Shown here in pieces: positions 1 through 64,000 of a DNA stretch of 64,000 nt. The stretch comes from Candidatus Nomurabacteria bacterium. Its GTDB lineage: Bacteria > Patescibacteriota > Minisyncoccia > Phycocordibacterales > UBA9973. Both the position numbers and the translations under genes were made by a program. The first letter of the stretch is position 1. Each line of letters opens with the position of its first letter. The stretch lies in assembly GCA_031425235.1 (NCBI GenBank), contig JANPIZ010000008.1, positions 91,377-155,376 of the forward strand, given 5' to 3'. The notes beneath the pieces are model-generated. The model was not told the DNA's origin. It did not search any database and saw only the letters and a program-made list of their open reading frames with translations.

Positions 1-357
1 GTGATGCTGATTTGAAAGGCGAGAGAGAACAAGGCGGTAGCCACCAAGGCTTCCCTTAAGCCATTTTGATATGCGGGCAATTGTCGTAGAAGAAAGCCCT
101 GTGCTCTCACTGATAGCATTGTACTGCACATCTCTTGAGAGTAGGGAAGCAGCTTCGAGTCTATTTGCGAATTCTTGTATTTCACCTTCAGTCATAAGGT
201 CACGTAGAAAAGATTCAGCTTCTTGTGTATTTTTCAAAGCCAAAAAAGCTTGCACGAGTTGCTTGTTTTCAGGTTGGTTCCAGTCAATGTTTGACCCGAT
301 ACCTTGAACCATCTCTACTGTTTTAATATTCGTATTTTTATTCATTCCTTTACTCAT
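1..357 (-). CDS. TrpR-like YerC/YecD family DNA-binding protein (3' end runs off the window)
   Basis: Minus-strand ATG at 355-357. Translation MSKGMNKNTNIKTVEMVQG...FLRDLMTEGEIQEFANRLEAASLL...ISESTGLSSTTIARISKWLKGSLGGYRLVLSRL matches the YerC/YecD (TrpR-like) family along its whole length. It is absent from the ORF track only because it has no in-window stop. Confidence 0.8.
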   Translation of the reverse strand, partial: MSKGMNKNTNIKTVEMVQGIGSNIDWNQPENKQLVQAFLALKNTQEAESFLRDLMTEGEIQEFANRLEAASLLSRDVQYNAISESTGLSSTTIARISKWLKGSLGGYRLVLSRLSNQHH

Positions 358-358
358 C

Positions 359-430
359 CCAGTACTAAAATTTTAAGTTTATATTAATATCGACTCTTGT
401 CCGTAATCAAAAATTTAGTACGGGACAAGT
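359..430 (-). repeat. Copy 1 (reverse orientation) of a ~70-bp TIR-bearing upstream cassette; abuts the yerC-like start codon
   Basis: About 85-90% identical to 10677-10745 and 21602-21673. Terminal inverted repeats are GTACTAAA(A)TTTT ... AAAATTTTAGTAC, with an internal cccgta/tacggg hairpin. Confidence 0.75.
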
Positions 431-443
431 ACAGCTACTTTAT

Positions 444-473
444 CAAACTAAAGTACTTTAGTCAAGTAAAGTA
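444..473. repeat. Copy 1 of a 29-nt motif containing the perfect palindrome CTAAAGTACTTTAG
   Basis: caaACTAAAGTACTTTAGTCAAGTAAAGTA is repeated almost exactly at 6337-6365. Confidence 0.7.
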
Positions 474-587
474 TAAAAATCGCTGTGGAAAACTTTACTT
501 AGGTAAAGTAGGTAATTAAAGCTTTATTTAAATAAAATAAAAAGTCAGCATTCTTGTTTTGAATTACTGACTTTTTTGATAATTTAT

Positions 588-1004
588 TTAATAACTTCGA
601 TAATTGAAGGCACTTTGTATATCTTCAGATTTTAACATAAGACTTTTATTCCAACCAAAGGGAGAAGTTTTCACTTCAAACCCTTCAAATTGTCTGCATT
701 TTTCTAAAACCTGAAATGCAATATCTTTAGCAACTGTAGGGGTTGCTTGACTAGAACTTAGATGGTCAAACGCCTCGATCACAAGTTTTTTATTTCTCGC
801 AATTTTTTTAATATCATCGCAGATATCTTTGACTTGTTTTTGACCATCTTTGCTTTCAACTTGGAAGAGCACAAGTAAGCAATCTTTCATTTCTTCTTTT
901 GCTTTACCTGTTATATCTGCTGGTTCATAAACACCCCCTACTCGATTTGAAATAGTTATCGCTTCAGATGCCCATTCCTTGACGAATATCATTAATGCTT
1001 TCAT
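588..1004 (-). CDS. Free-standing archaeal-type threonyl-tRNA synthetase editing domain-like protein (DTD-like fold, putative Ser-tRNA(Thr) trans-editing factor)
   Basis: 138 aa. The C-terminal half, FDHLSSSQATPTVAKDIAFQVLEKCRQFEGFEVKTSPFGWNKSLMLKSEDI, follows the conserved AHLSS...P..A...L...G.EV.R.PFGW.K.F pattern of the Pyrococcus-type ThrRS N-terminal editing domain. No catalytic ThrRS domain is attached. Confidence 0.55.
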   Translation of the reverse strand: MKALMIFVKEWASEAITISNRVGGVYEPADITGKAKEEMKDCLLVLFQVESKDGQKQVKDICDDIKKIARNKKLVIEAFDHLSSSQATPTVAKDIAFQVLEKCRQFEGFEVKTSPFGWNKSLMLKSEDIQSAFNYRSY

Positions 1005-1042
1005 TGCTTTTTCTCCTTTGTTCTGATTTATAATATGAACAT

Positions 1043-1408
1043 TTAGTAGTAGAATCCATTAGGATAACACCGAAATTCAATAATATCCTTCTTAATGGCT
1101 TCTGACATAAGAGAGAAAGTTTTCTTATGATCCAGAGCTGAACTTCGCATGCCAAGCTGTGTGCAAAAAGAATTTAGTTCATCTTTTGTAAGCCCATTGA
1201 ATACACTTACTACAGCATCTGTAATAAATTTCAATGCTTCTTTTTCACACACAAAAACATGCTTCCATATTTTTCCAAAATTTATAAGTAATTCAGTTTC
1301 CCCTGCCTTGCAACCACACATCAATACAACTCCTGGGTTCAAAACCAAGCAACTCTTGATAAGTGAACGTGTTTCTTTCATTTTCTTTCTCCAATATTTA
1401 TTTGTCAA
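1043..1408 (-). CDS. hypothetical protein (121 aa), co-directional with and immediately upstream of the ThrRS-editing-like gene
   Basis: Intact ORF with a 38-nt gap to the downstream gene. No family recognised. Confidence 0.4.
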   Translation of the reverse strand: MTNKYWRKKMKETRSLIKSCLVLNPGVVLMCGCKAGETELLINFGKIWKHVFVCEKEALKFITDAVVSVFNGLTKDELNSFCTQLGMRSSALDHKKTFSLMSEAIKKDIIEFRCYPNGFYY

Positions 1409-1640
1409 TGAACCACTTTCATAAAGGGCGGTTCGAAGCCCCTTTGTTCAAAGAACAAAAACTGATCTATCTAAGAGACCAGTTGGAGGAGTCGAAATTT
1501 TGAGAAGATTACTAAATTATTTCGGCGCCTTGAAACAAGCCTCTTTTTGAGAGTTGTAATAGCCGTAATAATACATATTTGTTTGTATTTTATTTTTTTG
1601 AAAGGTTTGCGTATTCATAGATTTAAATTTAAATAATAAA

Positions 1641-1672
1641 AGGTAAAATAAAAAACCGCCTTGTGGGCGGTC
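1641..1672 (-). terminator. Rho-independent terminator for the nitroreductase gene
   Basis: On the minus strand, accgcccacaaggcggt is followed by TTTTTTATTTT. A second, weaker hairpin lies at ~1700-1725. Confidence 0.6.
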
Positions 1673-1807
1673 TTTGCTTGAAATAGTAAATTAATTAGCA
1701 AAAAGAAGACCGCTCCACAGGGCGGATATAATAGTTTACTGAAAATTTAATTAATGTAATCATTGCATCTATCTTATCATAATATAAAATTTTGTCAATA
1801 GCATATA

Positions 1808-2389
1808 TTAATTAATAAATTTCTCTTCAAAAACTATTTCTTCTAAGGATTTTCGAGTGCTTGGTTTTTCGCGTTCGCGTAGCTTTTGCGGCAGGTCTTC
1901 TATTTTTCCGGGTTTGCCTATAGCTATCATCATTTCTATTTTATAGTCATCAGAAAGTTTTAATTTTTCTTTTATAACTTCAGGAAGTATTCCACCCATG
2001 CCGTGAGCTACAATGTTCATTTCGGATGCTTGCAAAGCTAAATTTTCCCAAGCGGAGCCTGCTTCAAATGAATGCGTCTTTGCCTCGGTACCATCTGGGT
2101 TTGTTTTCTTGGAAATAGTGACGACAAGCATGGAAGCATTTTTACACCAGACTCTATTGCTTTCAGTGAGAAAATTTAAAAAGTTCTCAAATTCTTTAGA
2201 CTCTCGAGTAGCGTAGATAAACCTCCAAGGTTGAAAATTCCGCGATGAAGGCGCCCAGCGTGCTGCCTCAAAGAGCGTCATAATTTCTTCTTTTGAGAGT
2301 GCTTCTCCAGACATAGCTCGAGGTGAATGCCTCTTTAAAAATATCTCATTTATTGGGTATTCTGTTGTTCGAGTGTTTATGGTTTTCAT
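1808..2389 (-). CDS. NAD(P)H nitroreductase family protein
   Basis: RHSPRAM ... SSRNFQPWRFIY ... nitroreductase signature; 193 aa. Confidence 0.85.
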   Translation of the reverse strand: MKTINTRTTEYPINEIFLKRHSPRAMSGEALSKEEIMTLFEAARWAPSSRNFQPWRFIYATRESKEFENFLNFLTESNRVWCKNASMLVVTISKKTNPDGTEAKTHSFEAGSAWENLALQASEMNIVAHGMGGILPEVIKEKLKLSDDYKIEMMIAIGKPGKIEDLPQKLREREKPSTRKSLEEIVFEEKFIN

Positions 2390-2394
2390 TTAGT

Positions 2395-4914
2395 TTAGTC
2401 TTTCAAAAACTTTTCAATAATCTTTCCATCTCTTTTTAACCATTCGACATTACCTTCGAGTCTTTCGAGAAGTTGATCTATTGCTCTTTTTGCTCCTGGA
2501 GCTTCGTGGGTCTTGAAGAATTTTTTAATTGAAGTAAGGTGTTTTTCTTCAGCGCTGCCACCTATGGCTTTTACAGCCCGGCCAAGAGTGAGTCCACCTT
2601 CACCGTACCGGATCACTAAAGTCTTCCAATTCTTCTGCAAGAAATTCCACCAGATGTCTCTTCCCTGTGGATTTGATCCGACACTTGATAGGATGCTGAC
2701 GGTGTCTTGAGTGCGGACGTGCTCGGACATTGCAAACTCACAGGCTTTTTGCAAAAGTTCCTTATCTTTGAAATCACCCAAAGCACCGCCTAGGCGATTT
2801 TTTTCTTCATGTAAAGTTTCAGTTTTGTATTTTTTTATAAATTCTTCAAATTCTTTTTTACCTCCAGCCGAAGCGACGACTCCATATACCGCTCCCCGAA
2901 TGTCTGGATTTAAATTACTTGCTCGTCCTTTGGCGTGGTTACTCTTCAATTTCTTTCGTGCCTCATCTATCACTTTCTTGTCGCCAGCTCGGCCGAGGCG
3001 AGAAATAGTGAGCGAGCGGAGAAGGGTGTCAGCATGCGATTCATTTTCCTTAGCATTCCAGCCTAGTCGTTTAAAAATAGGGGAGAAAAGTTCTAGTGTA
3101 AGATTGTCTAAATTATCATTATGCTTTAATAGTTGCTCGATACGCGCCAGCCCCATAGCTATCTCTACACATACAGTGTAATTATCTTCTTCCGTGTAAG
3201 CTCGTAAAAATTCCAAAGCATCCGTGGTTGGTATTATTCCTGCTTCTGACAATGCAAACAAGTCACGAATAATGCCGAGTCTGTCGCGAGGTGAAAGTGT
3301 TCTATTTAAAACTGGCTCGACTAATTTTTCTAAAAGTTCTTTGGAGTAAGCAGTTCTATAAAATCCAGCTTCGCCATAGTTTACCTTGTTATTTTTGTAA
3401 GTTATCGGCATTTCCCATTTAGTATTGTCTCTTGTTTTTTTTGCCGAGACTGGGCTTGATAAGAACCTACTTTGCGAGAAATTTATCTTGCCGTTTTTCA
3501 TTTCTGCTTTGATGACAGGGTAGCCTGGTTTGCTCGTCCAGTTGTGCATCATCCGAGCAACTGGTTTTTTGGACACTTTTTCAAATGCCTGCCAGAGGTG
3601 AAGTGTTTTAGTATTTTTATAGCTGTGTTTTTTAAGATAATACCGCAACCCATCACGGAAATCTTTTTCACCGAGATATTCAGCAAGCATGCGGATGACT
3701 GATGCACCTTTGGAATATGAAACTTCATCAAATATTTCTCCGATCTCGCTTGGGTGATGCACTTCGACTTCAATTGGGTGCGTTGTTGCGAGCGCATCAA
3801 GTCGTAATGCGACTCCGAGGTCATTTGTAGAAAACTGTGTCCATATATCCCATTTTGGGAACATTTTATCTACGGCAAGGTATTCTATATATGAAGCAAA
3901 CCCTTCGTTCAGCCATAAGTGCGTCCACCATTCCATGGTGACCAGATTCCCAAACCATTGATGAGCAAGCTCGTGAGCGACGACCAGTGCTACCCATTGC
4001 TTGTTTGAAGCCGAAGAATGCTCTTCATCCACGAGTAGGGCACTTTCCCGATAGGTTACTGCACCCCAGTTTTCCATAGCTCCAGAAGCAAAGTCCGGGA
4101 TAGCTATCATGTCGAGTACTGGGAGCGGATATTTTATATCAAAATAGCTTTCGTAAAATTCTAAAGTTTTCACAGCACACTCGAGAGCAAACTTAGCCTG
4201 GTGTTTTTTGCCTGGAGTGGTATATACTCGTACGCGAGTTTTATTCTTGGTTTTCTTTTCAAGATATTCAAAATCTCCAATTATAAAAGCGAGGAGATAT
4301 GTCGACATTTTTGGAGTTGGTGCAAATTTTACAATTTTAAATCCTGATTCGTGTTCCCCGCCTGCATCAGCTATGCTGAAAGCATTGCGGGCAGGTTCGA
4401 CACTTGTGGGAAGAGTATTTGATATAGCAGTTTTATCGTCTGGTACGATAAGTGAAACATTAAAAATTGCTTTATGAGCTGGCTCATCAAAACATGGGAA
4501 TGCCCGCCTTGCATCTGTGGCTTCAAATTGCGTGGTCGCCATGTTATGTTCTTTGTCTATATTGATATATTTACTTCTGTAAAAGCCGCGCATTTTGTCG
4601 TTGAGAATTCCAGTGAACACCAACGTGAGTTTTGCCCTGCCTTTTTTAATAGGTTTCGAAAAAGCGAAGGTGGCTGTTTCGTTTTTTGTATTGTACGAAA
4701 TTTTCGCAAATACTTTCTCTTTACCTATTAGCACACTTGCTGTATCTATTTCTATCTCTTTTGAATGCAGGGTGATGGTTTTTGTATCTTTTGAAAGAGA
4801 TATAGTGATAGTTTCAAGTCCTCGAAAGGTAAAGTTTTCAAGGTCCGGTCGAAGCTGAATGTCGTATTCAAGTGGGATGACCTCTTTCGAGAGGCGAATA
4901 TTTTTATTTTTCAT
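2395..4914 (-). CDS. pepN: M1-family aminopeptidase N
   Basis: HELAHQWFGNLVTMEWW...LNEGFASY (HEXXH-X18-E zinc motif) and GAMEN-type exopeptidase motif (GAMENWG); 839 aa. Confidence 0.9.
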   Translation of the reverse strand: MKNKNIRLSKEVIPLEYDIQLRPDLENFTFRGLETITISLSKDTKTITLHSKEIEIDTASVLIGKEKVFAKISYNTKNETATFAFSKPIKKGRAKLTLVFTGILNDKMRGFYRSKYINIDKEHNMATTQFEATDARRAFPCFDEPAHKAIFNVSLIVPDDKTAISNTLPTSVEPARNAFSIADAGGEHESGFKIVKFAPTPKMSTYLLAFIIGDFEYLEKKTKNKTRVRVYTTPGKKHQAKFALECAVKTLEFYESYFDIKYPLPVLDMIAIPDFASGAMENWGAVTYRESALLVDEEHSSASNKQWVALVVAHELAHQWFGNLVTMEWWTHLWLNEGFASYIEYLAVDKMFPKWDIWTQFSTNDLGVALRLDALATTHPIEVEVHHPSEIGEIFDEVSYSKGASVIRMLAEYLGEKDFRDGLRYYLKKHSYKNTKTLHLWQAFEKVSKKPVARMMHNWTSKPGYPVIKAEMKNGKINFSQSRFLSSPVSAKKTRDNTKWEMPITYKNNKVNYGEAGFYRTAYSKELLEKLVEPVLNRTLSPRDRLGIIRDLFALSEAGIIPTTDALEFLRAYTEEDNYTVCVEIAMGLARIEQLLKHNDNLDNLTLELFSPIFKRLGWNAKENESHADTLLRSLTISRLGRAGDKKVIDEARKKLKSNHAKGRASNLNPDIRGAVYGVVASAGGKKEFEEFIKKYKTETLHEEKNRLGGALGDFKDKELLQKACEFAMSEHVRTQDTVSILSSVGSNPQGRDIWWNFLQKNWKTLVIRYGEGGLTLGRAVKAIGGSAEEKHLTSIKKFFKTHEAPGAKRAIDQLLERLEGNVEWLKRDGKIIEKFLKD

Positions 4915-4936
4915 AAAGAAATGTTAACATATAAGG

Positions 4937-5725
4937 GTGGAAACAGAAAGTTCGAGCCAGATATATACCGTAAAAACTGAAGCGTTTGAAGGGCCATTTG
5001 GCCTTCTTTTGGATTTAGTTGAGAAGCGCAAACTTTTTATAAATGATGTATCCCTGGCCAGTGTTACTGAAGATTTCTTGAGCCATATGAATAGTCTCGG
5101 CGACAGCGGCTCTTTAAGTCCAGCCGAAATAACGAGCTTTATTCAAGTAGCTGCGACTCTCATACTCATCAAATCAAAATCTTTACTGCCAAATCTTTCT
5201 TTGACGGACGAAGAGCAGGGTGACATAAAAAACCTAGAAGAACGGCTGCGACTATATAGAATTTTCATGGGCTTGGGGGGCTCTGTGAAAAGTAGTTTTG
5301 GAAAAGAAATGATTTTTGCGCCACTTGAACGCAAGAATGAAATCCTGGTATTTTTACCCGACAGTAGAATTACCAAGGACACCATGATGGAATTTGCACG
5401 CAATGTGCTCGGCGGGATGCCAAAAAAGGTTTTCTTGCCCGAAGTCGAAGTACGCAAGGTTATCAATATTGAAGAAGTTATTGATAACTTAACACAACGA
5501 ATCCAGAGCGCAATCACAATGAGCTTTGCTGAATTTTCTGGTAAAAAATCCGGACAACACACTCGAGCAGAAAAGGTGACAGTGATCGTGAGTTTTCTTG
5601 CTATGCTGGAGATGATAAGAAATGGTATATTGAATGCTGTTCAGAATAATCACATGGAAGATATTATTATTGAGAAAATTCCAGACTCGGCACTAGTAGA
5701 AGAAGTCGCGGGTGAAATAAATTAA
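4937..5725 (+). CDS. scpA: segregation and condensation protein A
   Basis: GTG start. N-terminus FEGPFGLLLDLVEKRKLFINDVSLASVTEDFL is typical ScpA. It is followed immediately by scpB. Confidence 0.8.
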   Translation: METESSSQIYTVKTEAFEGPFGLLLDLVEKRKLFINDVSLASVTEDFLSHMNSLGDSGSLSPAEITSFIQVAATLILIKSKSLLPNLSLTDEEQGDIKNLEERLRLYRIFMGLGGSVKSSFGKEMIFAPLERKNEILVFLPDSRITKDTMMEFARNVLGGMPKKVFLPEVEVRKVINIEEVIDNLTQRIQSAITMSFAEFSGKKSGQHTRAEKVTVIVSFLAMLEMIRNGILNAVQNNHMEDIIIEKIPDSALVEEVAGEIN

Positions 5726-5734
5726 ACAAAACAC

Positions 5735-6325
5735 ATGGATGAATTAGAAACAAAAATTGAATCAGTGTTATTTTGGAAAGGTGAGCCCATGTCACGAAAA
5801 AAGCTCGCGACTATTTTGAAAGTTTCTGAAAATGAAATAAACGATGCAGTAGAGAAACTTAAAAACAATTTGGCACACAGAGGCATCGTGTTACAAGAAA
5901 AAGAGAATGAAATAAATCTCGGTACAGCGCCCCAAATATCAAATTTAATTGAGGAACTTCGTAAAGAGGAGTTGAACAAGGAGCTTTCAAAGGCAACACT
6001 AGAAACATTATCAATCGTCCTTTACAAAAATGGAGCTACACGTGCTGAGATAGATTATATCCGTGGAGTAAATTCGAGCTTCACATTGCGTGCGCTTTCA
6101 GTGCGAGGATTAGTAGAGAAAACAGTAAGTGAGACAGATAACCGACGCTATATATACAAACCAACATTTGAACTCCTTTCATTTATGGGTGTGGCGAAGA
6201 TAGAGGACTTACCAGACTACGAACAAGTAAATAACTCAATACATAATGCTGTAAAAGAAGAGGATGTGGTCGCCGAAGAGTTGCCGATTCAAAACTTAGA
6301 AGATGAAACCACCTTCGAAAATTAA
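5735..6325 (+). CDS. scpB: segregation and condensation protein B
   Basis: Winged-helix ScpB pattern (EAxLF..GEP...L, TLETLSIVLYKNGATRAEIDYIRGV). Confidence 0.8.
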   Translation: MDELETKIESVLFWKGEPMSRKKLATILKVSENEINDAVEKLKNNLAHRGIVLQEKENEINLGTAPQISNLIEELRKEELNKELSKATLETLSIVLYKNGATRAEIDYIRGVNSSFTLRALSVRGLVEKTVSETDNRRYIYKPTFELLSFMGVAKIEDLPDYEQVNNSIHNAVKEEDVVAEELPIQNLEDETTFEN

Positions 6326-6336
6326 CTGACTTTATT

Positions 6337-6365
6337 CAACTAAAGTACTTTAGTCAAGTAAAGTA
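6337..6365. repeat. Copy 2 of the CTAAAGTACTTTAG-containing motif; abuts the start codon of Cys-rich paralogue 1
   Basis: Identical 27-nt core to 444-473. It ends 4 nt before the ATG at 6370. Confidence 0.7.
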
Positions 6366-6369
6366 AAAA

Positions 6370-8076
6370 ATGAAACAAGAAAGTGAAACAAAATCGTGCC
6401 AGAATTGCAAACAAGACTTTACTATCGAGCCGGACGATTTTGGATTTTATGAAAAAATAAAAGTACCTCTGCCAACTTTTTGCTCAGAATGCCGCAGGCA
6501 AAGAAGGCTTGCATGGAAGAATACATACAACTTATACAACAATTCTTGTAGTCTTTGTGGTAAAAACATTATTTCAATATATTCCCCTGATTCCTCTTTA
6601 ATTATTTACTGTGTTAGCTGTTTTTGGAGTGATAAATGGGATGCATATCAATACGGGCAAGATTTTGACCCTAATAGGTCTTTTTTTGAACAGTATATAG
6701 ATCTTAATAAAAAGGTACCAAAAATAGCTTTAATGAATGATGATGGTATTGCAAGTGTAAATAGTGCTTATTGTCACGATGTTGCTTTTTCGAAAAATTG
6801 CTACATGGTATTTATTTCCTGGAAACTTGAAAATGTGATGTATTCAGGAATGTTAAACAAGGGTCGCGAAATATGCGATTGCCTTTGCATGCAAGATTTT
6901 TGTGAGTATATGTACGAGTCAATGTTTGTAGATGAATGTTATAAATGCAGATATGTGACGTATGGTAGCATGCTACAAAATTGCGATTTTTGTTATGATT
7001 GTCGTGAGTGCAGTGATTGCTTTATGAGCTTTGGCTTGCGTAATAAAAAATATTTTTATAAGAACAAACAGTATTCCAAAGAAGAATACGAAAAAATTCT
7101 TAAATCTTATCAATTGCATACACGAACGGGTTGGGAAAGAGCCAAAAATGAATATAAAGAATTTATAATAACTTATCCTCGTCGTTTTGCTATGATAAGG
7201 AATTCAGTTAACTGTACGGGAGATGACCTTATAAGATGTAAAAACACGAGAGATTCCTTTTTTGCTCCCTTTAGTGAAGACTCTCGCTTTGTTGCAGGAG
7301 GGGTTAATTTTAAGAATTGTTATGATTTGTCTGGTGGAGGGGAAGTAGAGTATAGTTATGAATCTATCACGCCCGATCAATCATATAATAATTTTTTTAG
7401 TATCTATTCTTGGAAAAATAAAGAAATAGCTTATTGTGATAATTGTCATTCGTCTAATAACCTTTTTGGTTGTGCAAGCTTGAAAAAAGGTGAATACTCA
7501 ATATTAAATAAGAAATATTCAAAAGAAGATTATTTTAAATTAAAAGAAAAAATAATAATAAAAATGAAACATGATGGGGAATGGGGAGAATTTTTTCCAG
7601 TTCGATATTCATATTTTGGATATAATGAAACTGAAGCTTTTGATATGAATATTTTATCAAAACATGAAGCTGAAAATTTAAACTATAAATGGCGAGATAA
7701 TTTACAAAGAACTATTGGACAAGAAACTATCTCTCAAAAGGAAATACCAGATTCTATTTTTGATACAACTGAGTATATTTTATATGAAATTTTAAAATGT
7801 GAATCTTGCTCTCGAAATTATAAAGTTACGAACGACGAGCTGGTGTTTTACAAAAGAATGAATGTACCTATTCCAAAAATTTGCTTTTTCTGTAGAAATA
7901 AAAATCGCTTAAATACTAGAAATCCGTTTAAGCTTTGGCATCGCTCATGTATGTGTACTGTCAAGAATCACTTTCATGGAGAAAATAATTGTAAAATAGA
8001 ATTTGAAACTTCCTATGCCCCTGATCGGCCGGAGATGGTATATTGTGAAAAATGTTATCAAGCTGAAGTTTACTAG
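6370..8076 (+). CDS. Large cysteine-rich protein, paralogue 1 (unrecognised family; terminal zinc-ribbon-like motifs plus internally duplicated Cys-repeat core)
   Basis: 568 aa. N-terminal CQNCKQDF...FYEKIKVPLPTFCSECRRQRRL...C..C is repeated near the C-terminus (FYKRMNVPIPKICFFCRNKNRL...C.C). N-K-K-Y-S-K-E-E/D-Y occurs twice. The protein aligns end to end at roughly 40% identity with the ORF at 47848-49554. Confidence 0.8.
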   Translation: MKQESETKSCQNCKQDFTIEPDDFGFYEKIKVPLPTFCSECRRQRRLAWKNTYNLYNNSCSLCGKNIISIYSPDSSLIIYCVSCFWSDKWDAYQYGQDFDPNRSFFEQYIDLNKKVPKIALMNDDGIASVNSAYCHDVAFSKNCYMVFISWKLENVMYSGMLNKGREICDCLCMQDFCEYMYESMFVDECYKCRYVTYGSMLQNCDFCYDCRECSDCFMSFGLRNKKYFYKNKQYSKEEYEKILKSYQLHTRTGWERAKNEYKEFIITYPRRFAMIRNSVNCTGDDLIRCKNTRDSFFAPFSEDSRFVAGGVNFKNCYDLSGGGEVEYSYESITPDQSYNNFFSIYSWKNKEIAYCDNCHSSNNLFGCASLKKGEYSILNKKYSKEDYFKLKEKIIIKMKHDGEWGEFFPVRYSYFGYNETEAFDMNILSKHEAENLNYKWRDNLQRTIGQETISQKEIPDSIFDTTEYILYEILKCESCSRNYKVTNDELVFYKRMNVPIPKICFFCRNKNRLNTRNPFKLWHRSCMCTVKNHFHGENNCKIEFETSYAPDRPEMVYCEKCYQAEVY

Positions 8077-8078
8077 GC

Positions 8079-8130
8079 CTCCGGCTAGTTTATTAACTCT
8101 GCCCTTACTAGCCGGGGTAAGCTATTTTAA
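8079..8130 (+). terminator. Hairpin terminator after Cys-rich paralogue 1
   Basis: ccggctagt...actagccgg 9-bp stem followed by a T/A-rich run. Confidence 0.5.
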
Positions 8131-8295
8131 AAAAATACACTAAAATGCTATACTTTTAGAGCATGTATCCGGTTAGTAGAAAATGACATGGGATAAATCC
8201 GGATATAGTTTTATGGAAATTAAGTGAGTTATTATTAATTTATTATATATAAAATATACTATGCCTAACAAGGCAATGTCATTTTTCACTACCGG

Positions 8296-9351
8296 ATGTA
8301 TTTGGACTTGATTAAAATTTTTATACCGACGATTACAGCTTTCTTTTTGGGGCTTTTTTTTACACCCATTGCGACCCATTACTTCTTTAAATACAAAATG
8401 TGGAAAAAACACGCCCGTGGGAGCTCTTTTAGTAATTCTGATTTTCAAAAAATTAAAGACGAAAATGCTGAACTCAATACTCCACGAGTCGGTGGCATTA
8501 TCATCTGGTTTTCTGTTTTTTTAACCACTATCCTTTTCTTGGTTCTTGGAGTTATTTTCCCCGGAACTATTACTGAAAAAATAAACTTTTTAAGTAGAAA
8601 TCAAACAGTAATTCCATTTTTTACGCTTCTGTTCGGTGCACTACTTGGCCTTATGGACGACCTTTTGCAAATATATGGTCACAACAAGATCGCTCGTGAT
8701 GATGAATCGTGGCGCTTTTGGAAAGCAGGACTTATCGCCTTTGCTGCACTTCTCATCGGTATGTGGTTTTATTTCAAACTTGGCATGGTGCATGTAAATA
8801 TTCCTTTTGATGGTGATTTGTATTTAGGAATTTTTATTATTCCATTTTTTATTATTGTGGCACTTGCCACATTTTCAGGAGGAGTGATCGATGGACTTGA
8901 TGGACTTTCCGGGGGAGTATTTGCTTCTATCTTTGCTTCATATTCAGTCATTGCTTATGCAAACAACCAAATAGACATAGCAGTCTTCTGTGGGGTTGTT
9001 ACGGGCTGCATCTTGGCTTTTTTGTGGTTTAATATTCCTCCTGCTCGATTTTACATGGGAGAAACTGGTATCATGGCACTTACTCTCACCCTCGCGACTA
9101 TTTCTTTTCTGACCAACACAGCCCTACTTTTACCTGTGATTGCACTGCCCCTCGTTATTGAGTCCGCTTCTGATATTATTCAGATGACCTCAAAAAAATT
9201 ACGAAATGGAAAACGAGTCTTCAGACTCGCACCCATCCATCATCATTTCGAAGCTATTGGTTGGCCATCATACAAGGTCACTATGCGATTTTGGGTGTTA
9301 TCAGTAGTTTTTTCTATTATTGGAATTATTTTATTTATCGTGAGTAGATAG
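8296..9351 (+). CDS. mraY: phospho-N-acetylmuramoyl-pentapeptide transferase
   Basis: Polytopic membrane protein with GLMDDL and PIHHHFE MraY signatures. Confidence 0.9.
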   Translation: MYLDLIKIFIPTITAFFLGLFFTPIATHYFFKYKMWKKHARGSSFSNSDFQKIKDENAELNTPRVGGIIIWFSVFLTTILFLVLGVIFPGTITEKINFLSRNQTVIPFFTLLFGALLGLMDDLLQIYGHNKIARDDESWRFWKAGLIAFAALLIGMWFYFKLGMVHVNIPFDGDLYLGIFIIPFFIIVALATFSGGVIDGLDGLSGGVFASIFASYSVIAYANNQIDIAVFCGVVTGCILAFLWFNIPPARFYMGETGIMALTLTLATISFLTNTALLLPVIALPLVIESASDIIQMTSKKLRNGKRVFRLAPIHHHFEAIGWPSYKVTMRFWVLSVVFSIIGIILFIVSR

Positions 9352-10667
9352 TGAATATAATAACAATACACATGAAAGCAATTTTTCGACACACAATAAT
9401 TACTGCTCTAAGACTAGAGGCTCAACTTGTATTGTATAAATACAAGCCATATATAATTGCAATTACTGGTTCAGTCGGTAAAACCTCAACCAAAGATGCC
9501 GTGTATGCAGTCATGTCAGAATTCACTGACGTTCGCAGAAGTGAAAAAAGTTTCAATAGTGAAATTGGACTACCTCTTACGATTCTCGGGCTTCCAAATG
9601 CGTGGAATAATCCCGTCGGTTGGCTCAAAAATTTTGCCAAAGGATTAAAATTAATATTATTGCCGAATACATATCCCAAATGGCTCGTGCTTGAAGTTGG
9701 TGTCGGTAAGCCAGGCGACATGGAACGTACGGGTTCTTGGCTTAGAACTGATGCAGTGATCATCACCGCCATAGGCGAGACTCCGGCGCACGTGGAGTTT
9801 TTTGCTTCACGTAAACATTTGATCGAAGAAAAAAGTGCTCTTATAAAAACGTTGAAAAAAGACGGAATTTTAATATTAAATGCTGACGATAAAGATGTGC
9901 TTGCCATGCACACAAAAACAAAAAATATTTTTGTAACATACGGATTTACAGAAAGTGCACACGTTGTGGCTTCTTCTGATACGGTACTGTACTCACGCGA
10001 AGGTATTCCTGAAGGAGTTATTTACAGAATTGATGAAGAAGGGAGAAGCTTACCAGTAGCTATTGAAGGTGTGTTTGGGAGGAATCATGTATATGCATCA
10101 CTTGCCGCTCTTACTTTGGCTTCCGGCCTTAAACTCAATATGGTCACAGCTGTAAACGCGCTCAAACGTTATGATGTACCTCCGGGGCGCATGCGGTTAC
10201 TTCGGGGGATTAATGGTTCAATTATTATTGATGATAGTTATAATTCTTCACCGCTTGCTTCCGAATCTGCACTCAAAACTCTCGGTGAAGTTACATGTAC
10301 CGGTAGAAAAATAGCTGTGCTCGGTGACATGCTCGAGCTTGGGCGGCATACCCATGAAACGCATAAGAATATAGGTAGTATTGTAAAAAAAGTCGCTGAC
10401 GTTCTTGTGGTAGTCGGGCCTCGGGCTAAAAGTATAGCCGAAGGCGCGCTCGAGGTAAAAATGGCTAAGAAAAATATTTATGAATTCAGTGATGCCTATC
10501 AAGCTGCGGCTTTTCTCAAATCATTTGTTTCAGGTGGTGATGTCGTTTTAATTAAAGGCTCGCAAGGCATGCGTATGGAGCGAGTGACTGAATCCATACT
10601 CCTTGACCAAGAACACAAAAACAAACTCCTTGTCCGACAAGATGCGGAATGGAAAAAAAAGAAATAA
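9351..10667 (+). CDS. murF: UDP-N-acetylmuramoyl-tripeptide--D-alanyl-D-alanine ligase (Mur ligase family)
   Basis: ITGSVGKTSTKD P-loop and Mur-ligase central and C-terminal domains. GTG start overlaps the mraY stop. Confidence 0.8.
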   Translation: MNIITIHMKAIFRHTIITALRLEAQLVLYKYKPYIIAITGSVGKTSTKDAVYAVMSEFTDVRRSEKSFNSEIGLPLTILGLPNAWNNPVGWLKNFAKGLKLILLPNTYPKWLVLEVGVGKPGDMERTGSWLRTDAVIITAIGETPAHVEFFASRKHLIEEKSALIKTLKKDGILILNADDKDVLAMHTKTKNIFVTYGFTESAHVVASSDTVLYSREGIPEGVIYRIDEEGRSLPVAIEGVFGRNHVYASLAALTLASGLKLNMVTAVNALKRYDVPPGRMRLLRGINGSIIIDDSYNSSPLASESALKTLGEVTCTGRKIAVLGDMLELGRHTHETHKNIGSIVKKVADVLVVVGPRAKSIAEGALEVKMAKKNIYEFSDAYQAAAFLKSFVSGGDVVLIKGSQGMRMERVTESILLDQEHKNKLLVRQDAEWKKKK

Positions 10668-10676
10668 TAAAAATAT

Positions 10677-10745
10677 TTGTCCCGTACTAAATTTTTGATT
10701 ACGGGGTATAATGATAAATATTAATATTTAAAATTTTAGTACTGG
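10677..10745 (+). repeat. Copy 2 of the ~70-bp TIR-bearing upstream cassette; abuts the protease start codon
   Basis: ttgtcccgtactaaatttttgattacgggg...aaaattttagtactgg followed directly by the ATG at 10747. Confidence 0.75.
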
Positions 10746-10746
10746 C

Positions 10747-11649
10747 ATGAAGGAAAAAATTCACAAACATATGTATAAGATATTTCTAGGAGTGCTCGCA
10801 CTCGCGGTAATTTTTTCTATTATATATACTGGCGTTCATTATTTTAATGTGTATAAACAACAACAGGCTGAAGCATTAGCAGTACAGAGCAAAGAGCAAT
10901 CTGAGATCCAAAGCGAAGCAGCTCTTAAAGATAAAGCTCGCGATGAGGAGATAGCTTTATTAAAGCAACAGCTTACCGAACTACAAAACAAACCTATTGA
11001 AACAAAAACAATAAACAATACCGTTCAAGTTGAGGCCAAAGATCCCGTAGCGAATATTGTTAAAAAATGGAGCCCTCGAGTAGCTCATATGGAATGCCAT
11101 TGGTTTGATACAAATGATAAGTTGTATGCAAAAGGTTCAGGTTCGGCAACACTTGTTAATTTTTATGGTTTGGGGATGCGAGCTGTTACGAATAAACATT
11201 TGATGGTATATAAAAGTTATCTCCCTAAAAGTTGTGATGTCGAACTTACCTCTGGCGCTACATATACAATACCTATAACGAAAGATAATGTAAGTATTGG
11301 CGAAAATGAAGACTGGGCATATGTGACCTTGCCGAAAGATGGTGTGCTGTCGTCGATAACTGCAAAAGATGTGCGTGCTTGTAAAAATGTTGAAGTAGGA
11401 GACAAAGTACTCATCTTAGGGTATCCCAAAATTGGCTCAAAAATAGGTCTTACTGTAACCGAAGGCATTGTTTCTGGAAATGATAAAAATTATTATATTA
11501 CGTCTGCCAAAATTGACAAAGGTAACTCGGGCGGCGCGGCTATTTTAGTGGAAGATGATTGCTACCTTGGTATTCCGTCAGCATCGGTTGTCGGACAAAT
11601 AGAAAGCCTCGGGCGAATACTTAAATCAAGCTTTGTAATAGGTGGATAG
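10747..11649 (+). CDS. membrane-anchored trypsin-like (S1) serine protease
   Basis: N-terminal TM helix. Catalytic His (TNKH), Asp and Ser (GNSGG) are in canonical order. Confidence 0.75.
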   Translation: MKEKIHKHMYKIFLGVLALAVIFSIIYTGVHYFNVYKQQQAEALAVQSKEQSEIQSEAALKDKARDEEIALLKQQLTELQNKPIETKTINNTVQVEAKDPVANIVKKWSPRVAHMECHWFDTNDKLYAKGSGSATLVNFYGLGMRAVTNKHLMVYKSYLPKSCDVELTSGATYTIPITKDNVSIGENEDWAYVTLPKDGVLSSITAKDVRACKNVEVGDKVLILGYPKIGSKIGLTVTEGIVSGNDKNYYITSAKIDKGNSGGAAILVEDDCYLGIPSASVVGQIESLGRILKSSFVIGG

Positions 11650-11667
11650 TCAAAATTTGTGACCCTA
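11647..11667 (+). repeat. 21-bp direct repeat (copy 1), identical to the tRNA-Glu 3' end plus flank
   Basis: tagtcaaaatttgtgacccta is identical to 12259-12279. Confidence 0.8.
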
Positions 11668-11780
11668 ATTATACGGAATTGGAACCAGGTATTTAAACAG
11701 ATAAAGTTTTTTCGTATATATAAACAAGAAAGTCGCCTCGAAAGACGAACTTTCTTGGCGACGAGAGACAAAGAATAATT

Positions 11781-12167
11781 TTATTCACATAACTTTTTAA
11801 AATTTTCCTTGTCTGATAATAGTTGAATACTGATTTTGTTTAATCTTTCACGGAGACTACTGTTCCACCAGCTGTTTCCGTCAAGTTCACTTTTCCAGCT
11901 TAGTAAGAACGACTCAGTTCTTTTGAATGCTAATTTTTTTAAAGCGAGATCATCTATTTCACTACAAAGATCCAGAAAAGCATTTTTTTCAAGATTGAAA
12001 TTTTCAAGTAAATTTTCAACTCTACTTAAAACAACTTTTGCAGAAAATGCACTACAATAGCTTTTTGTTATTTCGTTTTGAAACGTTTGCAATAACATTG
12101 CAGTGTTTAAAAACGATAAACACAGTATATCCGGGATGCTCAGCTTTGAACTCTTCATTGTTTGCAT
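11781..12167 (-). CDS. hypothetical protein (128 aa) inside the direct-repeat-bounded segment
   Basis: Intact ORF with no recognisable domain. Confidence 0.4.
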   Translation of the reverse strand: MQTMKSSKLSIPDILCLSFLNTAMLLQTFQNEITKSYCSAFSAKVVLSRVENLLENFNLEKNAFLDLCSEIDDLALKKLAFKRTESFLLSWKSELDGNSWWNSSLRERLNKISIQLLSDKENFKKLCE

Positions 12168-12258
12168 TATTTTTCTCCTTATCAGATTAATTTATTTAAA
12201 AAACAAAAAACAACCGACATGGTTGCAACTGTTTTGACAATACCACTTAAAATTATTT

Positions 12259-12279
12259 TAGTCAAAATTTGTGACCCTA
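12259..12279 (+). repeat. 21-bp direct repeat (copy 2), overlapping the 3' acceptor end of tRNA-Glu
   Basis: The last 7 nt (gacccta) are the tRNA acceptor 3' strand. Confidence 0.8.
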
Positions 12280-12343
12280 CAGGGAATCGAACCCTGATTA
12301 CCGCCTTGAGAAGGCGATGTCCTAACCGTTAGACGATAGGGCC
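12272..12343 (-). tRNA. tRNA-Glu (anticodon CUC)
   Basis: 72-nt cloverleaf folded by hand. Acceptor GGCCCTA/TAGGGTC (one G-U pair), anticodon loop ttCTCaa, T-loop TTCGATT. No CCA is encoded. Confidence 0.8.
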
Positions 12344-12413
12344 ATGTAGAAAAAATATAACATTTTTCAAAAAAAATGGAAAATTATTTTTATCTCTAAA
12401 AAATTACCGTCAT

Positions 12414-12810
12414 CTATGTAGATGACGGTGTAGTTGTTTGTGTGATGTTTTTTGTAGCTATTACGATGCCCCAGAAGCACGCGTCGGCAACAAGACCACC
12501 CATTATTCCTCCGGCTGTAACCCCAAAGAAATTTATAAAAATAAATATGAACAGTGGTCGGAGCAAAAAGCTATCTAAAACTTCAGCTCCAAAAAATTCT
12601 CTAATTACTTTACCTATCGAGCTAAAGTAACCCCCTGTTGGCAATTTTCTTTTCAAAAATTGTAGCGACGATCCAACAGGGAAGAATGTCAGCTGCAATA
12701 AATATTACAATCGCAGTATTTTTATCGACTGCAATTACACCGAGCAAGATTGCAATTGTGATGCTTACTAGGTGTGAAATCAACTCGTTAGCTAAAATAT
12801 TATTTAACAT
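12414..12810 (-). pseudogene. Possible frameshifted small membrane protein (two overlapping ORFs, 62 aa and 94 aa; the downstream part resembles the GlsB/YeaQ/YmgE transglycosylase-associated family)
   Basis: The ORFs at 12622-12810 and 12414-12698 overlap at a G5 run (aacagggggttac) where a +1 shift joins them. Gly-rich TM segments FFGVTAGGIMGGLVADACFWGIVIA. Confidence 0.3.
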
Positions 12811-12934
12811 ATTTCAACCTCCTTTTCCTTATTAATTTTACCACAAACTCAAAAGGAATAGTTTTCAAAGGATAGTTGAAAAAAGCCTTTTAATATTTAA
12901 TATTTTGAGCCTCAGGTTTCCCGTGACGACGTGA

Positions 12935-13021
12935 TTGACAAATCAGTGTTTTTGTGATATACTATAAGAGTATGACTGGATTTAATTTTTTAATTCCAGA
13001 TCTCTTCGTTGAAAATAAAAT
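12935..13021 (+). promoter_or_regulatory. Promoter (TTGACA-N17-TATACT) plus conserved 5' leader, copy 1
   Basis: 100% identical over ~75 nt to 32085-32160. Contains the ctgga...tccag hairpin. Confidence 0.65.
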
Positions 13022-13024
13022 AAT

Positions 13025-13828
13025 ATGAAAATTTTGCAAAACAAAAAAGTCCGCTTTGCGGCAATTTTATTGGTTGCGTTGTTGGCAGCGTTGTCAACTC
13101 TTAATGCACAACCTGCGGAAGCAGTCACAGCCGAATTCGGCAACTACTTTGAAAGTGTTAAAAAGCTTAACCCCACGGTTAAGAATTTTCACACAATGAA
13201 CGTCGGCGAGGTCTATGGTTTGCCGGACGGCAAAACTGACCACCTCGAAGAAGGCGACACCGAAGGAATTTGGGGTCGCGAGCTGAGAAAATGGAATCAA
13301 CTTCGTTTGGATCCGGTGACCTCAGGTCAACCGTATGTAAACGGCGGAATTAGTCCCGATAACCCGGAACAGCTTGAACGTCAATTTGACAATCAAGCGC
13401 GATTTATGTCTGGGGGTCGTCAGTTTCCTGAACGCATCAGTCCCATTCAAAAAGGGAAAATTTTCGGCGAAGGACTCGTCGGCTATTTAGACCAAGGTTT
13501 TCAACCTCGTAAAATTGATGAGCCGGGCGTACCGGCATATCAGGCGACCTACAGATTCGCCAACGGGGAAGAAATTACCCTTCAATCTTTGATGGGTTGC
13601 ATGAACCCGATCGAAGAAGGTATTGGTCAAACGCGTAAAGGTTACACTTTCGTGCCGGACGGACAAAATCCGGATGTTGTTCCGCTCACGGTAGCGGACA
13701 ATAACGACAAGGGTAAAGACAAGGATTTCAATGGGAATTATATTCTCGGAGGATTTTTGTTTGCTTGTTTATTCGTTCGCCAACCCCCGTCGAAAGACCG
13801 GAAAAAATTACTATTTCTTTTGGTGTAG
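13025..13828 (+). CDS. secreted hypothetical protein (signal peptide), anomalously GC-rich
   Basis: N-terminus KKVRFAAILLVALLAALSTLNAQPAEA. Body is visibly GC-richer than surrounding genes. A possible C-terminal extension by frameshift is described in the findings. Confidence 0.6.
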   Translation: MKILQNKKVRFAAILLVALLAALSTLNAQPAEAVTAEFGNYFESVKKLNPTVKNFHTMNVGEVYGLPDGKTDHLEEGDTEGIWGRELRKWNQLRLDPVTSGQPYVNGGISPDNPEQLERQFDNQARFMSGGRQFPERISPIQKGKIFGEGLVGYLDQGFQPRKIDEPGVPAYQATYRFANGEEITLQSLMGCMNPIEEGIGQTRKGYTFVPDGQNPDVVPLTVADNNDKGKDKDFNGNYILGGFLFACLFVRQPPSKDRKKLLFLLV

Positions 13829-13994
13829 GCGGCAATCCGATTGCCAAAAGCAACAAGAGAAATAAAAAATATGAAGTTGTGAAAAATAAAACTGGCAGCC
13901 TCTCCGTCCGAGAAGTCAAAACCAGAAAAAAATCATAACGTTCAAGACCAACTGGAGGTGTAAACCAGCAGGCGATACTCTAACGTCAAAAGTT

Positions 13995-14045
13995 TTAGAG
14001 AATCTAAAATTGTCCGGCGACGTCTTATTCAAGACTCGCCGGCTT
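13995..14045. terminator. Bidirectional hairpin between the secreted-protein gene and rmuC
   Basis: ccggcgacgtctt...aagactcgccgg followed by ctttttgttttt. Confidence 0.5.
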
Positions 14046-14052
14046 TTTGTTT

Positions 14053-15096
14053 TTAGTCTTCAAACGTTGGTTTGTTTACCTCGAGGAGGTTTAGCTCGGG
14101 AGATGAGCCGGCGATGCGGAGCACATCCTTATCTATCTTTTTGAGTTCTTTATTTGAAGCATTATAATGGTTGACCACAGTGCTGAGCGAATTACCGAGC
14201 TTGGCGTGGTATTCATCATACGATTTTAAATGACGGCCCAAGTCTTCTACTTTTTTTATGATTTCTTTTGCAGATTCTTCTATCTGTAGAGCTTTGAGTC
14301 CTTGTAACACAGTTTGCAAGTAGGCGAGGAATGAGGTCGGGGACGTGATAATGACTTTGTATTTTCCAGCTGCTCGCTGGATGAGGTTTTCATTGTCGTC
14401 TCCCGCTCCCACTTTATTTGTAATCAAATCGTAATATATGGCTTCGTGAGGAATAAACATAAATGCAAAATCAGTCGTCCCTTTTGTGGGCTGGATATAT
14501 TTTGCGGTCTCAGTAATTCGATTTTTCAAATCGTTTACAAAAATTACTTCAAGGCGTTTTTTATCTCCTGCATTTATTTCTTCAACCATTTTGTTGTAGT
14601 TTTCCAGTGAAAACTTTGAATCTATCGGTATGATTTTGTCTTTGACAAATACCACAGCGTCCACAATACTGCCATCCGGAAATGGATATTGCATTTGATA
14701 GCTACCAGGAGGAAGGACATTTTTTAAAACTGTTTCGAGGTAGTACTCGCCGAGGATCCCGCGTTGTTTTGGATTTCTCAAAATATTTTCAAGGCTTTGG
14801 AGCTGGTCAGCAAAGCTTATAACTTGTTTATTCGTCTCATCGAGGCGGGTGAGCCGTTCGGTAACATCACGGATTATTTTATTTGATTCGCTTGAGTGAA
14901 ATTTCAAGCTTTCGTTGACTTGTTTATGGCTTTCCCCAATTTTACTATCGACAGTGCGAGAAAGTTCGTTTATTTGGGTGAGGATAAGATTGAGTCCTGT
15001 ATCGTTATTTCCACTTTCTTTTTTACGTTCAAAAATAAAGTAGGCGACTACGCCTCCTGCGACTATTCCTAAAATGATCCAAATGATATTTTCCAT
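14053..15096 (-). CDS. rmuC: DNA recombination protein RmuC
   Basis: N-terminal TM, coiled coil and RmuC nuclease-like C-terminal domain (NPKQRGILGEYYLE...). Confidence 0.75.
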   Translation of the reverse strand: MENIIWIILGIVAGGVVAYFIFERKKESGNNDTGLNLILTQINELSRTVDSKIGESHKQVNESLKFHSSESNKIIRDVTERLTRLDETNKQVISFADQLQSLENILRNPKQRGILGEYYLETVLKNVLPPGSYQMQYPFPDGSIVDAVVFVKDKIIPIDSKFSLENYNKMVEEINAGDKKRLEVIFVNDLKNRITETAKYIQPTKGTTDFAFMFIPHEAIYYDLITNKVGAGDDNENLIQRAAGKYKVIITSPTSFLAYLQTVLQGLKALQIEESAKEIIKKVEDLGRHLKSYDEYHAKLGNSLSTVVNHYNASNKELKKIDKDVLRIAGSSPELNLLEVNKPTFED

Positions 15097-15098
15097 AA

Positions 15099-15824
15099 TT
15101 ATTTCTCTAAATAATATTTAAGTGTGTAAATCCAATCTTCATCTATCGTGTCGCCATTCAGTTTTTGCCCGAGCAACCATTGTAAATAACCTTTGTCAGT
15201 TTTTACGACGTCTTCTATTTTTTGCCCGTTATATTTACCAAATTTAAAAGTGTGGAAAAGTGAAGGGTGTGATGATATTTCTATCATTTTTTGTATGGCC
15301 TCATCTTCATTTAGATTTTCTTGCTCTATAACTTTTTTTTGCAACCGATCAAAAAGCTTTTCGAGAACCAAGACATCTCCGAGAGCATCGTGAGCTGTGG
15401 CTACTACATCAAGATCGAGGAAGTAACGAAGATATTGTAAGTTGTATTTTTCTATCTTGTCATCTTTGTCAAGGTGTCGAGCCAGCCGCAGCGTATCAAT
15501 GAAATTTTTGGGTCGTATATCTTCTTTTTCAATAACCATAAGATCAAAAAGGGCATTGTGAGCTACGACGACAGAATTTTCATCTTCAAAAAGAGTTTTT
15601 ACTTTTTCATAATCTTTGCTTTGTGTAAAAACTTCTTTCCCGTCTACCATTTTATTTGTAATGTGGTGAATTGCGGATGCTTCTGCTGGGATTTTTATCT
15701 CCGGCTTATAGAGCTCGTTGAATGTTTCACCCACAGTCTTATAAGCTAATTGCACTAAGTAGTCCTTTTCAGTATTTCCGGTCGTTTCTGTATCAAAAAA
15801 TATAAGGTTTTGCTCTGTTTTCAT
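15099..15824 (-). CDS. DEDDh 3'-5' exonuclease (DnaQ-like) with extra C-terminal domain
   Basis: Exo motifs FFDTETTG, AHNALFD and HDALGD. Confidence 0.8.
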   Translation of the reverse strand: MKTEQNLIFFDTETTGNTEKDYLVQLAYKTVGETFNELYKPEIKIPAEASAIHHITNKMVDGKEVFTQSKDYEKVKTLFEDENSVVVAHNALFDLMVIEKEDIRPKNFIDTLRLARHLDKDDKIEKYNLQYLRYFLDLDVVATAHDALGDVLVLEKLFDRLQKKVIEQENLNEDEAIQKMIEISSHPSLFHTFKFGKYNGQKIEDVVKTDKGYLQWLLGQKLNGDTIDEDWIYTLKYYLEK

Positions 15825-15854
15825 ATAGATTATTTTAGCATAATTTGGTACAAT

Positions 15855-16310
15855 ATGGATATGCTACATGAACAAATCAAAAATGGAATAAAGGAGGCTA
15901 TGATGGCCAAAGACAGTCTAAAGCTCGAGACATATCGAGCGATGTCGGCTGCATTTATGAATGAGTTAGTTCTGAAAAATAGAAAGCCAAGCGAAGTTTT
16001 GAACGACGAAGAAGCACTCGCCGTTATCACTCGCTTAGTAAAACAGCGTAAAGACTCGATCGAGCAATTCACCAAAGGTGGGCGAGAAGATTTAGTAAAA
16101 GTGGAACAGGACCAACTCGCGATTCTTGAAACATTTCTTCCTAAGATGATGGAGAAATCTGAAGTCGAAGCTATAGCTATTCAGAAAAAGGAGGAACTTG
16201 GTATCACCGATCCCACAAAAAAAGGTATGCTTATGGCAGCCCTAATGAAGGACCTCAAGGGCAAAGCTGACGGAACGACAGTCAAGGAAGTAGTCGATGC
16301 TCTCTTTTAG
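15855..16310 (+). CDS. GatB/YqeY domain protein
   Basis: MLHEQIKNGIKEAMMAKDSLKLETYRAMSAA... has a YqeY-like fold. The track ORF begins upstream at 15810; ATG 15855 is preferred. Confidence 0.7.
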   Translation: MDMLHEQIKNGIKEAMMAKDSLKLETYRAMSAAFMNELVLKNRKPSEVLNDEEALAVITRLVKQRKDSIEQFTKGGREDLVKVEQDQLAILETFLPKMMEKSEVEAIAIQKKEELGITDPTKKGMLMAALMKDLKGKADGTTVKEVVDALF

Positions 16311-16317
16311 TTACTAT

Positions 16318-16929
16318 ATGCACACCATACAAACTTTGAGTTACGTAGTAGAAAACTATAACATACTCGCTTATTTTATTATTTTTTTTATTACTATTGT
16401 CGAAGGTGAAATTGTGGCTATATCGGCTGGCATACTGGTAGCTCTCGGAGTGTTGAGTGCCCCTATTGCATTTATCGCCTTATTTTGTGGAGGTTTGATC
16501 AAATCCTTTCTCGGTTACTTTATCGGAACCTTTTTATATCGAAGGTTCAACCATAATAGATTCTTCCAATACATTGAACGAAAGGTTCTCGGAATTATGC
16601 CAAACTTTGAAGCGAAGCCTTTTTGGTCCATTTTTGCTTCAAAGTTTTTAATGGTCAATCACATAGTAATTATTTTTGCAGGTTACAAAAAAATAGAGTT
16701 CAAAAAATATATTCAAGCAGAGATATTGTCGACAATACTGTGGGCTGTATCACTACTAACACTTGGATACTTCTTTAGTTATGCAGCTTTCCGCATCAGT
16801 GATAGACTCAGTGAATTTTTGCTCATTATTGTACTTTTCATTGTAGGATTTTTCGTATTAGAGAAAATCTTGTCTTTATTGTATAATGCGTTCGAATACT
16901 TTTTACATGACAACAAACGACCAAACTAA
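16318..16929 (+). CDS. DedA/VTT-family membrane protein
   Basis: FIIFFITIVEGEIVAISAG... DedA pattern with multiple TM segments. Confidence 0.65.
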   Translation: MHTIQTLSYVVENYNILAYFIIFFITIVEGEIVAISAGILVALGVLSAPIAFIALFCGGLIKSFLGYFIGTFLYRRFNHNRFFQYIERKVLGIMPNFEAKPFWSIFASKFLMVNHIVIIFAGYKKIEFKKYIQAEILSTILWAVSLLTLGYFFSYAAFRISDRLSEFLLIIVLFIVGFFVLEKILSLLYNAFEYFLHDNKRPN

Positions 16930-17809
16930 AAAATTAGTTACCCATAGCGGATCCTTTCACTCTGATGACATATTTGCCACAGCTGTTTTGTCGTTCGTGC
17001 TTGAAAAAGAAGGAGAGAAATTTGAAGTAGTGCGAACAAGAGACGAAGAAATAATAAAATCCGCTGACTATGTATATGATGTAGGTGGTATATACGATGA
17101 AGCGGCAAATAGATTTGATCATCACCAAGTCGGTGGAGCCGGCAAGAACGAATACGGTATTGAATATTCATCATTTGGTTTAGTATGGAAAAAATTTGGT
17201 GAAGAAATCTGTGGCAGTAAAAAAGTTGCAGATATTATAAACAAAAAACTAGTTGCTCCAGTGGACGCCCACGACAACGGCATGGATCTGGTGGAGAATA
17301 AGTACGACGTGTCTCCGTATAATATTCAATATTTTTTCTACTCAATGGTTCCAACGTGGCGAGAGGAAAATGTTTCAAACGACGAAAGCTTTTTTGAATG
17401 CGTAGAAATAGCAAAGAAAATTTTACTTCGAGAAGTAGTTCAAGCCCGAGATATTATAATTTCTGAGGAAGCTATTGAAGAAATTTATAAAAATAGTAAA
17501 GACAAACAAGTTTTAATTTTTGATAAAAATTACCCTTCGGCAGAAGTGTTGCAAAGCTTCAGAGAACCTTTGTATGCAGTGTATCCTAGAGTAGATAATA
17601 CATGGGGGGTAAAAGCGATTCGCAATGATATAAAAAGTTTTAAAAATAGAAAAGACTTTCCTGCGTCGTGGGCGGGACTAAAGGACATAGAATTACAAAC
17701 AATTACTGGAGTGGAGGACGCAGTGTTTTGTCATCGAGCACTTTTCCTTGCTGTGGTGAAATCAAAAGAAGGAGCTGTTAAATTAGCGCAAATTGCGGTA
17801 GAATCATAG
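16907..17809 (+). CDS. MYG1/UPF0160 family metal-dependent hydrolase
   Basis: THSGSFHSDD ... DHHQ motifs. Confidence 0.75.
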   Translation: MTTNDQTKKLVTHSGSFHSDDIFATAVLSFVLEKEGEKFEVVRTRDEEIIKSADYVYDVGGIYDEAANRFDHHQVGGAGKNEYGIEYSSFGLVWKKFGEEICGSKKVADIINKKLVAPVDAHDNGMDLVENKYDVSPYNIQYFFYSMVPTWREENVSNDESFFECVEIAKKILLREVVQARDIIISEEAIEEIYKNSKDKQVLIFDKNYPSAEVLQSFREPLYAVYPRVDNTWGVKAIRNDIKSFKNRKDFPASWAGLKDIELQTITGVEDAVFCHRALFLAVVKSKEGAVKLAQIAVES

Positions 17810-17810
17810 G

Positions 17811-18806
17811 ATGGCATTTATAGATGAAATGAATATTGTGGCAGAAGCGGGCCGCGGTGGCGATGGTGTAGTGCGCTGGCGTCAAGAGAAGTTTATACCA
17901 AAAGGTGGGCCCGCGGGTGGTGATGCTGGTCGTGGTGGGGACTTTTATGCCCTCGCCGTACGCGATATACACATACTTTCAAAATACAAAGCAAAGAAAG
18001 AGTTTAAAGCGGGTCGTGGTAAGGACGGCGGGAACAAAAGTTTACATGGTGCAAATGGAGAAGACTTTTATTTAGAGTTGCCGATCGGCTCTATCATTAC
18101 CAATACGGGCACAGACGAAACATGGCAGCTTACCAAAGAAGGTGAAAAAATAATGTTGCTCAAAGGGGGCTATGGGGGCTTCGGTAACGAACATTTTAAA
18201 AGTTCTATAAATACAACTCCACAGGAGTCAAGACCTGGCGAAGAAGGAGAAAAAGGCAACTTCAAAATTGAGCTTGAACTTTTTGCTGATATTGGATTTA
18301 TTGGGTTACCAAATGCTGGTAAGTCATCCCTCTTGAATGCTCTCACAAATGCGCAAGCTCGGGTCGGTGACTATGCTTTTACGACGCTTGATCCAAACCT
18401 TGGTGATTTTTATAAGTTTATCATTGCAGATATTCCAGGAGTGATCGAGGGTGCTGCTGAAGGTAAGGGCCTCGGTGTAAAATTCTTAAAACATATCAAA
18501 CGTACAAAAATGCTTGCTCACCTTGTGTCATTTGAGAATGAAAACATGATGAAGAGTTATAAAGAAATTCGCAAGGAACTCGCTAAATATGACAAAAAAT
18601 TAAAGCTAAAAGAAGGTGGGCTTTCCGAAAAGGAAGAAATAATAATTCTTACGAAAAGTGACGTGATGGATGACGCTAAATTTATTGCAAAAAAAGTAAA
18701 AGAATTTCAAAAAATAACTAAAAAAGTTTTCGTGTTGTCGCTGTTTGACGATGCTGTTGTTAAAGATTTTGGCGATGAACTGGTTAAAATTCTTAAAAAA
18801 TTATAA
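17811..18806 (+). CDS. obg: GTPase Obg
   Basis: Gly-rich Obg fold N-terminus and the G-domain motif GLPNAGKSSLLNALT. Confidence 0.9.
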   Translation: MAFIDEMNIVAEAGRGGDGVVRWRQEKFIPKGGPAGGDAGRGGDFYALAVRDIHILSKYKAKKEFKAGRGKDGGNKSLHGANGEDFYLELPIGSIITNTGTDETWQLTKEGEKIMLLKGGYGGFGNEHFKSSINTTPQESRPGEEGEKGNFKIELELFADIGFIGLPNAGKSSLLNALTNAQARVGDYAFTTLDPNLGDFYKFIIADIPGVIEGAAEGKGLGVKFLKHIKRTKMLAHLVSFENENMMKSYKEIRKELAKYDKKLKLKEGGLSEKEEIIILTKSDVMDDAKFIAKKVKEFQKITKKVFVLSLFDDAVVKDFGDELVKILKKL

Positions 18807-18875
18807 AACCTAAGTTTAAAATGCATGATTTTTATCTTTTGAAAAGAAGGAATTTTGTGTTAATATAAAAAACTT

Positions 18876-20300
18876 ATGAACAAAACATTACTTATAGTTA
18901 AAAAATACAAAATATACTTTATAATCGGGCTCGTAGTTATCCTCGGCGCAGGTTATTTTATCTTTGGACGCGGTAATGGAAATACTGAAGCTTTTACCGT
19001 AGTTAAAACAGATGTAGAGCAGTCAGTTGAACTCTCAGGTAAAGTCCAGACGAGCGATCGGGCGGATCTTGGTTTTGCTTCTTCTGGGCGTGTCGCTCGT
19101 ATTTTAGTAAAAAATAACCAAGTAGTACAACGTGGAGCGGTGCTCGCACAATTAGAAATCGGGGACTTGTTGGCAGATTTACGGATTAGACAAGCAGATT
19201 TACGAACTGAAGGAGTTGACCTGGAAGCCGCTAAAGAAGAACTCAATAGAATAATCAAACAAGAGGATGCAAAGGTTGAAAGTGCGTATAGTAAACTTTT
19301 ATCAAGTGACCTGGTTTTGGTGCCTGACTCTAATAGTTATCCCGCCAACGCTCCAAGTATCAGTGGTCTATACGACGGAAAGGAAGGACAATATAAAGTT
19401 TCAATCGATAAAAAAAACATAACATTGCCTGACTTCACTTTAAAAACATTTGGACTCGAAACTACAAGTAGAATTATAAATGAGGAATCTCCGACAGCTC
19501 TTGGTTCCAAGGGTTTATACATTTCTTTTTCTAGTAATGACATAGATCCATACCTAGACACTATTTGGTATTTACATATACCCAATAAATCTGGTCCGTC
19601 GTATGTAGCTAATTATAATGCCTATAATGAGGCAAAGAAAAACCGCGACCTTGCGGTACAAAACGCAGAATTTAAATACAAAAAACTTGTAACCGAGGGA
19701 GACAACGGTAATAATACGGTAGCTCAAGCTGAAATCCAAAAGATCAATGCAGAGATTCGAAAAAATACAATCTACGCTCCATTTACTGGGAAAGTTACAA
19801 ATATTGAAAGAGAGGTTGGCGAAAATGCCTCTATTGGCGAGCGAGTTATTTCTATCCTTGGTGAAAATAAACTTGAGGTTGTGTTACAAGTTTCCGAACT
19901 TGATGTGTCACGTCTTACACCAGGCGCCAATGTGAAACTTACACTCGACGCATTACCAGCTGAAGAATTTATAGGAACAATAGAAACCATTAACTCACGA
20001 GACACAGAAATAGAAGGCGTACCGGTGTACGAAGCGTTCGTGGCTGTGAATGCAGATGCTCGCATTAAAACAGGTATGACAGCGACTGGTACAGTGATTT
20101 TGATGACAAAAACTGGAGTTCTTGCCATTCCAAACTATTTTGTTAAAAAAGTTGACCAAAAAAATATTGTTGAAGTTCTCTCAGGGAAATCTACAGCAGA
20201 CCGAGAAGTTACATTAGGGCTTGTAGGTAGCGATAGTATGGTAGAAATTATATCCGGCCTTACAGAAGGAGATAAAATAGTTGCAGCTCCTAAACAATAA
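18876..20300 (+). CDS. HlyD/MacA-family periplasmic adaptor (membrane fusion protein)
   Basis: N-terminal TM, long coiled-coil region and beta-barrel C-terminal domain. First gene of a three-gene efflux-type operon. Confidence 0.65.
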   Translation: MNKTLLIVKKYKIYFIIGLVVILGAGYFIFGRGNGNTEAFTVVKTDVEQSVELSGKVQTSDRADLGFASSGRVARILVKNNQVVQRGAVLAQLEIGDLLADLRIRQADLRTEGVDLEAAKEELNRIIKQEDAKVESAYSKLLSSDLVLVPDSNSYPANAPSISGLYDGKEGQYKVSIDKKNITLPDFTLKTFGLETTSRIINEESPTALGSKGLYISFSSNDIDPYLDTIWYLHIPNKSGPSYVANYNAYNEAKKNRDLAVQNAEFKYKKLVTEGDNGNNTVAQAEIQKINAEIRKNTIYAPFTGKVTNIEREVGENASIGERVISILGENKLEVVLQVSELDVSRLTPGANVKLTLDALPAEEFIGTIETINSRDTEIEGVPVYEAFVAVNADARIKTGMTATGTVILMTKTGVLAIPNYFVKKVDQKNIVEVLSGKSTADREVTLGLVGSDSMVEIISGLTEGDKIVAAPKQ

Positions 20301-20305
20301 ACTCG

Positions 20306-21592
20306 ATGAATCTAGTAAAAAATCAGAAAGTTAAAAAATGGTCAAAAGTTTTTTCTGTTGGATGGTTTTTAGCTGTTCGTCAAATTAAAGGATCAAATAA
20401 ATCCACTACATTTCTGATCATATTTATTATGATGCTTACTTTTTTGAATCTTGTAGTTGTGTCAGGAATTTTGATCGGACTTATTGAAGGAGGTAACAGA
20501 GCAAACAAAGAGCAATACACTGGAGATGTTATCATCACTACGCTTACCGGTAAAGAAGAAATAGGGCATACGAATGAAATCAAAAGTACGTTAGCGCAAA
20601 TGTCTGGAGTGTCTGATTTTAGTGTGCGTTATCTAGCGCCAGTGCAAATCGAGGCAAATTATAAAACGAGACGCGATTTTAGTGAACTTCGAGACACGGC
20701 GGGTACCCAGGTTTCTGGTATTTCTTTGAAAGATGAAGAGGCCTTGTCAAGAATCTCAACATTTGTCGTCGAAGGTGAATTTTTAGATGAAAAAGAAAGT
20801 GGATATATTGTACTCGGAGCCAATTTGCTTTACCGCTACTCAGCAGGCTTTGGTGATTTCTTCGCTTCACTCGATGGTGTGTATCCTGGTGACGAAGTTA
20901 AGGTCACTGTTGGAGAAAATACAAAAACTTTTATTGTAAAAGGAATTTTAGATACTAAGGTTGACGCAATGTCATTACGAGCGTTTCTCACTCAAGCTGA
21001 TTTTTTAAGGTTGGTAGATAAACCAACTTTAAACGCCAACGAAGTCGCAATACGCATTGACCCTGTATCAACAGCAACACCAGAATCAATAAAAAATAAT
21101 TTAGTACAAATGAAATTTAATGAAGACGGAAAAATTCAGACGGCCATAGAAGCTATACCGGACTTCCTAAATCAAATCCGGATTGCGTTTAGTCTTCTGG
21201 GGAATGTTATCGGACTTATCGGTATCGTTGTCGCTTCGATCACTATATTTATCGTTATTTTTATTAACGCGGTCACCCGGAGAAAGTATATAGGTATCAT
21301 GAAAGGTATAGGAATATCGGATAAAGCTATTGAGGTTTCGTATATTTTTCAATCTATTTTTTACGCATTGATTGGAGGAACGCTTGGAATTGCTATCGTC
21401 TATCTAGTCCTCGTACCTTTTTTCAATGCATATCCACTCAATTTTCCATTTTCTGACGGTATACTTGTGGCACCGGTGAACGAAACAATGTTTAAATTTT
21501 TCTTGTTGATGTTGGTCACCCTAATCGCTGGATATATACCTGCTCGAAACATTGTAAAGAAAAATACACTCGACAGTATTTTAGGAAGGTAG
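20306..21592 (+). CDS. ABC transporter permease (FtsX/MacB-like)
   Basis: TM1, large periplasmic loop, then a 3-TM C-terminal bundle. Confidence 0.7.
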   Translation: MNLVKNQKVKKWSKVFSVGWFLAVRQIKGSNKSTTFLIIFIMMLTFLNLVVVSGILIGLIEGGNRANKEQYTGDVIITTLTGKEEIGHTNEIKSTLAQMSGVSDFSVRYLAPVQIEANYKTRRDFSELRDTAGTQVSGISLKDEEALSRISTFVVEGEFLDEKESGYIVLGANLLYRYSAGFGDFFASLDGVYPGDEVKVTVGENTKTFIVKGILDTKVDAMSLRAFLTQADFLRLVDKPTLNANEVAIRIDPVSTATPESIKNNLVQMKFNEDGKIQTAIEAIPDFLNQIRIAFSLLGNVIGLIGIVVASITIFIVIFINAVTRRKYIGIMKGIGISDKAIEVSYIFQSIFYALIGGTLGIAIVYLVLVPFFNAYPLNFPFSDGILVAPVNETMFKFFLLMLVTLIAGYIPARNIVKKNTLDSILGR

Positions 21593-21601
21593 AAAATAAT
21601 A

Positions 21602-21673
21602 CTTGTCCCGTACTAAATTTTTGATTACGGGGCATAAAAATAAACATTATTAATTTAAAATTTTAGTACCGGG
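21602..21673 (+). repeat. Copy 3 of the ~70-bp TIR-bearing cassette, inside the operon and abutting the ABC ATPase start codon
   Basis: cttgtcccgtactaaatttttgattacgggg...ttaaaattttagtaccggg followed directly by the ATG at 21674. Confidence 0.75.
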
Positions 21674-22354
21674 ATGATTAAAGTAAAAAATTTAGTAAAA
21701 ACATATAAGGATGGCGATATTGAGACTTCTGTGTTACGAGGGATTGATTTGGAAGTGAGAGAAGGCGAATTCCTCGGAATTATGGGAAAGTCAGGAGCAG
21801 GAAAGTCGACTTTCATGTATCAGATTGGACTACTAGACCATCCAACTGGGGGAGAAATTGTTTTAAATAATATCAATACTGAAAGTATGACTACGGAGGA
21901 GAGAACTCATCTGCGTCTTACAGAGCTAGGTTATGTGTTTCAAGATTATGCGCTTATTCCTGAACTTACTGCAGCTGAAAACGTAATGATCCCGCTTCTG
22001 ATGAAGGGACATACGAAAACTGAGGCCCGTGATGTGTCGGTAAAAATGCTTGAACGTATCGGCTTGTCGCATAGAATGGATAATAAGCCGAGCCAGCTTT
22101 CTGGAGGAGAACAACAACGAGTATCGATCGCGAGAGCGACAGCGCACAATCCTAAGATTTTATTTGCCGACGAACCAACGGCAAACCTTGATACCACGTC
22201 AGGACTTTCGATAATTGAACTTTTTAAAGATTTACATAAAGCTGGGCAAACTATTGTGATGGTTACCCATGAGGAAGAGTACGCAAAGTATTGCGACAGA
22301 GTTGTATACCTCGAAGATGGAAAAATAGTCCGAGAATTTAAACCTGGTAAATAA
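21674..22354 (+). CDS. ABC transporter ATP-binding protein (MacB/LolD-like)
   Basis: Walker A GKSGAGKST, signature LSGGEQQRV and Walker B ILFADEPT. Confidence 0.9.
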   Translation: MIKVKNLVKTYKDGDIETSVLRGIDLEVREGEFLGIMGKSGAGKSTFMYQIGLLDHPTGGEIVLNNINTESMTTEERTHLRLTELGYVFQDYALIPELTAAENVMIPLLMKGHTKTEARDVSVKMLERIGLSHRMDNKPSQLSGGEQQRVSIARATAHNPKILFADEPTANLDTTSGLSIIELFKDLHKAGQTIVMVTHEEEYAKYCDRVVYLEDGKIVREFKPGK

Positions 22355-22423
22355 CCTATAAGTATGGTATTACTAGGTTAGAAAAACTACAGCAACTATG
22401 CTCAAAATAGTAAGGAAGAAAAT

Positions 22424-22642
22424 ATGGAAAACTATGTAATTGCGCGCGAGCTTCCCTTTCCTTATAAAGAAAATAAGGAAGAAATCACTTGCGATGTGCT
22501 GTTCCCTGATGGGACAATTATCGAGAATGGTATAGTGACCACGTATCCAGATGGTATGAAGTCACTAAGGATAATAATTCATGGCTGGGAATTAGGAACA
22601 TTTCAGTCTGGTCTAAAAGGGTTAAAATTTAAGGTCAAATAA
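22424..22642 (+). CDS. small hypothetical protein (72 aa)
   Basis: Intact ORF followed by a clean terminator hairpin at 22642-22690. No homology recognised. Confidence 0.35.
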   Translation: MENYVIARELPFPYKENKEEITCDVLFPDGTIIENGIVTTYPDGMKSLRIIIHGWELGTFQSGLKGLKFKVK

Positions 22643-22729
22643 GCCGTTTACTCATTCGAAAAGCCGATGAGGAAACGGCTTTTCACTTTTTAGACATTTT
22701 AAGCCTTTATTGATATACTCTAAATACGT

Positions 22730-22828
22730 ATGTCAGATAAAAAGTATTACTATACTATCGGTTTGGAAATTCATCCCAGCAGCAGAGCAAAGCTCGCTAC
22801 GGGACAGGCGCTGAACTCTTATGAATAA
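22730..22828 (+). pseudogene. Duplicated 5' fragment of gatB (32-codon ORF MSDKKYYYTIGLEIH...)
   Basis: The first 15 codons parallel the authentic GatB N-terminus MNKYYYTIGLEIH, then diverge. Its stop overlaps the real gatB ATG in a different frame. Confidence 0.55.
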
Positions 22829-24254
22829 ATATTACTACACAATTGGACTAGAAATACACGCAGAGCTAAAAACTTTGACGAAGATGTTTTGTGGGTGTAA
22901 GAATGACCCAGATGAAACTAAACCAAATGTAAATATTTGCCCGGTGTGTATGGCTCATCCAGGTGCTCTTCCGGTAATAAATAAAAAGGCTATAGAACAA
23001 GTAATAAAAGTTGGCCTTGCTGTCGATGCAAAGATTGCTGACTTTTCAGAATTTGATCGTAAAAACTATTTCTATCCAGATATTCCAAAGGGCTACCAGA
23101 TTTCACAATATAAATATCCAATAGTTTCTGGCGGCCATTTGGCTGATATGGACATCACCCGTATTCACCTCGAGGAAGATACTGCGAACAATAAACACCG
23201 CGGAGAAATATCACTTATCGATTTCAATCGTGCCGGAGTGCCGCTTATGGAGCTCGTAACTGAGCCGCATACATTTGAGTCAGCGGAAGAAGCTGCTAAA
23301 ACAGCGAGTAATTTTGCCAAAGAATATCAACTCATTTTATGGTACCTCGGAGCTTCGGAAGCAAATATGGAAAAAGGCGAGATGCGTGTAGAAGCTAATG
23401 TATCTGTGTCTCCAGATAAAGACAAAAAATGGACAAATTATGTAGAGGTGAAAAACCTAAATTCTTTTAAAAGTGTCGAGCGAGCTATCAAATTTGAGGT
23501 AGAACGCATGACAGCTTTGTGGAATGAAGGTAAAGAGAATGAAATAATAAAAGAGACGAGAGGTTTCGACGAAAGTAAACAAAAAACATTTTCACAGCGC
23601 TCAAAAGAAAACGCTGAGGATTATAGGTATTTCCCTGATCCAGATTTACCGAAACTCAAGCTTTACGAAGCTTTTGATATAGAAAAAATGAAAGCTGAAT
23701 TACCAGAATTACCAGTAGCTAAACGCGCTCGTTATAAAAATGATTTCGGAATTAAAGATGAGGATATAGAAATATATATAAATGACCTTGAAATAGGCTA
23801 TTGGTTTGAGAGTATTGCAAAATTATTAGGTGAAAAGGATAAAGTAAAAATTGCATCGAATTACATAACTTCAGATTTCTTAGGTCTCAAAAAGACCAAC
23901 TTGGCGACCAGGTCGCCAAGTGCGGAAAATTTCACTGAGTTGATAAATTTAGTTTCAGAAAATAAATTATCTTCACGAAGCGCAAAAGATATTCTTGCTA
24001 TGATAGTCATAAACGATGAATCACCATTACAAATAGCTACAGAAAAGAATTTACTTCAGAGTAATGATGAAGGTGCACTAAAAGAAATTGTCCAAAAAAT
24101 AATTGATGAAAATCCTGAGCCAGTGGCTTCGTATAAATCAGGTAAGGAAAATGCTATTATGTCACTCGTCGGGAAAATAATAAAAGCTTCCAATGGTGCT
24201 GCAAACCCTCAAGTGGTTATCAAACTTCTCAAAGAAATGCTCGCCTCGTCGTAG
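22821..24254 (+). CDS. gatB: Asp/Glu-tRNA amidotransferase subunit B
   Basis: Full-length GatB with the C-terminal YqeY-like domain. Contains the 23-bp palindromic insert at 23899-23921. Confidence 0.9.
   Translation: MNKYYYTIGLEIHAELKTLTKMFCGCKNDPDETKPNVNICPVCMAHPGALPVINKKAIEQVIKVGLAVDAKIADFSEFDRKNYFYPDIPKGYQISQYKYPIVSGGHLADMDITRIHLEEDTANNKHRGEISLIDFNRAGVPLMELVTEPHTFESAEEAAKTASNFAKEYQLILWYLGASEANMEKGEMRVEANVSVSPDKDKKWTNYVEVKNLNSFKSVERAIKFEVERMTALWNEGKENEIIKETRGFDESKQKTFSQRSKENAEDYRYFPDPDLPKLKLYEAFDIEKMKAELPELPVAKRARYKNDFGIKDEDIEIYINDLEIGYWFESIAKLLGEKDKVKIASNYITSDFLGLKKTNLATRSPSAENFTELINLVSENKLSSRSAKDILAMIVINDESPLQIATEKNLLQSNDEGALKEIVQKIIDENPEPVASYKSGKENAIMSLVGKIIKASNGAANPQVVIKLLKEMLASS
23899..23921. 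repeat. 23-bp perfect palindrome inserted in frame in gatB
   Basis: acttggcgaccaggtcgccaagt encodes NLATRSPSA. The identical sequence occurs in topA at 59851-59873. Confidence 0.85.
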
Positions 24255-24287
24255 CTTTTTTACTAAAGACGGGCTAAAATAGATTAT

Positions 24288-25151
24288 ATGACAACGGTGA
24301 AAACACTTCGCGAATGTTTGCAAGAAGCAGAAGCAAAAGGTGTGGCGATAGGGCATTTTAATATTTCCAACCTAGAAGCTTTGCATGCTATATATATTGC
24401 GGCCAGAAAACTGAATGTTCCAGTGATCATCGGTCTTTCGGAGGGCGAAGAAAAGTTTGTGGGTACCGAAGAAGCATACGCTCTTATCCACACACTTCGA
24501 GAAAAAGATAATTACCCAATTTTTCTAAATGCCGATCATCATGCTTCTTTTGAGTCCGTAAAAAAGTGCATTGACGCTGGTTTTGATTCGGTTATTATCG
24601 ATGGAGCTAAATTGAGTTTTGAAGAAAACGTAAAAGTTACCAAAGAATGCGTGGAGTATGCTCGTAGTTCCGGTCGCGAGGTGTTAGTCGAAGCAGAGCT
24701 CGGGTATATTGGTTCTGGTTCTGATATTAAAGATGCGATACCTGAGGGCGCGGGTGTGCTTACCACAGTAGAAGATGCAAAAAAGTTTATAGAAATGACA
24801 GGTGTAGACTTATTTGCTCCATCAGTGGGAAGCATTCACGGACTCATAAAAAGTGGCAAGCCACACATTGATGAAAAACGAGTACAAGAAATAAAGGAAG
24901 CGGTACACATACCACTCGTATTGCACGGAGGTTCCGGGCTTCGCGATGAAGATTTTACAAATGCCATAAAAGCTGGAGTTTCTGTAGTACATATAAACTC
25001 TGAAATCAGGCTTGCGTACAAAGAAGCTGTGGAAAAGTTTATAGAAGAACATCAAAATGAAATCACGCCCGCAAAGATTTTACAGCCAGCTGTGGATGCA
25101 ATAGAAAAAATAGTAGAAGCTCGACTAAAACTTTTTAATAATATAAATTAA
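24288..25151 (+). CDS. fba: class II fructose-bisphosphate aldolase
   Basis: GHFNISNLEAL ... class II aldolase pattern; 287 aa. Confidence 0.85.
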   Translation: MTTVKTLRECLQEAEAKGVAIGHFNISNLEALHAIYIAARKLNVPVIIGLSEGEEKFVGTEEAYALIHTLREKDNYPIFLNADHHASFESVKKCIDAGFDSVIIDGAKLSFEENVKVTKECVEYARSSGREVLVEAELGYIGSGSDIKDAIPEGAGVLTTVEDAKKFIEMTGVDLFAPSVGSIHGLIKSGKPHIDEKRVQEIKEAVHIPLVLHGGSGLRDEDFTNAIKAGVSVVHINSEIRLAYKEAVEKFIEEHQNEITPAKILQPAVDAIEKIVEARLKLFNNIN

Positions 25152-25165
25152 TTTTACCTAAACGA

Positions 25166-26962
25166 TTGAAAGAAGATATAAAAGAACAATTACAAAAATT
25201 TTTTAAAGGAGAAGTTGCGGATGATGATGCAACTCTTTTTACATATTCGCACGATGCGAGCTTGCTCGAAGTAACTCCAAAGGTTGTCGTGTATCCCTTT
25301 GATTCTGACGATGTGAAGGCGCTCATAAAGTGGGTAAATGAAAATAAGGATAAATACCTTGACCCCGCCATCGGCGGGGCGAGCCTCTCCATTACTCCTC
25401 GGTGCGCCGGGACGGATATGTCAGGTGGCGCTATAGGTGAATCCATAATTATGGATTTTACACGCCACATGAATAAACTTGTGGGTGGACCCTTACCACT
25501 TGAAAGCTCTAACACTAACCAGGCTCAAAAATTTAATAATTATCCGCTCGTCCCATCATATATCACTGTGCAGCCCGGTATGTTTTATCGAGATTTTGAA
25601 AAAATAACTTTACAGAAAGGACTTATCTTGCCTTGCTACACTGCTTCAAAAAGTCTCAATGCTATGGGTGGCATGTATGCCAATAATTCTGCTGGGGAGC
25701 GAACATTAAAATATGGAAAGACGGAAGACTACGTACTTTCGGCAAAAATTGTTTTCCATGATGGGAATGAGTACACTATAAAACCACTTACACAAGACGA
25801 ACTCAATAAAAAAATGGGTATGGGTGGAACTGAAGGTGATATATATAGACGAATCAATAAGTTGATTACAGATAACGAGGAAGATATCAAATACGCCAAA
25901 CCTCGTGTCCATAAAAATTCTGCTGGATATTATATTTGGAATGTTGTAGAAAACTCTTCGGAAAAGAATTTTAAGTTTGATCTCAATAAACTTCTCGTTG
26001 GTTCTCAAGGCACGCTCGGTATTGTGACCGAAATTACCTTCAAGGTTATCCCAAACCCAAAGTATTCAAAACTCGTAGCTATTTTTATGAACGACCTTAC
26101 GCCACTCGGGCGACTTGTCGACGAAATTTTAGAAGTAAATCCGGAAACGCTCGAAGCCTATGACGACAAAACTATGAATCTTGCAGTTAAATTTTTCCCA
26201 GATTTTTTAAAACATAAAGGTATTCTGGGAATGATAAAAATCGCGTGGAGTTTTTTGCCCGAGTTTTTTATGTTACTCACAAATGGATTTCCAAAATTGA
26301 TTATACTCGCTGAATTTGCGGGCGAAAATGAGCTCGACGTACATAATCAATGCGTAAAGCTTGCTAAAAAAATAAAACCTTTTAAATTAAAAATTCATAT
26401 TACAAAAGATGAACAAGAAGCAAATAAGTATTGGAATATTCGCAGAGAAAGTTTTGCGTTGCTTCGCAAGCACGTCAGAGGTCTACGCACTGCACCATTC
26501 ATAGATGATATAATAGTTCGCCCCGAATTTTTACCTAAGTTTATTCCGGAGTTAAATGCAATTCTCGGTAAGTATAAACTTATGTATACTGTGGCTGGCC
26601 ACGCTGGCGATGGAAACTTTCACATTATTCCACTTATGGATTTTAGACGACCGGACACTGCAAAAATAATTATAGACTTGTCAGACAAAGTATATGATTT
26701 AGTTATAAAATACCATGGCTCCATTACAGCCGAGCATAATGATGGACTTATTCGCACACCTTATTTACAAAAAATGTATGGTGAAAAAATAATAAAAATT
26801 TTCACAGATATCAAGAAAGTTTTCGACCCAAAAAATATTTTTAACCCTGGTAAAAAGATAGCTTTGAACAATAACGAAAATAGCGCTCAAGGTGGAGCAG
26901 GCACAAAAGAATATATCGTCACTCATATAGCAAGAGAACACAAGGCGGTCCATAAAGTTTAA
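25166..26962 (+). CDS. FAD-binding oxidoreductase (GlcD/D-lactate dehydrogenase-like)
   Basis: PCMH-type FAD-binding N-terminal domain and FAD-linked oxidase C-terminal domain. TTG start. Confidence 0.6.
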   Translation: MKEDIKEQLQKFFKGEVADDDATLFTYSHDASLLEVTPKVVVYPFDSDDVKALIKWVNENKDKYLDPAIGGASLSITPRCAGTDMSGGAIGESIIMDFTRHMNKLVGGPLPLESSNTNQAQKFNNYPLVPSYITVQPGMFYRDFEKITLQKGLILPCYTASKSLNAMGGMYANNSAGERTLKYGKTEDYVLSAKIVFHDGNEYTIKPLTQDELNKKMGMGGTEGDIYRRINKLITDNEEDIKYAKPRVHKNSAGYYIWNVVENSSEKNFKFDLNKLLVGSQGTLGIVTEITFKVIPNPKYSKLVAIFMNDLTPLGRLVDEILEVNPETLEAYDDKTMNLAVKFFPDFLKHKGILGMIKIAWSFLPEFFMLLTNGFPKLIILAEFAGENELDVHNQCVKLAKKIKPFKLKIHITKDEQEANKYWNIRRESFALLRKHVRGLRTAPFIDDIIVRPEFLPKFIPELNAILGKYKLMYTVAGHAGDGNFHIIPLMDFRRPDTAKIIIDLSDKVYDLVIKYHGSITAEHNDGLIRTPYLQKMYGEKIIKIFTDIKKVFDPKNIFNPGKKIALNNNENSAQGGAGTKEYIVTHIAREHKAVHKV

Positions 26963-27031
26963 CATTCTATACGTAAAAGTTACGCACCTGGGTCTATTGA
27001 CATTCAAAAAAATAGTTACATACTTATTAAT

Positions 27032-28684
27032 ATGTATACATTTAACGTGAAAATTCTGTGTTTGTCGTTATTATTAGTAGGTTTATTCGTGTTTGGTGCA
27101 CATTTTCAAGCGGAAGCTTATTCTTTAAAAGATGTTGTTTCAGCTGGTTTAAAGGGGATTACTCGAGATGAAGCACCTCAGCCGAGTGAGCCGACTTCCA
27201 CTCCTCCTATTGTTATATTCAATACGGACAGTGGCGATTCTCAAAAAACTGAAGTGTCCTCTCCAAATATAAAAATAATAGAAGAAAGCTTACAAGCTGT
27301 TGTGTTAAATGGAAAACTCACTGAGGTGCTCGCAGAACCTGCAGACAATGATACAGATTCTGAACATTCTTCATATATCATAGAAACAAAAGAATTTGGA
27401 TTTGTTCCAGTTGCCTTCAAAGAAAAAATAGAAAGAAATTATCGCAATGCCGAGATTGAAGTAATGGGGACATGGAATACTGACGGAACTTTTATTGTGG
27501 AAAATATAATTTCAACGAAATTTACTACCGTTGAAGAAATAGTTCGCCCTGAAGTGGAAGTGCTCGATGGAGCAGGTTTACCGACAGGCACTGAGTCAGT
27601 CGGGCCACTACCAACTACTGGTGATCGTAGTGTGCTTTTTATTCTCGCGAATTTTTCAAATGATACTTCGACACCGATTACTCCTACTGAGATACGTAAC
27701 ACGCTGTACTACAACACTGATTCTGCAAATAACTATTACAAATTTATATCCAAGCAACGGTTTCAACTTAAAGGTTTACAGCGTCCTGATCTCGACATAA
27801 CCAATTGGGTAACACTACCTAATACAAATGAGAATTGCCAAGCAAACCAAACTGGTACATGGACAAATAATGCGTATACTCTCGCTCGTGCACAAGGATT
27901 CGAGCCAAATAGCTACCGGACAGTCGTCGTGCTTTTTCCAGCAATTCAAAACTGCCCATTAAGCACTGGCTTTGCATCAGTGGGGCAACTCGGCAGCACC
28001 ACTGGAACCTCACTTATTTGGTTTCTTTATTCTCCGCAGCAGATGATACCTCGTATCTTAAACACGAGTTTTATTCACGAGCTTGGACACAATCTCGGCT
28101 TACTCCACTCAAATGCTGTGCAAAATTGCCAGCCCTCAATGAATGTTGTACCGCAAGGGTGTCAGGACTTTGAATATGGTGATGCATTCTCAACCATGGG
28201 TCAGCCAGGAGATGTGTTAAAAAGCTTCAATAATTTTAATCTGCACCAGCTCGGATGGCTAAGCGCTCTCGGTAAGGTTGCAGCTGTTTCTCAACCTGGA
28301 ACATACAACCTAACTTTACAAGCTCCCTCGTTGCCAACGAAAGGTTACCAAGTAGTAACTTTTCCTTTGAAAGATGCGAGTGGCGCACTAACTGGCCAAA
28401 GTGTATATTTGGAATTCCGCAGAGAGATTTTACCTTTTGAGTATTTAACTCGAGATCCTAACCAGAATGTGAATCGAGGTGTTTCAGTTAGATTTGCCCC
28501 TACAGATTTGTCTACTATAAGTAAAACATATTTATTGGACTTTCATGGGGCAACATGGTGGCTCGCTGATGCCGCAGTGCAAGTAGGGGAAACGTATCAA
28601 AATTCAACATTTGGTTTCACTATTACACCAAATACTACCCACCCCGTTCGTGGAGCAGGATTTACCCTACAACTTACTCGCTAG
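27032..28684 (+). CDS. secreted zinc metalloprotease, metzincin-type
   Basis: Signal peptide and the zinc-binding motif HELGHNLGLLHS (HEXXHXXGXXH). Confidence 0.65.
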   Translation: MYTFNVKILCLSLLLVGLFVFGAHFQAEAYSLKDVVSAGLKGITRDEAPQPSEPTSTPPIVIFNTDSGDSQKTEVSSPNIKIIEESLQAVVLNGKLTEVLAEPADNDTDSEHSSYIIETKEFGFVPVAFKEKIERNYRNAEIEVMGTWNTDGTFIVENIISTKFTTVEEIVRPEVEVLDGAGLPTGTESVGPLPTTGDRSVLFILANFSNDTSTPITPTEIRNTLYYNTDSANNYYKFISKQRFQLKGLQRPDLDITNWVTLPNTNENCQANQTGTWTNNAYTLARAQGFEPNSYRTVVVLFPAIQNCPLSTGFASVGQLGSTTGTSLIWFLYSPQQMIPRILNTSFIHELGHNLGLLHSNAVQNCQPSMNVVPQGCQDFEYGDAFSTMGQPGDVLKSFNNFNLHQLGWLSALGKVAAVSQPGTYNLTLQAPSLPTKGYQVVTFPLKDASGALTGQSVYLEFRREILPFEYLTRDPNQNVNRGVSVRFAPTDLSTISKTYLLDFHGATWWLADAAVQVGETYQNSTFGFTITPNTTHPVRGAGFTLQLTR

Positions 28685-28750
28685 AGATGGGAAGCTAATT
28701 CAGTCACAATAAATTTGCTTTTTCAATGTTTTTGTATTACTATCTTTGGT

Positions 28751-29401
28751 ATGTTTACTATTAAAACGAAAAAGAGAGATTCTGGAATAAAATTAGATTT
28801 ATTACGAAAAGAAGGCGAAACTCCAGCTGTGCTTTACGGTATGGGGAAAACCACTATTTCTGTCTCAGTTCCAACTATAGAGTTCAAAAAAGTCTGGCGT
28901 GACGCTGGCGAATCTTCACCTGTAAAATTTTTATCGGAGGATGGAGATATAGACGCCCTTATACATCAAGTGCAAGTTGATCCTGTTACTGATGAACCAA
29001 TTCATGTTGATTTTCTTGCTATCGATATGAAGAAAAAAATACAAGTTTCCGTACCACTGGAGTTCGAAGGTATCTCTGGTGCGGTGAAAAGTGGTCTTGG
29101 AAACTTAGTTAAAGCTCTTCACGAAGTGCAGGTAGAAGCTTTGCCAACTGACCTCCCTCACAACCTTGTGGTAGATATTTCAAAACTATCAACCGTTGAA
29201 GACAACGTTCTGGTATCTGACATAAAACTACCAGCTGGAGTTGTTATGGTGACTTCACTTGACGAAGTTGTAGCTTCTATTGTCTTACAGGTAGAAGAAA
29301 AAGAAGAGGAAGTAGCACCCGTCGACCTTTCAGCGATTGAAGTAGAAAAGAAAGGCAAGAAAGATGAAGAAGATGCTGAATCCGCTGATACTCAAAAATA
29401 A
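28751..29401 (+). CDS. rplY: 50S ribosomal protein L25 (Ctc form with acidic tail)
   Basis: bL25 beta-barrel N-terminus TIKTKKRDSG...AVLYG and acidic C-terminal extension. ATG at 28751 is preferred over the track start. Confidence 0.75.
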   Translation: MFTIKTKKRDSGIKLDLLRKEGETPAVLYGMGKTTISVSVPTIEFKKVWRDAGESSPVKFLSEDGDIDALIHQVQVDPVTDEPIHVDFLAIDMKKKIQVSVPLEFEGISGAVKSGLGNLVKALHEVQVEALPTDLPHNLVVDISKLSTVEDNVLVSDIKLPAGVVMVTSLDEVVASIVLQVEEKEEEVAPVDLSAIEVEKKGKKDEEDAESADTQK

Positions 29402-29439
29402 GCTTGTCTCAAATTTACAAAATATGATATAATTAAGCT

Positions 29440-30798
29440 ATGACCAAGAAATTAGTCACAGCTTTTTTGTTTATTGCTTTCGTATTTTCAGGATTCGCGG
29501 GTTACCCAATTAAGGCTGCTTTTGATTGCTTGAAACTAAGTGCTGATTCAAGTCAAGCGGATAAGGATTATTGTAAGGGCGAGCTTAGTCAAATAGAAGC
29601 TCAATTGGCTGAACTGATAGCAAAACAAAAAGAACAACAAAAAACCACAGGAACGCTAAAAGGAGACGTGAATTATTTAACGAGCCAGATTAATGCTTTA
29701 AAAGCTAAAATAAAAGCTCGAGGTCTTGCTATTACTCAGATTAAAGTAAGTATCAATGAAAAAGTTAGTAAAATAGGCTCCCTTTCAAGTAAAATTGAGC
29801 GTGAACATGCCTCATTAGCTGAACTATTGCGAAGTACTAATGAATTTGATGGTGGAAATATTATGCACTTATTATTGTCAGATCAGAGTGTGTCAGATTT
29901 TTATGCTGACGTAGAATCATACTCGGCGATGAAAGAGGGAATCGAAGATTCACTAGGTGTTGTGAGAGTTGTAAAAAAACAAACAGAACTAGCAAAAGCT
30001 GACTTGGAAATCAAACAAGACGCAGAAACAGACGCAAAAGCTGACCTTGAAAGTGCTCAATCAGTGGTGGCTAAGTCTGAAGCAGACAAAAAAAACTTAC
30101 TTGCTATTTCTAAAAACCAAGAAGCAGAATATCAAAAACTTGCTGCAGAAAAAAAAGCTCGGGCGGATAAAATTCGTGCTGCACTATTTCCCCTCGCAAA
30201 TACAACTCAAAAAATTGATTTCGGTACTGCACTTAAATATGCAAATGAAGCCAATAGAACAACAGGCATAGAACCTGCATTCTTGCTTGCAATATTAACT
30301 CAAGAAAGTAATTTGGGTGCCAATGTGGGTCAATGTTATCTTACTGACACGACCACAGGAGCAGGCGCTGGTAAAAACACAGGTACACCATTTATAAATG
30401 TTATGAAACCGACACGTGACGTTGCGCCATTTTTGGAAATTACGAAAGCACTCGGTGTGGACCCATTTAAAACTCCTGTGTCATGTCCTATAGCTGGAGT
30501 TGCTGGGTATGGTGGCGCGATGGGGCCAGCACAATTTATTCCTTCTACTTGGAAAATATTTGCCGGACGTTTACAAGCTGCACTCGGACGTTACGCAAAT
30601 CCATGGTTGGCTCAAGACGCTTTTATGGCTTCTAGTATGTACCTTACTGACCTCGGTGCTGTGGGTACGAGCACTGCTCTCCAGCATAAGGCTGCTTGTA
30701 AATATTATGGTTCTGGGGGGACGAGTTGTTCATATAGTACAAATGTGATGAGGTTAAAGGCAACTATTCAGGCTAATATTAATTTGCTTCAGAACTAA
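29440..30798 (+). CDS. secreted coiled-coil protein with C-terminal lytic transglycosylase (SLT/GH23-like) domain
   Basis: Signal peptide, long coiled coil, then ILTQESNLG ... GAMGPAQFIPSTW (SLT catalytic Glu-Ser and GLMQ-like motifs). Confidence 0.6.
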   Translation: MTKKLVTAFLFIAFVFSGFAGYPIKAAFDCLKLSADSSQADKDYCKGELSQIEAQLAELIAKQKEQQKTTGTLKGDVNYLTSQINALKAKIKARGLAITQIKVSINEKVSKIGSLSSKIEREHASLAELLRSTNEFDGGNIMHLLLSDQSVSDFYADVESYSAMKEGIEDSLGVVRVVKKQTELAKADLEIKQDAETDAKADLESAQSVVAKSEADKKNLLAISKNQEAEYQKLAAEKKARADKIRAALFPLANTTQKIDFGTALKYANEANRTTGIEPAFLLAILTQESNLGANVGQCYLTDTTTGAGAGKNTGTPFINVMKPTRDVAPFLEITKALGVDPFKTPVSCPIAGVAGYGGAMGPAQFIPSTWKIFAGRLQAALGRYANPWLAQDAFMASSMYLTDLGAVGTSTALQHKAACKYYGSGGTSCSYSTNVMRLKATIQANINLLQN

Positions 30799-30821
30799 AT
30801 GTGTGATACTATAAGCGAGTT

Positions 30822-31046
30822 ATGAAAAAAGCTATACATCCAAAATATGATTTAAACACAAAAGCGACCTGCGCGTGCGGAGCTGTGTTTATGGTTGGTT
30901 CCACATTATCTGAAATAAAAGTTGAAATATGCAGTAACTGTCACCCATTTTATACAGGTAATGAAAAAATAATGGATACTGCGGGACGCGTGGATCGATT
31001 CAAAAAACGAGCTGCTGCAACTACTAAAGTTAAAGCTAAGAAATAA
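30822..31046 (+). CDS. rpmE: 50S ribosomal protein L31
   Basis: MKKAIHPKY...CxCG...CSNCHPFYTG; 74 aa. Confidence 0.9.
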   Translation: MKKAIHPKYDLNTKATCACGAVFMVGSTLSEIKVEICSNCHPFYTGNEKIMDTAGRVDRFKKRAAATTKVKAKK

Positions 31047-31061
31047 AATTTTCTTGGTACT

Positions 31062-32030
31062 ATGAGTTTGGATTTAGAGGAATTAAAAAAGAATCACAAC
31101 ACGAACTACTTAGCGACAAGCTTAGAGAAAATTTTGCGTGAAGAAGCGGAAGTTCGAACAATGCTCGACAGCGATGAAACACTTCACGAGCTTGCAGGCA
31201 AGGAACTCCAGACTATACAGGAAGAACGCGAGCGACTTGAAAAACAAATACAGGATATTTTAAATAAAGAAAAAGAAGCGGAAGAATTCCCAAATGAGAT
31301 CGTCCTTGAAGTCAGAGCTGGAGCTGGTGGTGATGAAGCAAGTCTTTTTGCGTGGGAGCTTGCACACATGTATGAAAGATATGCCGATATCCAAGGTTGG
31401 CAATGGTATGTGAACTATGAGTCAAAAAGTGACTTGAATGGATATAAAGAAGCGAGCTTTGAAATAAAAGGAAAGGATGTGTATAAAAAGCTTCGCTATG
31501 AAACAGGAGTACATCGAGTGCAACGAGTACCAGCAACAGAAAAAAATGGACGTGTGCATACTTCGACTGCATCTGTGGCAGTACTACCACTGAAAAAGAA
31601 AATATCTTTTGTAGTAAATCCAGCAGAATTTGAAATGGAATATTCTCGCTCTGGTGGAAAAGGAGGACAAAATGTAAACAAAGTGGAAACGGCGGTGCGT
31701 ATTATTCATACACCCACAGGGCTCGATGTTCGTTCTACAAATGAGCGTAGCCAGCTCGCAAACAGGGAAAAAGCCATGATGATATTGACCGCCAAGCTGC
31801 AGCAGCTCGAAGAAGAAAAAGATGCGGCAAAATACGGTGCAGAGAGAAAGAGTCAGATAGGGAGCGGAGACAGGTCAGAAAAGATTCGCACATACAATTT
31901 TGCTCAAGATCGAGTTACTGATCACCGAATCAAAAAATCTTGGCATAATTTGCCTAAAATTCTTGAAGGTGAAATAGGGGATATTATAAACTCTATTGAT
32001 TCAGGAGAAACAGGGGACGAGGAAGAGTAA
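31062..32030 (+). CDS. prfA: peptide chain release factor 1
   Basis: PAT tripeptide, GGQ motif (SGGKGGQNVNK) and RF1 domain order. Confidence 0.85.
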   Translation: MSLDLEELKKNHNTNYLATSLEKILREEAEVRTMLDSDETLHELAGKELQTIQEERERLEKQIQDILNKEKEAEEFPNEIVLEVRAGAGGDEASLFAWELAHMYERYADIQGWQWYVNYESKSDLNGYKEASFEIKGKDVYKKLRYETGVHRVQRVPATEKNGRVHTSTASVAVLPLKKKISFVVNPAEFEMEYSRSGGKGGQNVNKVETAVRIIHTPTGLDVRSTNERSQLANREKAMMILTAKLQQLEEEKDAAKYGAERKSQIGSGDRSEKIRTYNFAQDRVTDHRIKKSWHNLPKILEGEIGDIINSIDSGETGDEEE

Positions 32031-32072
32031 TACTCCAAACATTTATTTATATATGTAAAATGGTTACAGTGT

Positions 32073-32160
32073 TTGACAAAACACTGTTTTTGTGATATAC
32101 TATAAGAGTATGACTGGATTTAATTTTTTAATTCCAGATCTCTTCGTTGAAAATAAAATT
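32073..32160 (+). promoter_or_regulatory. Promoter (TTGACA-N17-TATACT) plus conserved 5' leader, copy 2
   Basis: Identical to 12947-13021. Confidence 0.65.
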
Positions 32161-32649
32161 ATGAAAAATAAAAAAGTGAGCCTGCTTCGAACGGCACTTT
32201 TTACGTTTTTGTTCCTGGTTACGTTATTGGGGTCAATAACAAAAACGTCGGCACAAGTAACCTCAACTGCTACCTATAAAGTTGAGATACAAAAATTTAC
32301 TGTCGGAAGCTTATTCCCGAAAGCGCTCATCACGTTTTCGGAAAAAATTGCAGATCGGGAGGAATATTTTCGGTCTACAACAGCGAGTTTCGCTATAAAG
32401 TCCAAAGACGCTTCGCCTTTAATGGCGAAGTTGCAACAACAGGCGGTCGAAACCCCGTCACAAGGGATTTTGAACAAATTTTCCTTTTATATCAAAGATG
32501 ATGTAATGGAAATCCATTTTATTTTGAGAAATGAATTCACTGATTGTGAATTCATCGAAAAAATCGAAAAAATCATCGAAACGATAAAAGAAGAAAAATT
32601 TAAAAATAAAGTTCTGAAAAGAACATCGCTGACGTTCACGCAAAAATAA
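32161..32649 (+). CDS. secreted hypothetical protein (signal peptide homologous to that of the 13025 gene)
   Basis: MKNKKVSLLRTALFTFLFLVTLLGSITKTSAQV. The track ORF starts upstream at 32092, but the leader is shared, so ATG 32161 is preferred. Confidence 0.55.
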   Translation: MKNKKVSLLRTALFTFLFLVTLLGSITKTSAQVTSTATYKVEIQKFTVGSLFPKALITFSEKIADREEYFRSTTASFAIKSKDASPLMAKLQQQAVETPSQGILNKFSFYIKDDVMEIHFILRNEFTDCEFIEKIEKIIETIKEEKFKNKVLKRTSLTFTQK

Positions 32650-32897
32650 GTGAACATTAGCAAAAAAGAAAAATCGGTCGAGAGTATCTACTCTTGATCG
32701 ATTTTTTTAATTTTATATACAAAAAGTTGATGTAGGCTCGATTTCTACAACTTTTAAATTGCTTTTATTTCGCCTTATGTTAGAATTACTTCAGTAGTAA
32801 GTTTCTCGTTTTAGGACAAGAATTTCTACACCTGGCCTCGCAGGCAGGGATTATAAATAGTTTTTGCCGGAGTTTTAAAAAACCGGAGAAATAAGTT

Positions 32898-33218
32898 ATG
32901 GCTACAAAGCTATATGTAGGGGGTTTACCTTACAGTACACAAGAAGCTGCTTTAAAAGAGCTCTTCGCACAAGCAGGAAACGTTGTTTCAGCTGTGATTA
33001 TCATGGACAAAATGTCCGGTCGTTCTAAGGGTTTTGGTTTCGTTGAAATGTCATCTGACGAGGAAGCACAAAAGGCTATCTCAATGTTCAATGAGCAAGA
33101 TTTTGAAGGACGAAAACTAACTGTAAACGAAGCTCGCCCTATGGAAGCTCGCCCACCACGAACAGGTGGTAACGGCGGAGGTGGATACGGAAACGGTGGA
33201 GGAAGACGAGAATACTAA
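32898..33218 (+). CDS. glycine-rich RNA-binding protein (RRM domain)
   Basis: RNP-2 LYVGGL, RNP-1 KGFGFVEM and a C-terminal GGNGGGGYGNGGG tail. Preceded by a ~190-nt 5' UTR and a GGAGA Shine-Dalgarno sequence. Confidence 0.9.
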   Translation: MATKLYVGGLPYSTQEAALKELFAQAGNVVSAVIIMDKMSGRSKGFGFVEMSSDEEAQKAISMFNEQDFEGRKLTVNEARPMEARPPRTGGNGGGGYGNGGGRREY

Positions 33219-33247
33219 TTTCTCTTTTTACATTACCTAAAAAACAA

Positions 33248-33277
33248 CAGCCCCGCTTTGTGCGGGGTTTTTGTTTG
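33248..33277 (+). terminator. Rho-independent terminator after the RRM protein gene
   Basis: cagccccgctttgtgcggggtttttgttt. Confidence 0.7.
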
Positions 33278-33395
33278 CTCAAAAGAGTTTTTTTTGATAC
33301 TGTGTATTATACTGAAAGGTTCAGTCCCGCCAGAGGCAGATAAAGTCCGAACGGTCTCTGAATCGTCTTTCATGATTATTTAAAATTTATATATT

Positions 33396-33467
33396 GAGCG
33401 TGTAGTTCAGTGGTAGAACGCTGTCCTGATAAGACAGAGGTCGATGGTCCGATTCCATCCACGCTCA
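33396..33467 (+). tRNA. tRNA-Ile (anticodon GAU)
   Basis: 72-nt cloverleaf folded by hand. Anticodon loop ctGATaa. The T-loop reads TCCGATT (C at position 55). No CCA is encoded. Confidence 0.7.
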
Positions 33468-33542
33468 CAACGTTGAATTAGTGTTTGCATCAAGTATGTA
33501 TTTATATTATTATACAAGAAAGGCCTAAAGCCTTTTGTTTTT

Positions 33543-33812
33543 ATGGAAAACGACAAAAAAGCTATGAGTAGTGAACCCTGGTGGAAACCAGGTATTGAGC
33601 TTTTTAGTCAGGTTTCAGGATGGATTATAGTTCCCATTGTTCTCGCACTTATTGTAGGTAAAACATTGGATAGCTATTTTAACACAAAGCCGACGTTGTT
33701 TTTAATATCGATTGCTACAGCTTTCGTGTTCACATGTATAGGAATGGTTAGGGTTGTGAAAAATTACAATAGAAAATTAAAAGAAATAGAAGAGGCAGAG
33801 AATAAAAAATAA
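33543..33812 (+). CDS. AtpZ/AtpI-like small membrane protein preceding atpB
   Basis: 89 aa with 2 TM segments, at the first position of the atp operon. Confidence 0.45.
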   Translation: MENDKKAMSSEPWWKPGIELFSQVSGWIIVPIVLALIVGKTLDSYFNTKPTLFLISIATAFVFTCIGMVRVVKNYNRKLKEIEEAENKK

Positions 33813-33815
33813 TTT

Positions 33816-34709
33816 ATGGCATCAACAGAAGGAGTATCACACGAAATAACCTTATTTGCAGAACCAGTTGCCCATATTGGAAATTTTAATGTAACCAATG
33901 CTCTTCTTTCATCCTGGGCTGTTGTTATAATCATAATTATTTTATCTATAATTATTCGTAAAACTTTACGTGAAGTTCCAAGTAAAGTGCAAAATATTTT
34001 TGAAATTATTATCGAAGGCGCACTCGATCTCTGTGATCAAGTTACAAACAATAGAAATATTTCAATTCAAATCTTTCCTATCGCTATATCTGTTTTCTTT
34101 TTTATACTACTCAATAATTGGCTTGGGTTATTACCCCTTGGAGGGGTTGGCCTTATTGAAAAAGGGGAACATGGACTTGCTTTTATACCGTTCTTGCGCG
34201 GAGGTACGGCTGATATTAATACCACGATCGCCCTCGCAGTTATGGCTGTAATAGGCGCAAATGTCTTTGGGGTGTTTTCTGTCGGGCTCTGGAAAACTTT
34301 CAATAAATATGTTAATCTGAAGGCACTCGGAGGTATTTTTACCAAAATACGTAAAGATCCAACGGTTATTATCGTAGCTCCGATAACGTTCTTTGTAGGT
34401 TTAATTGAAATTGTGGGTGAATTTGCAAAGGTTGCATCGCTTTCATTTCGTCTTTTTGGAAATGTATTTGCAGGGGAAGTACTTCTGGCATCCATGGCAG
34501 CATTGATTGCGTATATTATACCGGTACCCTTCCTTTTCTTGGAAATTCTCGTAGGAGTAATTCAAGCACTTATCTTCTCAATGCTTTTAGTTGTGTATTT
34601 TACAATCGGAGCCACTGATCACGATAGCCACGACGAAGAGCACGAGAAAGGTCACGCTGTTGCACCTGCCCGAAATGCTACGCATAACGTTGCAGGCGGA
34701 CATGCATAA
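33816..34709 (+). CDS. atpB: F0F1 ATP synthase subunit a (with His-rich C-terminal tail)
   Basis: RLFGNVFAGEV with the essential Arg. The tail reads TDHDSHDEEHEKGHA... Confidence 0.9.
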   Translation: MASTEGVSHEITLFAEPVAHIGNFNVTNALLSSWAVVIIIIILSIIIRKTLREVPSKVQNIFEIIIEGALDLCDQVTNNRNISIQIFPIAISVFFFILLNNWLGLLPLGGVGLIEKGEHGLAFIPFLRGGTADINTTIALAVMAVIGANVFGVFSVGLWKTFNKYVNLKALGGIFTKIRKDPTVIIVAPITFFVGLIEIVGEFAKVASLSFRLFGNVFAGEVLLASMAALIAYIIPVPFLFLEILVGVIQALIFSMLLVVYFTIGATDHDSHDEEHEKGHAVAPARNATHNVAGGHA

Positions 34710-34760
34710 GTACAGTTCCGTTTTGCATATAAAATTTTGTATGTAAAACGGAACTGTACT
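34709..34760 (+). promoter_or_regulatory. 21-bp near-perfect RNA hairpin between atpB and atpE
   Basis: agtacagttccgttttgcata / tatgtaaaacggaactgtact (one G-U pair), 10-nt loop, followed by TTTT. Confidence 0.7.
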
Positions 34761-34790
34761 TTTAAAATAAGTAAAGGTCATTATTATTAA

Positions 34791-35051
<261 letters not shown>

Positions 35052-35138
35052 GTCTACACTAACATCTTGAGTTCTAGTTCTGGGTTCTAGTTTACCGACT
35101 AGTACCTAGTGCCTAGTACCTAAGATATAATAAACAAT

Positions 35139-35600
35139 ATGGAATCAATCATTTCAACATTTCACATAGACTGGAAAATAATTATTGCTCAAGCTGTAAA
35201 CTTCGCGATAGTATTTGTCGTGTTATATATCTATGCTTTAAAACCGCTTTCAAAATTAATGTCTGAAAGATCGGCGAAAATATCTCAAGGTATTACAGAC
35301 GCAAAAACGAACGCTGAGGTATTAAGTAAGACTCAAGAAGAATACGATGCAATACTTGCAAAAGCTCGCGTTGAAGCTCAGAAAATTTTTGATGATGTCA
35401 AAAAAGAAGGTGAAGCGAAGAAAAACGAAATGCTCGAACAGTCACGACAAGAAGTAGCTGTTATGATAGACAATGGTAAGAAAAATCTCGAAGCTGAAAA
35501 AGCAAAAATAATGGAAGATGCTAAAAAAGAAATCATAAGCCTTGCAATGATGGCAACAGAAAAATTAATTAGCACCAAAGGTAATGTAAATAATTTATAA
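35139..35600 (+). CDS. atpF: F0F1 ATP synthase subunit b
   Basis: N-terminal TM plus a long charged helix. Confidence 0.85.
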   Translation: MESIISTFHIDWKIIIAQAVNFAIVFVVLYIYALKPLSKLMSERSAKISQGITDAKTNAEVLSKTQEEYDAILAKARVEAQKIFDDVKKEGEAKKNEMLEQSRQEVAVMIDNGKKNLEAEKAKIMEDAKKEIISLAMMATEKLISTKGNVNNL

Positions 35601-35606
35601 TCAATT

Positions 35607-35999
35607 ATGGCAATCGCAACAAACAACGATATAGCAAAAGCGATCTATCTTGCTTCGAAAGAAAATCCTGTAAACGTAGTTACTGAAACTGTGCGATTTT
35701 TTGCACGGAAACGACTCATGTCTCGGGCTCCTGATATACTCGCTCGATTAGAGAAGATAGTGCACAAAGCTGAAAATAAAATAAGAGCAAAGGTAACGAG
35801 CGCTGAACAATTAGGACAAACTGAGAAAAGTAATATCGAACATTTCTTAAAAAAACGTTACGAAGTCACGGGAATTTTATTTGAAGAAGTTGTCGATAAA
35901 AAGGTAGTAGGCGGAGTAAAAATAGAGATCGACGACGAAGTGCTCGACCTTACAGTAAAAAACAGAATTCATAAATTACAAGAATATTTAATAAGTTAA
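35607..35999 (+). CDS. atpH: F0F1 ATP synthase subunit delta (short form, 130 aa)
   Basis: Operon position and the C-terminal [28 protein letters not shown]-like motif. Confidence 0.7.
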
Positions 36000-36001
36000 C
36001 C

Positions 36002-37501
36002 ATGAACAATAACATTGTAGAAAACTTAAAAAAGGAAATAAATAATTTCTCTCTTCAATTAAAAATTGAGAAGGTCGGGCATGTTATCGAAGTATTTGAC
36101 GGTATTGTCAAAGTTTCTGGTCTATCTGACATTAAATCCTCGGAAATGGTGACATTTCCTGGAGGAGAAACAGGCGTAGCCCTCAACCTCGAAGAAGATG
36201 CAGTCGGGGTTATTATTCTAGGAGACTTTTCTAAAATTAAAGAAGGCGACGAAGTAAAAGCTACTGGAAGAATTCTTGAAATTCCGGTCTCTGATAATAT
36301 TTTGGGGCGGGTGGTCAATGGACTTGGGTTAGCTATTGATGGTAAAGGTGCAATTAAAAGCGAAAAAACCTACCCAATTGAAAAAGTTGCTCCTGGTGTA
36401 GTAACTCGTCTTTCAGTTGACCAGCCGGTTGCTACAGGTATCAAAGTTATTGACGCTATTATTCCTGTCGGGCGGGGTCAGCGTGAACTTATTATAGGTG
36501 ATAGGCAAACGGGTAAAACTGCTATTGCTATCGATGCAATTTTAAACCAAAAAGGACAAAACATGATTTGTGTGTATGTATCTATAGGCCAGAAAGATTC
36601 TAAGCTTCGAAAAATTGAAGCTCGACTCGAAGCAGGCGGCGCTATGGCTTATACAGTGATTGTATCAGCTGGTGCTTCTGAGGCGGCCGCGCTCTCTTAT
36701 ATTGCTCCGTATACTGGTGTATCTATTGCGGAATATTTTATGGATCAAGGTAAAGATGTCATGATCATATATGACGACCTTTCAAAGCATGCTGTTGCGT
36801 ATCGTGAAATTTCGTTGCTTCTTCGTCGTCCACCAGGCCGTGAAGCATACCCGGGAGATGTTTTCTACCTACATTCTCGTTTGCTTGAACGTGCATGCCG
36901 AAGGAATGAAAAATACGGAGGTGGCTCTATCACTGCGTTTCCAATTATTGAAACTCAAGCAGGAGATATTTCAGCATATATTCCAACTAATGTTATTTCC
37001 ATTACTGATGGACAAATATTCCTCGAGACTGATCTTTTCTATAAAGGTATACGCCCTGCCGTAAACGTTGGATTTTCTGTGTCTCGTGTAGGTTCGACGG
37101 CACAAATAAAAGCAGTAAAAAAGGTAGCAGGTACACTCAAGCTCGACCTGGCGCAGTTTCGTGAACTCGAGGCCTTTGCGCAGTTTGGTTCTGATCTTGA
37201 TGAATCAACCAAACGCCAACTTGAACGAGGTAAAAGAGCTATTGAAGTCTTGAAACAGCCTCAATACGCACCGATGAAAATTGAACATCAAGTAGTCGTA
37301 TTTTACGCCCTTGTCAAAGGGTATATGGACGACGTACCTCTTGAAAAAATCAAAGCATTCGAGACCGGATTGATTGAATATAGTGAACGCAACGCTAAGA
37401 CATTTTACAAAGAAGTGTTAGAGAAAAAAATGTGGGCTGAGAAAGGTGAAGCAGAACTCATAAAAGCAATAGAAGATTTCAAGTCAGGATTCAATAAATA
37501 A
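36002..37501 (+). CDS. atpA: F0F1 ATP synthase subunit alpha
   Basis: [13 protein letters not shown] Walker A; 499 aa. Confidence 0.95.
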
Positions 37502-37504
37502 TAT

Positions 37505-38395
37505 ATGGCAGGGACAAAAGAAATTAAAAGAAGAATACTAAGTGTAAAAAACACAAAAAAAATCACCAAGGCAATGGAGCTGGTGGCTGCTTCGAAGATG
37601 AAGCGGGCTGTGAATTCTACTATGGCCTCCAGGCTATATGCCGAATACTCATCTGAAGTTTTATTGTCTATTGCTTCAAACTTAAAGGAGTCTACAAATA
37701 TATTTTTCAATGAACAAACAGAAGGTAAAACATTAGTGGTCTTGATTACTTCAAGTCGAGGACTTTGTGGAGGATACAACGCTCAAGCTATAAAAAAGGC
37801 AATTTCCAAACTAAAAGAATTTGGTGATGAAAAAGAAATCGATATGATAACAGTGGGTAGAAAAGGCGACACAGCAATGCGGAGAATCAATCAACATATC
37901 ACTGCGGTATTTACAGATATTCCCGACGTAAATATTTCACTTGCTGATATTTTCCCACTTTCAAAAATTATTATTGACGGTTACAAGGATCATACGTATA
38001 ACAAGGTATACGTGGTATATACGTACTTTCAATCAGCCCTCGCTCAAAAGCCAGTTGTAAAACAGCTTCTCCCGATATCCAAAGAAGAAATTACAGAAGT
38101 ATTAAAAAATTCAACCACAAAGCTCACTCAAACAAAAACTGACTACTTATTTGAGGGTAATTTTGAAACATTACTTGAATCTCTTGCCCATAAAATCACT
38201 CGGATGCAACTATATCAAATGTTGCTCGAGTCGAATGCCTCTGAACAATCCTCTCGAATGCTTGCCATGAAAAATGCGTCGGATGCTTCTGGAGAAATGA
38301 TAGATGAGTTGACATTAATATTTAACAAAGCAAGACAAGCAAACATAACACGAGAAATTTCGGAAATAAGTGCAGGTATGGCCTCAGTGCAATAA
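37505..38395 (+). CDS. atpG: F0F1 ATP synthase subunit gamma
   Basis: ITKAMELVAASKMKRA N-terminal helix and conserved C-terminal helix. Confidence 0.9.
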   Translation: MAGTKEIKRRILSVKNTKKITKAMELVAASKMKRAVNSTMASRLYAEYSSEVLLSIASNLKESTNIFFNEQTEGKTLVVLITSSRGLCGGYNAQAIKKAISKLKEFGDEKEIDMITVGRKGDTAMRRINQHITAVFTDIPDVNISLADIFPLSKIIIDGYKDHTYNKVYVVYTYFQSALAQKPVVKQLLPISKEEITEVLKNSTTKLTQTKTDYLFEGNFETLLESLAHKITRMQLYQMLLESNASEQSSRMLAMKNASDASGEMIDELTLIFNKARQANITREISEISAGMASVQ

Positions 38396-38427
38396 AAATA
38401 TAAGCGAAATTATAAATTATTAGATAA

Positions 38428-39789
<1,362 letters not shown>

Positions 39790-39909
39790 AAATTAAATAT
39801 CTTCTTCTGAAATGTAATCTGTCTGAGCTTGCTAACTCAGCGAACTGCTCGGCTCGTCAGCTTGCGCAAGACATTTCAAAAGAAATATTTAATTTATCAA
39901 GCAAAATTT

Positions 39910-40356
39910 ATGGTAAAACAATTAAAACTAAAAATAATAACTCCGGAGCGACTTATCCTTGAAGAAATGGTTGATCAGGTAAGTTTACCTACTACCGAAG
40001 GTGAGATAACTGTCTTGCCTTCTCACATACCCCTTATCTCTGGACTTGGTTCTGGTGACGTGGTGGCCGTCACAAATGGTGACCATGTTCCCATGGCTGT
40101 AGCTGGTGGCTTTGTTGAAATAAAAACAAATATAGATGGCGTAACCGAAGTTGCCGTACTGGCTGACTTTGCTGAACATGTGTCTGAACTCACAGAAGAA
40201 AAAATAGAACAAGCAAAAGTACGAGCCGAAGAACTCAAGAAAGAAATGGAAAACAAAGAACATGTAGACTTTGAACACTTTGAAGCCGAACTCGAACGTT
40301 CGCTCACTCGTGTAAAAATCGCCGATAAATGGCGAAATAGAAAATACAGAATTTAA
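39910..40356 (+). CDS. atpC: F0F1 ATP synthase subunit epsilon
   Basis: Internal ATG at 39910 gives MVKQLKLKIITPE..., a typical epsilon N-terminus. The track ORF begins further upstream at 39829. Confidence 0.8.
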   Translation: MVKQLKLKIITPERLILEEMVDQVSLPTTEGEITVLPSHIPLISGLGSGDVVAVTNGDHVPMAVAGGFVEIKTNIDGVTEVAVLADFAEHVSELTEEKIEQAKVRAEELKKEMENKEHVDFEHFEAELERSLTRVKIADKWRNRKYRI

Positions 40357-40361
40357 AAAAT

Positions 40362-41039
40362 ATGTCTCAATTTTATATTGTAGCTACACCAATAGGTAAC
40401 CTCGGAGACATTACTTTTCGAGCTATTGAGGTACTCAAAAATGTAGATTTGATACTTTGTGAAGACACTCGAGTTACAAAAAAACTACTCGATAAATATG
40501 AAATAAAAAAACCTACCATGAGCTACCATGCACAAAGCAAGCTCGCGAAGGTAGATAAAATTTTTGAATTATTACAAGACGGTAAAAACCTAGCTCTCGT
40601 ATCTGACGCTGGTACCCCCGGAATATCTGACCCAGGAGCGATGCTTGTATCTAAAATAAAAGAAACATTTAGCTCGGAAGAAGTGAAGGTAATACCCATA
40701 CCTGGAGCCACCGCGCTCATAACTGCATTGTCTGCCTCCGGTTTACCAACCCATGAATTTACTTTTCTTGGTTTTTTACCCCATAAAAAAGGAAGGGAAA
40801 CACTATTCAAAGAAATATCACAAGCAAAAAGAACTTTTGCATTCTACGAATCACCCCATAGAATTTTAAAAACACTTGAAGCACTTGCAAAATTTTGCCC
40901 AGATAAAAAAATTTGTATTGCCCGCGAACTGACAAAAATATATGAAGAATTTAAGACAGGTAGTGCAGAAGAGGTTTTAGAATTTTTGACTAAAAATCCA
41001 GTAAAACAAAAAGGAGAATTTACTGTTTTAGTTGCATGA
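40362..41039 (+). CDS. rsmI: 16S rRNA (cytidine1402-2'-O)-methyltransferase
   Basis: YIVATPIGNLGDIT...LCEDTR tetrapyrrole-methylase fold. Confidence 0.85.
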   Translation: MSQFYIVATPIGNLGDITFRAIEVLKNVDLILCEDTRVTKKLLDKYEIKKPTMSYHAQSKLAKVDKIFELLQDGKNLALVSDAGTPGISDPGAMLVSKIKETFSSEEVKVIPIPGATALITALSASGLPTHEFTFLGFLPHKKGRETLFKEISQAKRTFAFYESPHRILKTLEALAKFCPDKKICIARELTKIYEEFKTGSAEEVLEFLTKNPVKQKGEFTVLVA

Positions 41040-41094
41040 TAGAGGCATAGTGTAATATAATTCTTATATTAATCATTAAGAAGATACGCTCAGG

Positions 41095-41484
41095 ATGAAC
41101 ATTCATTTCTACAAAGATATTTATAAAGACATTTTTAAAAGTAGTGAAGGGTTAGATGCAGAAACATATAAGGATCTTCTTGCAAAGCAACTTATTCTGC
41201 GGGATTATCTCGCGATAGAACGAACAATACTGACAAACGAAGCTACTTTTTTAGCTTATATCCGAACGAGTTTGACTGTCATGGTTGTGGGAGTAACTTT
41301 GTTTAAATTATATGAGTACAATATTAATCCTATCTTACATACAGCAGGTATTGTCTTAGCATTAATTGGATTTATTATATTGGCTATTGGAGCAAGTAGA
41401 ACAATCGACATGAAGAAAAAAATAAACAAATTTCTCCAAAAAAGGCGCGAAGCTGAACAAGTCATTTCTTCTGTTAGTAATTAG
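41095..41484 (+). CDS. DUF202 (YidH) family membrane protein
   Basis: RDYLAIERTILTNEATFLAYIRTSL DUF202 motif with 2-3 TM segments. Confidence 0.6.
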   Translation: MNIHFYKDIYKDIFKSSEGLDAETYKDLLAKQLILRDYLAIERTILTNEATFLAYIRTSLTVMVVGVTLFKLYEYNINPILHTAGIVLALIGFIILAIGASRTIDMKKKINKFLQKRREAEQVISSVSN

Positions 41485-41490
41485 GCAGTA

Positions 41491-43449
41491 TTACAATAAA
41501 TCTTCAGGGTCTACAAATATTTCAAAATCAAAAGGCAATCCTCTTAGTTTTGTAAGTAATTTCTGGTCTATTGTGGTGTTCGTGGAAAGCTCCGGAAGGG
41601 ACCAATCTTTTGTTTCTATCTTTATAAGGGCGTTAACCACATATTTTCTTTTAACATACGATACAAAACCACTAAAAATGAGCGGTTTGTACTCAGCCAA
41701 AACCTCTTCGAATATTTTCTTTGCTTGAGTCGTATTCGTTTTACTGCCTGAATATTTTATTTTTATAAAACGCTTAAAGGGAGGGTATCCAAGGCGAGCT
41801 CTATCTTTTAACTCGCTTCGAATGAATAATAGGAGATTTCTTGATTGAATAGCCTTAATTGCGGGATCAGTGTCATTTTTTGTTTGAATAATAAGTTTTT
41901 GTGATGTTTTAGTGATAATGCCACTTACAATCTGTAGCACTTTTTCACTGATAGTAAAATTTGGAATACTCCAAAATGAATCAAAGGAAGCTACTACCGA
42001 CAATGGCACTTTATTTTTTATGTAATGTATTGCCATTTCAGTACCGACTAAAATAGCGCCAGAAGTTTCTTCAAACTCAGTGATTATTTTCAACGCCTCC
42101 TTTTTTGTTTTTACGGATTCCCGGTCCAATCTAAATATTTTTACGTCTGGAAAGATAGTGCTGAGCTCCTGTTCGACTGTTTCAGTACCTATACCAAGTG
42201 GGGAGAGGTTCCAGCTATCACAGTTAGAACAAATGACGTCGCTATTTTTTTCGTCTCCACATCTATTACAAACAAAAAATCTTTTACCATCTCTATTCGA
42301 CATGTATAACACGAGTGGCGACGAGCAGTTTTTACAGCTTACTAATTCCCCGCAGTCACTACAGATTGTCTGAGTAGCTAAACCTTTCCGCAGCGTAAAT
42401 ACAAAAACATTATTTTGCTTTGAGAGAGAACTGGCTATTTCTCGCAAGCTTTTTTGGGGAAACACTTTAAAAGAAAATGCTTTGCTCTCGACTGCAGGCG
42501 TAGAAGCTTTTAATACTTTAGGATTTTGTATGTCTATTTCTCCCTCGAAGTTGAATCGAAATGATAAAGGATGCATTACTGGCAGGCCTTCGGTAGTCTG
42601 CCTTGATATTGTTTCAAATCGCAGAAGGCTATCACTAATAATGTACTTAGCATTAATGTTTGAAGCAAAAATTTCAACAAACGTCCTCAAGTCAAAGTGA
42701 GGCCTTGCAATCATTTTATAGTTTGGTGAACTCTCGTGTTCAAGTATTATTACTCCAACATCAGTACGGGGAATTGACAGAAAAGGAGTCGTAGCAAGTA
42801 TTAAAACAGTATGCTCTACATTCATAACATTCTTGAATTTTTCAAGGATTTTTTTTGAACTGTATCCCCCATGAAATGTAAAAGTAAATTGCTCTATTCC
42901 CTTCGAAAGGTATTCTTCAAAGTCTACTACATCTTTTTCAGTAGGTAAAACGACAAAGACAGATTTTTTGTTGGCAAAATTTTCACGAATCAAAGTTTTA
43001 TAAATAGATATACGATTTTCAAAATCTTCTTGTAAAAGCAATTTTTCATTCTTGAGTTGGGATAAAGAATTTTTAAAAATTTTCTTAGTATCTATGTATG
43101 CTGCTATAGTATCGTATTCATCTCGAAATAAAGCTGGGATAAGGGAAGTGATGGCACTGTTTTTACTAGAAGCAAAATATACCCCCGTCGACATGATTGC
43201 TTCTATGTATTCTTTTCGGAAAATAGACTTTCCTTTTACTTCAAGGATTTTTTTTAAATTAAAATCCATACCCTTAATGTTCATTTTAGTATCTGTTGCA
43301 TTTTCAACTGAAACAACGAGTGCAAGAGTTTTTGTATTACGCACATAGACACTTACGATGCTCCCCGGGCCTATGTTTTTAGTGGTGAAATATGATAAAT
43401 CGTTCTTTAAAAGTCCCTTTTTTAGCGGTATAACGTTCACGATTTTCAT
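41491..43449 (-). CDS. priA: primosomal protein N' (PriA)-like helicase with degenerate Walker A
   Basis: Cys4 zinc-binding insert CSDCGELVSCKNCSSPLVLY...CNRCG, motif-II-like LEHESSPNYK and HGGYSS, but no GxGKT P-loop. Confidence 0.65.
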   Translation of the reverse strand: MKIVNVIPLKKGLLKNDLSYFTTKNIGPGSIVSVYVRNTKTLALVVSVENATDTKMNIKGMDFNLKKILEVKGKSIFRKEYIEAIMSTGVYFASSKNSAITSLIPALFRDEYDTIAAYIDTKKIFKNSLSQLKNEKLLLQEDFENRISIYKTLIRENFANKKSVFVVLPTEKDVVDFEEYLSKGIEQFTFTFHGGYSSKKILEKFKNVMNVEHTVLILATTPFLSIPRTDVGVIILEHESSPNYKMIARPHFDLRTFVEIFASNINAKYIISDSLLRFETISRQTTEGLPVMHPLSFRFNFEGEIDIQNPKVLKASTPAVESKAFSFKVFPQKSLREIASSLSKQNNVFVFTLRKGLATQTICSDCGELVSCKNCSSPLVLYMSNRDGKRFFVCNRCGDEKNSDVICSNCDSWNLSPLGIGTETVEQELSTIFPDVKIFRLDRESVKTKKEALKIITEFEETSGAILVGTEMAIHYIKNKVPLSVVASFDSFWSIPNFTISEKVLQIVSGIITKTSQKLIIQTKNDTDPAIKAIQSRNLLLFIRSELKDRARLGYPPFKRFIKIKYSGSKTNTTQAKKIFEEVLAEYKPLIFSGFVSYVKRKYVVNALIKIETKDWSLPELSTNTTIDQKLLTKLRGLPFDFEIFVDPEDLL

Positions 43450-43485
43450 GTTTTAATTCTAGCATATTTGTGCTATATTACCCTG

Positions 43486-44499
43486 GTGAAGATTTTTTCA
43501 AAAAAACTCGGAATAGACTTAGGCACGGCAAATACTCTTGTATTTCTCCCTGGTAAAGGAATAGTGCTCAACGAACCTTCAGTAGTCGCTGTATCCGAAC
43601 AAGACAATAAAATTTTAGCAATTGGAGTCGAAGCCAAAGAGATGATTGGAAAAACACCAGAATCTATCATCACATATCGACCCATGAAAGATGGAGTGAT
43701 TGCTGATTATCGAGTAACGGAAGCCATGCTTCATTATTTTATAAACAAAGCCATGGGGAGATTTAATTTTTTTAAACCCGATGTTATGGTATCCGTACCC
43801 GCAGGCGTAACTTCAACCGAACGAAGGGCGGTAGTAGAAGCTGCGATACGCGCAGGCGCTAAAAATGCATATGTCGTCAAGGAGCCGATTTTAGCGGCTA
43901 TTGGTGCCGGTATTCCTATCTACGAATCGAAGGGGTATATGGTAGTTGATATAGGTGGAGGTACTACTGACGTCGCTGTTATCTCACTCGGTGGTATTGT
44001 AGCCTCTACTTCTGTAAAGTGCGCAGGTAATAAAATAGATGCAGCGATTGCAGATTATATTAAGAAAACTTTTAACCTGGCTATAGGTGACCGAACAGCT
44101 GAAGAAGTAAAAATTAAAATAGGCGCCGCTGTGCCGCTTGACGAAGAACTTCAAGTAACCATAAAGGGCCGTGATTTTATCCAAGGTTTACCTCGTAGTG
44201 CTCAAGTCTCTACCAATGAAATAGTGCGTGCAATTGACCCTGAATTGAAACAAATAGTGAAAGCAATAAAAGCAGTACTGCAAGAAACCCCACCAGAGCT
44301 TGCTTCAGATATTATTGACCATGGTATTATTATGACCGGAGGCTCATCACAGCTACGGAATTTTACTGATTTGATTTATTTAAAAACTGGAGTAAAAGCA
44401 TCGCTCGCTGAAGATCCATTATTTTGCGTAGTAAAAGGTACTGGTATCGCGCTAGACCACTTGGACGTATATAAAAAAGCCGTACTCAGTAAGAGATAA
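43486..44499 (+). CDS. mreB: rod shape-determining protein MreB
   Basis: KKLGIDLGTANTLVF actin-fold phosphate-1 motif. GTG at 43486 is preferred over the track start. Confidence 0.9.
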   Translation: MKIFSKKLGIDLGTANTLVFLPGKGIVLNEPSVVAVSEQDNKILAIGVEAKEMIGKTPESIITYRPMKDGVIADYRVTEAMLHYFINKAMGRFNFFKPDVMVSVPAGVTSTERRAVVEAAIRAGAKNAYVVKEPILAAIGAGIPIYESKGYMVVDIGGGTTDVAVISLGGIVASTSVKCAGNKIDAAIADYIKKTFNLAIGDRTAEEVKIKIGAAVPLDEELQVTIKGRDFIQGLPRSAQVSTNEIVRAIDPELKQIVKAIKAVLQETPPELASDIIDHGIIMTGGSSQLRNFTDLIYLKTGVKASLAEDPLFCVVKGTGIALDHLDVYKKAVLSKR

Positions 44500-44508
44500 T
44501 TTGATTTT

Positions 44509-45228
44509 ATGATCAAACATCATTTCAATAAAGAAAATCTACATCACGCATACCTCATAGAGGGCGAAAGAGAATCCATAACACAAGAAATTACTTCTTT
44601 TTTAGAAAGTATTGATATGAAAATTATCAATAATCCTGATGTTGTACAGATACATCTCGACTCTTTTAAAGTTGATAATGCTCGCACGCTCAAATCATAC
44701 GCCACAGAACGCGGGTTGTCGGAAGAAAAAAATGCTAAAAGAATATTCATTATTTCAGCAAACAATTTTTTACTTGAAGCTCAAAACAGCCTCCTTAAAC
44801 TTTTCGAAGAGCCCATACATAACACTCATTTTTTTATCGTAGTGCCAGATACAAGCACATTTATAAAAACTCTTATTTCTAGATTTTACGTTATTACAAA
44901 TACTCAAGACCATAGCTCTAAATTAAAGGGAGCGGAAGAATTTATTACCATGACACCGAAAGCTAGAATCGATTTTTTGAAAGAATTACTAACAGAAGAC
45001 GAGGATGAAGATGAAAGTGTGGTTGCTACCGATTCGATTCGTTCCAAATCTTTGCAATTCCTGAACATGCTTGAATCTACCCTGCACTCAAAAATGTCAA
45101 AATCTACTCTTTCTGGAGAGGTATTTGATCATATTTTTAATGTTAGAAAATATTTACGTCAGCCGGGGAGTTCACCAAAGACATTAATGGAATCAGTGGC
45201 TCTCATTACTCCTAGTTTCTCAAAATAG
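44509..45228 (+). CDS. holB: DNA polymerase III delta' subunit-like (AAA+ clamp-loader)
   Basis: HAYLIEG ... LLKLFEEP ... ISRF motifs; 239 aa. Confidence 0.5.
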   Translation: MIKHHFNKENLHHAYLIEGERESITQEITSFLESIDMKIINNPDVVQIHLDSFKVDNARTLKSYATERGLSEEKNAKRIFIISANNFLLEAQNSLLKLFEEPIHNTHFFIVVPDTSTFIKTLISRFYVITNTQDHSSKLKGAEEFITMTPKARIDFLKELLTEDEDEDESVVATDSIRSKSLQFLNMLESTLHSKMSKSTLSGEVFDHIFNVRKYLRQPGSSPKTLMESVALITPSFSK

Positions 45229-45251
45229 ATTTTACGTGATAGAATATAGCT

Positions 45252-45791
45252 ATGCAGTATAATTTTTCAAATTTCAAATCAGAATTAAAGAAAGTAGAGG
45301 AATTTCTCGGCAAGGAATATCGAGAACTCAATGTCGGACGTGCCTCACCTATGGTACTCGACAGTATTAGTGTAGAGTCTTACGGTTCATATGTGCCACT
45401 TAAGAATGTGGCATCAGTTGCCATCGAAGATCCGAAAACCCTTCGCATTACCGCATGGGATAAAACTCAAATAAAAGGTATTGAAAAAGCCATCATGGGT
45501 GCCAACCTCGGCCTTTCCGTCGCTGTAGACGATGGAGGTATGCGAGTAATTTTCCCTCAGCTCACCACGGAGTCTCGTCGGTCGCTTGTAAAAATACTCA
45601 AAGAAAAACTTGAAGAGTCACGTATCACTGTTCGCCAAGAACGGGAAAATGTAATTAAAGATATGGACAACGCAACAATGACAGAAGACGAAAAATTTAC
45701 CGCCAAAGAAGAACTTCAAAAGATTATCAACGAAGCTAACGCAAACCTAGAAGCGACTTTCGATAAAAAAGAGAAAGAAGTAATGGGGTAG
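45252..45791 (+). CDS. frr: ribosome recycling factor
   Basis: 179 aa; RRF three-helix bundle and beta/alpha domain signature. Confidence 0.9.
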   Translation: MQYNFSNFKSELKKVEEFLGKEYRELNVGRASPMVLDSISVESYGSYVPLKNVASVAIEDPKTLRITAWDKTQIKGIEKAIMGANLGLSVAVDDGGMRVIFPQLTTESRRSLVKILKEKLEESRITVRQERENVIKDMDNATMTEDEKFTAKEELQKIINEANANLEATFDKKEKEVMG

Positions 45792-45809
45792 GTCTGGTCT
45801 TATTGTATT

Positions 45810-46670
45810 ATGCTTGAAAAGCCAATCACGAAACAAGTAGCAACTAATCTTGGTAATCCAAATAATTACTCATTGATAAGTCCATCAGTGAAGTTAGGCT
45901 TTTTGGCAGATGAGGAAATTAAACAAAATAGAACAAGAATTGAGAACGACGAAGAAAGACATATCAGAACCTTTACCGACAAAGAGACTGGTGAAGTGTT
46001 TTACGAAATGAAACCAGAGAGCAATCCAAAGGCACAAATGCTTTTGTCCCTTTTTCTAAAAGGGGTAGTAAATGTTACTGATATTATAAAGGTTGATAAT
46101 GTATATTATGCTCATAAGCAAGATTTCAGTAAAATTGAATCGACTGAAAATAATATCGTTCCTCAATTAAAAGCTGATATGTTATTATTAAATTTAGGAT
46201 TTGAAGATTTTGATCATAAATATTATGAGCGCAGCACAAGTGAGCGAGATCAAATCATTGCAAAACAAGACGGGCTTTCTGAACACCACAACTTAATCAC
46301 AGATGAAGCTAATGGAAAGTATGTTTTCTTTGATTTCAATAACCCTTCTTGGCAATGGCTGGAAAAAATTAAAAAAACTCGTGATCCAGAAATGTTAGAA
46401 AAAATATTTGAAGCTAAGTTTACTAACAAATACTTTTCTGAAGACATAAATAAAGACGAAATACTGGAAACTATTAAAAATAAATCAACGACTCTTTTAA
46501 ATAATTATGGTAATCTTGAGTCCGATGCTTTCAAACAAATTGTAAAAAGATCGGAAATTGAATTATCAGAAAATGACAGAGAACTCGTATTAAACGGTAT
46601 TAAATTAAGATTACAAACACTGGTTAAAGTAATATCAAAACTTAAACCTAATAATAACAAAAATATATAA
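45810..46670 (+). CDS. hypothetical protein (286 aa) in the frr-rseP interval
   Basis: Intact ORF. No signal peptide or TM segment. No family recognised. Confidence 0.45.
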   Translation: MLEKPITKQVATNLGNPNNYSLISPSVKLGFLADEEIKQNRTRIENDEERHIRTFTDKETGEVFYEMKPESNPKAQMLLSLFLKGVVNVTDIIKVDNVYYAHKQDFSKIESTENNIVPQLKADMLLLNLGFEDFDHKYYERSTSERDQIIAKQDGLSEHHNLITDEANGKYVFFDFNNPSWQWLEKIKKTRDPEMLEKIFEAKFTNKYFSEDINKDEILETIKNKSTTLLNNYGNLESDAFKQIVKRSEIELSENDRELVLNGIKLRLQTLVKVISKLKPNNNKNI

Positions 46671-46673
46671 TAT

Positions 46674-47828
46674 ATGAGCATACTTATCTTTATCGTAATC
46701 TTACTTGTTCTCGTTCTTGTTCACGAATGTGGTCACTTTTTTTCTGCTAAAAAATTCGGTATACGCGTAGATGAATTTGGTTTCGGTTTTCCACCAAAAT
46801 TATTTGGTAAGAAAATAGGGGAGACAGAGTACACTGTCAATTTACTACCGATCGGTGGCTTTGTGAAAATTTTCGGGGAAGATCCAAATGAAGAAAATAT
46901 AAATGGACCTGATGCTGCGCGAAGCTTCGTACATAAACCAAAATGGCAGCAGGCCATCGTTCTTATGGCGGGCGTAGCAGCAAACTTTTTGCTTGCGTGG
47001 CTACTTTTTTCTATCGGATTTATGTCCGGCTTGCCTACCTCAGTAAATAGCGCTGACCCAAAATATGAATTATCAAATGTGAGCCTTGTGGTAGTTTCTG
47101 TGGCTCCTGATTCACCCGCAATGAAAGCGGGTCTGCAATCTGGCGACAAAATAATTGCTATAGATTCTACAACTTCTTCAGATTTAGCAGCTAGTCAAGG
47201 AATTAAAAATCCAAGCCCGGATCAATTGAAAGATTTTATTGTTAAAGAAGGATCAGTCTCTAAAGAAGGCCAACTTGCAGGTCAACTATCTCCAGTATTA
47301 GGAATCACATATACTCGTGGTAATACTGAAGAACAAATAGCATTCATAATGCCAGATCAAAACTCAGGAACTGGAGAAGCTACCATAGGCATATCCATGG
47401 ATCAAATAGGAACCGCAAAATTGCCTATTTTTAAAGCTTTTTACGAAGGAGCTAAACTTACCCTAATTGTTACAAAGGGCACAGTGGTGGGGCTTTACAC
47501 GCTTATTACCGATGGTTTAAAAGGTAAAGGCAGTCTGGATGCAGTTACTGGCCCAGTGGGTATGGTCGGTATTGTAGGCGATGCGTACCAATTCGGATTC
47601 GTATACCTATTATCCTTTGCAGCACTTATATCTATAAATCTAGGAATTATAAACGCGATACCTTTCCCTGCACTCGATGGTGGGCGACTCTTCTTCCTCA
47701 TTATAGAAAAAATAAAAGGCTCACCGATAACTCCCAAAATAGCGAACACTGCGAACATGATCGGGTTCGGACTACTTATACTTCTCATGGTTGTCGTAAC
47801 ATATCACGACATAGCTAAGTTATTCTAG
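46674..47828 (+). CDS. rseP: RIP metalloprotease RseP (M50 site-2 protease with PDZ domain)
   Basis: HECGHF zinc motif in TM1 and an internal PDZ domain; 384 aa. Confidence 0.85.
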   Translation: MSILIFIVILLVLVLVHECGHFFSAKKFGIRVDEFGFGFPPKLFGKKIGETEYTVNLLPIGGFVKIFGEDPNEENINGPDAARSFVHKPKWQQAIVLMAGVAANFLLAWLLFSIGFMSGLPTSVNSADPKYELSNVSLVVVSVAPDSPAMKAGLQSGDKIIAIDSTTSSDLAASQGIKNPSPDQLKDFIVKEGSVSKEGQLAGQLSPVLGITYTRGNTEEQIAFIMPDQNSGTGEATIGISMDQIGTAKLPIFKAFYEGAKLTLIVTKGTVVGLYTLITDGLKGKGSLDAVTGPVGMVGIVGDAYQFGFVYLLSFAALISINLGIINAIPFPALDGGRLFFLIIEKIKGSPITPKIANTANMIGFGLLILLMVVVTYHDIAKLF

Positions 47829-47847
47829 ACAAAAATAAATTTAAATT

Positions 47848-49554
47848 ATGACAAGTGAAACAAAAAATTGTCAAAATTGTAAAACAGATTTTGTAATAGA
47901 ATCTGGAGACTTTAACTTTTATGAAAAAATAAAAGTTCCACCGCCGACCTTTTGTCCGAACTGTAGACTTACGCGTAGATTTCTCCATTCAAATGAAATG
48001 GTGTTATACAAACGTAAATGCGACCTGACTCAAAAAGATATTTTTAGCATGTATCCACCTAAAACACTTTTTCCTGTCTATGAGACATCGGAGTGGTATT
48101 CTGACAAATGGGATGCATATGAATATGGGATGGATTTCGATGAGACCAGACCCTTTTTAGAGCAATTTTTAGAGCTCCAAAATAAAGTACCGCGTATGGC
48201 TCTGACACAACAAGGTCAAACAATTAATAGTGCGTATACTCATAGAGTATCTTATCCAAAAAACTCATACATGGCTTTTCGAGCTTCTTATCCAGAGGAT
48301 TGTTTGTATGTGTATAACGCCAAGTACACTCGAAATTGCGCTGACTCAATATGGATTTTTGACTCAGATCTTTGTTATGAATGTATAAATGTAGAAAATT
48401 GTTACAACTTAAAATATAGTCAAGAATGCAAAGATTCCCGTGATTCCAGCTTTTTATACAGTTGTAAAAACACCTCAAATTCAACTTTATGTGTTAATTT
48501 AGTCAACGCAGAGTGCTGTATTTGGAATAAAAAATATACAAAAGAAGAGTACGTCAAAAAATTAGCAAACATGGGACTCAATAAATTTTCTAACGTTGAG
48601 AAGCTAAAGAAAGAGTTTGAAGAGTTTAGAAAGAAATTTCCACAAAGAGCTGTGGCTTCATTAAAATCTGAGCAAGTGTCTGGTAACTGGTTTTCGGGTT
48701 GCAAAAATGTTCATGAATCATTTGATTGCGTCAATGTAAAAGATGGCAAATATTTATTCATGGTTTTCAATGCCGAAGATTGTATGGATTTTTTCGAATG
48801 GGGCAACAAAGCCGAGCAAATCTATGAGACAACTAATGCTGGTCTCAATGTTGCCAGATTATACTTTTGCTTTCAGTGTTGGATGGGAGCAACAGATCTG
48901 TATTACTGCAACACATGTCCTGGTGCACGAAACTGCTTTGGTTGCGTGGGTCTAAAGAAAGGCGAATACTCTATTCTAAACAAGAAGTATTCGAAAGAAG
49001 AATATGAAATTTTAAAAGAAAAAATTATTAAGCATATGCAAAAAATGCCTTTTATAAGTAATACTGGTATTGAATATAAATTTGGGGAATTTTTTCCTCC
49101 AGAATTTTCAGATCATGCTTATAATGAAACCATCGCAAATTATTATTTTCCACTTTCACAAGAGGAAGCTTTGTCTCGCGGTTATAAATGGAAAGACAAG
49201 GAAAAAGTAGTCCACCAGACGACAGTCAAAGCTAAGGATCTGCCAGACACAATAGAAGAAGTAACTGACGCCATACTCAATGAAATCATAGAGTGCGGAG
49301 AAAAAGATAATCCAGAATCAGTTGGAGCGTTTCGCATAACTCCAAATGAGCTCAATTTTTATAGGAAAATGAATATTCCACTACCGAGAGTATGCTTTAG
49401 CATCAGACACTTGCGCCGGATGGACAGGAGACCAAAACTAAACATTTTTAAGAGAAAATGTGATAAGTGTAGTGTTGAAGTTGAAACAGTATATACTAAA
49501 GAGCATGCACCGGTATTGTATTGTGAAAAATGTTATCAACAAGAAGTTTACTAA
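47848..49554 (+). CDS. Large cysteine-rich protein, paralogue 2
   Basis: 568 aa with the same architecture as 6370-8076. Identical C-terminus YCEKCYQ.EVY. Conserved LKKGEYSILNKKYSKEEY block. Confidence 0.8.
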   Translation: MTSETKNCQNCKTDFVIESGDFNFYEKIKVPPPTFCPNCRLTRRFLHSNEMVLYKRKCDLTQKDIFSMYPPKTLFPVYETSEWYSDKWDAYEYGMDFDETRPFLEQFLELQNKVPRMALTQQGQTINSAYTHRVSYPKNSYMAFRASYPEDCLYVYNAKYTRNCADSIWIFDSDLCYECINVENCYNLKYSQECKDSRDSSFLYSCKNTSNSTLCVNLVNAECCIWNKKYTKEEYVKKLANMGLNKFSNVEKLKKEFEEFRKKFPQRAVASLKSEQVSGNWFSGCKNVHESFDCVNVKDGKYLFMVFNAEDCMDFFEWGNKAEQIYETTNAGLNVARLYFCFQCWMGATDLYYCNTCPGARNCFGCVGLKKGEYSILNKKYSKEEYEILKEKIIKHMQKMPFISNTGIEYKFGEFFPPEFSDHAYNETIANYYFPLSQEEALSRGYKWKDKEKVVHQTTVKAKDLPDTIEEVTDAILNEIIECGEKDNPESVGAFRITPNELNFYRKMNIPLPRVCFSIRHLRRMDRRPKLNIFKRKCDKCSVEVETVYTKEHAPVLYCEKCYQQEVY

Positions 49555-49593
49555 ACTTAGTAGAGAAGTATCAGCGTACTAGCATGATAGTAT

Positions 49594-50340
49594 ATGAAAA
49601 AAGTAAAAACAAAATTAATTCACGATATTCGAGCTGTAAAAAATAAAAAAGAACTTGCGAATATAATTAAAGCTCAAAGAATAAGTGAGCGAGTTTTGCT
49701 CGACGCCTTAAAATATTTAAAAGATGGAATTACTGAGCTCGAAGTAGAGGCTTTTATAAAAAAAGCTTTCGTAAAACATGGGGCGCCTATTTTATCATTT
49801 GCTCCAATTGTCGCCTTCGGTAAAAATACAGCAAACATTCACCACGTGCCAAATAAAACAAAACTGGAAGAAGGGGACTTGGTCATGTTCGACATCGGCA
49901 CGACAGTCAATCACTATTGTTCGGATATGACCCGTACCTTTTTCTGGGGCAAAGCACCAGAAGAAAAAAGAAAGAAGCAAATAAAAATTTACGAAGCCGT
50001 ACTGAAAGCACAGAACCTCGCCCTAGAAAAAATAAAGTCCGGCGAGCGAAGATGTGCGGTGATAGATAAGGTTGCCAGAGATTTTATAGCAAAGAAGTAT
50101 CCTGATAATTTTAAACATGGACTCGGGCATGGAGTAGGCACGGTGATCCACGAATGGCCAAATTTTAAGCCAAAAAGTGAGGATATAGTACCGGCAGGAT
50201 GTGTAATGACAGTTGAACCAGGAATTTATATAAAAGGTTTTGGGGGAGTGAGAATAGAAGATATGGTACTAATTACAAAAAGCGGTTATAAACATCTCAC
50301 AAAACTCCCGCGCGACTTAAAAAGTGCTTTTTTGAAATAA
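49594..50340 (+). CDS. M24-family metallopeptidase (Xaa-Pro aminopeptidase/prolidase-like, catalytic domain only)
   Basis: Pita-bread fold with the HGLGHGVG metal-ligand motif; 248 aa. Confidence 0.75.
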   Translation: MKKVKTKLIHDIRAVKNKKELANIIKAQRISERVLLDALKYLKDGITELEVEAFIKKAFVKHGAPILSFAPIVAFGKNTANIHHVPNKTKLEEGDLVMFDIGTTVNHYCSDMTRTFFWGKAPEEKRKKQIKIYEAVLKAQNLALEKIKSGERRCAVIDKVARDFIAKKYPDNFKHGLGHGVGTVIHEWPNFKPKSEDIVPAGCVMTVEPGIYIKGFGGVRIEDMVLITKSGYKHLTKLPRDLKSAFLK

Positions 50341-50394
50341 AATTGTAATATATTTAGATATATGGTTATATAGATTTAGAGGAGGAATAGAAAT

Positions 50395-50577
50395 ATGTAT
50401 TGCATGAAGTGTCGTAGGAAAATTACTGAATCCTATGATGAAAAATGTCGCTGTGGATACAGTCACACTAGTATGGAGTGCGAGTGTGAAAAAGTAACGG
50501 AACCCTGTCCAAATTGCGGCAGTGGAAATTATTATTTAGGATCCTGCAGTAAATGCAGATATCCCCACGAACCATAA
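50395..50577 (+). CDS. small cysteine-rich protein (60 aa, 11 Cys; multiple CxxC/CxC pairs, zinc-ribbon-like)
   Basis: Canonical GAGGAGG Shine-Dalgarno 8 nt upstream of the ATG, which is rare in this window. Its own terminator lies at 50595-50626. Confidence 0.55.
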   Translation: MYCMKCRRKITESYDEKCRCGYSHTSMECECEKVTEPCPNCGSGNYYLGSCSKCRYPHEP

Positions 50578-50594
50578 ACCACCAACAAGGAGCC

Positions 50595-50626
50595 ACCTAG
50601 CACTTGTAGGTGGTTTTCTCTTTTTA
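50595..50626 (+). terminator. Rho-independent terminator after the small Cys-rich gene
   Basis: ccacctagcacttgtaggtgg followed by ttttctcttttt. Confidence 0.7.
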
Positions 50627-50671
50627 AGCTGATTTTTGCAAACTGAAAAAATTGGGAGTATACTTTAACTT

Positions 50672-51787
50672 ATGGTAAAGAAATTTATCCCGCCTAGGCG
50701 TGGGAAACTAAAAATTGGAGTTTTATTTGGAGGTAAGTCTGCTGAACATGAGGTTTCTCTCCAGTCCGCACGTAATGTAATCAATTCACTCGACCCGAAA
50801 AAATACGACATTGTACCCATAGGTATAAACAAGGAAGGCCGATGGCTTCTCAGTGATACATCTAATTATTTATTGAATAGCAATAACCCAAAACTGATAA
50901 AGTTAAATAGCTCAAGTAAAGAAGTAGCCCTGTATCCTCAAAATCAAGGTGCTTTGACTAATATCAATAATTCGAGCCTGAAAACAGTAGCACAGGTTGA
51001 TGTTGTCTTTCCTGTACTACACGGACCTTTTGGTGAAGATGGAAGTATCCAAGGACTTTTTAAAATTGCGGGTATACCCTTTGTCGGGCCGAGCGTGCTT
51101 GGCTCAGCTGTTGGCATGGACAAAGATATAATGAAACGACTTTTACGTGATGCGGGTGTTCCTATCGGAAAATTTAGAACAATATCCTCTGGAGAGAAAG
51201 TAAATTTTAACACTATAAAAAAAGAACTTGGACTGCCACTTTTTATTAAACCTGCAAATATGGGCTCATCTATTGGGGTCAGTAAAGTAAAAAATGAAGT
51301 TGAGTTCAAAAAAGCAATAAAAGAAGCCTTCCAATTTGATACCAAAGTAATCGTCGAAGAAAACATACAAGCACGAGAAATAGAATGTGCCGTACTCGGC
51401 AATGAGTATCCAATGGCTTCAGTCCCAGGTGAAATTATCGCAAATCAAGACTTTTATTCTTACGGCGCCAAATATATCGACGAAGGTTCAGTTGCGGAAA
51501 TTCCAGCAAAAATAGATAAAAAAACTACCAAAAAAATCCAAGAATTAGCTATCCAAACTTTTCAAGTTCTTGCGTGCGAAGGTATGGCTCGAGTTGATTT
51601 TTTTCTGACAAAGACTGGCAAGGTATACGTTAACGAAATAAATACAATCCCTGGTTTTACGAACATCAGCATGTACCCAAAGCTCTGGGAGGCGAGTGGT
51701 TTACCACAAGCAAAACTCATGGATAGGCTGATAGAGCTTGCTATTGAGCGCTTTGAGCGAGAACAGAAGTTAAAAACAAGCATGTAG
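50672..51787 (+). CDS. ddl: D-alanine--D-alanine ligase
   Basis: ATP-grasp fold; N-terminal GGKSAEHEVSLQSA; 371 aa. Confidence 0.9.
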   Translation: MVKKFIPPRRGKLKIGVLFGGKSAEHEVSLQSARNVINSLDPKKYDIVPIGINKEGRWLLSDTSNYLLNSNNPKLIKLNSSSKEVALYPQNQGALTNINNSSLKTVAQVDVVFPVLHGPFGEDGSIQGLFKIAGIPFVGPSVLGSAVGMDKDIMKRLLRDAGVPIGKFRTISSGEKVNFNTIKKELGLPLFIKPANMGSSIGVSKVKNEVEFKKAIKEAFQFDTKVIVEENIQAREIECAVLGNEYPMASVPGEIIANQDFYSYGAKYIDEGSVAEIPAKIDKKTTKKIQELAIQTFQVLACEGMARVDFFLTKTGKVYVNEINTIPGFTNISMYPKLWEASGLPQAKLMDRLIELAIERFEREQKLKTSM

Positions 51788-51832
51788 TAAATAGTCTTGC
51801 TTTTTAAAGGATTTTATACTAATATAATAGGC

Positions 51833-51991
51833 ATGTCACAAGATAGACTTATAAAATTTGGCTGCACAGTGTGCAAGGAAATCAACTATATTTCAAGTAA
51901 AAACAAGAAGCTTGTAGTTAAAAAGCTTCAGTTGAACAAATTCTGCAAACGATGCCGAAAGCAAACTCCACACAAAGAACTCAAAAAATAG
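51833..51991 (+). CDS. rpmG: 50S ribosomal protein L33
   Basis: MSQDRLIKFGCTVCK...CKRCRKQTPHKE, a Cys4 zinc-ribbon L33. ATG at 51833 is preferred. Confidence 0.8.
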   Translation: MSQDRLIKFGCTVCKEINYISSKNKKLVVKKLQLNKFCKRCRKQTPHKELKK

Positions 51992-52018
51992 ATTTTTGAC
52001 AGTTTTTCTGGTAAACTA

Positions 52019-52052
52019 ACCCTGTTCATCAATGTGACAGGGTTTTGTTGTT
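52019..52052 (+). terminator. Rho-independent terminator after rpmG
   Basis: aaccctgttcatcaatgtgacagggttttgttgttt. Confidence 0.7.
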
Positions 52053-52064
52053 TACAGTATATTC

Positions 52065-52138
52065 GGGCGATTAGTTTAGTGGCAGAACAACGGTCTCCAA
52101 AACCGTTGGCGGGAGTTCGATTCTCTCATCGCCCGCCA
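52065..52138 (+). tRNA. tRNA-Trp (anticodon CCA), 3' CCA encoded
   Basis: 74-nt cloverleaf folded by hand. Acceptor GGGCGAT/ATCGCCC, anticodon loop ctCCAaa, T-loop TTCGATT. The terminal A is the A of the following ATG. Confidence 0.8.
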
Positions 52139-52752
52139 TGCAAAATTTATTTGATATTCCATATTTAGTTACACATTTTGGATACATTGGTATCATTATT
52201 ATCGTATTTCTTGAGTCCGGCATATTTTTCCCTCTACCAGGCGACAGCCTTTTATTTACAGCCGGATTACTTGCTCCACAAATGGGCTTTAATGTTCTTA
52301 CCCTTACGTTTATTATATTCCTTGCAGCTTTTTTTGGGGGGATAGTAGGGTATTACATAGGCACAAAGCTCGACTTTTTATATCAATACCCATTTTTTAG
52401 AAAAATTTTCAAGAAAAAGTATACAGATGAGGCGCATGCGTTCTTAGAAAAACATGGTTTGTACGCCATGGTCATGGGACGGTTTGTACCAGTAGTGCGG
52501 ACTTTTTTACCGATAGTCGCTGGTATGGTGCGCATGGATTATGCTAAGTTCCTTCGCTATAACTTCCTCGGAGCTTTAGTGTGGTCTTCGGTTTTTGTGC
52601 TCGGTGGATATTTCCTCGGCCGATCGTTTCCGCAAATTCAACATTACTTGCTCTATGTCATGATAATTATAGTACTGCTTTCGCTTATACCAGGACTCGG
52701 ACACTTGGTAAAAAAGAAAACCAACGAAGCCCTCGACCACGCGGCCAAGTAA
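52138..52752 (+). CDS. DedA/VTT-family membrane protein (second copy)
   Basis: GYIGIIIIVFLESGIFFPLPGDSLLFTAGLL DedA signature. The start codon overlaps the tRNA-Trp 3' end. Confidence 0.65.
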   Translation: MQNLFDIPYLVTHFGYIGIIIIVFLESGIFFPLPGDSLLFTAGLLAPQMGFNVLTLTFIIFLAAFFGGIVGYYIGTKLDFLYQYPFFRKIFKKKYTDEAHAFLEKHGLYAMVMGRFVPVVRTFLPIVAGMVRMDYAKFLRYNFLGALVWSSVFVLGGYFLGRSFPQIQHYLLYVMIIIVLLSLIPGLGHLVKKKTNEALDHAAK

Positions 52753-52757
52753 TAAAC

Positions 52758-53645
52758 TTAAATTTTTTCTTTAAGAAATTCTTGGATTTTTTTGGATTCA
52801 AGAGAAGAAAACCATTTGATTTGTTTATCTCTTTTAAACCAAGTAATCTGGCGCTTCGAATACTTTATGGTTTCTATGATTACTCGCTCTGGTGTCGGTT
52901 TGTAATATTCAAAGCCAAACTCTTTTAACCTTTTATCTGACACACCCATCCCGCCTAGGTGAACAGGTTTTTTGAGCTTAGTTATTTCTTTTAGTAACCC
53001 TTGTTTAAACATTTGCCCCACTCTTTTAGTCACTTTTTTTTGCAGCTCTTCTGTCGGCAAAGTTAGGCCAATTTTAATAAATGTATACTTCGGTTTTAGT
53101 TCTTGAATTTTAGGGACTTTGCCTAAAGCTTTTGCTATCTCGATCGCTCGTACCAACCGAACTTTATTTTGCTGTTCATTTTTTTTGTCTATATCTTTTG
53201 CTCGCCTCTGGTCAAGTTTTTGCAACATTTTAAAAAGTTCTGCCTCTGTTTTGTGTTCTAGAATTTTCCTCAGTTTTACATTTGGTGGAACTTCAGGGAA
53301 AAATACCCCTTTAGTAATAGCATCAATATAAAAACCCGTACCTCCGCAAATGATTGGAGTTTTGCCTCGTGTTAAAATATCCTCAATTTTTTCTTCAGCA
53401 AGTTTTTTAAACTGGGCAACGGTGAATCTTTTTTTCGGTTTAGCGACATCAAGCAAGTAATGAGGCACGCCCTTCATTTCTTTCTTAGTTATTTTACCGG
53501 TCCCAATATCAAGGCCTGTGTATACTTGACGTGAATCAGCAGAGATAACTTCGCCGCGTACTTTTTTAGCAATTTGTACAGCGAGGTTACTTTTGCCTGT
53601 AGCTGTCTGACCCAATATTACAATGATTGTAGGTTTTTTCTTCAT
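52758..53645 (-). CDS. miaA: tRNA dimethylallyltransferase
   Basis: IVILGQTATGKSNLAV P-loop and SADSRQVY motif. Confidence 0.9.
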   Translation of the reverse strand: MKKKPTIIVILGQTATGKSNLAVQIAKKVRGEVISADSRQVYTGLDIGTGKITKKEMKGVPHYLLDVAKPKKRFTVAQFKKLAEEKIEDILTRGKTPIICGGTGFYIDAITKGVFFPEVPPNVKLRKILEHKTEAELFKMLQKLDQRRAKDIDKKNEQQNKVRLVRAIEIAKALGKVPKIQELKPKYTFIKIGLTLPTEELQKKVTKRVGQMFKQGLLKEITKLKKPVHLGGMGVSDKRLKEFGFEYYKPTPERVIIETIKYSKRQITWFKRDKQIKWFSSLESKKIQEFLKEKI

Positions 53646-53714
53646 ATTTGCTTAAATTATGTGTATTGTTTACAATTTATATATTAAAACTTAAGTAGTT
53701 TAGCATAAAATCAT

Positions 53715-54137
53715 ATGGGTATCATAGATATGGAGAAAATGGAGTATTTTGAAAACAATAAACCAAAAAAAATTGAGGAAGATAAAAATAAGGAAAATGT
53801 AGTTGAGCGTGATTATTTAGAAGCTTGGAAAAAAGCTAAAGATGATGTAAAAGAAGATTCTTTTGTTAAATCTATTAATGTTCCACCAGCAAAAGGTGAT
53901 TATATAAAGAATGCTCAAATAATTCACATTATTGACTGGATTACAGAAATAGCTAAAACTAAATTAAAAGATAGAGCAGAAGTTCCTAAAGTTATGGACT
54001 TAAAAGTTTTAGAAGTAGATCCAAATACCTCAACTATAAAAATTCAATTGGAAACTAATATTAATGGAGAAATAATTAAAATTGAGACAGAAATAGAAAA
54101 AGCGAGACTTGAATGGTATGGTAAAAATGTTTATTAA
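53715..54137 (+). CDS. hypothetical Lys/Glu-rich protein (140 aa)
   Basis: Intact ORF in a divergent interval between miaA and murA. No homology recognised. Confidence 0.35.
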   Translation: MGIIDMEKMEYFENNKPKKIEEDKNKENVVERDYLEAWKKAKDDVKEDSFVKSINVPPAKGDYIKNAQIIHIIDWITEIAKTKLKDRAEVPKVMDLKVLEVDPNTSTIKIQLETNINGEIIKIETEIEKARLEWYGKNVY

Positions 54138-54142
54138 TTGTC

Positions 54143-55477
54143 TTACTTTAATATCTTTATATCTGCTCCAATAGAATTCAAACGTCGGACTATGTCTTCA
54201 TAGCCTCTATTTATCATATACACATTTCTTAAAATTGAAGTTCCGGGCGCTGCAAGCATGGATATGAGTATCACCATAGAAGGCCTTAGTGCCGGCGGGC
54301 AAACCACCTGAGCAGCTTTTAAATGCGTTCCACCCACAATATAAAGGCGGTGTGGATCCGCGAGAGTGATGTTTGCTCCCAGGCGATTGAGCTCTGTGAG
54401 ATATATAGCCCGATTTTCATAAACCCAATCGTGGATCATGCTCGTGCCTTTTGCTCTTATCGCAACAGGTACAAAGAAGGGAAGGTTGTCTATGTTTATT
54501 CCTGGGTAAGGATTTGAGTGGAGTTTGTCGTTTAGGGCTACCAGCTTACTAGGAAATATTTCTATGTCGGCAAGCTTGGTACGACCATTGTAAGAAAAAT
54601 AAGTTTTTGAAATTTTATATTTCAAATTCATTCGTTTCAATTTTTCAAGTTCTAGAGACAAGAAATCGATGGGCGCTCGAGTAATTTTTAAATGTGAGTC
54701 AGTAATAATTCCAGCTGATATAAACATCATGGACTCGATAGGGTCTTCACTGTTCCAATATTCTATGTTTTTATTTATTTCACTTACTCCATGCACAGTA
54801 AGCGTGGAGCTTCCTATGCCATCAATTTGGACACCTAGTGCTTCTAAGAAAAAACACACTTCTTGTACCATGTAATTTGCGCTCGCAAAGCTTATGATTG
54901 TCTTACCATTTACAAGAGCAGCGGCTGTAAGAACATTTTCACAAGCAGTGTCTCCAGATTCGTACATCACAATTTCACTCGGTTTTAATTTCTTCGCTGT
55001 GATGCCATAATTGTTTGTGTTTACTTTTATCTTTACTCCAAGTTTTTCGAGGGCATAAATGTGGGCAGCGATAGTGCGCTTGCCAAGGTTGCAACCCTGC
55101 GCGTGGGGGATTTGGAAAAATTGCATTTTATGTATCAAAGGTCCTATCAACATTACGATAGAGCGAGTTTTCACTGCAGACTCTACATTTATATTTTTTA
55201 GATTGAATTTTTTTGGGGGTTGTATAGTTAAAGTATTTGTATCTGTCCATTTTATTTTTACATCAATACTTTCTAGAATCTCGATTACTCTATACACTTC
55301 TTCAATGCGGGCTATGCCATGCAAGGTAGTGGTGCCGCTATTCAAAAGGGAAGCACAAAGAAGACCGACAGAGCCATTTTTTGAAAAGTTGGTTTGAATA
55401 CTCCCATGTAATTTTTTGCCACCATTCACTTGAAAATCAATTGAAGTTGGAGCCTTTTTTTTTATAATTTTGTCCAT
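54143..55477 (-). CDS. murA: UDP-N-acetylglucosamine 1-carboxyvinyltransferase
   Basis: EPSP-synthase-like fold; 444 aa; characteristic MurA N-terminus. Confidence 0.85.
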   Translation of the reverse strand: MDKIIKKKAPTSIDFQVNGGKKLHGSIQTNFSKNGSVGLLCASLLNSGTTTLHGIARIEEVYRVIEILESIDVKIKWTDTNTLTIQPPKKFNLKNINVESAVKTRSIVMLIGPLIHKMQFFQIPHAQGCNLGKRTIAAHIYALEKLGVKIKVNTNNYGITAKKLKPSEIVMYESGDTACENVLTAAALVNGKTIISFASANYMVQEVCFFLEALGVQIDGIGSSTLTVHGVSEINKNIEYWNSEDPIESMMFISAGIITDSHLKITRAPIDFLSLELEKLKRMNLKYKISKTYFSYNGRTKLADIEIFPSKLVALNDKLHSNPYPGINIDNLPFFVPVAIRAKGTSMIHDWVYENRAIYLTELNRLGANITLADPHRLYIVGGTHLKAAQVVCPPALRPSMVILISMLAAPGTSILRNVYMINRGYEDIVRRLNSIGADIKILK

Positions 55478-55480
55478 TTT

Positions 55481-56011
55481 TTATTTAACTAATTGATTAA
55501 AAATTTCATCGACAGTTTCTTCTGCAGTTTGATTGCTCGAATCTATCACACACCAATCAAGTTCATCCTTTCGTAAACTGAATTTCTCATGTAGAAACAG
55601 ATTTCTTTTTTCCAATTTTTCACTTGCCCCTCCGCGACCATGAAAGCGCTCTAGAGTCACATCAAGGGAAGGCAAGAGCAGAAAAATATGTAAAGTGTGC
55701 CCTGGGAAAAATGCCTGAAATTTTTCTAACTTTGACTTTCCTGCCACATCGTCAATAAAAACATTAAAACCTGATTCGAGGAAATTTTTAGTTAAAATAC
55801 ATACGTTTTTAATATTTAGGTTTTGCTGTTCTTCATAGTTTTCTTCTCTTGGGCTAATATGTCCCCCTACAATCATTTTTCGAATGTGGTCAACTTTTAT
55901 GTATGCACTTTTTTCAAACTTTTCTGCTAGAGCTTTTGTAACAGAAGATTTACCTGCACCCATAGGTCCAGTTATGCAAACTATGAAAGGATGTTTATTA
56001 GACTTTTCCAT
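55481..56011 (-). CDS. P-loop NTPase, putative small-molecule/nucleoside kinase (AAA_33/zeta-toxin-like fold)
   Basis: FIVCITGPMGAGKSS Walker A; 176 aa. Confidence 0.5.
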   Translation of the reverse strand: MEKSNKHPFIVCITGPMGAGKSSVTKALAEKFEKSAYIKVDHIRKMIVGGHISPREENYEEQQNLNIKNVCILTKNFLESGFNVFIDDVAGKSKLEKFQAFFPGHTLHIFLLLPSLDVTLERFHGRGGASEKLEKRNLFLHEKFSLRKDELDWCVIDSSNQTAEETVDEIFNQLVK

Positions 56012-56020
56012 TAATTATAT

Positions 56021-56104
56021 GTGCCGCGGGAGAGAATCGAACTCTCATGAGGTTGCCCTCGATTGATTTTGAGTCAATTGCGTCTACCAATTCCGCCACC
56101 GCGG
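56021..56104 (-). tRNA. tRNA-Leu (anticodon CAA), type II
   Basis: 84 nt with a long variable arm. Anticodon loop ctCAAaa, T-loop TTCGATT, acceptor GCCGCGG/CCGCGGC. Confidence 0.8.
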
Positions 56105-56190
56105 CAGCTCAATACAATCCACACATTTTACACAAAATCTGCACTTTAATCAAATTATTAAAATAAAAACTTTTGTGTTAAAATATTCCC

Positions 56191-57195
56191 ATGAACACGA
56201 TATATTCCAATTCAATTTTCTGGATCGACACCGATAAAATCAAGCCAAACCCATACCAACCCCGACGGGACTTTGACGCTGCTCGGTTGCAGGATTTAGC
56301 TGACTCAATCAAGCAATACGGCGTCCTCCAACCCCTCACCGTATCGCGCGTCGAGCTCGAAATTGAAGGTGGAGGACTTAAAACTGAGTACGAACTTATC
56401 GCCGGTGAGCGCCGACTTCGGGCGGCGATGCTTGCTGGTGTATCGCAAGTACCAGCCATCATACGAACAGGTGATACAAGTATGATGAAACTCGAGCTCG
56501 CAATTATTGAAAATTTACAACGCGAAGATTTGAACGCAGTGGACAGAGCTCGCGCCTTTTACCGACTCGCCAATGAATTCAAATTTACTCATGCAGATAT
56601 AGCAAAGAAAATGGGTAAAAGTAGGGAATACGTATCTAATTCGCTCCGAATTTTAAATCTACCGGAAGAAATATTGAATGCATTGTCCGAAGGCAAACTC
56701 ACCGATGGTCATACTCGACCCCTCCTCATGCTCGTCGATCACCCACAAGAACAAATGGTACTTTTTAAAGAAATAGTATATAGAAAAATCACCGTCCGCG
56801 AAGCTGAAAAACTTGCCCGAAAAATAGCCTATGATCGTATTCGTAAGAAGGAATTTATGCCCGATCCAGAGATAATAGAGCTCGAAGAGGAATTTCAGGA
56901 AAAGCTCGGCACGCGTGTACACATAGACAGGCGAGAACTTGGTGGCCAAATCAAAATAGATTTCTTTTCTAATGAAGACCTACGTGAGATCCTCAAATTA
57001 ATTCAAAAATCAAACATCGCCGGAAGTGAAACGGCACTACCACCCCAAGCTACAATGTTAGAAAAACATATCGCAAGTACCGCACCAATAGGATCAGATG
57101 AAATTGCACTCGACACTCCACTTGATGATAGAAGTAAAGATGAGATAGAAAAAGATGACACTGACCTCTATAATATAACGAACTTTAGTGTTTAG
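56191..57195 (+). CDS. parB: ParB/Spo0J chromosome partitioning protein
   Basis: ParB box GERRLRAA, HTH and a C-terminal acidic extension. No adjacent parA. Confidence 0.8.
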   Translation: MNTIYSNSIFWIDTDKIKPNPYQPRRDFDAARLQDLADSIKQYGVLQPLTVSRVELEIEGGGLKTEYELIAGERRLRAAMLAGVSQVPAIIRTGDTSMMKLELAIIENLQREDLNAVDRARAFYRLANEFKFTHADIAKKMGKSREYVSNSLRILNLPEEILNALSEGKLTDGHTRPLLMLVDHPQEQMVLFKEIVYRKITVREAEKLARKIAYDRIRKKEFMPDPEIIELEEEFQEKLGTRVHIDRRELGGQIKIDFFSNEDLREILKLIQKSNIAGSETALPPQATMLEKHIASTAPIGSDEIALDTPLDDRSKDEIEKDDTDLYNITNFSV

Positions 57196-57198
57196 TTT

Positions 57199-58665
57199 CT
57201 AACTACCGAAAGATTTCAATTTACTAAGCAAACTATGCTTTTCAAGATACGACTTGATATGCTTCCTGGCCATAGTAGTTTTCACGTAGTTAAGCCATTT
57301 GTTTGAAGGGTTAGAATTTTTGTTTATTATAATATTCACAATATCTCCATTTTTAAGTTTGGAAAATATCTGTGACATCTTGTCATTTATCTTTGCTCCT
57401 GAAGTATGATTACCGATATCAGAATGTATTGCATAGGCGAAGTCGATCGGAGTTGAATCTTCAGGTAAATCAACCACGTCGCCTCGCGGAGTAAATACGA
57501 AAATACGATCACTAAAGAAATCGATGTGCAGTCGCTCAATAAATTTTTTAGGCTGGCCAGGCGAATACTGGAGATTTTTCAAATCTTCGATCCATTGGAA
57601 TTTTAGTTTGCTAACATCTTTTTTCTTTTTACTACGCTCTTTGTACGCGAAGTGAGCCGCCACACCATATGTCGCTTCGTTGTGCATGTCTTCTGTTTTT
57701 ATCTGTATTTCTACGAAACTACCAGAGCCAGTAAAGACCGTAGTGTGCAATGATTGGTATCCATTTGGTTTTGGCAGGGCGATATAATCCTTGATACGAC
57801 CTGGTAAAGGAGTCCACATTGAATGAATAAGCCCCAGTACGCGGTAACACTCTTCTATATTTTCTACAACGACACGAAGCGCGACAACATCGTACACTTT
57901 ATTTATATCCATATCGTACTTCAAAAGTTTTTTGTAGAGACTATATTTATGTTTTACTCGATAGTCTATTTCAGTAAATTTTATTTTATTTTTTTCAAGT
58001 TCTTTTTTAAGTCGATCACTTACTTCCATTAAATTTCTCTGATACAACCCTTTGCTTTCTTTTAAAATTTCTTCCATCTCCTTATACTCTTTCGGGTATA
58101 CGTAGGGGAATGCGGCATCTTCTATTTCACCTTTTAATTTTCCCATCCCGAGTCGGTTGGCAAGGGGCGCATACACACTGATAGATTCGAGAGCTATGCG
58201 ACGACGTTTGTCTTCACGGACAAATTCTAATGTCTTCAAATTATGGAGCCGGTCAGCGAGTTTTATGATAACTACTCGCAGGTCGTTCGCCATTGCCATG
58301 AAAAATTTACGCAAACTCTCCACATGCCGCTCATACCCACTGTATTTTAGAGTCGAGAGTTTAGTTACACCTTTTATTAAAAATAAAATATCATCGTTAA
58401 ACTCTTTCTTGATTTGCTCTTCTGAGGTTTCGGTATCTTCTAAAACATCATGTAGCAACCCCGAAGCGATCGTTTGAGTATCCATGCCGAGAGCAGCGAG
58501 GGTTTTTGCTGTTTCAAAAGGGTGTACAAAATAAGGCTCACCTGAATTACGTTTTTGTCCTGCGTGAGCATTCTCGGCCACAATAAAAGCTTTTTTTATG
58601 AGCTCCTCATCTTTTTTATTAGCCTTGTTTGGCATGAGGCTTAGAATTTCTTTCACATCTGGCAT
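57199..58665 (-). CDS. rel: bifunctional (p)ppGpp synthetase/hydrolase Rel (HD + synthetase + TGS; no ACT domain)
   Basis: HD motif HDVLEDT, synthetase motif, and TGS (DRIFVFTPRGDVVDLP); 488 aa. Confidence 0.8.
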   Translation of the reverse strand: MPDVKEILSLMPNKANKKDEELIKKAFIVAENAHAGQKRNSGEPYFVHPFETAKTLAALGMDTQTIASGLLHDVLEDTETSEEQIKKEFNDDILFLIKGVTKLSTLKYSGYERHVESLRKFFMAMANDLRVVIIKLADRLHNLKTLEFVREDKRRRIALESISVYAPLANRLGMGKLKGEIEDAAFPYVYPKEYKEMEEILKESKGLYQRNLMEVSDRLKKELEKNKIKFTEIDYRVKHKYSLYKKLLKYDMDINKVYDVVALRVVVENIEECYRVLGLIHSMWTPLPGRIKDYIALPKPNGYQSLHTTVFTGSGSFVEIQIKTEDMHNEATYGVAAHFAYKERSKKKKDVSKLKFQWIEDLKNLQYSPGQPKKFIERLHIDFFSDRIFVFTPRGDVVDLPEDSTPIDFAYAIHSDIGNHTSGAKINDKMSQIFSKLKNGDIVNIIINKNSNPSNKWLNYVKTTMARKHIKSYLEKHSLLSKLKSFGS

Positions 58666-58725
58666 AGATGCTATTTTAGCATTTCTAAGAGCTATTCACA
58701 AAAATAAACACGTTTTAAATTTGAG

Positions 58726-61014
58726 CTATGCTATCTTATTTAATTTATGAGGGTTGTGCATTTTACATGCCTTATTACTACAACGCTCAGGAATTGTTTT
58801 CGTGCCTTCCATCATTAAACTACTGCATTCTTTACATATATTGCCGGTAGGTTTAGCTTTTATCGCAAACTTACATTTTGGATAGTTAGAGCAAGAGTAG
58901 AAAACACCAAATCTTCCACGTCTCTCTGAAATATCTCCAGTTTTACACTCTGGACACATTACTCCAGTTCGCTTTTTAGCTTCATCAGCCTCATCGCTTT
59001 TTACATATTTACATTTTGGGTACCTTGAACATGAAATAAATGTTCCTGAGCCATCTCTGCGTTCACGTACTACTAATTTACCACCCATATCTTTTTTTCT
59101 TTTACCTTCGGCTTCAGCCAAAGCTACTGCAGGCGAAGAACACTGTGGGCATGGTTCGCCAGTTTCCTTTGGGCCTTGTAGTTGAGTACCGTCGAGCATT
59201 AGTGCTCCATCACAATCAGGATATTTTGAACACGAATAAAATTTACCCACACGCGCGAGTTTGATGATCATCTCACTACCGCATTTGGGACACTTCATAT
59301 TTTCTGGAGCATCGCCCAGATTTGTCGCCTTATCGAGTTTGTCTTTTGCTTTCACTTCTTTCAAAAATGGTCCGTAGAAATCTTTGAGAGTTTTTTCATA
59401 CTCACGTTCCCCACGTGAAATTTCATCCAGTTCATCTTCCATCTCGGCAGTGAATGTATCAGAAATATAATTTGCAAAATGTGCTTCAAGAAAATCAGAC
59501 ACGACTTCGCCCGTATCGGTAGGGAATAACGTCTTGCCTTCTTTGTGGACATAGCCTCTGTCTTCAATTGTTCGCATAATAGATGCATACGTAGAAGGCC
59601 GACCAATACCTCGGTTTTCAAGTTCTTTCACAAGTCCCGCTTCGCTATAACGCCCTGGTGGTTCGGTAAATTTTTCTTCGCTTATCAAATTTAGTAATTT
59701 TAACTTTTCTCCAACTTTACATAGTGGTAACTCGACATCGTCACCTCGTGCACCGGTATCTACCTTGAGCCATCCAGGAAAAAGAAGTCGTGAACCTTTT
59801 GCATTAAAGTCTGTAATATCCTTGTCCTTGGCGCCCTGGTCGCCATGTGCACTTGGCGACCAGGTCGCCAAGTTAGCCAAATTTGCGGTAATTTTTGTTT
59901 TGAGTAACTTTGCATCGGTCATTTGTGAGGAAATAGCCCGCTCCCAAATGAGTCGATACAGTTTTTGTTGTTCGTCCGTGCCTGCATGCAACTTCTCTAT
60001 ATGTGTCGGTCGTATTGCTTCGTGTGCTTCTTGGGCATTTTTAGATTTTGTTTTATATGTCCTTTTTTCAGCATACTCGGTACCGTATTCTTTTTTTACA
60101 AAAGATAAAATCTGATCTTGGGCTGCCACAGATAAATTCGTACTGTCTGTACGCATATAGCTAATATGTCCAGCCTCATACAACTTCTGTGCAAGCTGCA
60201 TTGTACGCGAAGGAGAATAGCCAAGGCGAGAACTCGCTGTCTGTTGAAGTGTTGAAGTCGTAAATGGTGCCCGTGGTGAACGTTTTTGTTCTGATTCTTT
60301 TACGCCTAAAATGCTCCAAGTACCCGCTTTACCTGCTTCCATTATTTTTTCCACCAGCTTTTCATCTCGTGGTTCTTCACTGCATTCTAATGTTAGCTTG
60401 TCACCTTTGGCTGTATCAAAAAGTCCTCGTATTCTCCAATATTTCTCTGGAATAAAAGCACGGATTTCTCGCTCCCGCTCCATAATTATCCGAAGTGCAG
60501 GGGATTGAACCCGGCCTGCCGAAAGTCCGTAACGCACTTTTTTCCATATGAGCCCTGAAAGGTCGTAGCCCACGAGTCGATCGAGCACTCTGCGTGCTTC
60601 CTGAGCTTTACGTAGATGTGTATCTATTTTACGTGGATGCTTGAGTGCTTCTTCTACTGCGGCCTTAGTGATTTCATGGAAAGCTACGCGTTCAATTGGC
60701 GCTTTGATTTTTTTGTCTTGTTTTAAAAGCTCTTCGATGTGCCAGGCTATTGCTTCACCTTCGCGGTCGGGGTCAGTCGCGAGCAGTATATCAGTAGCTT
60801 TTTTTGCGAGTTCCTGCAATTCGTGTACTACTTTTTCTTTGCCTTTTGAGATTTCATAATGAGGAATAAATCCACCTTCGATATCGATAGCTGCCTTATT
60901 TGATTTTGGTAAGTCACGAATGTGTCCGACAGACGCACGAACAGTAAAAGCGCCTTCGAGATATTTCTCGATTGTTTTCGCTTTTGATGGTGACTCAACA
61001 ATTAATAATTTCAT
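58726..61014 (-). CDS. topA: DNA topoisomerase I with C-terminal zinc ribbons
   Basis: MKLLIVESPSKAKTI Toprim N-terminus, catalytic-Tyr region and multiple Cys4 ribbons. The ATG at 61012-61014 is preferred over the track's upstream start. Confidence 0.9.
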   Translation of the reverse strand: MKLLIVESPSKAKTIEKYLEGAFTVRASVGHIRDLPKSNKAAIDIEGGFIPHYEISKGKEKVVHELQELAKKATDILLATDPDREGEAIAWHIEELLKQDKKIKAPIERVAFHEITKAAVEEALKHPRKIDTHLRKAQEARRVLDRLVGYDLSGLIWKKVRYGLSAGRVQSPALRIIMEREREIRAFIPEKYWRIRGLFDTAKGDKLTLECSEEPRDEKLVEKIMEAGKAGTWSILGVKESEQKRSPRAPFTTSTLQQTASSRLGYSPSRTMQLAQKLYEAGHISYMRTDSTNLSVAAQDQILSFVKKEYGTEYAEKRTYKTKSKNAQEAHEAIRPTHIEKLHAGTDEQQKLYRLIWERAISSQMTDAKLLKTKITANLANLATWSPSAHGDQGAKDKDITDFNAKGSRLLFPGWLKVDTGARGDDVELPLCKVGEKLKLLNLISEEKFTEPPGRYSEAGLVKELENRGIGRPSTYASIMRTIEDRGYVHKEGKTLFPTDTGEVVSDFLEAHFANYISDTFTAEMEDELDEISRGEREYEKTLKDFYGPFLKEVKAKDKLDKATNLGDAPENMKCPKCGSEMIIKLARVGKFYSCSKYPDCDGALMLDGTQLQGPKETGEPCPQCSSPAVALAEAEGKRKKDMGGKLVVRERRDGSGTFISCSRYPKCKYVKSDEADEAKKRTGVMCPECKTGDISERRGRFGVFYSCSNYPKCKFAIKAKPTGNICKECSSLMMEGTKTIPERCSNKACKMHNPHKLNKIA
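59851..59873. repeat. 23-bp perfect palindrome inserted in frame in topA, with a degenerate tandem copy at 59826-59847
   Basis: acttggcgaccaggtcgccaagt encodes NLATWSPSA. The adjacent ccttggcgccctggtcgccatg encodes HGDQGAKD. Confidence 0.85.
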
Positions 61015-61194
61015 CCTGTAGTGAAAAATGGCATCGCGCCAAAGGCGCAAGCTATAAATAAAGATATTATGCTAATAAATTTTGCTTATTATTTTAAATA
61101 AAGCCGTCATAAAAATGCAATGCCATTTTCTACTACGGGATTCATCAGTGACTAGTATTACATGAAAGAGATTTTTTTTGCAAATTTAAAATTA

Positions 61195-61241
61195 AAAAGT
61201 ACATAAAAGAAAAACCGCCGAGACGATTTTTCTTCGTCTGC
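61195..61241 (-). terminator. Rho-independent terminator for the secreted-protein gene
   Basis: On the minus strand, accgcttgcagacgaag...tcgtctcggcggt is followed by TTTTT. Confidence 0.6.
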
Positions 61242-61252
61242 AAGCGGTTTGA

Positions 61253-61642
61253 TTAAAACGGATTTCCTGTTGTCGGAACAGGGGCAGGTGTAGGCTTCTT
61301 ATTTGTTGTTTTTTCCCTTCCAAAAAGAAGGTAAAGAGTTAAGATTCTTACCGGAGAATTAATTATCTGACTCCGAATAAATTCTTCTTTCGCAACAAAA
61401 AGAGGATACTCCTTTAATTTTTTATCTGCGCCCTCGCAAACATACGCAACTTTTCCAAGCCGTTTAGTTTTCCATTTGAAAGACGAAAACTTGGCTTTGG
61501 TAGTTGTGTTAATAAAAACCTCGCCGGGCTTGATGCCGGGAAAGTTTTCACTCCCAAAAACACACTGAACTTTTTTACTTTGCGCAAACGATGACAAAGC
61601 GAGCAAAAATACAAACACCACAAGGACTAACAATTTTTTCAT
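61253..61642 (-). CDS. small secreted hypothetical protein (signal peptide, Pro/Thr-rich C-terminus)
   Basis: MKKLLVLVVFVFLLALSSFAQS signal peptide. Confidence 0.5.
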   Translation of the reverse strand: MKKLLVLVVFVFLLALSSFAQSKKVQCVFGSENFPGIKPGEVFINTTTKAKFSSFKWKTKRLGKVAYVCEGADKKLKEYPLFVAKEEFIRSQIINSPVRILTLYLLFGREKTTNKKPTPAPVPTTGNPF

Positions 61643-61751
61643 TTTCTACAATCTCCTAAATTTATTTAAAGAATTAGTTTTAGGCTAAAAATCAGCCTAT
61701 CTCTATATATAGTAGCATCTTTTTGTGAAAAAGTCAAGTAAAATAACCTTA

Positions 61752-62666
61752 TTATATAAGCCTTATTTCACCCATTTCTTCTTTTATTACTTCTTTTATT
61801 TCCATCACTGAGATGACTGCATTTGCTTCTGCTGTTGGGATTTTAAGCTCTCTGATTAAATCATCTCTCGCCATTGGTTCTCGTAGTAGTTTTATAACTT
61901 TGCTTTCTTCTGGCGACAAATCAGCAAATAGCTTTTGTTGTCTCTCTTCATCTTTTGGCTTTTCAAAACCAAGAGCTTCGAGCACATCTTCAGCGCATGT
62001 TATGGGTGTCGCTCCTTGGCGGATGAGTTTATTTGTACCTTTTGAACTCGACGAAAATATTGACCCAGGTACGGCAAGTAAATCTCGATTGTATTCCACG
62101 GTGAGCCGCGCGGTAATAAGTGTACCTGAACGTTCTTCGCCTTCGATCACAAGCACTGCTTTTGAAATACCTGCCATGAGTCTGTTCCGCATTGGGAAGC
62201 TCCATTGGGTGGCTTTGAAGTCGGGCTCGAATTCTGAAATTAAACAGCCTCCATTGCTTACTATTTCTTCTATGAGGCCGATGTTTGTTTTTGGGTACAT
62301 CGCTTCGGCCGAAAGTCCGGAACCAGGAAATACGAGCGTTTTAAGTCCAGCACGCATAGCCGCTTTATGGGCAATGGTGTCGATACCCATGGCAAAGCCC
62401 GACACGATCGCAATAGGGTAACCTTGAAGTCCCGCGATTATTTTTTCACAGGCTTCACGTCCATAGCTCGTGAACTTCCGAGATCCAACGACACATAAAT
62501 ATACGAGGTCTTCTTTTGGGAGATCACCAATAATAAGTAAATTCAGAGGCGGCTGCGGTATTTCGAGTAAAGCCTTCGGAAATTCTTTTTTGGATAATTT
62601 TCTAATTTGCATAGAAATATTTCTACAAATTGTATATTTTGTAATTATATCAGTTTTATTGTACAA
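61752..62666 (-). CDS. dprA: DNA-processing protein DprA (Smf)
   Basis: Rossmann-like fold with GSRKFTSYG...GFAMGID motifs. The true start may be the internal Met at 62612. Confidence 0.8.
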   Translation of the reverse strand: MYNKTDIITKYTICRNISMQIRKLSKKEFPKALLEIPQPPLNLLIIGDLPKEDLVYLCVVGSRKFTSYGREACEKIIAGLQGYPIAIVSGFAMGIDTIAHKAAMRAGLKTLVFPGSGLSAEAMYPKTNIGLIEEIVSNGGCLISEFEPDFKATQWSFPMRNRLMAGISKAVLVIEGEERSGTLITARLTVEYNRDLLAVPGSIFSSSSKGTNKLIRQGATPITCAEDVLEALGFEKPKDEERQQKLFADLSPEESKVIKLLREPMARDDLIRELKIPTAEANAVISVMEIKEVIKEEMGEIRLI

Positions 62667-62674
62667 TATGAACC

Positions 62675-63985
62675 ATGTTAGACATCAAATTCATCCGTGA
62701 AAATAAAGACATCGTCCAAGCTGGTGCGAAGAAAAAACACATCGATGTTGATGTTGAAAAGCTTATCTCTCTTGATGACGAACGACTCAAAGTACTCAAA
62801 GAAGTAGAAGATTTGCGATCCGAAGTCAACACTGCATCAAATAATATTTCCCGCCATCAAGACCCTGCACTGAAAGCCCAGCTTATAAAAGAAATGACCT
62901 TGGTCAAGGAAGATATAAAAGCTAAAGAAGAAAAGCTAAAAGAAACTATAAGTGAGTGGCAAAAAATAATGTTGAAAATTCCAAACATTCCGTCTGTTGA
63001 CACCCCAGAAGGTGATGACGAAAATGGCAACAAAGTAGTACGTACTTGGGGAGAGAAGCCTACTTTTGATTTTACCCCAAAAGAACATTACGAAATTGGA
63101 AAAAACTTAGGAATAATAGACACCGAAACAGCAGGGCAAGTTTCGGGATCACGATATTCATATTTAAAAGGTGACTTGGTTCTTATGCAATTTGCTCTTA
63201 TTCAAATGTGCTTGGAGATTGTAACAAACGAAGAAATATTAAATCACATAGTAAAAAATGCAGGAATTTCAATAGCGCCTTCAAAATTTCTTCCCGTGAT
63301 ACCACCAGTATTTATTCGTCCACTTGTTCAAGTAAAAATGGCACGGTACATGACACCAGAAGAACATTATTTATTTCCAAACGACGACTTGATGCTTATC
63401 GGAAGTGCAGAGCATACTCTCGGCTCAATGCATATGAGTAAAATTTTTGAAGAAAACGAACTACCTATACGGTATGCTGGATATTCAACTGCTTTTAGAC
63501 GAGAAGCAGGAGCCGCAGGAAAAGATACAAACGGAATTTTAAGGCAACATCAGTTTGATAAATTAGAAATGGAAGTTTTTTCATTACCTGAAAACTCAAT
63601 GCAAGAACAAAATTTCTTAGTGGCAATTCAAGAGCATGTTATGCAAACTTTAAAATTACCTTACCAAGTAGTCGCAGTATGTACTGGTGATATGGGTTTT
63701 CCAAACACTCGCCAATTTGATATTGAAACTTGGATGCCAGGACAAAATAAATATAGAGAAACCCACAGCTCAGATTATACTGGAGGATTCCAATCTCGCC
63801 GCCTCAATACACGCGTGCGTAGAAGTGATGGAAAAATCGAACCTGTCCACATGAATGATGCTACTGTTGTGGCTATCGGGCGTACCCTGATTGCAATCAT
63901 TGAAAACTTTCAGCAAGCTGATGGTTCGATAAAAATCCCTGAAGCACTTCGCTCATATATGGGAGGAAAAGAGTTTATAAAATAA
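62675..63985 (+). CDS. serS: seryl-tRNA synthetase
   Basis: N-terminal coiled-coil arm and class II aaRS core motifs; 436 aa. Confidence 0.9.
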   Translation: MLDIKFIRENKDIVQAGAKKKHIDVDVEKLISLDDERLKVLKEVEDLRSEVNTASNNISRHQDPALKAQLIKEMTLVKEDIKAKEEKLKETISEWQKIMLKIPNIPSVDTPEGDDENGNKVVRTWGEKPTFDFTPKEHYEIGKNLGIIDTETAGQVSGSRYSYLKGDLVLMQFALIQMCLEIVTNEEILNHIVKNAGISIAPSKFLPVIPPVFIRPLVQVKMARYMTPEEHYLFPNDDLMLIGSAEHTLGSMHMSKIFEENELPIRYAGYSTAFRREAGAAGKDTNGILRQHQFDKLEMEVFSLPENSMQEQNFLVAIQEHVMQTLKLPYQVVAVCTGDMGFPNTRQFDIETWMPGQNKYRETHSSDYTGGFQSRRLNTRVRRSDGKIEPVHMNDATVVAIGRTLIAIIENFQQADGSIKIPEALRSYMGGKEFIK

Positions 63986-64000
63986 TTATTTTCACTCGAT

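What the first reader, a model, noticed from the sequence alone, without database searches (positions are those of the whole stretch)
12935..13021. A promoter plus 5'-leader module that is 100% identical over ~75 nt is duplicated 19 kb apart and drives two different secreted proteins that share only a homologous signal peptide
The sequence from tgtttttgtgatatactataagagtatgactggatttaattttttaattccagatctcttcgttgaaaataaaat is identical at 12947-13021 and 32085-32160. It is preceded in both copies by TTGACA at consensus spacing to TATACT. The downstream proteins both begin M-K-x-x-NKKV...hydrophobic...AQ..(V)T but have unrelated mature regions. Perfect identity in non-coding DNA while the coding sequences diverge implies recent gene conversion, a mobile promoter/signal-peptide cassette, or strong constraint such as a structured leader (the ctgga...tccag hairpin) or a small RNA.
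Basis: seen in the sequence. Interest (0 to 1): 0.7.

Follow-up and report, generated by a model that had tools for sequence, protein, structure and literature searches.

The report
Reused promoter and leader before two genes
A strong promoter with its 5' leader, native to a conserved surface-protein gene of a Patescibacteria genome, has recently been copied in front of a newly inserted, nearly orphan secreted-protein gene; this is a clean but ordinary case of bacterial promoter reuse.

Summary
75 nt are identical at 12947-13021 and 32085-32159. The wider module is 94 nt at 96%, with sharp borders just upstream of the -35 box and at the ATG. It is not an assembly artefact: independent k=31 unitigs from the same read set stop exactly 30 nt inside the repeat from both sides.

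The module has three parts: the best sigma-70 match in the window (TTGACA-17-TGnTATACT), a 5'-proximal hairpin, and an A/U-rich start region without a Shine-Dalgarno sequence.

Copy A is probably the ancestral one. Syntenic ORF A orthologs carry the same promoter-plus-hairpin architecture, but with different leader sequences.

Copy B lies in a 727-nt lineage-specific insertion between prfA and an RRM-protein gene. The insertion holds promoter, leader, ORF B and terminator, and is absent from all relatives examined (prfA 91-94% identical).

ORF A and ORF B are unrelated. ORF B has only one remote homolog, which has its own leader. The leader is not sequence-constrained: it is 26/61 identical to a relative whose RmuC is 94% identical. 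The perfect identity therefore indicates a recent copy or gene conversion, not a conserved RNA.

There is no Rfam match, no mobile-element hallmark and no further copy found. The copy number in the rest of the genome could not be tested. This fits the published "putative mobile promoter" doublet. It is a new member of a known kind, of modest interest.

The parts
12931..13024 (+). Module copy A (probably ancestral): promoter plus 5' leader of ORF A. The exact core is 12947-13021.
   Evidence: The orthologous locus in L002 has the same architecture and the same 61-nt distance from the -10 box to the ATG.
12935..12963 (+). Sigma-70-type promoter: -35 TTGACA at 12935-12940, 17-nt spacer, TG at 12955-12956, -10 TATACT at 12958-12963. 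The predicted transcription start is about 12970-12972.
   Evidence: 11 of 12, TG present. Best match in the window. The start site is inferred from spacing only.
12976..12999 (+). 5'-proximal leader hairpin CTGGATTTAA-TTTT-TTAATTCCAG. It is followed by the unpaired A/U-rich stretch 13000-13024, which has no Shine-Dalgarno sequence.
   Evidence: MFE -9.4 to -11.2 kcal/mol, z about -1.8 to -1.9. Every ORF A ortholog leader has a hairpin in the same position but with an unrelated sequence.
12972..13028 (+). Possible 18-codon upstream ORF (MTGFNFLIPDLFVENKII). It starts 9 nt after the -10 box, and its TGA stop overlaps the ORF A start (ATGA). Whether it is functional is doubtful.
   Evidence: Read directly. 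The same length and the same ATGA overlap occur in L002, but the peptide is not conserved (4 of 18). In L003 the frame is only 2 codons long.
13025..13828 (+). ORF A: 267 aa with a signal peptide and a C-terminal hydrophobic segment. It belongs to a small uncharacterised Patescibacteria family and lies next to rmuC.
   Evidence: No Pfam domain. Some family members have a sub-threshold LysM-like N-terminus.
32031..32757 (+). 727-nt lineage-specific insertion between the prfA stop codon and the conserved leader of the RRM-protein gene. TAA is present at both joints.
   Evidence: Alignment with L024, L025, L026, L028 and L029, in which prfA and the RRM gene are only about 143-168 nt apart.
32069..32162 (+). 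Module copy B (probably derived): -35 at 32073-32078, -10 at 32096-32101, hairpin at 32114-32137, exact core at 32085-32159.
32066..32087 (+). 9-bp palindrome ACAGTGTTT-GACA-AAACACTGT that encloses the -35 box and is followed by TTTTTGTG. It looks like an intrinsic terminator for prfA. Relative to copy A, two of its three differences form one compensatory pair.
   Evidence: The A/B differences at 12934/12943/12946 versus 32072/32081/32084 were read.
32161..32649 (+). ORF B: 162 aa with a signal peptide. It has only one remote homolog. The public annotation starts it at ATG 32110, inside the leader, giving 179 aa.
32667..32708 (+). Intrinsic terminator of ORF B (19-bp stem followed by a T-run).

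Best explanation
The 94-nt module is the native expression signal of ORF A. It consists of a near-consensus sigma-70 promoter with an extended -10 box, followed by a roughly 55-nt 5' UTR. The UTR begins with a hairpin and ends in an unstructured A/U-rich start region. A copy of this module, from just upstream of the -35 box to the ATG (possibly a few codons further), now drives ORF B. ORF B is a secreted protein with almost no relatives, and it lies inside a 727-nt insertion found only in this lineage.

The copy arose recently, either by non-homologous or microhomology-mediated duplication or by a short gene-conversion tract. The perfect identity reflects how recent the event is, not sequence constraint.

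The likely consequence is that ORF B is transcribed strongly and in parallel with ORF A from a ready-made promoter. The 5' hairpin probably acts as a generic mRNA-stabilising stem-loop.

Shown: the repeat, its borders, the promoter match, the insertion, the synteny, the divergence of the orthologous leaders, and the non-homology of the two proteins.

Inferred: promoter activity, the transcription start site, the role of the hairpin, the direction A to B, and the mechanism of copying.
For: - Repeat and sharp borders.
- Promoter quality: 11 of 12 plus TG, the best in the window.
- Copy A is probably ancestral. ORF A orthologs are syntenic (tRNA, small membrane gene, ORF A, rmuC) and all carry a consensus promoter plus a 5'-proximal hairpin.
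- L002 shares with copy A the promoter core (22 of 29), the TSS-proximal ATA.G.G.ATG, the 3' TTGAAAA..TAATATG, and the identical 61-nt distance from -10 to ATG. Leader identity is 26 of 61, p = 0.016.
- Copy B is probably derived. All relatives examined (prfA 91-94% identical) have prfA directly followed by the RRM gene, and the window has 727 extra nt exactly at the prfA stop codon.
- ORF B has only one remote homolog (34% identity), which uses a different leader with a Shine-Dalgarno sequence.
- Recency. Non-coding DNA between the window and L002 is about 40% identical while coding DNA is 80-90% and RmuC is 94% identical. 75 of 75 within one genome must therefore be much younger than that split.
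- Not an artefact.
- The pattern matches the published class of putative mobile promoters, in which doublets are the commonest family size and identical pairs are read as the most recent events (PMC3488235).
Against: - Divergence across the copied segment is not uniform. There are 0 mismatches in the central 75 nt, 3 of 16 in the 5' flank, and only about 80% identity with indels in a possible 3' extension into the CDS. A single recent copy does not explain this. It needs a second event (conversion), selection on the flanks, or chance flank similarity.
- The direction A to B rests mainly on a modest leader similarity to one ortholog (p = 0.016). The hairpin segment itself differs between the window and L002, so a B to A conversion tract is not excluded.
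- The core promoter of the ORF B homolog (L031) also resembles the module, matching 12 of 17 spacer positions.
- There are no expression data.
- The rest of the genome (at least 108 kb of the same contig, plus other contigs) could not be searched, so the copy number is a lower bound.
Confidence: 0.7

Rival explanations
1. The two copies are older, and the central 75 nt are kept identical by repeated gene conversion or by strong purifying selection. On this reading the leader is a functional cis-regulatory RNA: a shared binding site for a protein or small RNA, or a leaderless upstream ORF coupled to the main start through ATGA. It would place two secreted proteins in one post-transcriptional regulon.
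For: - Identity is non-uniform: 0 of 75 mismatches in the core against diverged flanks.
- The hairpin position is conserved in all ortholog leaders.
- An ATG lies 9 nt after the -10 box. An 18-codon frame ending in ATGA is present in both the window and L002.
- Neither start codon has a Shine-Dalgarno sequence.
Against: - The orthologous leader in a relative with 94% identical RmuC shares only 26 of 61 positions, and its hairpin has an unrelated sequence. Sequence-specific recognition is therefore not conserved.
- The upstream ORF peptide is not conserved (4 of 18). It is only 2 codons long in L003 and absent further out.
- In copy B a 2-nt difference fuses that frame to ORF B, which argues against a constrained coupling arrangement.
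- Lack of a Shine-Dalgarno sequence is the norm in this genome: only 7-18 of 58 genes have such a motif, against a 12% background.
- No Rfam match.
- The fold z-score is only about -1.8.
Confidence: 0.13
2. The direction is reversed. ORF B arrived with its own promoter and leader, and a short B to A conversion tract overwrote the native ORF A leader.
For: - The hairpin segment of copy A has no counterpart in the L002 leader.
- The ORF B homolog in L031 has a similar core promoter, TTGACAAAAATATGTTTTTATGGTATTAT.
Against: - The L031 leader after the -10 box is unrelated to the module and has a Shine-Dalgarno sequence.
- Copy A keeps the ortholog's exact 61-nt distance from -10 to ATG and the similar TSS-proximal and ATG-proximal ends, whereas copy B has 59 nt.
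Confidence: 0.12
3. The module is a small non-autonomous mobile element (MITE-like), or a phage- or plasmid-borne promoter cassette, that inserts in front of genes.
For: - The same sequence lies in front of unrelated cargo.
- The 5' border coincides with a palindrome.
Against: - Only two copies in 64 kb, with up to 3 mismatches allowed.
- No terminal inverted repeats or target-site duplication at the module ends.
- No hits in viral contigs or JGI metagenomes.
- One unrelated chance hairpin among 185,579 genomes.
- Only a generic promoter-like 38-nt match in phages.
Confidence: 0.03
4. Assembly artefact: a collapsed or chimeric repeat.
For: The source is a metagenome-assembled contig, and the repeat is shorter than a read.
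Against: - Independent Logan unitigs reach 30 nt into the repeat from the prfA side and from the ORF A side. They branch exactly at the ends of the exact repeat.
- Both outer flanks are syntenic with relatives.
Confidence: 0.02

Closest known systems
Putative mobile promoters / promoter propagation (Matus-Garcia, Nijveen and van Passel 2012, PMC3488235; Nijveen et al. 2012, PMC3575422)
   Same: - Highly similar upstream regulatory sequence, at least 50 nt at 80% identity or better, in front of non-homologous CDSs and with non-homologous upstream neighbours.
- A two-member family found in a single genome, read as a recent duplication by recombination.
- Proposed role in giving newly acquired genes a working promoter.
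   Different: - Here the donor and recipient sites and the associated 727-nt insertion can be reconstructed from relatives.
- The copied unit includes the whole 5' UTR up to the ATG.
- The published pipeline sampled -150 to -50, which overlaps this module by only about 45 nt, so it would probably have missed this case.
- The host is a Patescibacteria genome, a group probably not represented among the 1362 complete genomes of May 2011 used in that survey (my inference; I did not check the genome list).
5'-terminal stabilising stem-loops of highly expressed mRNAs, such as E. coli ompA and B. subtilis aprE leaders (from general knowledge, not tested here)
   Same: - The hairpin begins within a few nucleotides of the predicted 5' end.
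- It is followed by an unstructured translation start region.
- Its position is conserved in orthologs but its sequence is not.
   Different: - No transcript 5' end or half-life data exist here.
- The hairpin is weak (about -9 kcal/mol, z about -1.9).
Gene-conversion homogenisation of short repeats (general concept)
   Same: A perfectly identical core with diverged flanks.
   Different: A 75-nt tract is short. There is no independent evidence here for an older duplication.

Membership tests
Putative mobile promoter (PMP) doublet, in the sense of PMC3488235 | Upstream regions align over at least 50 nt at 80% identity or better | tested here: met
   94 nt at 96%, of which 75 nt are exact.
Putative mobile promoter (PMP) doublet, in the sense of PMC3488235 | Downstream CDSs do not align | tested here: met
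   BLASTP E = 3.3. tblastn of ORF B against the window finds only itself. Caveat: there is marginal DNA similarity over the first 45 nt or so.
Putative mobile promoter (PMP) doublet, in the sense of PMC3488235 | Upstream neighbours do not align | tested here: met
   Copy A follows a divergent small membrane-protein gene and a tRNA. Copy B follows prfA. There is no similarity upstream of 12931 / 32069.
Putative mobile promoter (PMP) doublet, in the sense of PMC3488235 | Similarity falls inside the operational window of -150 to -50 from the start codon | tested here: inconclusive
   The module spans -94 to -1. Only about 45 nt lie inside that window, which is below the paper's 50-nt cut-off.
Sigma-70-type promoter | -35 and -10 hexamers at 16-18 nt spacing | tested here: met
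   TTGACA, 17 nt, TATACT with an upstream TG; 11 of 12 in both copies.
Sigma-70-type promoter | Transcription starts 6-9 nt downstream of the -10 box | not testable with these tools
   No transcriptome data are available.
Curated cis-regulatory RNA or small RNA family (Rfam 15) | Covariance-model score at or above the gathering threshold | tested here: not met
   Nothing at gathering in the window apart from 4 tRNAs. The best permissive hits score 18 bits or less against thresholds of 40-60.
MITE / IS-derived mobile element | Terminal inverted repeats, target-site duplication and multiple dispersed copies | tested here: not met
   No terminal inverted repeats at the ends of the module or of the insertion. 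Two copies only. No hits in the collections searched. The rest of the genome was not searchable.
5' stabiliser stem-loop | Hairpin within a few nucleotides of the mRNA 5' end, conserved in position | tested here: inconclusive
   Predicted in both window copies and in the 8 ortholog leaders folded, but the start sites are inferred and the z-scores are modest.
5' stabiliser stem-loop | Increases mRNA half-life | not testable with these tools
   Needs an experiment.
Leaderless upstream ORF with termination-reinitiation coupling | AUG at or next to the transcript 5' end, and a stop codon overlapping the main start | tested here: inconclusive
   The ATG lies 9 nt after the -10 box, with an ATGA overlap in copy A and in L002. 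In copy B the frame is fused to ORF B, in L003 it is only 2 codons long, and it is absent in more distant orthologs.

The most novel reading that the evidence does not exclude
The 75-nt core is not merely young. It is held identical because it works as a unit: a near-leaderless transcript whose 5' AUG opens an 18-codon upstream ORF, plus a hairpin, that sets translation of Shine-Dalgarno-less secreted-protein genes by termination-reinitiation (ATGA). On this reading the unit is a portable expression and regulation cassette that Patescibacteria attach to newly acquired surface-protein genes. The palindromes enclosing the -35 box, which show compensatory changes between copies, would be part of the unit, either as an insulating terminator or as a recombination hotspot.
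Probability: 0.1. Interest if true: 0.6.

Novelty: new member of a known kind. Interest (0 to 1): 0.3.

Why it matters
The case shows, with donor site, recipient site and insertion borders all reconstructed, how a reduced Patescibacteria genome gave a newly arrived, almost orphan secreted-protein gene a ready-made strong promoter and 5' UTR. That supports the idea that promoter reuse helps integrate new genes.

There are two practical consequences:
- The public start of ORF B (179 aa) is probably 17 codons too long, because it reads into the duplicated leader.
- The module is a candidate strong constitutive promoter and UTR for a group of bacteria that has no genetic tools.

It does not reveal a new kind of element or mechanism.

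Tried and rejected
- **Genome-wide copy count.** The single genome-contig scan, using the 24-nt hairpin, hit only an unrelated hairpin in Lentilactobacillus rapi. The window's genome is evidently not in that collection, so the copy number outside the window remains unknown.
- **JGI metagenome scan** with a 23-mer from the leader: 0 hits.
- **Two viral scans:** 0 hits.
- **Phage blastn:** only a generic 38-nt promoter-like match.
- **Rfam** at the gathering threshold and at E up to 10: nothing credible.
- **Structure of ORF B** predicted without an alignment: mean pLDDT 47, unusable, so no fold search was run.
- **Pfam and PDB sequence searches** of the ORF A family, and Pfam searches of ORF B and its homolog: no assignments. 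Only a sub-threshold LysM-like hit appeared in some ORF A relatives.
- **Exact look-up of the 162-aa ORF B:** not on record, because the public gene call uses the upstream ATG.
- **Contig breaks as a sign of repeats in relatives.** I first suspected that the contig breaks about 220-300 nt upstream of the ORF A orthologs marked a repeat there too. They fall inside a conserved tRNA gene instead.
- **Palindrome at the -35 box as an operator for a dimeric regulator:** rejected, because the arms differ completely between copy A, copy B, L002 and L003.
- **Hairpin as attenuator or terminator:** rejected, because no U-tract follows it.
- **Hairpin as thermosensor:** rejected, because the start codon is unpaired in the predicted fold.
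- **Missing Shine-Dalgarno sequence as a special feature:** rejected, because most genes in the window lack one.

Full report
**Observation**

The 75-mer TGTTTTTGTGATATACTATAAGAGTATGACTGGATTTAATTTTTTAATTCCAGATCTCTTCGTTGAAAATAAAAT occurs exactly twice, at 12947-13021 and 32085-32159. It appeared in none of 100 dinucleotide-preserving shuffles. Ungapped extension gives 94 nt at 96% identity, 12931-13024 versus 32069-32162.

A pairwise alignment of 400 nt around each copy shows no similarity upstream of 12931. Downstream, identity collapses at the start codon.

Both copies carry TTGACA, a 17-nt spacer and TATACT preceded by TG, matching 11 of 12 consensus positions. A scan of the whole window shows these are the two best sigma-70 matches present.

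**Not an artefact**

The window comes from a 172,293-bp NCBI contig. An independent Logan assembly (k=31 unitigs) of run SRR20217183 contains two relevant contigs:
- The contig that carries prfA ends at window position 32114.
- The contig that carries ORF A starts at window position 12992.

Both are otherwise identical to the window. These ends lie exactly 30 nt (k-1) inside the exact repeat, from the left and from the right. That is what a de Bruijn graph produces at a true repeat with two different continuations. Synteny of both outer flanks with relatives (see below) fixes the pairing of the arms.

**Organism and genes**

The prfA homologs place the organism in Patescibacteria / Paceibacterota, Nomurabacteria-like.

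ORF A (13025-13828, 267 aa) has a signal peptide and a C-terminal hydrophobic segment. It has no Pfam domain. It has 10 homologs besides itself among 5.8 billion proteins, an uncharacterised family.

ORF B (32161-32649, 162 aa) also has a signal peptide. The word-indexed search found only ORF B itself. A full HMMER scan of 1.84 billion representatives found one real homolog, P0133, at 34% identity and E = 1e-16.

ORF A and ORF B are unrelated (BLASTP E = 3.3).

**Copy A is probably the ancestral site**

ORF A orthologs are syntenic, in the order tRNA, small divergent membrane-protein gene, ORF A, convergent rmuC.

L002 is a very close relative: its RmuC is 94% identical. Upstream of its ORF A ortholog it has:
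- TTGACA-17-TGnTATAAT.
- The same 61 nt between the -10 box and the ATG.
- A similar TSS-proximal ATAGGGGAATG, against ATAAGAGTATG in the window.
- A similar ATG-proximal TTTGAAAAATTAATATG.
- A hairpin of unrelated sequence in between.

Leader identity is 26 of 61 (shuffle p = 0.016) and the promoter core matches 22 of 29.

More distant orthologs (L003, L005, L011, L014, L015, L017, L020) also combine a near-consensus promoter with a leader of 46-111 nt. Its first element is a hairpin beginning 0-10 nt from the predicted 5' end. All 10 leaders folded have negative z-scores, from -0.35 to -3.45. So the architecture belongs to the ORF A locus, while the leader sequence turns over quickly.

**Copy B lies in a new insertion**

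Relatives with 91-94% identical prfA all have the order SLT, L31, prfA, RRM protein, ATP synthase, with only about 143-168 nt between prfA and the RRM gene. These are L024, L025 and L026/L027 (prfA 91-92% identical) and L029 (94%). L028 and L030, which carry the same prfA protein as L029, end inside or before the RRM gene.

In the window, the alignment places 727 extra nucleotides (32031-32757) exactly after the prfA stop codon. TAA is present at both joints, and the conserved RRM leader resumes at about 32757. The insertion contains:
- 38 nt of unknown origin.
- Module copy B.
- ORF B.
- A 19-bp-stem terminator at 32667-32708.
- About 48 further nucleotides.

Nothing else in the insertion resembles any other part of the window. 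The insertion has no terminal inverted repeats.

The one ORF B homolog (L031) has its own TTGACA-17-TATTAT promoter. Its leader is different and contains a Shine-Dalgarno sequence. The module is therefore not native to the ORF B family, although the core promoters are similar (12 of 17 spacer positions).

**Why the identity is perfect**

Between the window and L002, coding DNA is 80-90% identical, but intergenic DNA and the leader are only about 40% identical. The leader is thus not under sequence constraint. A 75/75 match within one genome must be far younger than that split.

Divergence is not uniform, however. The 16 nt on the 5' side differ at 3 positions. On the 3' side there is a possible, much more diverged extension of about 45 nt into the CDS:
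- Local score 27, with a codon-shuffle p of 0.0015.
- But 1 of 56 other gene starts in the window scores as high.
- Another gene in the window also begins MKNKN.
- The remainder of ORF B's signal peptide aligns with P0133.

Two scenarios fit this pattern:
- A slightly older duplication whose core was re-homogenised by a short conversion tract.
- A recent 75-94-nt copy or conversion tract whose flanks resemble each other for other reasons, namely the consensus -35 box and the lysine-rich start of signal peptides.

I cannot separate these two.

**Likely mechanism**

All of what follows is inferred.
- The module acts as a strong promoter with an extended -10 box, with transcription starting at about 12970 / 32108.
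- The hairpin CUGGAUUUAA-UUUU-UUAAUUCCAG (12976-12999 and 32114-32137) has an MFE of about -9.4 kcal/mol and a z-score of about -1.9. It sits at the 5' end and leaves the start codon unpaired.
- The hairpin's position is conserved but its sequence is not. That is what one expects of a generic 5' stabilising stem-loop rather than a specific ligand or protein site.
- No U-tract follows the hairpin, so it is not a terminator or attenuator.
- There is no Shine-Dalgarno sequence, but this is normal here. Only 7-18 of 58 crude gene calls have an SD-like 4-mer, against a 12% background.

**Upstream ORF**

An ATG at 12972, 9 nt after the -10 box, opens an 18-codon frame whose TGA stop overlaps the ORF A start (ATGA). 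L002 has an 18-codon frame with the same overlap. Several points argue against a function:
- The two peptides share only 4 of 18 residues.
- In L003 the frame is 2 codons long.
- More distant orthologs have no such ATG.
- In copy B a 2-nt difference puts this ATG in frame with ORF B, which is why the public annotation gives 179 aa.

I treat the upstream ORF as unproven. It forms the core of the 'novel case'.

**Unexplained: palindromes at the -35 box**

The -35 box sits in the centre of a palindrome whose arms differ between loci:
- Copy B: ACAGTGTTT-GACA-AAACACTGT, followed by TTTTTGTG. The scan flags it as terminator-like, and it would suit prfA.
- L002: a 12-bp stem, -19 kcal/mol, z = -5.6.
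- Copy A: only 5 bp.

Of the three A/B differences in this flank, two (12934/12943 versus 32072/32081) form one compensatory pair. The third (12946 versus 32084) creates a pair in copy B.

Because the arm sequences are not conserved, a protein operator is unlikely. An insulating terminator, or a hairpin-prone recombination site, remains possible.

**Comparison with known systems**

The case fits the concept of putative mobile promoters (PMC3488235). Those are upstream regions of at least 50 nt at 80% identity or better, lying in front of non-homologous CDSs and with non-homologous upstream neighbours. Doublets confined to one genome are read as recent recombination-mediated duplications that can wire newly acquired genes.

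All the sequence criteria were tested and met here. The exception is that the paper's sampling window (-150 to -50) overlaps this module by only about 45 nt.

The module is not an Rfam family. It is not MITE- or IS-like. It was not found in the viral, JGI metagenome or representative-genome collections.

**Verdict**

It is explained as promoter-plus-leader reuse linked to a recent gene insertion: a new member of a known kind. Interest is modest (0.3). The main gap is that the rest of the genome could not be searched for further copies.

Noticed in passing
window 10669-10750 (+), 21595-21677 (+), 327-431 (-): A second reused upstream module, with three copies. Its conserved blocks are TACTTGTCCCGTACTAAATTTTTGATTACGG and TTAAAATTTTAGTACYGGSATGA. 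Together they fold into a long hairpin that pairs the start codon region (MFE -16 to -25 kcal/mol, z -2.0 to -4.8). The copies lie upstream of a trypsin-like protease gene, an ABC ATPase gene (directly after its FtsX-like permease gene) and a gene that runs off the left end of the window. There is no Rfam match. It could be a translation-repressing leader or a small palindromic repeat element.
   Followed up: partly
window 32757-32897; L024 3976-4117; L025 3967-4108; L029 1551-1717: A conserved, apparently structured leader upstream of the RRM-type RNA-binding protein gene. It has two hairpins: CCTGGCCTCGCAGGCAGG, and GCCGGAG-TTTTAAAAAA-CCGGAG, whose 3' arm carries the Shine-Dalgarno sequence. 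It is conserved across relatives. It may be an autoregulatory leader.
   Followed up: no
window 32066-32087, 12932-12945; L002 about 2901-2928: Palindromes centred on the GACA of the -35 hexamer. The arm sequences are unrelated between loci, and there is a compensatory difference between copies A and B. The L002 version is very stable (z = -5.6). Their function is unknown.
   Followed up: partly
window 13025-14052 versus L002 3001-4460: The ORF A locus is hypervariable. The neighbouring RmuC is 94% identical between the two genomes, but ORF A is only 52% identical. Its C-terminal half cannot be aligned, and the window's version is shorter (267 aa against 341-419 aa in homologs).
   Followed up: partly
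L029 1550-1590 and L028 (same site): At exactly the position where the window carries the 727-nt insertion, these relatives have a tandem triplication of ATTGCTTTTAA. This suggests the prfA-RRM junction is prone to slippage or rearrangement.
   Followed up: no
window 32110-32160; L031 70-135: The public gene calls for ORF B (P0012, 179 aa) and for its homolog P0133 (172 aa) both start upstream of the likely true start, which is the Met immediately before the signal peptide. Both read into the leader.
   Followed up: partly
window 6381-7569 versus 47853-49041: Two stretches 41,472 nt apart share 70-74% DNA identity over at least 1.1 kb (families D2-D4 and D7). This is probably a diverged paralogous gene pair.
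   Followed up: no
window 23898-23932 and 59849-59884: The same GC-rich palindrome, ACTTGGCGACCAGGTCGCCAAGT, occurs twice, 36 kb apart (D10 and I12). It may be a shared terminator or a small palindromic repeat.
   Followed up: no
window 436-478 and 6311-6370: A repeated AAAGTA-rich motif, ACTTTATYMAACTAAAGTACTTTAGTCAAGTAAAGTA, occurs in two intergenic regions. In one of them it is tandemly overlapping (D5 and I7).
   Followed up: no
whole window: Shine-Dalgarno-like motifs are rare upstream of genes. They occur at 7 of 58 first ATGs, against a background of 12% in random 15-mers.
   Followed up: partly

What the first reader, a model, noticed from the sequence alone, without database searches (positions are those of the whole stretch)
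23899..23921. Identical 23-bp perfect palindrome inserted in frame into two unrelated essential genes (gatB and topA), encoding the same nonapeptide
acttggcgaccaggtcgccaagt occurs at 23899-23921 inside gatB, where it reads NLATRSPSA. It occurs again at 59851-59873 inside topA on the opposite coding strand, where it reads NLATWSPSA. In topA it sits next to a degenerate second copy (59826-59847, HGDQGAKD). The sequence is a perfect palindrome (cttggcgac-CAGG-tcgccaag), so it reads almost the same on either strand. Its GC content (~60%) is far above the local ~35%. This looks like the Rickettsia palindromic elements (RPEs), which are selfish palindromic repeats that insert in frame into coding sequences and add surface peptide loops to otherwise conserved proteins. 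Its presence in a putative CPR genome would be a new instance of that phenomenon.
Basis: seen in the sequence. Interest (0 to 1): 0.8.

Follow-up and report, generated by a model that had tools for sequence, protein, structure and literature searches.

The report
Transposase-linked palindromic repeat inside essential genes
The 23-base palindrome in gatB and topA is a copy of a short hairpin repeat that travels with its own tyrosine transposase gene in these ultra-small (CPR) bacteria; it adds a loop to TopA but in GatB it has overwritten native codons without changing the protein's length.

Summary
ACTTGGCGACCAGGTCGCCAAGT occurs exactly at 23899-23921 (gatB) and 59851-59873 (topA), with a 3-mismatch copy at 59826-59848; none is expected by chance.

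It is not an RPE. [quoted passage not shown]
- In at least 10 fetched RAYT loci, a ~215-aa Y1/HUH transposase has this palindrome on both flanks and inside its own ORF. Its best structural match is E. coli RAYT, 4ER8.
- The inner arms of the palindrome co-vary with the RAYT lineage (variants A, B, G and a TG..CA subtype).
- A RAYT with four perfect copies probably lies on the same 172-kb contig as the window.

'Insertion' holds only for topA. There a palindrome doublet adds 15 aa in a beta-hairpin turn, and other lineages carry other palindromes at the same loop. In gatB, and in MiaA, PolA and LigA of relatives, the element replaces native sequence with no gain in length. Orthologous sites carry different variants in different lineages.

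Intragenic REPs are already known (Di Nocera 2013; Rickettsia). New here are the CPR host range, the missing GTAG tag, the REP inside the RAYT ORF, about 40% intragenic copies, and length-neutral in-place replacement. Verdict: new variant of a known kind.

The parts
23899..23921 (.). REP-like 23-bp palindrome, variant A, inside gatB. Reads (N)LATRSPS in the gatB frame. It is a length-neutral replacement of the native octapeptide.
   Evidence: Exact match; translation. 119 orthologues and the PDB GatBs have the same segment length. ssDNA hairpin dG -11.7 kcal/mol, z -5.0.
22821..24254 (+). gatB, the host gene (Asp/Glu-tRNA amidotransferase subunit B). The palindrome lies in the helical domain, opposite S. 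aureus GatB residues ~358-365.
   Evidence: ORF; PDB matches 3h0l, 3al0 and 2df4 (E 1e-96 to 1e-116); homologues.
59851..59873 (.). REP-like 23-bp palindrome, variant A, exact copy inside topA. Reads (N)LATWSPS on the minus strand.
59826..59848 (.). Degenerate second copy (3 mismatches: CCTTGGCGCCCTGGTCGCCATGT). Reads HGDQGAK(D) in topA.
59826..59873 (.). REPIN-like doublet. The two copies are 2 nt apart and fold together as one long hairpin.
   Evidence: I2: 23-nt arms, 91% complementary; dG -22 kcal/mol, z -7.3.
59818..59877 (-). Variable-loop segment of TopA (ANLATWSPSAHGDQGAKDKD, 20 aa) where the basal orthologue form has 5 aa (e.g. EGHED). Net +15 aa insertion in a beta-hairpin turn of domain II.
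   Evidence: AF2 model: residues 383-398 have pLDDT <50 between strands 369-379 and 403-410 (low-confidence model).
58726..61050 (-). topA, the host gene (DNA topoisomerase I). The likely true start is the ATG at 61014 (MKLLIVESP...).
   Evidence: ORF; PDB matches (E 1e-143); homologues.

Best explanation
The 23-mer is one copy type ('variant A') of a REP-like hairpin repeat family. The family signature is ACTTGG-N5-N-N5'-CCAAGT. It belongs to a REP/RAYT system of Paceibacteria (CPR/Patescibacteria).

Shown:
- Each RAYT gene (~215 aa, HUH motif, conserved Tyr, Y1-transposase fold) has its cognate palindrome immediately upstream, immediately downstream, and inside its own ORF just after the catalytic-Tyr helix.
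- The five inner base pairs of the palindrome differ between RAYT lineages by compensatory changes. The outer ACTTGG/CCAAGT arms stay constant.
- The 23-mer has no stop codon in any of the six frames.
- About 40% of copies sit in frame inside genes.
- Copies enter coding sequence in two ways. (1) True insertion into loops that tolerate any length: topA here, as a doublet adding 15 aa, and RsmI in a relative. The topA loop is a hot spot that carries other palindrome families in other lineages. (2) Length-neutral replacement of native codons: gatB here, and MiaA, PolA and LigA in relatives.
- The same orthologous site carries different variants in different lineages. A syntenic RAYT locus carries variant A in one genome and variant G in another at all three homologous positions.

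Inferred:
- By analogy with E. coli TnpA-REP and IS608 TnpA, the RAYT binds the hairpin in single-stranded DNA, cleaves at its foot, and copies or re-joins it elsewhere.
- I propose that the constant outer arms are the cleavage and joining sites. An existing, decayed or pseudo-hairpin site could then be overwritten in place by the currently active variant. That would account for the length neutrality, for recurrent use of the same sites, and for the concerted change of all copies.
- The peptides themselves (LAT[R/W]SPS, LGD[Q/L]VAK) are probably passengers tolerated in variable segments, not functional additions.
For: Family and distribution:
- The 19-mer core occurs in many low-GC CPR contigs from genome and metagenome collections. 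Hits in GC-rich genomes are single and probably chance.

RAYT linkage:
- L003, L008, L031, L052, L124, L132, L143 and L152 each carry a Y1 transposase gene with variant A on both flanks and inside the ORF.
- Pfam Y1_Tnp E 4e-9. The best NCBIfam hit is 'REP-associated tyrosine transposase'.
- H79, H81 and Y139 are invariant in 46 homologues.
- AF2 model pLDDT 85. The top Foldseek PDB hit is 4er8_A, E. coli RAYT bound to a REP hairpin (E 5.8e-6), followed by ISDra2 and IS608 TnpA.
- 3706 homologues at E<=1e-10. Some are named RayT by JGI, and labelled members come from Giovannonibacteria, Paceibacterota and Minisyncoccia.

Co-variation:
- L126's RAYT is flanked by variant B (ACTTGGACATCSGATGTCCAAGT) and contains it.
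- L153's RAYT carries variant G (ACTTGGCGGCTSAGCCGCCAAGT). This was predicted from its internal peptide LGGSAAKL and then confirmed at all three positions.
- L132's RAYT carries the TG..CA subtype.
- Almost every ACTTGG-N11-CCAAGT in 645 kb of low-GC loci has 4-5 of 5 complementary inner pairs. The one exception is the decayed gatB copy in L144.

Same genome:
- RAYT P0301 and the window's GatB P0001 are each recorded on one NCBI contig of 172,293 bp.
- The Logan copy of P0301 (L152) has four perfect variant-A 23-mers and a matching GC content.

topA insertion:
-. Other lineages carry palindromic doublets of 45 and 47 bp, or a 23-bp palindrome, at the same loop. The nearest orthologue has none.

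Length-neutral replacement:
- gatB, MiaA, PolA and LigA.
- The window's GatB and L023's GatB are not close relatives, and their DNA identity is confined to 27 bp.
- GatB of L146 holds variant B at the same codons. L144 and L145 hold decayed copies with 4 mismatches each.
- 43 of 120 GatB octapeptides could be encoded by a perfect palindrome, against 7.2 +/- 2.4 in column shuffles.

In-place variant change:
- The RAYT loci of L003 and L153 are collinear but carry variant A versus variant G.

Templated origin:
- Copies are nearly all 0-1 mismatch, with almost no intermediate near-matches.

Hairpin stability.
Against: - No RAYT gene lies in the window itself.
- The RAYT scores far below the curated NCBIfam RAYT cut-off (24.6 vs 80 bits). 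It has no significant sequence match to solved Y1 transposases.
- The element lacks the GTAG tag typical of RAYT-associated REPs (PMC3733652).
- Most copies are single, not REPIN doublets.
- Copy number per genome is unknown and looks modest: 3 in 64 kb.
- Known Y1-transposase chemistry inserts without deleting. No characterised mechanism gives length-neutral replacement, so that step is hypothesis.
- The one DNA test of the GatB peptide-compatibility prediction gave only 8 of 11 pairs.
- No activity has been shown for any of these proteins.
Confidence: 0.75

Rival explanations
1. It is a protein-binding or DNA-uptake signal, comparable to DUS/USS uptake sequences or to parS/NBS/matS sites. 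On this view it accumulates inside genes by mutation plus biased uptake or recombination, or by selection for binding sites. The RAYT association is secondary.
For: - Length-neutral occurrence inside conserved genes is what uptake sequences and parS-type sites typically show (my own knowledge). It is seen here in gatB, MiaA, PolA and LigA.
- The identical 23-mer is conserved across divergent CPR lineages whose RAYTs are only ~55% identical.
- Lineage-specific variants resemble DUS 'dialects'.
- The 11+1+11 symmetry suits a dimeric DNA-binding protein.
- dprA sits next to topA in relatives.
Against: - Every variant examined is physically tied to a cognate RAYT gene: on both flanks and inside it.
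- Density is low, at 3 per 64 kb.
- Copies are almost all perfect, with no gradient of near-matches such as mutation-plus-drive would leave.
- In topA and RsmI the element is an outright insertion, and as a doublet in topA.
- The topA loop holds unrelated palindrome families in other lineages.
Confidence: 0.08
2. The gatB hairpin is an ancestral, gene-specific structural element, for example an mRNA hairpin that modulates translation or stability. It has been conserved by compensatory evolution, and its identity with the topA copy is secondary.
For: - 43 of 120 GatB orthologues have octapeptides compatible with a perfect palindrome at exactly this site, against ~7 expected.
- Different lineages show different perfect or near-perfect palindromes there.
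- Segment length is invariant.
Against: - The same 23-mer is found in unrelated genes, in intergenic DNA and at RAYT flanks.
- GatB variants A and B are identical to the palindromes flanking RAYTs of types A and B.
- MiaA and topA show the same multi-variant hot-spot behaviour.
- The closest relatives of the window's GatB have no palindrome.
Confidence: 0.05
3. It is a member of the Rickettsia palindromic element (RPE) families, or another transposase-less MITE.
For: In-frame position in conserved genes, palindromic structure, and loop addition in topA.
Against: - It is 23 bp, against ~150 bp for RPEs (PMC10969869).
- It has no CGTC tag, unlike RPE-4 and RPE-6, which are CGTC REPs (PMC3733652).
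- It is linked to a dedicated RAYT.
- It adds no loop in gatB.
- The host phylum is unrelated.
Confidence: 0.02
4. It is chance similarity, or an assembly or chimera artefact.
For: None beyond the short length of the element.
Against: - 0.00 matches expected in shuffles.
- The reading frame is preserved in two essential genes.
- The same element occurs in independent assemblies from many projects.
Confidence: 0.01

Closest known systems
REP/REPIN-RAYT systems ('REPtrons'), e.g. E. coli REP with TnpA-REP (PDB 4ER8) and Pseudomonas REPINs with Group 2/3 RAYTs
   Same: - Short GC-rich hairpin repeat dispersed in the genome.
- A single Y1/HUH tyrosine-transposase gene flanked by its cognate repeats.
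- Repeat sequence co-varies with the RAYT lineage, and two RAYT paralogues with different repeats can share a contig.
- The RAYT locus is syntenic between related genomes, which points to vertical inheritance.
- Occasional inverted doublets.
- The best structural match of the protein is 4ER8.
   Different: - No GTAG tag.
- A perfect 11+1+11 palindrome without bulges, and mostly single copies.
- About 40% of copies lie inside ORFs, whereas REPINs are 'almost exclusively' extragenic (bioRxiv 10.1101/2021.07.10.451892).
- A cognate repeat sits inside the RAYT ORF at a fixed position across the family.
- Length-neutral replacement at coding sites.
- The protein is below the NCBIfam RAYT cut-off.
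- The host is CPR/Paceibacteria, where I found no prior report in the held literature.
Intragenic GTAG/CGTC REPs (Di Nocera et al. 2013, PMC3733652), including Rickettsia RPE-4/-6, and the larger RPEs (Ogata et al., as summarised in PMC10969869)
   Same: - Palindromic repeats found in frame within known proteins, notably replication and repair genes.
- Singles and dimers that encode short peptides.
- Presumed to be tolerated in permissive protein regions.
   Different: - Those cases are described as ORFs 'interrupted' by inserts. Here four host genes show replacement without any gain in length.
- RPEs are ~150 bp, and CGTC REPs have no dedicated transposase. This element is 23 bp and RAYT-linked.
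- The tags GTAG and CGTC are absent.
IS200/IS605 family (IS608 TnpA, ISDra2 TnpA)
   Same: - Y1 HUH fold (Foldseek hits 2-12).
- Transposase flanked by hairpins.
- Expected action on single-stranded DNA.
   Different: - The flanking hairpins are the same palindrome on both sides, not distinct left and right ends.
- The gene is syntenic between genomes rather than multi-copy and mobile.
- The hairpin alone is dispersed.
DNA uptake sequences (Neisseria DUS, Pasteurellaceae USS)
   Same: - Frequent length-neutral occurrence inside coding sequence.
- Lineage 'dialects'.
- Conservation across species.
   Different: - Much lower density.
- Palindromic and 23 bp long.
- Copies are perfect rather than graded.
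- Tied to a transposase gene.
- Uptake bias has not been tested.

Membership tests
REP/REPIN-RAYT system | Short GC-rich palindrome able to form a stable stem-loop in single-stranded nucleic acid | tested here: met
   ssDNA dG -11.7 kcal/mol (z -5.0) for the gatB copy, -21.1 (z -8.5) for an extended extragenic copy, and -22 (z -7.3) for the topA doublet.
REP/REPIN-RAYT system | RAYT gene flanked by its cognate REP sequences | tested here: met
   At least 10 fetched loci show it, covering variants A, B, G and the TG..CA subtype. The window's own RAYT is inferred to be P0301 on the same 172,293-bp contig.
REP/REPIN-RAYT system | Transposase has the Y1/HUH fold with an HUH motif and a catalytic Tyr | tested here: met
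   Pfam PF01797 E 4e-9. H79, H81 and Y139 invariant in 46 sequences. Foldseek top hit 4er8_A, E 5.8e-6.
REP/REPIN-RAYT system | Repeat sequence specific to, and co-varying with, the RAYT lineage | tested here: met
   Variant A (L003, L152), B (L126), G (L153, predicted then confirmed) and TG..CA (L132).
REP/REPIN-RAYT system | Copies almost exclusively extragenic | tested here: not met
   of 55 unique 23-mers, 24 lie inside long ORFs (about 9 of them inside RAYT genes), 8 at gene ends and 23 are extragenic.
REP/REPIN-RAYT system | Conserved GTAG (or GTAG-like) tetranucleotide at one end of the hairpin | tested here: not met
   The sequence itself: flanks are [C/A]-ACTTGG...CCAAGT-[G/T], with no GTAG or CGTC. 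The criterion is taken from PMC3733652.
REP/REPIN-RAYT system | Organisation as REPIN doublets (two inverted REPs with a spacer, ~100 bp); hundreds of copies per genome | tested here: inconclusive
   The topA copy is a 48-bp doublet, and L148 and L149 carry doublets. Most variant-A copies are single. No complete genome was available for a per-genome count: 3 copies in the 64-kb window and 4 in the 13-kb L152.
REP/REPIN-RAYT system | Protein reaches the curated RAYT model threshold (NCBIfam NF047646 equivalog) | tested here: not met
   24.6 bits against a cut-off of 80. It is the best and only NCBIfam hit, so this is a distant branch.
REP/REPIN-RAYT system | RAYT inherited vertically at a conserved chromosomal locus | tested here: met
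   the L003 and L153 RAYT loci are collinear (upstream gene, RAYT, two PMT_2 genes). Only one pair was tested.
REP/REPIN-RAYT system | RAYT binds and cleaves its REP hairpin in ssDNA | not testable with these tools
   This needs purified protein and oligonucleotide assays.
Rickettsia palindromic elements (RPE) | Element of ~100-150 bp encoding a conserved ~30-50-aa peptide | tested here: not met
   The element is 23 bp (48 bp as a doublet) and encodes 7-8 residues per copy. The RPE size is taken from PMC10969869.
Rickettsia palindromic elements (RPE) | In-frame insertion that lengthens the host protein | tested here: inconclusive
   Met for topA (+15 aa) and RsmI (+12). Not met for gatB, MiaA, PolA or LigA.
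Rickettsia palindromic elements (RPE) | No dedicated transposase; CGTC tag for RPE-4/-6 | tested here: not met
   The element is RAYT-linked and has no CGTC tag in its sequence.
DNA uptake sequences (DUS/USS) | Very high genomic density (about 1 per kb) with many degenerate near-matches | tested here: not met
   3 copies in 64 kb. Across 14 CPR loci nearly all copies have 0-1 mismatch and few have 2-6.
DNA uptake sequences (DUS/USS) | Preferential uptake of DNA carrying the motif | not testable with these tools
   This needs transformation or uptake assays in a cultivated CPR strain.
IS200/IS605 insertion sequences | The whole element (tnpA plus distinct left and right subterminal hairpins) is multi-copy and mobile | tested here: not met
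   The flanks are the same palindrome on both sides. The locus is syntenic between genomes. The hairpin alone is dispersed.

The most novel reading that the evidence does not exclude
This RAYT family may do more than insert its hairpin. It may overwrite hairpin-like or decayed sites in place, preserving length, with the constant ACTTGG/CCAAGT arms serving as cleavage and re-joining points. That would be a templated 'patch-rewriting' activity. It would keep all copies identical, including the one inside the transposase's own ORF. It would switch whole populations of copies from one variant to another, and it would repeatedly rewrite the same short segments of essential proteins (GatB, MiaA, PolA, LigA) across CPR lineages.
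Probability: 0.25. Interest if true: 0.85.

Novelty: new variant of a known kind. Interest (0 to 1): 0.6.

Why it matters
How RAYTs spread and maintain REP sequences is still unresolved, and REPINs are thought to avoid coding DNA almost completely. Several features of this family bear on that question:
- The system lives in genomes with almost no intergenic space.
- It places a large share of its copies inside essential genes.
- It keeps a copy inside the transposase gene itself.
- At orthologous sites (gatB, miaA, the RAYT flanks) it shows one variant replaced by another without any length change.

That is a natural experiment on the copying mechanism. It suggests a length-preserving rewrite that known Y1-transposase chemistry does not predict.

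There are practical consequences too. These palindromes create recurrent, lineage-independent identical peptides in marker proteins (GatB, TopA, aminoacyl-tRNA synthetases, PolA). That can mislead phylogenies, recombination tests and chimera checks for CPR MAGs. The hairpins may also cause assembly breaks.

Tried and rejected
- **Sequence search of the RAYT against PDB.** The single-sequence search gave no meaningful hit. The 46-sequence profile gave only a marginal ISDra2 match (E 0.77). I replaced both with a fold comparison.
- **Viral contigs.** A scan for the 19-mer found nothing, so there is no evidence for phage carriage.
- **Direct proof that RAYT P0301 and the window share a contig.** The look-up of P0001 was 'not on record'. 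L152 does not overlap the window. Cluster records give only the equal contig length. The link therefore stays an inference.
- **Target-site duplications.** A strict scan for tandem duplication next to 48 unique copies found none. Only two loci (L025, L124) show a 13-nt partial arm copy at a 15-nt period. The short NLA|NLA and KD|KD repeats beside the topA insert are too weak to call.
- **Flank extension.** I tested whether copy-specific flanks that extend the palindrome are a property of extragenic copies only. Mean extension is the same in intragenic (1.6 bp) and extragenic (1.65 bp) copies, both above the chance value of 0.33.
- **Peptide-to-palindrome prediction for GatB 'QTEARLPS'.** The DNA shows only 8 of 11 pairs, so the 43/120 figure is an upper bound on real palindromes.
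- **TopA structure prediction.** Global confidence was low (pLDDT 59.9). I used it only to say that the insert lies between two strands.
- **L148's Y1 transposase.** I checked whether it explained that genome's topA palindrome. It is a different type with its own unrelated flanking inverted repeats.
- **Rfam.** A scan of the window found only four tRNAs.
- **Chance or artefact.** Rejected on the shuffle result and on independent assemblies.
Full report
**1. The observation**

ACTTGGCGACCAGGTCGCCAAGT is present exactly at window 23899-23921 and 59851-59873. A third copy with three mismatches (CCTTGGCGCCCTGGTCGCCATGT) lies at 59826-59848. Dinucleotide-preserving shuffles of the window expect 0.00 matches even with three mismatches allowed.

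The sequence is an 11+1+11 palindrome with an unpaired central base. It is 61% G+C in a 37.9% G+C window.

The first copy lies in gatB (22821..24254 +) and reads NLATRSPSA. The other two lie in topA (58726..61050 -) and read NLATWSPSA-HGDQGAKD. The 23-mer has no stop codon in any of its six frames: TWRPGRQ, LGD[Q/L]VAK and LAT[R/W]SPS. The closest homologues of both host proteins are from Paceibacterota, Nomurabacteria or Patescibacteria MAGs.

**2. What it belongs to**

I scanned 185,579 species-representative genomes for the 19-nt core TTGGCGACCWGGTCGCCAA and got 42 loci. Hits in GC-rich genomes are single and look like chance. Low-GC hits are CPR contigs, several with multiple copies.

In L003 (Giovannonibacteria) and L031 (Nomurabacteria), three copies bracket and interrupt one ~217-aa ORF. 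That ORF is a Y1/IS200-like transposase (Pfam PF01797, E 4e-9). Its only NCBIfam hit is 'REP-associated tyrosine transposase', although far below the curated cut-off (24.6 vs 80 bits).

The metagenome scan added more loci with the same layout: L052, L110, L122, L124, L132 and L143.

The family has 3706 homologues at E<=1e-10. Labelled members come from Giovannonibacteria, Paceibacterota and Minisyncoccia, and JGI calls some of them 'REP element-mobilizing transposase RayT'. In 46 aligned members H79, H81 and Y139 are invariant.

An AlphaFold model (pLDDT 85) has as its best PDB match 4er8_A, the E. coli REP-associated tyrosine transposase bound to a REP hairpin (E 5.8e-6). ISDra2 and IS608 TnpA follow. 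Sequence-only searches of PDB were uninformative.

The window itself contains no RAYT. However, RAYT P0301 is recorded on a single NCBI contig of 172,293 bp, the same length as the single contig that carries the window's GatB. A Logan assembly of the P0301 locus (L152; G+C 38.6%; no overlap with the window) has four perfect variant-A 23-mers. One is upstream of the RAYT, one inside it, one directly downstream, and one is 650 bp further on.

**3. Co-variation**

The GatB orthologue in L146 carries, at the very same codons, a different perfect palindrome: ACTTGGACATCCGATGTCCAAGT, 'variant B'. L126 holds a RAYT flanked on both sides by variant B, with internal B copies.

From the internal peptide 'LGGSAAKL' of RAYT P0259 I predicted a palindrome CTTGGCGGC...GCCGCCAAG. 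The DNA (L153) shows ACTTGGCGGCTSAGCCGCCAAGT upstream, inside and downstream of the gene. L132 has a RAYT with a TG..CA outer-base subtype.

In 645 kb of low-GC loci, almost every ACTTGG-N11-CCAAGT has 4-5 of 5 complementary inner pairs (CGACC, ACATC, CGGCT, AAGCT, GTGTC and others). The one exception is the decayed gatB copy in L144.

So this is a hairpin family with constant outer arms and lineage-specific inner arms matched to the RAYT. That is the hallmark of a REP-RAYT system.

As single strands the elements fold stably:
- gatB copy: -11.7 kcal/mol, z -5.0.
- topA doublet, which folds as one long hairpin: -22 kcal/mol, z -7.3.

None was found in viral contigs.

**4. Insertion or not?**

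*topA: yes.* Against 120 orthologues of 80-91% identity, the basal loop is five residues (for example EGHED). The window has twenty (ANLATWSPSAHGDQGAKDKD), a net +15 aa. Against E. coli TopA the surplus is ~19 aa, lying between 'LTVGA' and 'GDFRLKARG'.

The nearest orthologue (L151, 91% identity) has no insert. About a quarter of orthologues carry other inserts at the same loop. At DNA level these are other palindromes:
- L148: a 45-bp doublet with 19-bp arms.
- L149: a 47-bp doublet with 20-bp arms.
- L150: a 23-bp palindrome.

A low-confidence model puts the insert (pLDDT <50) between two beta-strands. By my reading of the published E. coli TopA domain boundaries (own knowledge), the aligned position is a hairpin turn in domain II.

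*gatB: no.* Three solved GatBs align through the segment with no net insertion in the query. All 119 close orthologues have exactly the same segment length, with the native pattern N-x-x-x-[KR]-x-P-S.

The window's closest GatB relatives (85%) have no palindrome. L023's GatB carries the identical 23-mer at the same codons. But it is not among the window's twelve best GatB matches (all 83% or more), and its own best matches (78% or less) lack the palindrome. DNA identity between the two is confined to 27 bp. L144 and L145 hold decayed copies with 4 mismatches each, and L146 holds variant B.

Forty-three of 120 orthologue octapeptides could be encoded by a perfect 23-bp palindrome in this frame. 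Column shuffles give 7.2 +/- 2.4, with a maximum of 17. The one DNA check of such a prediction gave 8 of 11 pairs, with all six outer pairs intact.

*The same two modes elsewhere:*
- MiaA is length-neutral: native KIQELKPK vs HLATRSPS (variant A, L042) vs TAEATPPP (a 27-bp palindrome, L149).
- PolA is length-neutral and aligns without gaps to Taq.
- LigA is 3 aa shorter than its H. influenzae homologue.
- RsmI is an insertion, +12 aa against E. coli.

**5. Census**

Of 55 unique variant-A 23-mers, 24 lie inside long ORFs (about nine of them inside RAYT genes), 8 lie within 15 codons of a gene end, and 23 are extragenic.

Identified by eye from conserved motifs, other hosts include Fmt, an aspartokinase-like protein, ArgRS and IleRS, and the ComEC C-terminus.

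Inside genes the frames used are LAT[R/W]SPS and LGD[Q/L]VAK. Flanks extend the palindrome by 1.6 bp on average (chance 0.33), and by 4 bp or more in 9 of 55 copies. Copies are almost all perfect, with few intermediates. This argues for templated copying rather than gradual convergence.

**6. In-place replacement**

The RAYT loci of L003 and L153 are collinear: the upstream gene end, the RAYT and two PMT_2 genes all align. Yet all three homologous repeat positions carry variant A in one genome and variant G in the other.

Together with gatB (A vs B) and MiaA (A vs the 27-bp palindrome), this shows that resident sites change variant as a unit without length change.

I infer a RAYT-dependent overwrite that uses the constant arms. 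Known Y1 chemistry (IS608, TnpA-REP) only explains insertion, so this step is hypothesis. One alternative is insertion followed by compensating deletion filtered by selection; no +8-aa intermediates were seen among 120 GatBs. The other is an uptake- or binding-site drive. That is disfavoured by the RAYT linkage, the low density and the absence of near-matches.

**7. Comparison with what is known**

REPINs are described as ~100-bp doublets in hundreds of copies, 'almost exclusively in extragenic space', with a single-copy, vertically inherited RAYT flanked by its REPs (bioRxiv 10.1101/2021.07.10.451892).

RAYT-associated REPs normally carry a GTAG tag. [quoted passage not shown] Rickettsia RPE-4 and RPE-6 are CGTC REPs (PMC3733652). 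The classical RPEs are ~150 bp (PMC10969869).

The present element works like a REP. It meets the tests for hairpin, RAYT flanking, co-variation, fold and synteny. It fails the extragenic and GTAG criteria and the curated RAYT score. It is not an RPE.

In the held library I found no paper linking RAYT or REPIN with Patescibacteria. The 2013 survey does not mention length-neutral replacement or a REP inside the RAYT ORF. Absence from this library is not proof of absence from the literature.

**8. Verdict**

The element is a new variant of a known kind: a CPR REP-RAYT system with unusually frequent intragenic copies. It inserts as a doublet in TopA and replaces native sequence without length change in GatB.

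- Interest: 0.6.
- Confidence in the REP-RAYT assignment: about 0.85.
- Confidence in RAYT-mediated spread: about 0.6.
- Confidence in the overwriting mechanism: about 0.25.

Noticed in passing
window 357-426, 10678-10745, 21605-21673: Three copies of a ~66-bp inverted-repeat motif (TTGTCCCGTACTAAATTTTTGATTACGGGG - ~25 nt - TTTAAAATTTTAGTACYGGG). Two of them end right at ORF start codons (ATG ~10737; ATG 21674 of an ABC-transporter ATPase), and the third is in the opposite orientation. It looks like a shared promoter, operator or 5' leader.
   Followed up: partly
window 436-510 and 6329-6364: AT-rich back-to-back palindromes (TACTTTATCAAACTAAAGT / ACTTTAGTCAAGTAAAGT) repeated at two intergenic places. 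They are unrelated to the GC-rich element.
   Followed up: no
window 12406-12429: A separate 24-bp palindrome, ACCGTCATCTATGTAGATGACGGT, about 60 bp from the tRNA gene at 12272-12343 (-). Possibly a terminator.
   Followed up: no
L148 19725-20399 (-) and flanks: A second, different Y1 transposase (classical 'YVERNPLRAKLV...WKWSSY' type). It is flanked by inverted 19-mers AAAGGTGTCAGGAACCTTT / AAAGGTTCCTGACACCTTT that are not related to the palindromes in that genome's topA.
   Followed up: partly
L025 ~7208-7245; L124 ~687-725: A 13-nt partial copy of one arm sits beside the full 23-mer at a 15-nt period: ACTTGGCGACCAGcgACTTGG... in L025 and ...CCAAGTgaCTGGTCGCCAAGT in L124. These read DLATS|DLATRSPS and SLGDQ|SLGDQVAK. 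They may be slippage or abortive-copying footprints. Only 2 of 48 copies show this.
   Followed up: partly
P0248 and P0252 (one 149,223-bp contig): Two RAYT paralogues on one contig have different internal palindrome-coded peptides (LGDLVAKL vs LGGSAAKL). This suggests two co-resident REP-RAYT pairs in one genome.
   Followed up: no
L153 1502-1524; L146 1219-1245 and 14241-14265; L149 16924-16950: Further GC-rich perfect palindromes of other sequence types occur in related genomes: ACTTGGGTGTCCGACACCCAAGT, CCTGTCGGGTGTCCAACACCCGACAGG, CCCCTCTCCTTATTAAGGAGAGGGG and TACGGCGGAGGCAACGCCTCCGCCGTA. Some resemble the palindromes inserted in topA of other lineages. These genomes appear to host several hairpin families.
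   Followed up: partly
window 59874-59883 and 59818-59829 (topA minus strand): Short imperfect direct repeats border the topA insert: AATTTGGCT|AACTTGGCG (NLA|NLA) on one side and AAGGAC|AAGGAT (KD|KD) on the other. They are too short to call target-site duplications.
   Followed up: no

Follow-up and report, generated by a model that had tools for sequence, protein, structure and literature searches.

A predicted tandem zinc-ribbon micro-protein gene of a single Nomurabacteria-like lineage, probably linked only by position to its Cys-rich and M24 peptidase neighbors

Introduction

Prokaryotic C(P)XCG micro-proteins are encoded by stand-alone genes, are often lineage-restricted, and mostly have no assigned function (PMC11241148, PMC10716476). 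HVO_2753 and HVO_0758 of Haloferax volcanii, which are the closest described counterparts of the protein considered here, are cytoplasmic, shorter than 70 aa, and consist nearly throughout of knuckles with paired cysteines, CPxCG included (PMC11241148, PMC10716476). A C(P)XCG motif may be a site for zinc, for a different metal, or for no ligand at all, and AlphaFold2 (AF2) cannot distinguish between these cases (PMC11241148, PMC10716476). Here, we analyze a 60-residue ORF of similar make-up (the mini-ORF) in a 64,000-nt stretch of a Candidatus Nomurabacteria contig, hereafter the window. An initial annotation had placed this ORF in a functional mini-cluster with an M24 metallopeptidase gene and the second of two genes for Cys-rich paralogs (big1 and big2), the small protein being perhaps a partner of the large one or a precursor peptide for the peptidase. 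The features of the locus are listed in Table 1.

Table 1. Features of the locus and their positions in the window
Feature	Position	Strand	Remarks
big1, 568-aa paralog	6370-8076		38% identical to big2
rseP-like M50 site-2 protease with PDZ domain	46674-47828	+	Peptidase_M50 E 3e-59, PDZ_6; upstream block anchor
big2, 568 aa, Cys-rich	47848-49554	+	38% identical to big1
M24B prolidase-like metallopeptidase, catalytic domain only, 248 aa	49594-50340	+	Pfam PF00557 E 4e-64
Putative mini-gene promoter	50343-50371	+	TTGTAA (50343-50348), 17 nt, TG-extended TTATAT (TGGTTATAT, 50363-50371)
Shine–Dalgarno motif GAGGAGG	50379-50385	+	9 nt before the mini-ORF ATG
Mini-ORF, 60 aa, 10 Cys and 2 His	50395-50577	+	Predicted tandem zinc-ribbon micro-protein, orphan
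Intrinsic terminator	50589-50627	+	Hairpin 50589-50617, core CCACCTA-gcacttg-TAGGTGG, then T-tract TTTTCTCTTTTT
ddl promoter	50636-50671	+	TTGCAA-17-TATACT, ends 7 nt before the ddl ATG
D-alanine–D-alanine ligase (ddl)	50672-51787	+	Dala_Dala_lig_N E 3e-39, Dala_Dala_lig_C E 4e-75; downstream block anchor

Results

Sequence features of the mini-ORF

The mini-ORF lies downstream of the M24 gene as annotated, and its peptide is exactly the one quoted at the time, but its cysteines number ten and not eleven. They do form five pairs in the order given by the initial annotation (CxxC, CxC, CxC, CxxC, and CxxC), at residues 3/6, 18/20, 29/31, 38/41, and 51/54. When the sequence was shuffled with its composition preserved, all ten cysteines fell into five CxC or CxxC pairs in 711 of 1,000,000 trials (P ~ 7e-4 given the composition). 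Five such pairs are unmatched among the 613 non-gene small ORFs of the window, and among 4,899 non-gene small ORFs in 50 loci, they were found elsewhere only in a fragment of the big family. Cysteine makes up 17% of the protein, which also contains six tyrosines and has a balanced charge. The reading frame is intact, no other ORF competes with it, and its GC content (40%) is similar to that of the neighboring genes, so it is not obviously foreign. The codon log-odds of the mini-ORF (-0.20 per codon) is below that of every in-frame 59-codon chunk from the genes of the window and exceeds that of 97% of the off-frame chunks; the ten rare Cys codons depress the score.

The spacings C3xxC6-x11-C18xC20 and C38xxC41-x9-C51xxC54 show the layout of two-knuckle Cys4 zinc ribbons, with one knuckle being CxC, and this Cys pattern fits the metal-binding peptide of zinc-ribbon type that had been suggested. 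The single-sequence AF2 model has low confidence (pLDDT 60) and places β-hairpins at residues 16-23/26-33 and 46-48/50-55; a Foldseek search with this model against the Protein Data Bank (PDB) gave no structural neighbor. No Pfam or NCBIfam family, curated zinc-ribbon profiles included, matched the protein at E<=0.1, and the sole profile match at E<=10 was DUF1272 (E 1.9).

Expression signals

The GAGGAGG Shine–Dalgarno (SD) motif reported upstream of the mini-ORF is present, although not at the 8-nt distance first given (Table 1), and this heptamer occurs only three times when both strands of the window are counted (128 kb). The claim that most genes have no recognizable SD holds when ORFs of 150 aa or more are considered (41 of 51 without an SD-like motif), in comparison with which the mini-ORF is the only carrier of GGAGG. 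Because six other small stand-alone ORFs of the window have AGGAG/GGAGG-type sites 8-11 nt upstream, the SD of the mini-ORF is unusual yet not unique. The putative promoter was recognized by eye and was not reported by a strict consensus scan; the same TGGT(A/T)A(A/T)AT-SD-ATG layout also precedes the other GGAGG-led small ORF (12622-12810, minus strand). On the downstream side, the expected clean intrinsic terminator starts 11 nt after the mini-ORF and consists of an 11-pair hairpin (4 G–C) with a 7-nt loop, followed by CTCTTTTT. With this terminator, an SD-bearing leader, and a plausible extended -10 promoter, the mini-gene does have the appearance of independent expression that had been noted for it.

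No Rfam match was found in 50300-50720, even at E<=10, and a noncoding RNA in the M24–ddl gap was rejected, its fold z-score of -3.0 being unspecific and including the terminator. The other small stand-alone SD-led genes of the genome include a clear RRM protein, and the genome apparently has two classes of genes, large ones with leaderless mRNAs and small stand-alone ones that are SD-led. The window and the fetched loci contain no 16S rRNA in which the anti-SD could be checked, and no literature on SD or leaderless usage in Patescibacteria was found.

Homolog searches

A phmmer search with the 60-mer against 1.84 billion (1.84e9) protein representatives, a check proposed in the initial annotation, found no genuine relative; the sole match, a 302-aa repeat translation, was judged to be a junk repeat protein. 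No homolog was obtained from a word-index search, from peptide-pattern scans of three contig collections (genome, metagenome, and viral), or by tblastn against phage records. In a tblastn search of 120 loci (1.06 Mb in total), the mini-gene was absent from all 119 other loci, and what tblastn reported with composition correction off was similarity to the big family caused by Cys bias. The exact 60-mer is also absent from a collection of 15 billion proteins in which the neighboring proteins are present. This absence is weak evidence, because on the public Logan copy of the contig, which derives from SRR20217183, a real L33 gene is uncalled as well as the mini-ORF. The closest sampled relative has a big2 that is only 75% identical, and sampling reaches no closer within the genus. 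Since the mini-protein has no homologs in these searches, its translation and function receive no support from conservation, covariation, or dN/dS.

Two possible origins were rejected. That the mini-protein is a piece of a big-family protein was contradicted by BLASTP and by hhalign (probability 0.3), and the N-terminal, C-terminal, and both core-repeat HMMs of that family scored no higher with the mini-protein than with Cys-position-preserving shuffles. A mobile element or other foreign DNA was dismissed since the mini-gene showed no other copies, flanking repeats, or similarity in related loci, and PHROG and PADLOC gave no matches.

The M24 peptidase and the Cys-rich family

The annotation of an M24 metallopeptidase was borne out, the 248-aa protein scoring 216 bits against PF00557 (cut-off 23). 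Its best match in the PDB is Pyrococcus furiosus prolidase (1pv9, residues 116-347, E 8e-52). The pita-bread catalytic domain aligns end to end with that of the PepQ prolidase, whereas the N-terminal domain of ~110 residues is missing; this short form is kept in relatives (243-264 aa). D100, D111, and the His of GHGVG, the Glu of EPG, and the Glu of RIED align with identical residues of 1pv9, which are the five known metal ligands (D, D, H, E, and E) of the P. furiosus enzyme. Assignment to the PepQ, PepP, or MAP equivalogs, the best NCBIfam matches, was rejected, as the scores were 190 versus 630 bits (PepQ_Arch), 119 versus 465 (PepP), and 80 versus 171 (MAP type I). M24 is a family of exopeptidases, and from its sequence, the M24 protein is predicted to be a prolidase-type Xaa-Pro exopeptidase.

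The second Cys-rich paralog was also confirmed. At its termini, big2 carries zinc-ribbon/treble-clef domains, and its Cys-rich core is duplicated internally. Its only Pfam match, zf_Tbcl, scored 17.5 bits, below the gathering cut-off of 24, and a precomputed PF13451 hit exists for one homolog of the family. The AF2 model of big2 (pLDDT 84, pTM 0.85) has no Foldseek neighbor in the PDB, and in BFVD, only the terminal zinc ribbons match, superposing on "putative zinc-ribbon domain" proteins at 0.6-0.7 Å over 43-44 columns. None of the 5,941 homologs found across Patescibacteria at E<=1e-3 bears a functional name, and no literature was found on the family or on PF13451. The 568-aa family is very large, Patescibacteria-specific, amplified in tandem arrays, and confidently modeled, and it is without structural or functional annotation. 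The surroundings of big1 contain no M24 gene and no mini-gene.

Conservation of the gene block

The mini-ORF occupies the gap between the prolidase-like M24 gene and ddl, within the housekeeping block mreB–holB–frr–rseP–big2–M24–ddl. The genes within ~6 kb upstream and 5 kb downstream encode MreB, HolB, RRF, an unknown 286-aa protein, RseP, big2, M24, Ddl, a VTT/DedA protein, MiaA, a MurA-like protein, and a kinase; no RiPP maturase or leader-processing gene occurs in this range. An rseP-like gene directly precedes big2 in the loci L002-4/L051, L035, L052, L053, L056, L057, L061, and L114/115, and about a dozen close relatives of big2 occupy unrelated contexts. M24 follows big2 in five of the seven informative rseP-linked lineages, the syntenic L052 and L061 having no M24 gene, and in none of the ~12 other big2-like loci. 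The order rseP–big2–M24–ddl is kept in five related lineages, with M24–ddl gaps of 3 to ~200 nt that contain the ddl promoter only and no small ORF. The promoter layout suggests that the ddl mRNA is leaderless, and an equivalent TATAAT/TATACT box is found 6-8 nt before the ddl ATG in L052, L056, and L061. The M24–ddl gap and the neighboring slots vary by lineage, with different extra genes in each: in L056, big2 is separated from M24 by an inserted 333-aa gene, and in L035 and L061, an additional big paralog follows big2.

Discussion

Here, we propose that the mini-ORF is probably a real, lineage-restricted gene whose product is a small tandem zinc-ribbon protein of the cytoplasm, and that its adjacency to big2 and M24 is positional and not functional. 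The mini-gene would have been inserted into a variable slot of the housekeeping block, where it would form its own short transcription unit consisting of the TG-extended -10 promoter, a leader of ~17 nt starting at the SD, the ORF, and the intrinsic terminator. C3/C6/C18/C20 and C38/C41/C51/C54 are the two predicted Cys4 metal sites, and C29/C31 may make a third site together with H24/H58. The protein may act as a small metal-stabilized binding module for protein or nucleic acid. As the mini-gene was found in one lineage only, its position beside big2 and M24 would be an accident of insertion.

The main competitor, clearly less probable though to be taken seriously, is that the mini-ORF is not a functional gene but a chance or decaying frame, such as what is left of a zinc-finger gene gained by horizontal transfer, or a recently arisen ORF that is not translated productively. 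The atypical codon composition and the lack of homologs in any collection searched make it a real rival, and the restriction to a single lineage points the same way, as does the absence of the ORF from the gene calls on which the protein collection is based. Against this rival stand the ten cysteines perfectly arranged in five pairs with a CPxCG knuckle, the perfect and locally rare 7-nt SD at the right distance, the strong terminator just past the stop codon, the intact frame, and the GC content similar to that of the neighbors. That the ORF is instead a regulatory leader, whose Cys-rich translation controls read-through of the terminator into ddl by attenuation, is extremely unlikely. An ORF rich in a single amino acid does end just before the terminator preceding ddl, but ddl has its own promoter 3' of this terminator, in a layout kept in relatives that have no such ORF. 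In addition, a 60-codon frame whose Cys pairs are evenly spaced is unlike an attenuation leader, ddl is unconnected with cysteine supply, and the Rfam search found no element.

Other explanations accept a functional protein and differ from ours in its role. The high cysteine content, the two CxC motifs, the two His residues, the small size, and the apparently independent expression unit are consistent with a metallothionein-like buffer or metal chaperone, in which clustered thiolates bind Zn, Cu, or Cd and form no discrete ribbons. We regard this as unlikely because the bacterial metallothionein (SmtA/BmtA) family of Pfam and NCBIfam gave no match even at E<=10, six tyrosines and a balanced charge are atypical of metallothioneins, the spacings of 11 and 9 residues between paired knuckles and the CPNCG motif correspond to classical zinc-ribbon geometry, and AF2 predicts β-hairpins; moreover, no metal-homeostasis gene is nearby. 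It is also quite unlikely that a very young zinc micro-protein, arisen de novo or recently captured in one Nomurabacteria-like lineage and belonging to the SD-translated class of small genes, has become an accessory subunit of big2, which is encoded two genes upstream. Slimmer still are the prospects of the functional mini-cluster of the initial annotation, with the mini-protein as zinc-ribbon partner of big2 or as substrate or precursor for M24. big2, M24, and the mini-ORF lie on the same strand with gaps of 39 and 54 nt and no intervening terminator, so co-transcription is possible, and all three proteins are Zn- or metal-related. However, more than 5,900 members of the big family stand against zero relatives of the mini-protein, so the co-occurrence in other genomes that a partner should show was not found and the cluster reading fails. 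The mini-gene is missing from the five lineages that keep the block, and M24 is dispensable within it (L052 and L061) and absent near big1 and all other big paralogs. A prolidase-type Xaa-Pro exopeptidase also does not suit a peptide beginning with M-Y-C in a neighborhood that offers no RiPP maturase. Since the association of big2, M24, and the mini-gene is not conserved, no joint function is predicted, and the cluster itself is of no importance. The split between leaderless and SD-led genes and the large Cys-rich family are more useful than the mini-gene itself.

Comparison with known systems

CxC motifs are typical of metallothioneins, and the mini-protein resembles SmtA/BmtA in its size, its richness in Cys and His, and these motifs, but differs in its many aromatic residues and ribbon-like spacing as well as in having no family match. 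The second half of the mini-protein, CPNCGSGNYYLGSCSKCRY, shows the CPxCG-x9-CxxC layout of the bL32 and topoisomerase I C-terminal ribbons, and its best sequence match in the PDB is the bL32 ribbon CPNCGAWHIYHTVCGDCGY. This phmmer match extends over 22 ribbon residues and is not significant (E 0.27), NCBIfam gave no match to bL32, and the basic N-terminal segment conserved in bL32 is missing; on sequence evidence, the mini-protein does not belong to the ribosomal proteins. It differs from the classical zinc-ribbon modules in matching no Pfam zinc-ribbon model.

The C(P)XCG micro-proteins of Haloferax described above resemble it in size, location, and cysteine pairing, although those are archaeal, the mini-protein is from a bacterium (Patescibacteria), and there is no sequence homology between them. 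At 60 aa, it falls within their size range, and it agrees loosely with their motif through CPNCG (38-42) and CRCG (18-21), the latter being a CxCG; after the three other pairs, the next residue is R, E, or S. It has a single strict CPxCG (C38-P-N-C41-G), and two of its five pairs are CxC. The mini-gene would be another of the incompletely catalogued zinc-finger micro-proteins that escape gene callers.

Anatomy of the mini-gene

The window is a chromosome segment of Patescibacteria (Nomurabacteria/Paceibacteria-like) with a G+C content of 38%. The positions reported in the initial annotation for big2 (a Cys-rich protein), the M24 peptidase gene, and the mini-gene (a small Cys-rich ORF) were all reproduced by ORF calling, and the mini-gene peptide matched the quoted sequence exactly. 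The mini-gene is a real observation that needs small corrections. The five Cys pairs (3/6, 18/20, 29/31, 38/41, and 51/54) are present, but they comprise ten Cys, not 11, and are accompanied by two His residues (24 and 58). The GAGGAGG Shine-Dalgarno (SD) motif lies 9 nt upstream of the ATG rather than 8 nt, and the terminator was found as a hairpin followed by a T-tract.

Positions of the features in the window
Feature	Position	Strand	Length	Remarks
ORF	588-1004	-		small stand-alone, SD-like site
big1	6370-8076			paralogue of big2, 38% identical, full length
ORF	11781-12167	-		small stand-alone, SD-like site
ORF	12622-12810	-	62 aa	hydrophobic, AAGGAGG upstream
ORF	22424-22642	+		small stand-alone, SD-like site
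RRM protein	32898-33218	+		clear RNA-binding protein, SD-like site
286-aa ORF	45810-46670		286 aa	between frr and rseP, absent from syntenic relatives
big2	47848-49554	+	568 aa	
M24	49594-50340	+	248 aa	PF00557, E 4e-64
Putative extended -10	50363-50371			mini-gene
SD	50379-50385			GAGGAGG, mini-gene
Mini-gene	50395-50577	+	60 aa	
Terminator-like hairpin	50589-50617			11 pairs, then T-tract
ddl	50672-51787	+	371 aa	D-alanine-D-alanine ligase
L33	51797-51991			zinc-ribbon form CxxC...CxxC
ORF	61253-61642	-		small stand-alone, SD-like site

These features exceed chance, because just 711 of 10^6 same-residue shuffles placed all ten Cys in five CxC/CxxC pairs, no other of the 613 small ORFs in the window has five such pairs, and GAGGAGG occurs only three times in the window with both strands counted. 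Two pairs each were found in the zinc-ribbon ribosomal proteins L31 and L33 and in four non-gene ORFs. Among 4,899 small ORFs in 50 loci, nothing resembled the mini-gene except pieces of the big family.

Translation initiation in the window

Most genes of the window had been said to lack an SD. This holds for ORFs of at least 150 aa, 41 of 51 of which have no SD-like motif, and the mini-gene is the sole GGAGG bearer when set against them; it does not hold for six small stand-alone ORFs (62-138 aa), which carry AGGAG/GGAGG-type sites 8-11 nt upstream. The organism thus seems to have SD-led initiation, used by small leadered genes, which makes the mini-gene SD credible, though not unique. The mini-gene and the 62-aa ORF have the same layout: TGGT(A/T)A(A/T)AT, ~7 nt, SD, 8-9 nt, ATG, and then a hairpin terminator. 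Because of this match, a candidate extended -10 promoter was assigned to the mini-gene; a strict consensus promoter scan did not list it.

A TAnAAT box lies just upstream of the start in 18 of the 51 large ORFs, and in 11 its end falls precisely 6-7 nt ahead of the start codon, while 9% of random positions have the box anywhere in a 12-nt range. Boxes at this distance point to leaderless mRNAs, probably widespread among the large genes. Examples without an SD are the genes at 29440, 35139, 41491-43449(-), 45252, 50672, 56191, 57199-58665(-), and 62675. The promoter of ddl (TTGCAA-17-TATACT-7-ATG) is a clear example of the leaderless-type arrangement and is conserved in relatives; that the mini-gene is an attenuation leader for ddl is unlikely.

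Gene order around big2

The initial annotation proposed big2, M24, and the mini-gene as a mini-cluster. Gene order was compared among fetched loci of related lineages (L numbers).

Order of genes from rseP (M50 site-2 protease) in syntenic loci
Loci	Order	M24-ddl gap
L002-4/L051	rseP-big2-M24-ddl	92 nt
L053	rseP-big2-M24-ddl	about 100 nt
L056	rseP-big2-[333-aa gene]-M24-ddl	about 20 nt
L035	rseP-big2-[extra big paralogue]-M24-ddl	about 200 nt
L114/115	rseP-big2-M24-ddl	3 nt
L052	rseP-big2-ddl (without M24)	
L061	rseP-big2-[extra big paralogue]-ddl (without M24)	

No small ORF was found in the M24-ddl gaps of the five M24-bearing lineages, which contain the ddl promoter alone. Some twelve further proteins that share 58-73% identity with big2 have unrelated surroundings, in which rseP, M24, and ddl are all missing, and neither an M24-type peptidase nor a mini-gene is present near big1, which is flanked by scpB and mraY. 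Since co-occurrence in other genomes, the test put forward in the initial annotation, fails, the trio is not supported as a functional cluster. The varied order identifies the rseP-big2-M24-ddl block as housekeeping synteny with variable slots, occupied in the window lineage by the mini-gene and the 286-aa ORF. The latter matched nothing in Pfam, PADLOC, or PHROG and represents another insertion specific to this lineage; in syntenic relatives, rseP directly follows frr. In several relatives (L002-L004 and L114), M24 is followed by a gene for a fused double D-Ala-D-Ala ligase of 800-806 aa with two N+C domain sets, whereas the window ddl encodes a single Ddl.

The M24 protein is a bona fide M24 enzyme by its PF00557 match and is closest to Pyrococcus prolidase 1pv9. 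D100, D111, the His of GHGVG, and the Glu residues of EPG and RIED are identical to the aligned residues. Its alignment is confined to 1pv9 residues 116-347, and its scores are far under the PepQ, PepP, and MAP equivalog cut-offs, which makes it a short M24B enzyme with just the catalytic domain.

The 568-aa Cys-rich family

Searches with the two paralogues gave 5,941 and 6,306 homologues, none with a functional name. All relatives of big2 carry the name Nomurabacteria, Paceibacterota, or Patescibacteria, and the family appears restricted to Patescibacteria. It has no Pfam family (only a sub-threshold zf_Tbcl match at the N-terminus of big2), and PHROG 15341 weakly matches residues 150-318. 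The AF2 model of big2 (60-sequence alignment) was confident (pLDDT 84, pTM 0.85). Foldseek found no neighbor in the PDB, and the sole matches, to viral "zinc-ribbon domain" proteins, came from the terminal zinc ribbons. The architecture looks pseudo-symmetric, with a zinc-ribbon domain at each end and, between them, two beta modules rich in Cys that each lead into an "NKxYSKEEY" helix. In the big2 subfamily, three of the four Cys of the second N-terminal ribbon have been lost (residues 58-82; family consensus CDLCG...YCxKCWW versus CDLTQ...YETSEWY), and the L056 orthologue lacks the same three (CDMTQ...YETDEWY).

In Peribacteria and Paceibacteria loci, the family is arrayed in tandem, with as many as six or seven diverged copies (33-45% identity). 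These observations on the family cover L011, L013, L020, L023, L025, and L119 in addition to the two window copies. In L119/L120, a 73%-identical big2-like protein lies within an array of four to five paralogues. A TraG/VirD4-like ATPase follows this array, a hint that some arrays are on or near conjugative/mobile DNA.

Relatives and nature of the mini-protein

No relative of the mini-protein was found by word search, exact look-up, phmmer against 1.84 billion representatives (the single match was a junk repeat translation), pattern scans of GTDB genomes, JGI metagenomes, and IMG/VR, which as DNA-pattern scans detect close relatives only, or tblastn against phage records and the 120 fetched loci (1.06 Mb). 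The L33 gene (about 9950-10144 in locus L001) is missing from the Logan gene table for the same contig, showing that the underlying collections under-call small genes; a negative from protein databases therefore carries less weight when the query is a 60-mer than it would for an ordinary gene. In big2, identity to the nearest sampled genome reaches only 75%, a distance at which the history of the mini-gene within the genus is not visible. Derivation from the big family was also considered and rejected: tblastn matches were weak and limited to Cys-rich parts with composition correction off, hhalign gave a probability of 0.3, and with family HMMs (N-terminal ribbon, C-terminal ribbon, and both core repeats) the mini-protein scored no better than 1,000 shuffles keeping the Cys positions.

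The lack of homologues leaves no evolutionary sign of selection, and a non-functional or very young ORF is a minor but appreciable possibility. The codon log-odds (-0.20 per codon) are lower than in every in-frame 59-codon chunk of the window genes, partly because of the ten rare Cys codons, though they exceed 97% of off-frame chunks. The Cys spacings C3xxC6-x11-C18xC20 and C38PNC41G-x9-C51xxC54 correspond to two putative zinc ribbons, and C29xC31 with H24/H58 could form a third site. A metallothionein role and a RiPP precursor are both unlikely. The charge is balanced, and neither a signal peptide nor a hydrophobic stretch was detected. The best PDB sequence match was a bL32 ribbon (E 0.27, non-significant), and the AF2 model made without an alignment showed beta-hairpins at low confidence (pLDDT 60), with no fold match.

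In the favored reading, the product would be a tandem zinc-ribbon micro-protein, stand-alone, SD-translated, and specific to the lineage, and it may serve as a small binding module stabilised by metal. The anatomy of the gene is directly shown, while metal binding and any partner are inferred. Among known kinds, it comes closest to the small C(P)XCG zinc-finger micro-proteins of Haloferax, whose metal content needed protein-by-protein measurement because AlphaFold2 was unable to predict it (PMC11241148). The mini-gene is most likely an orphan within a known kind, the small zinc-ribbon proteins.
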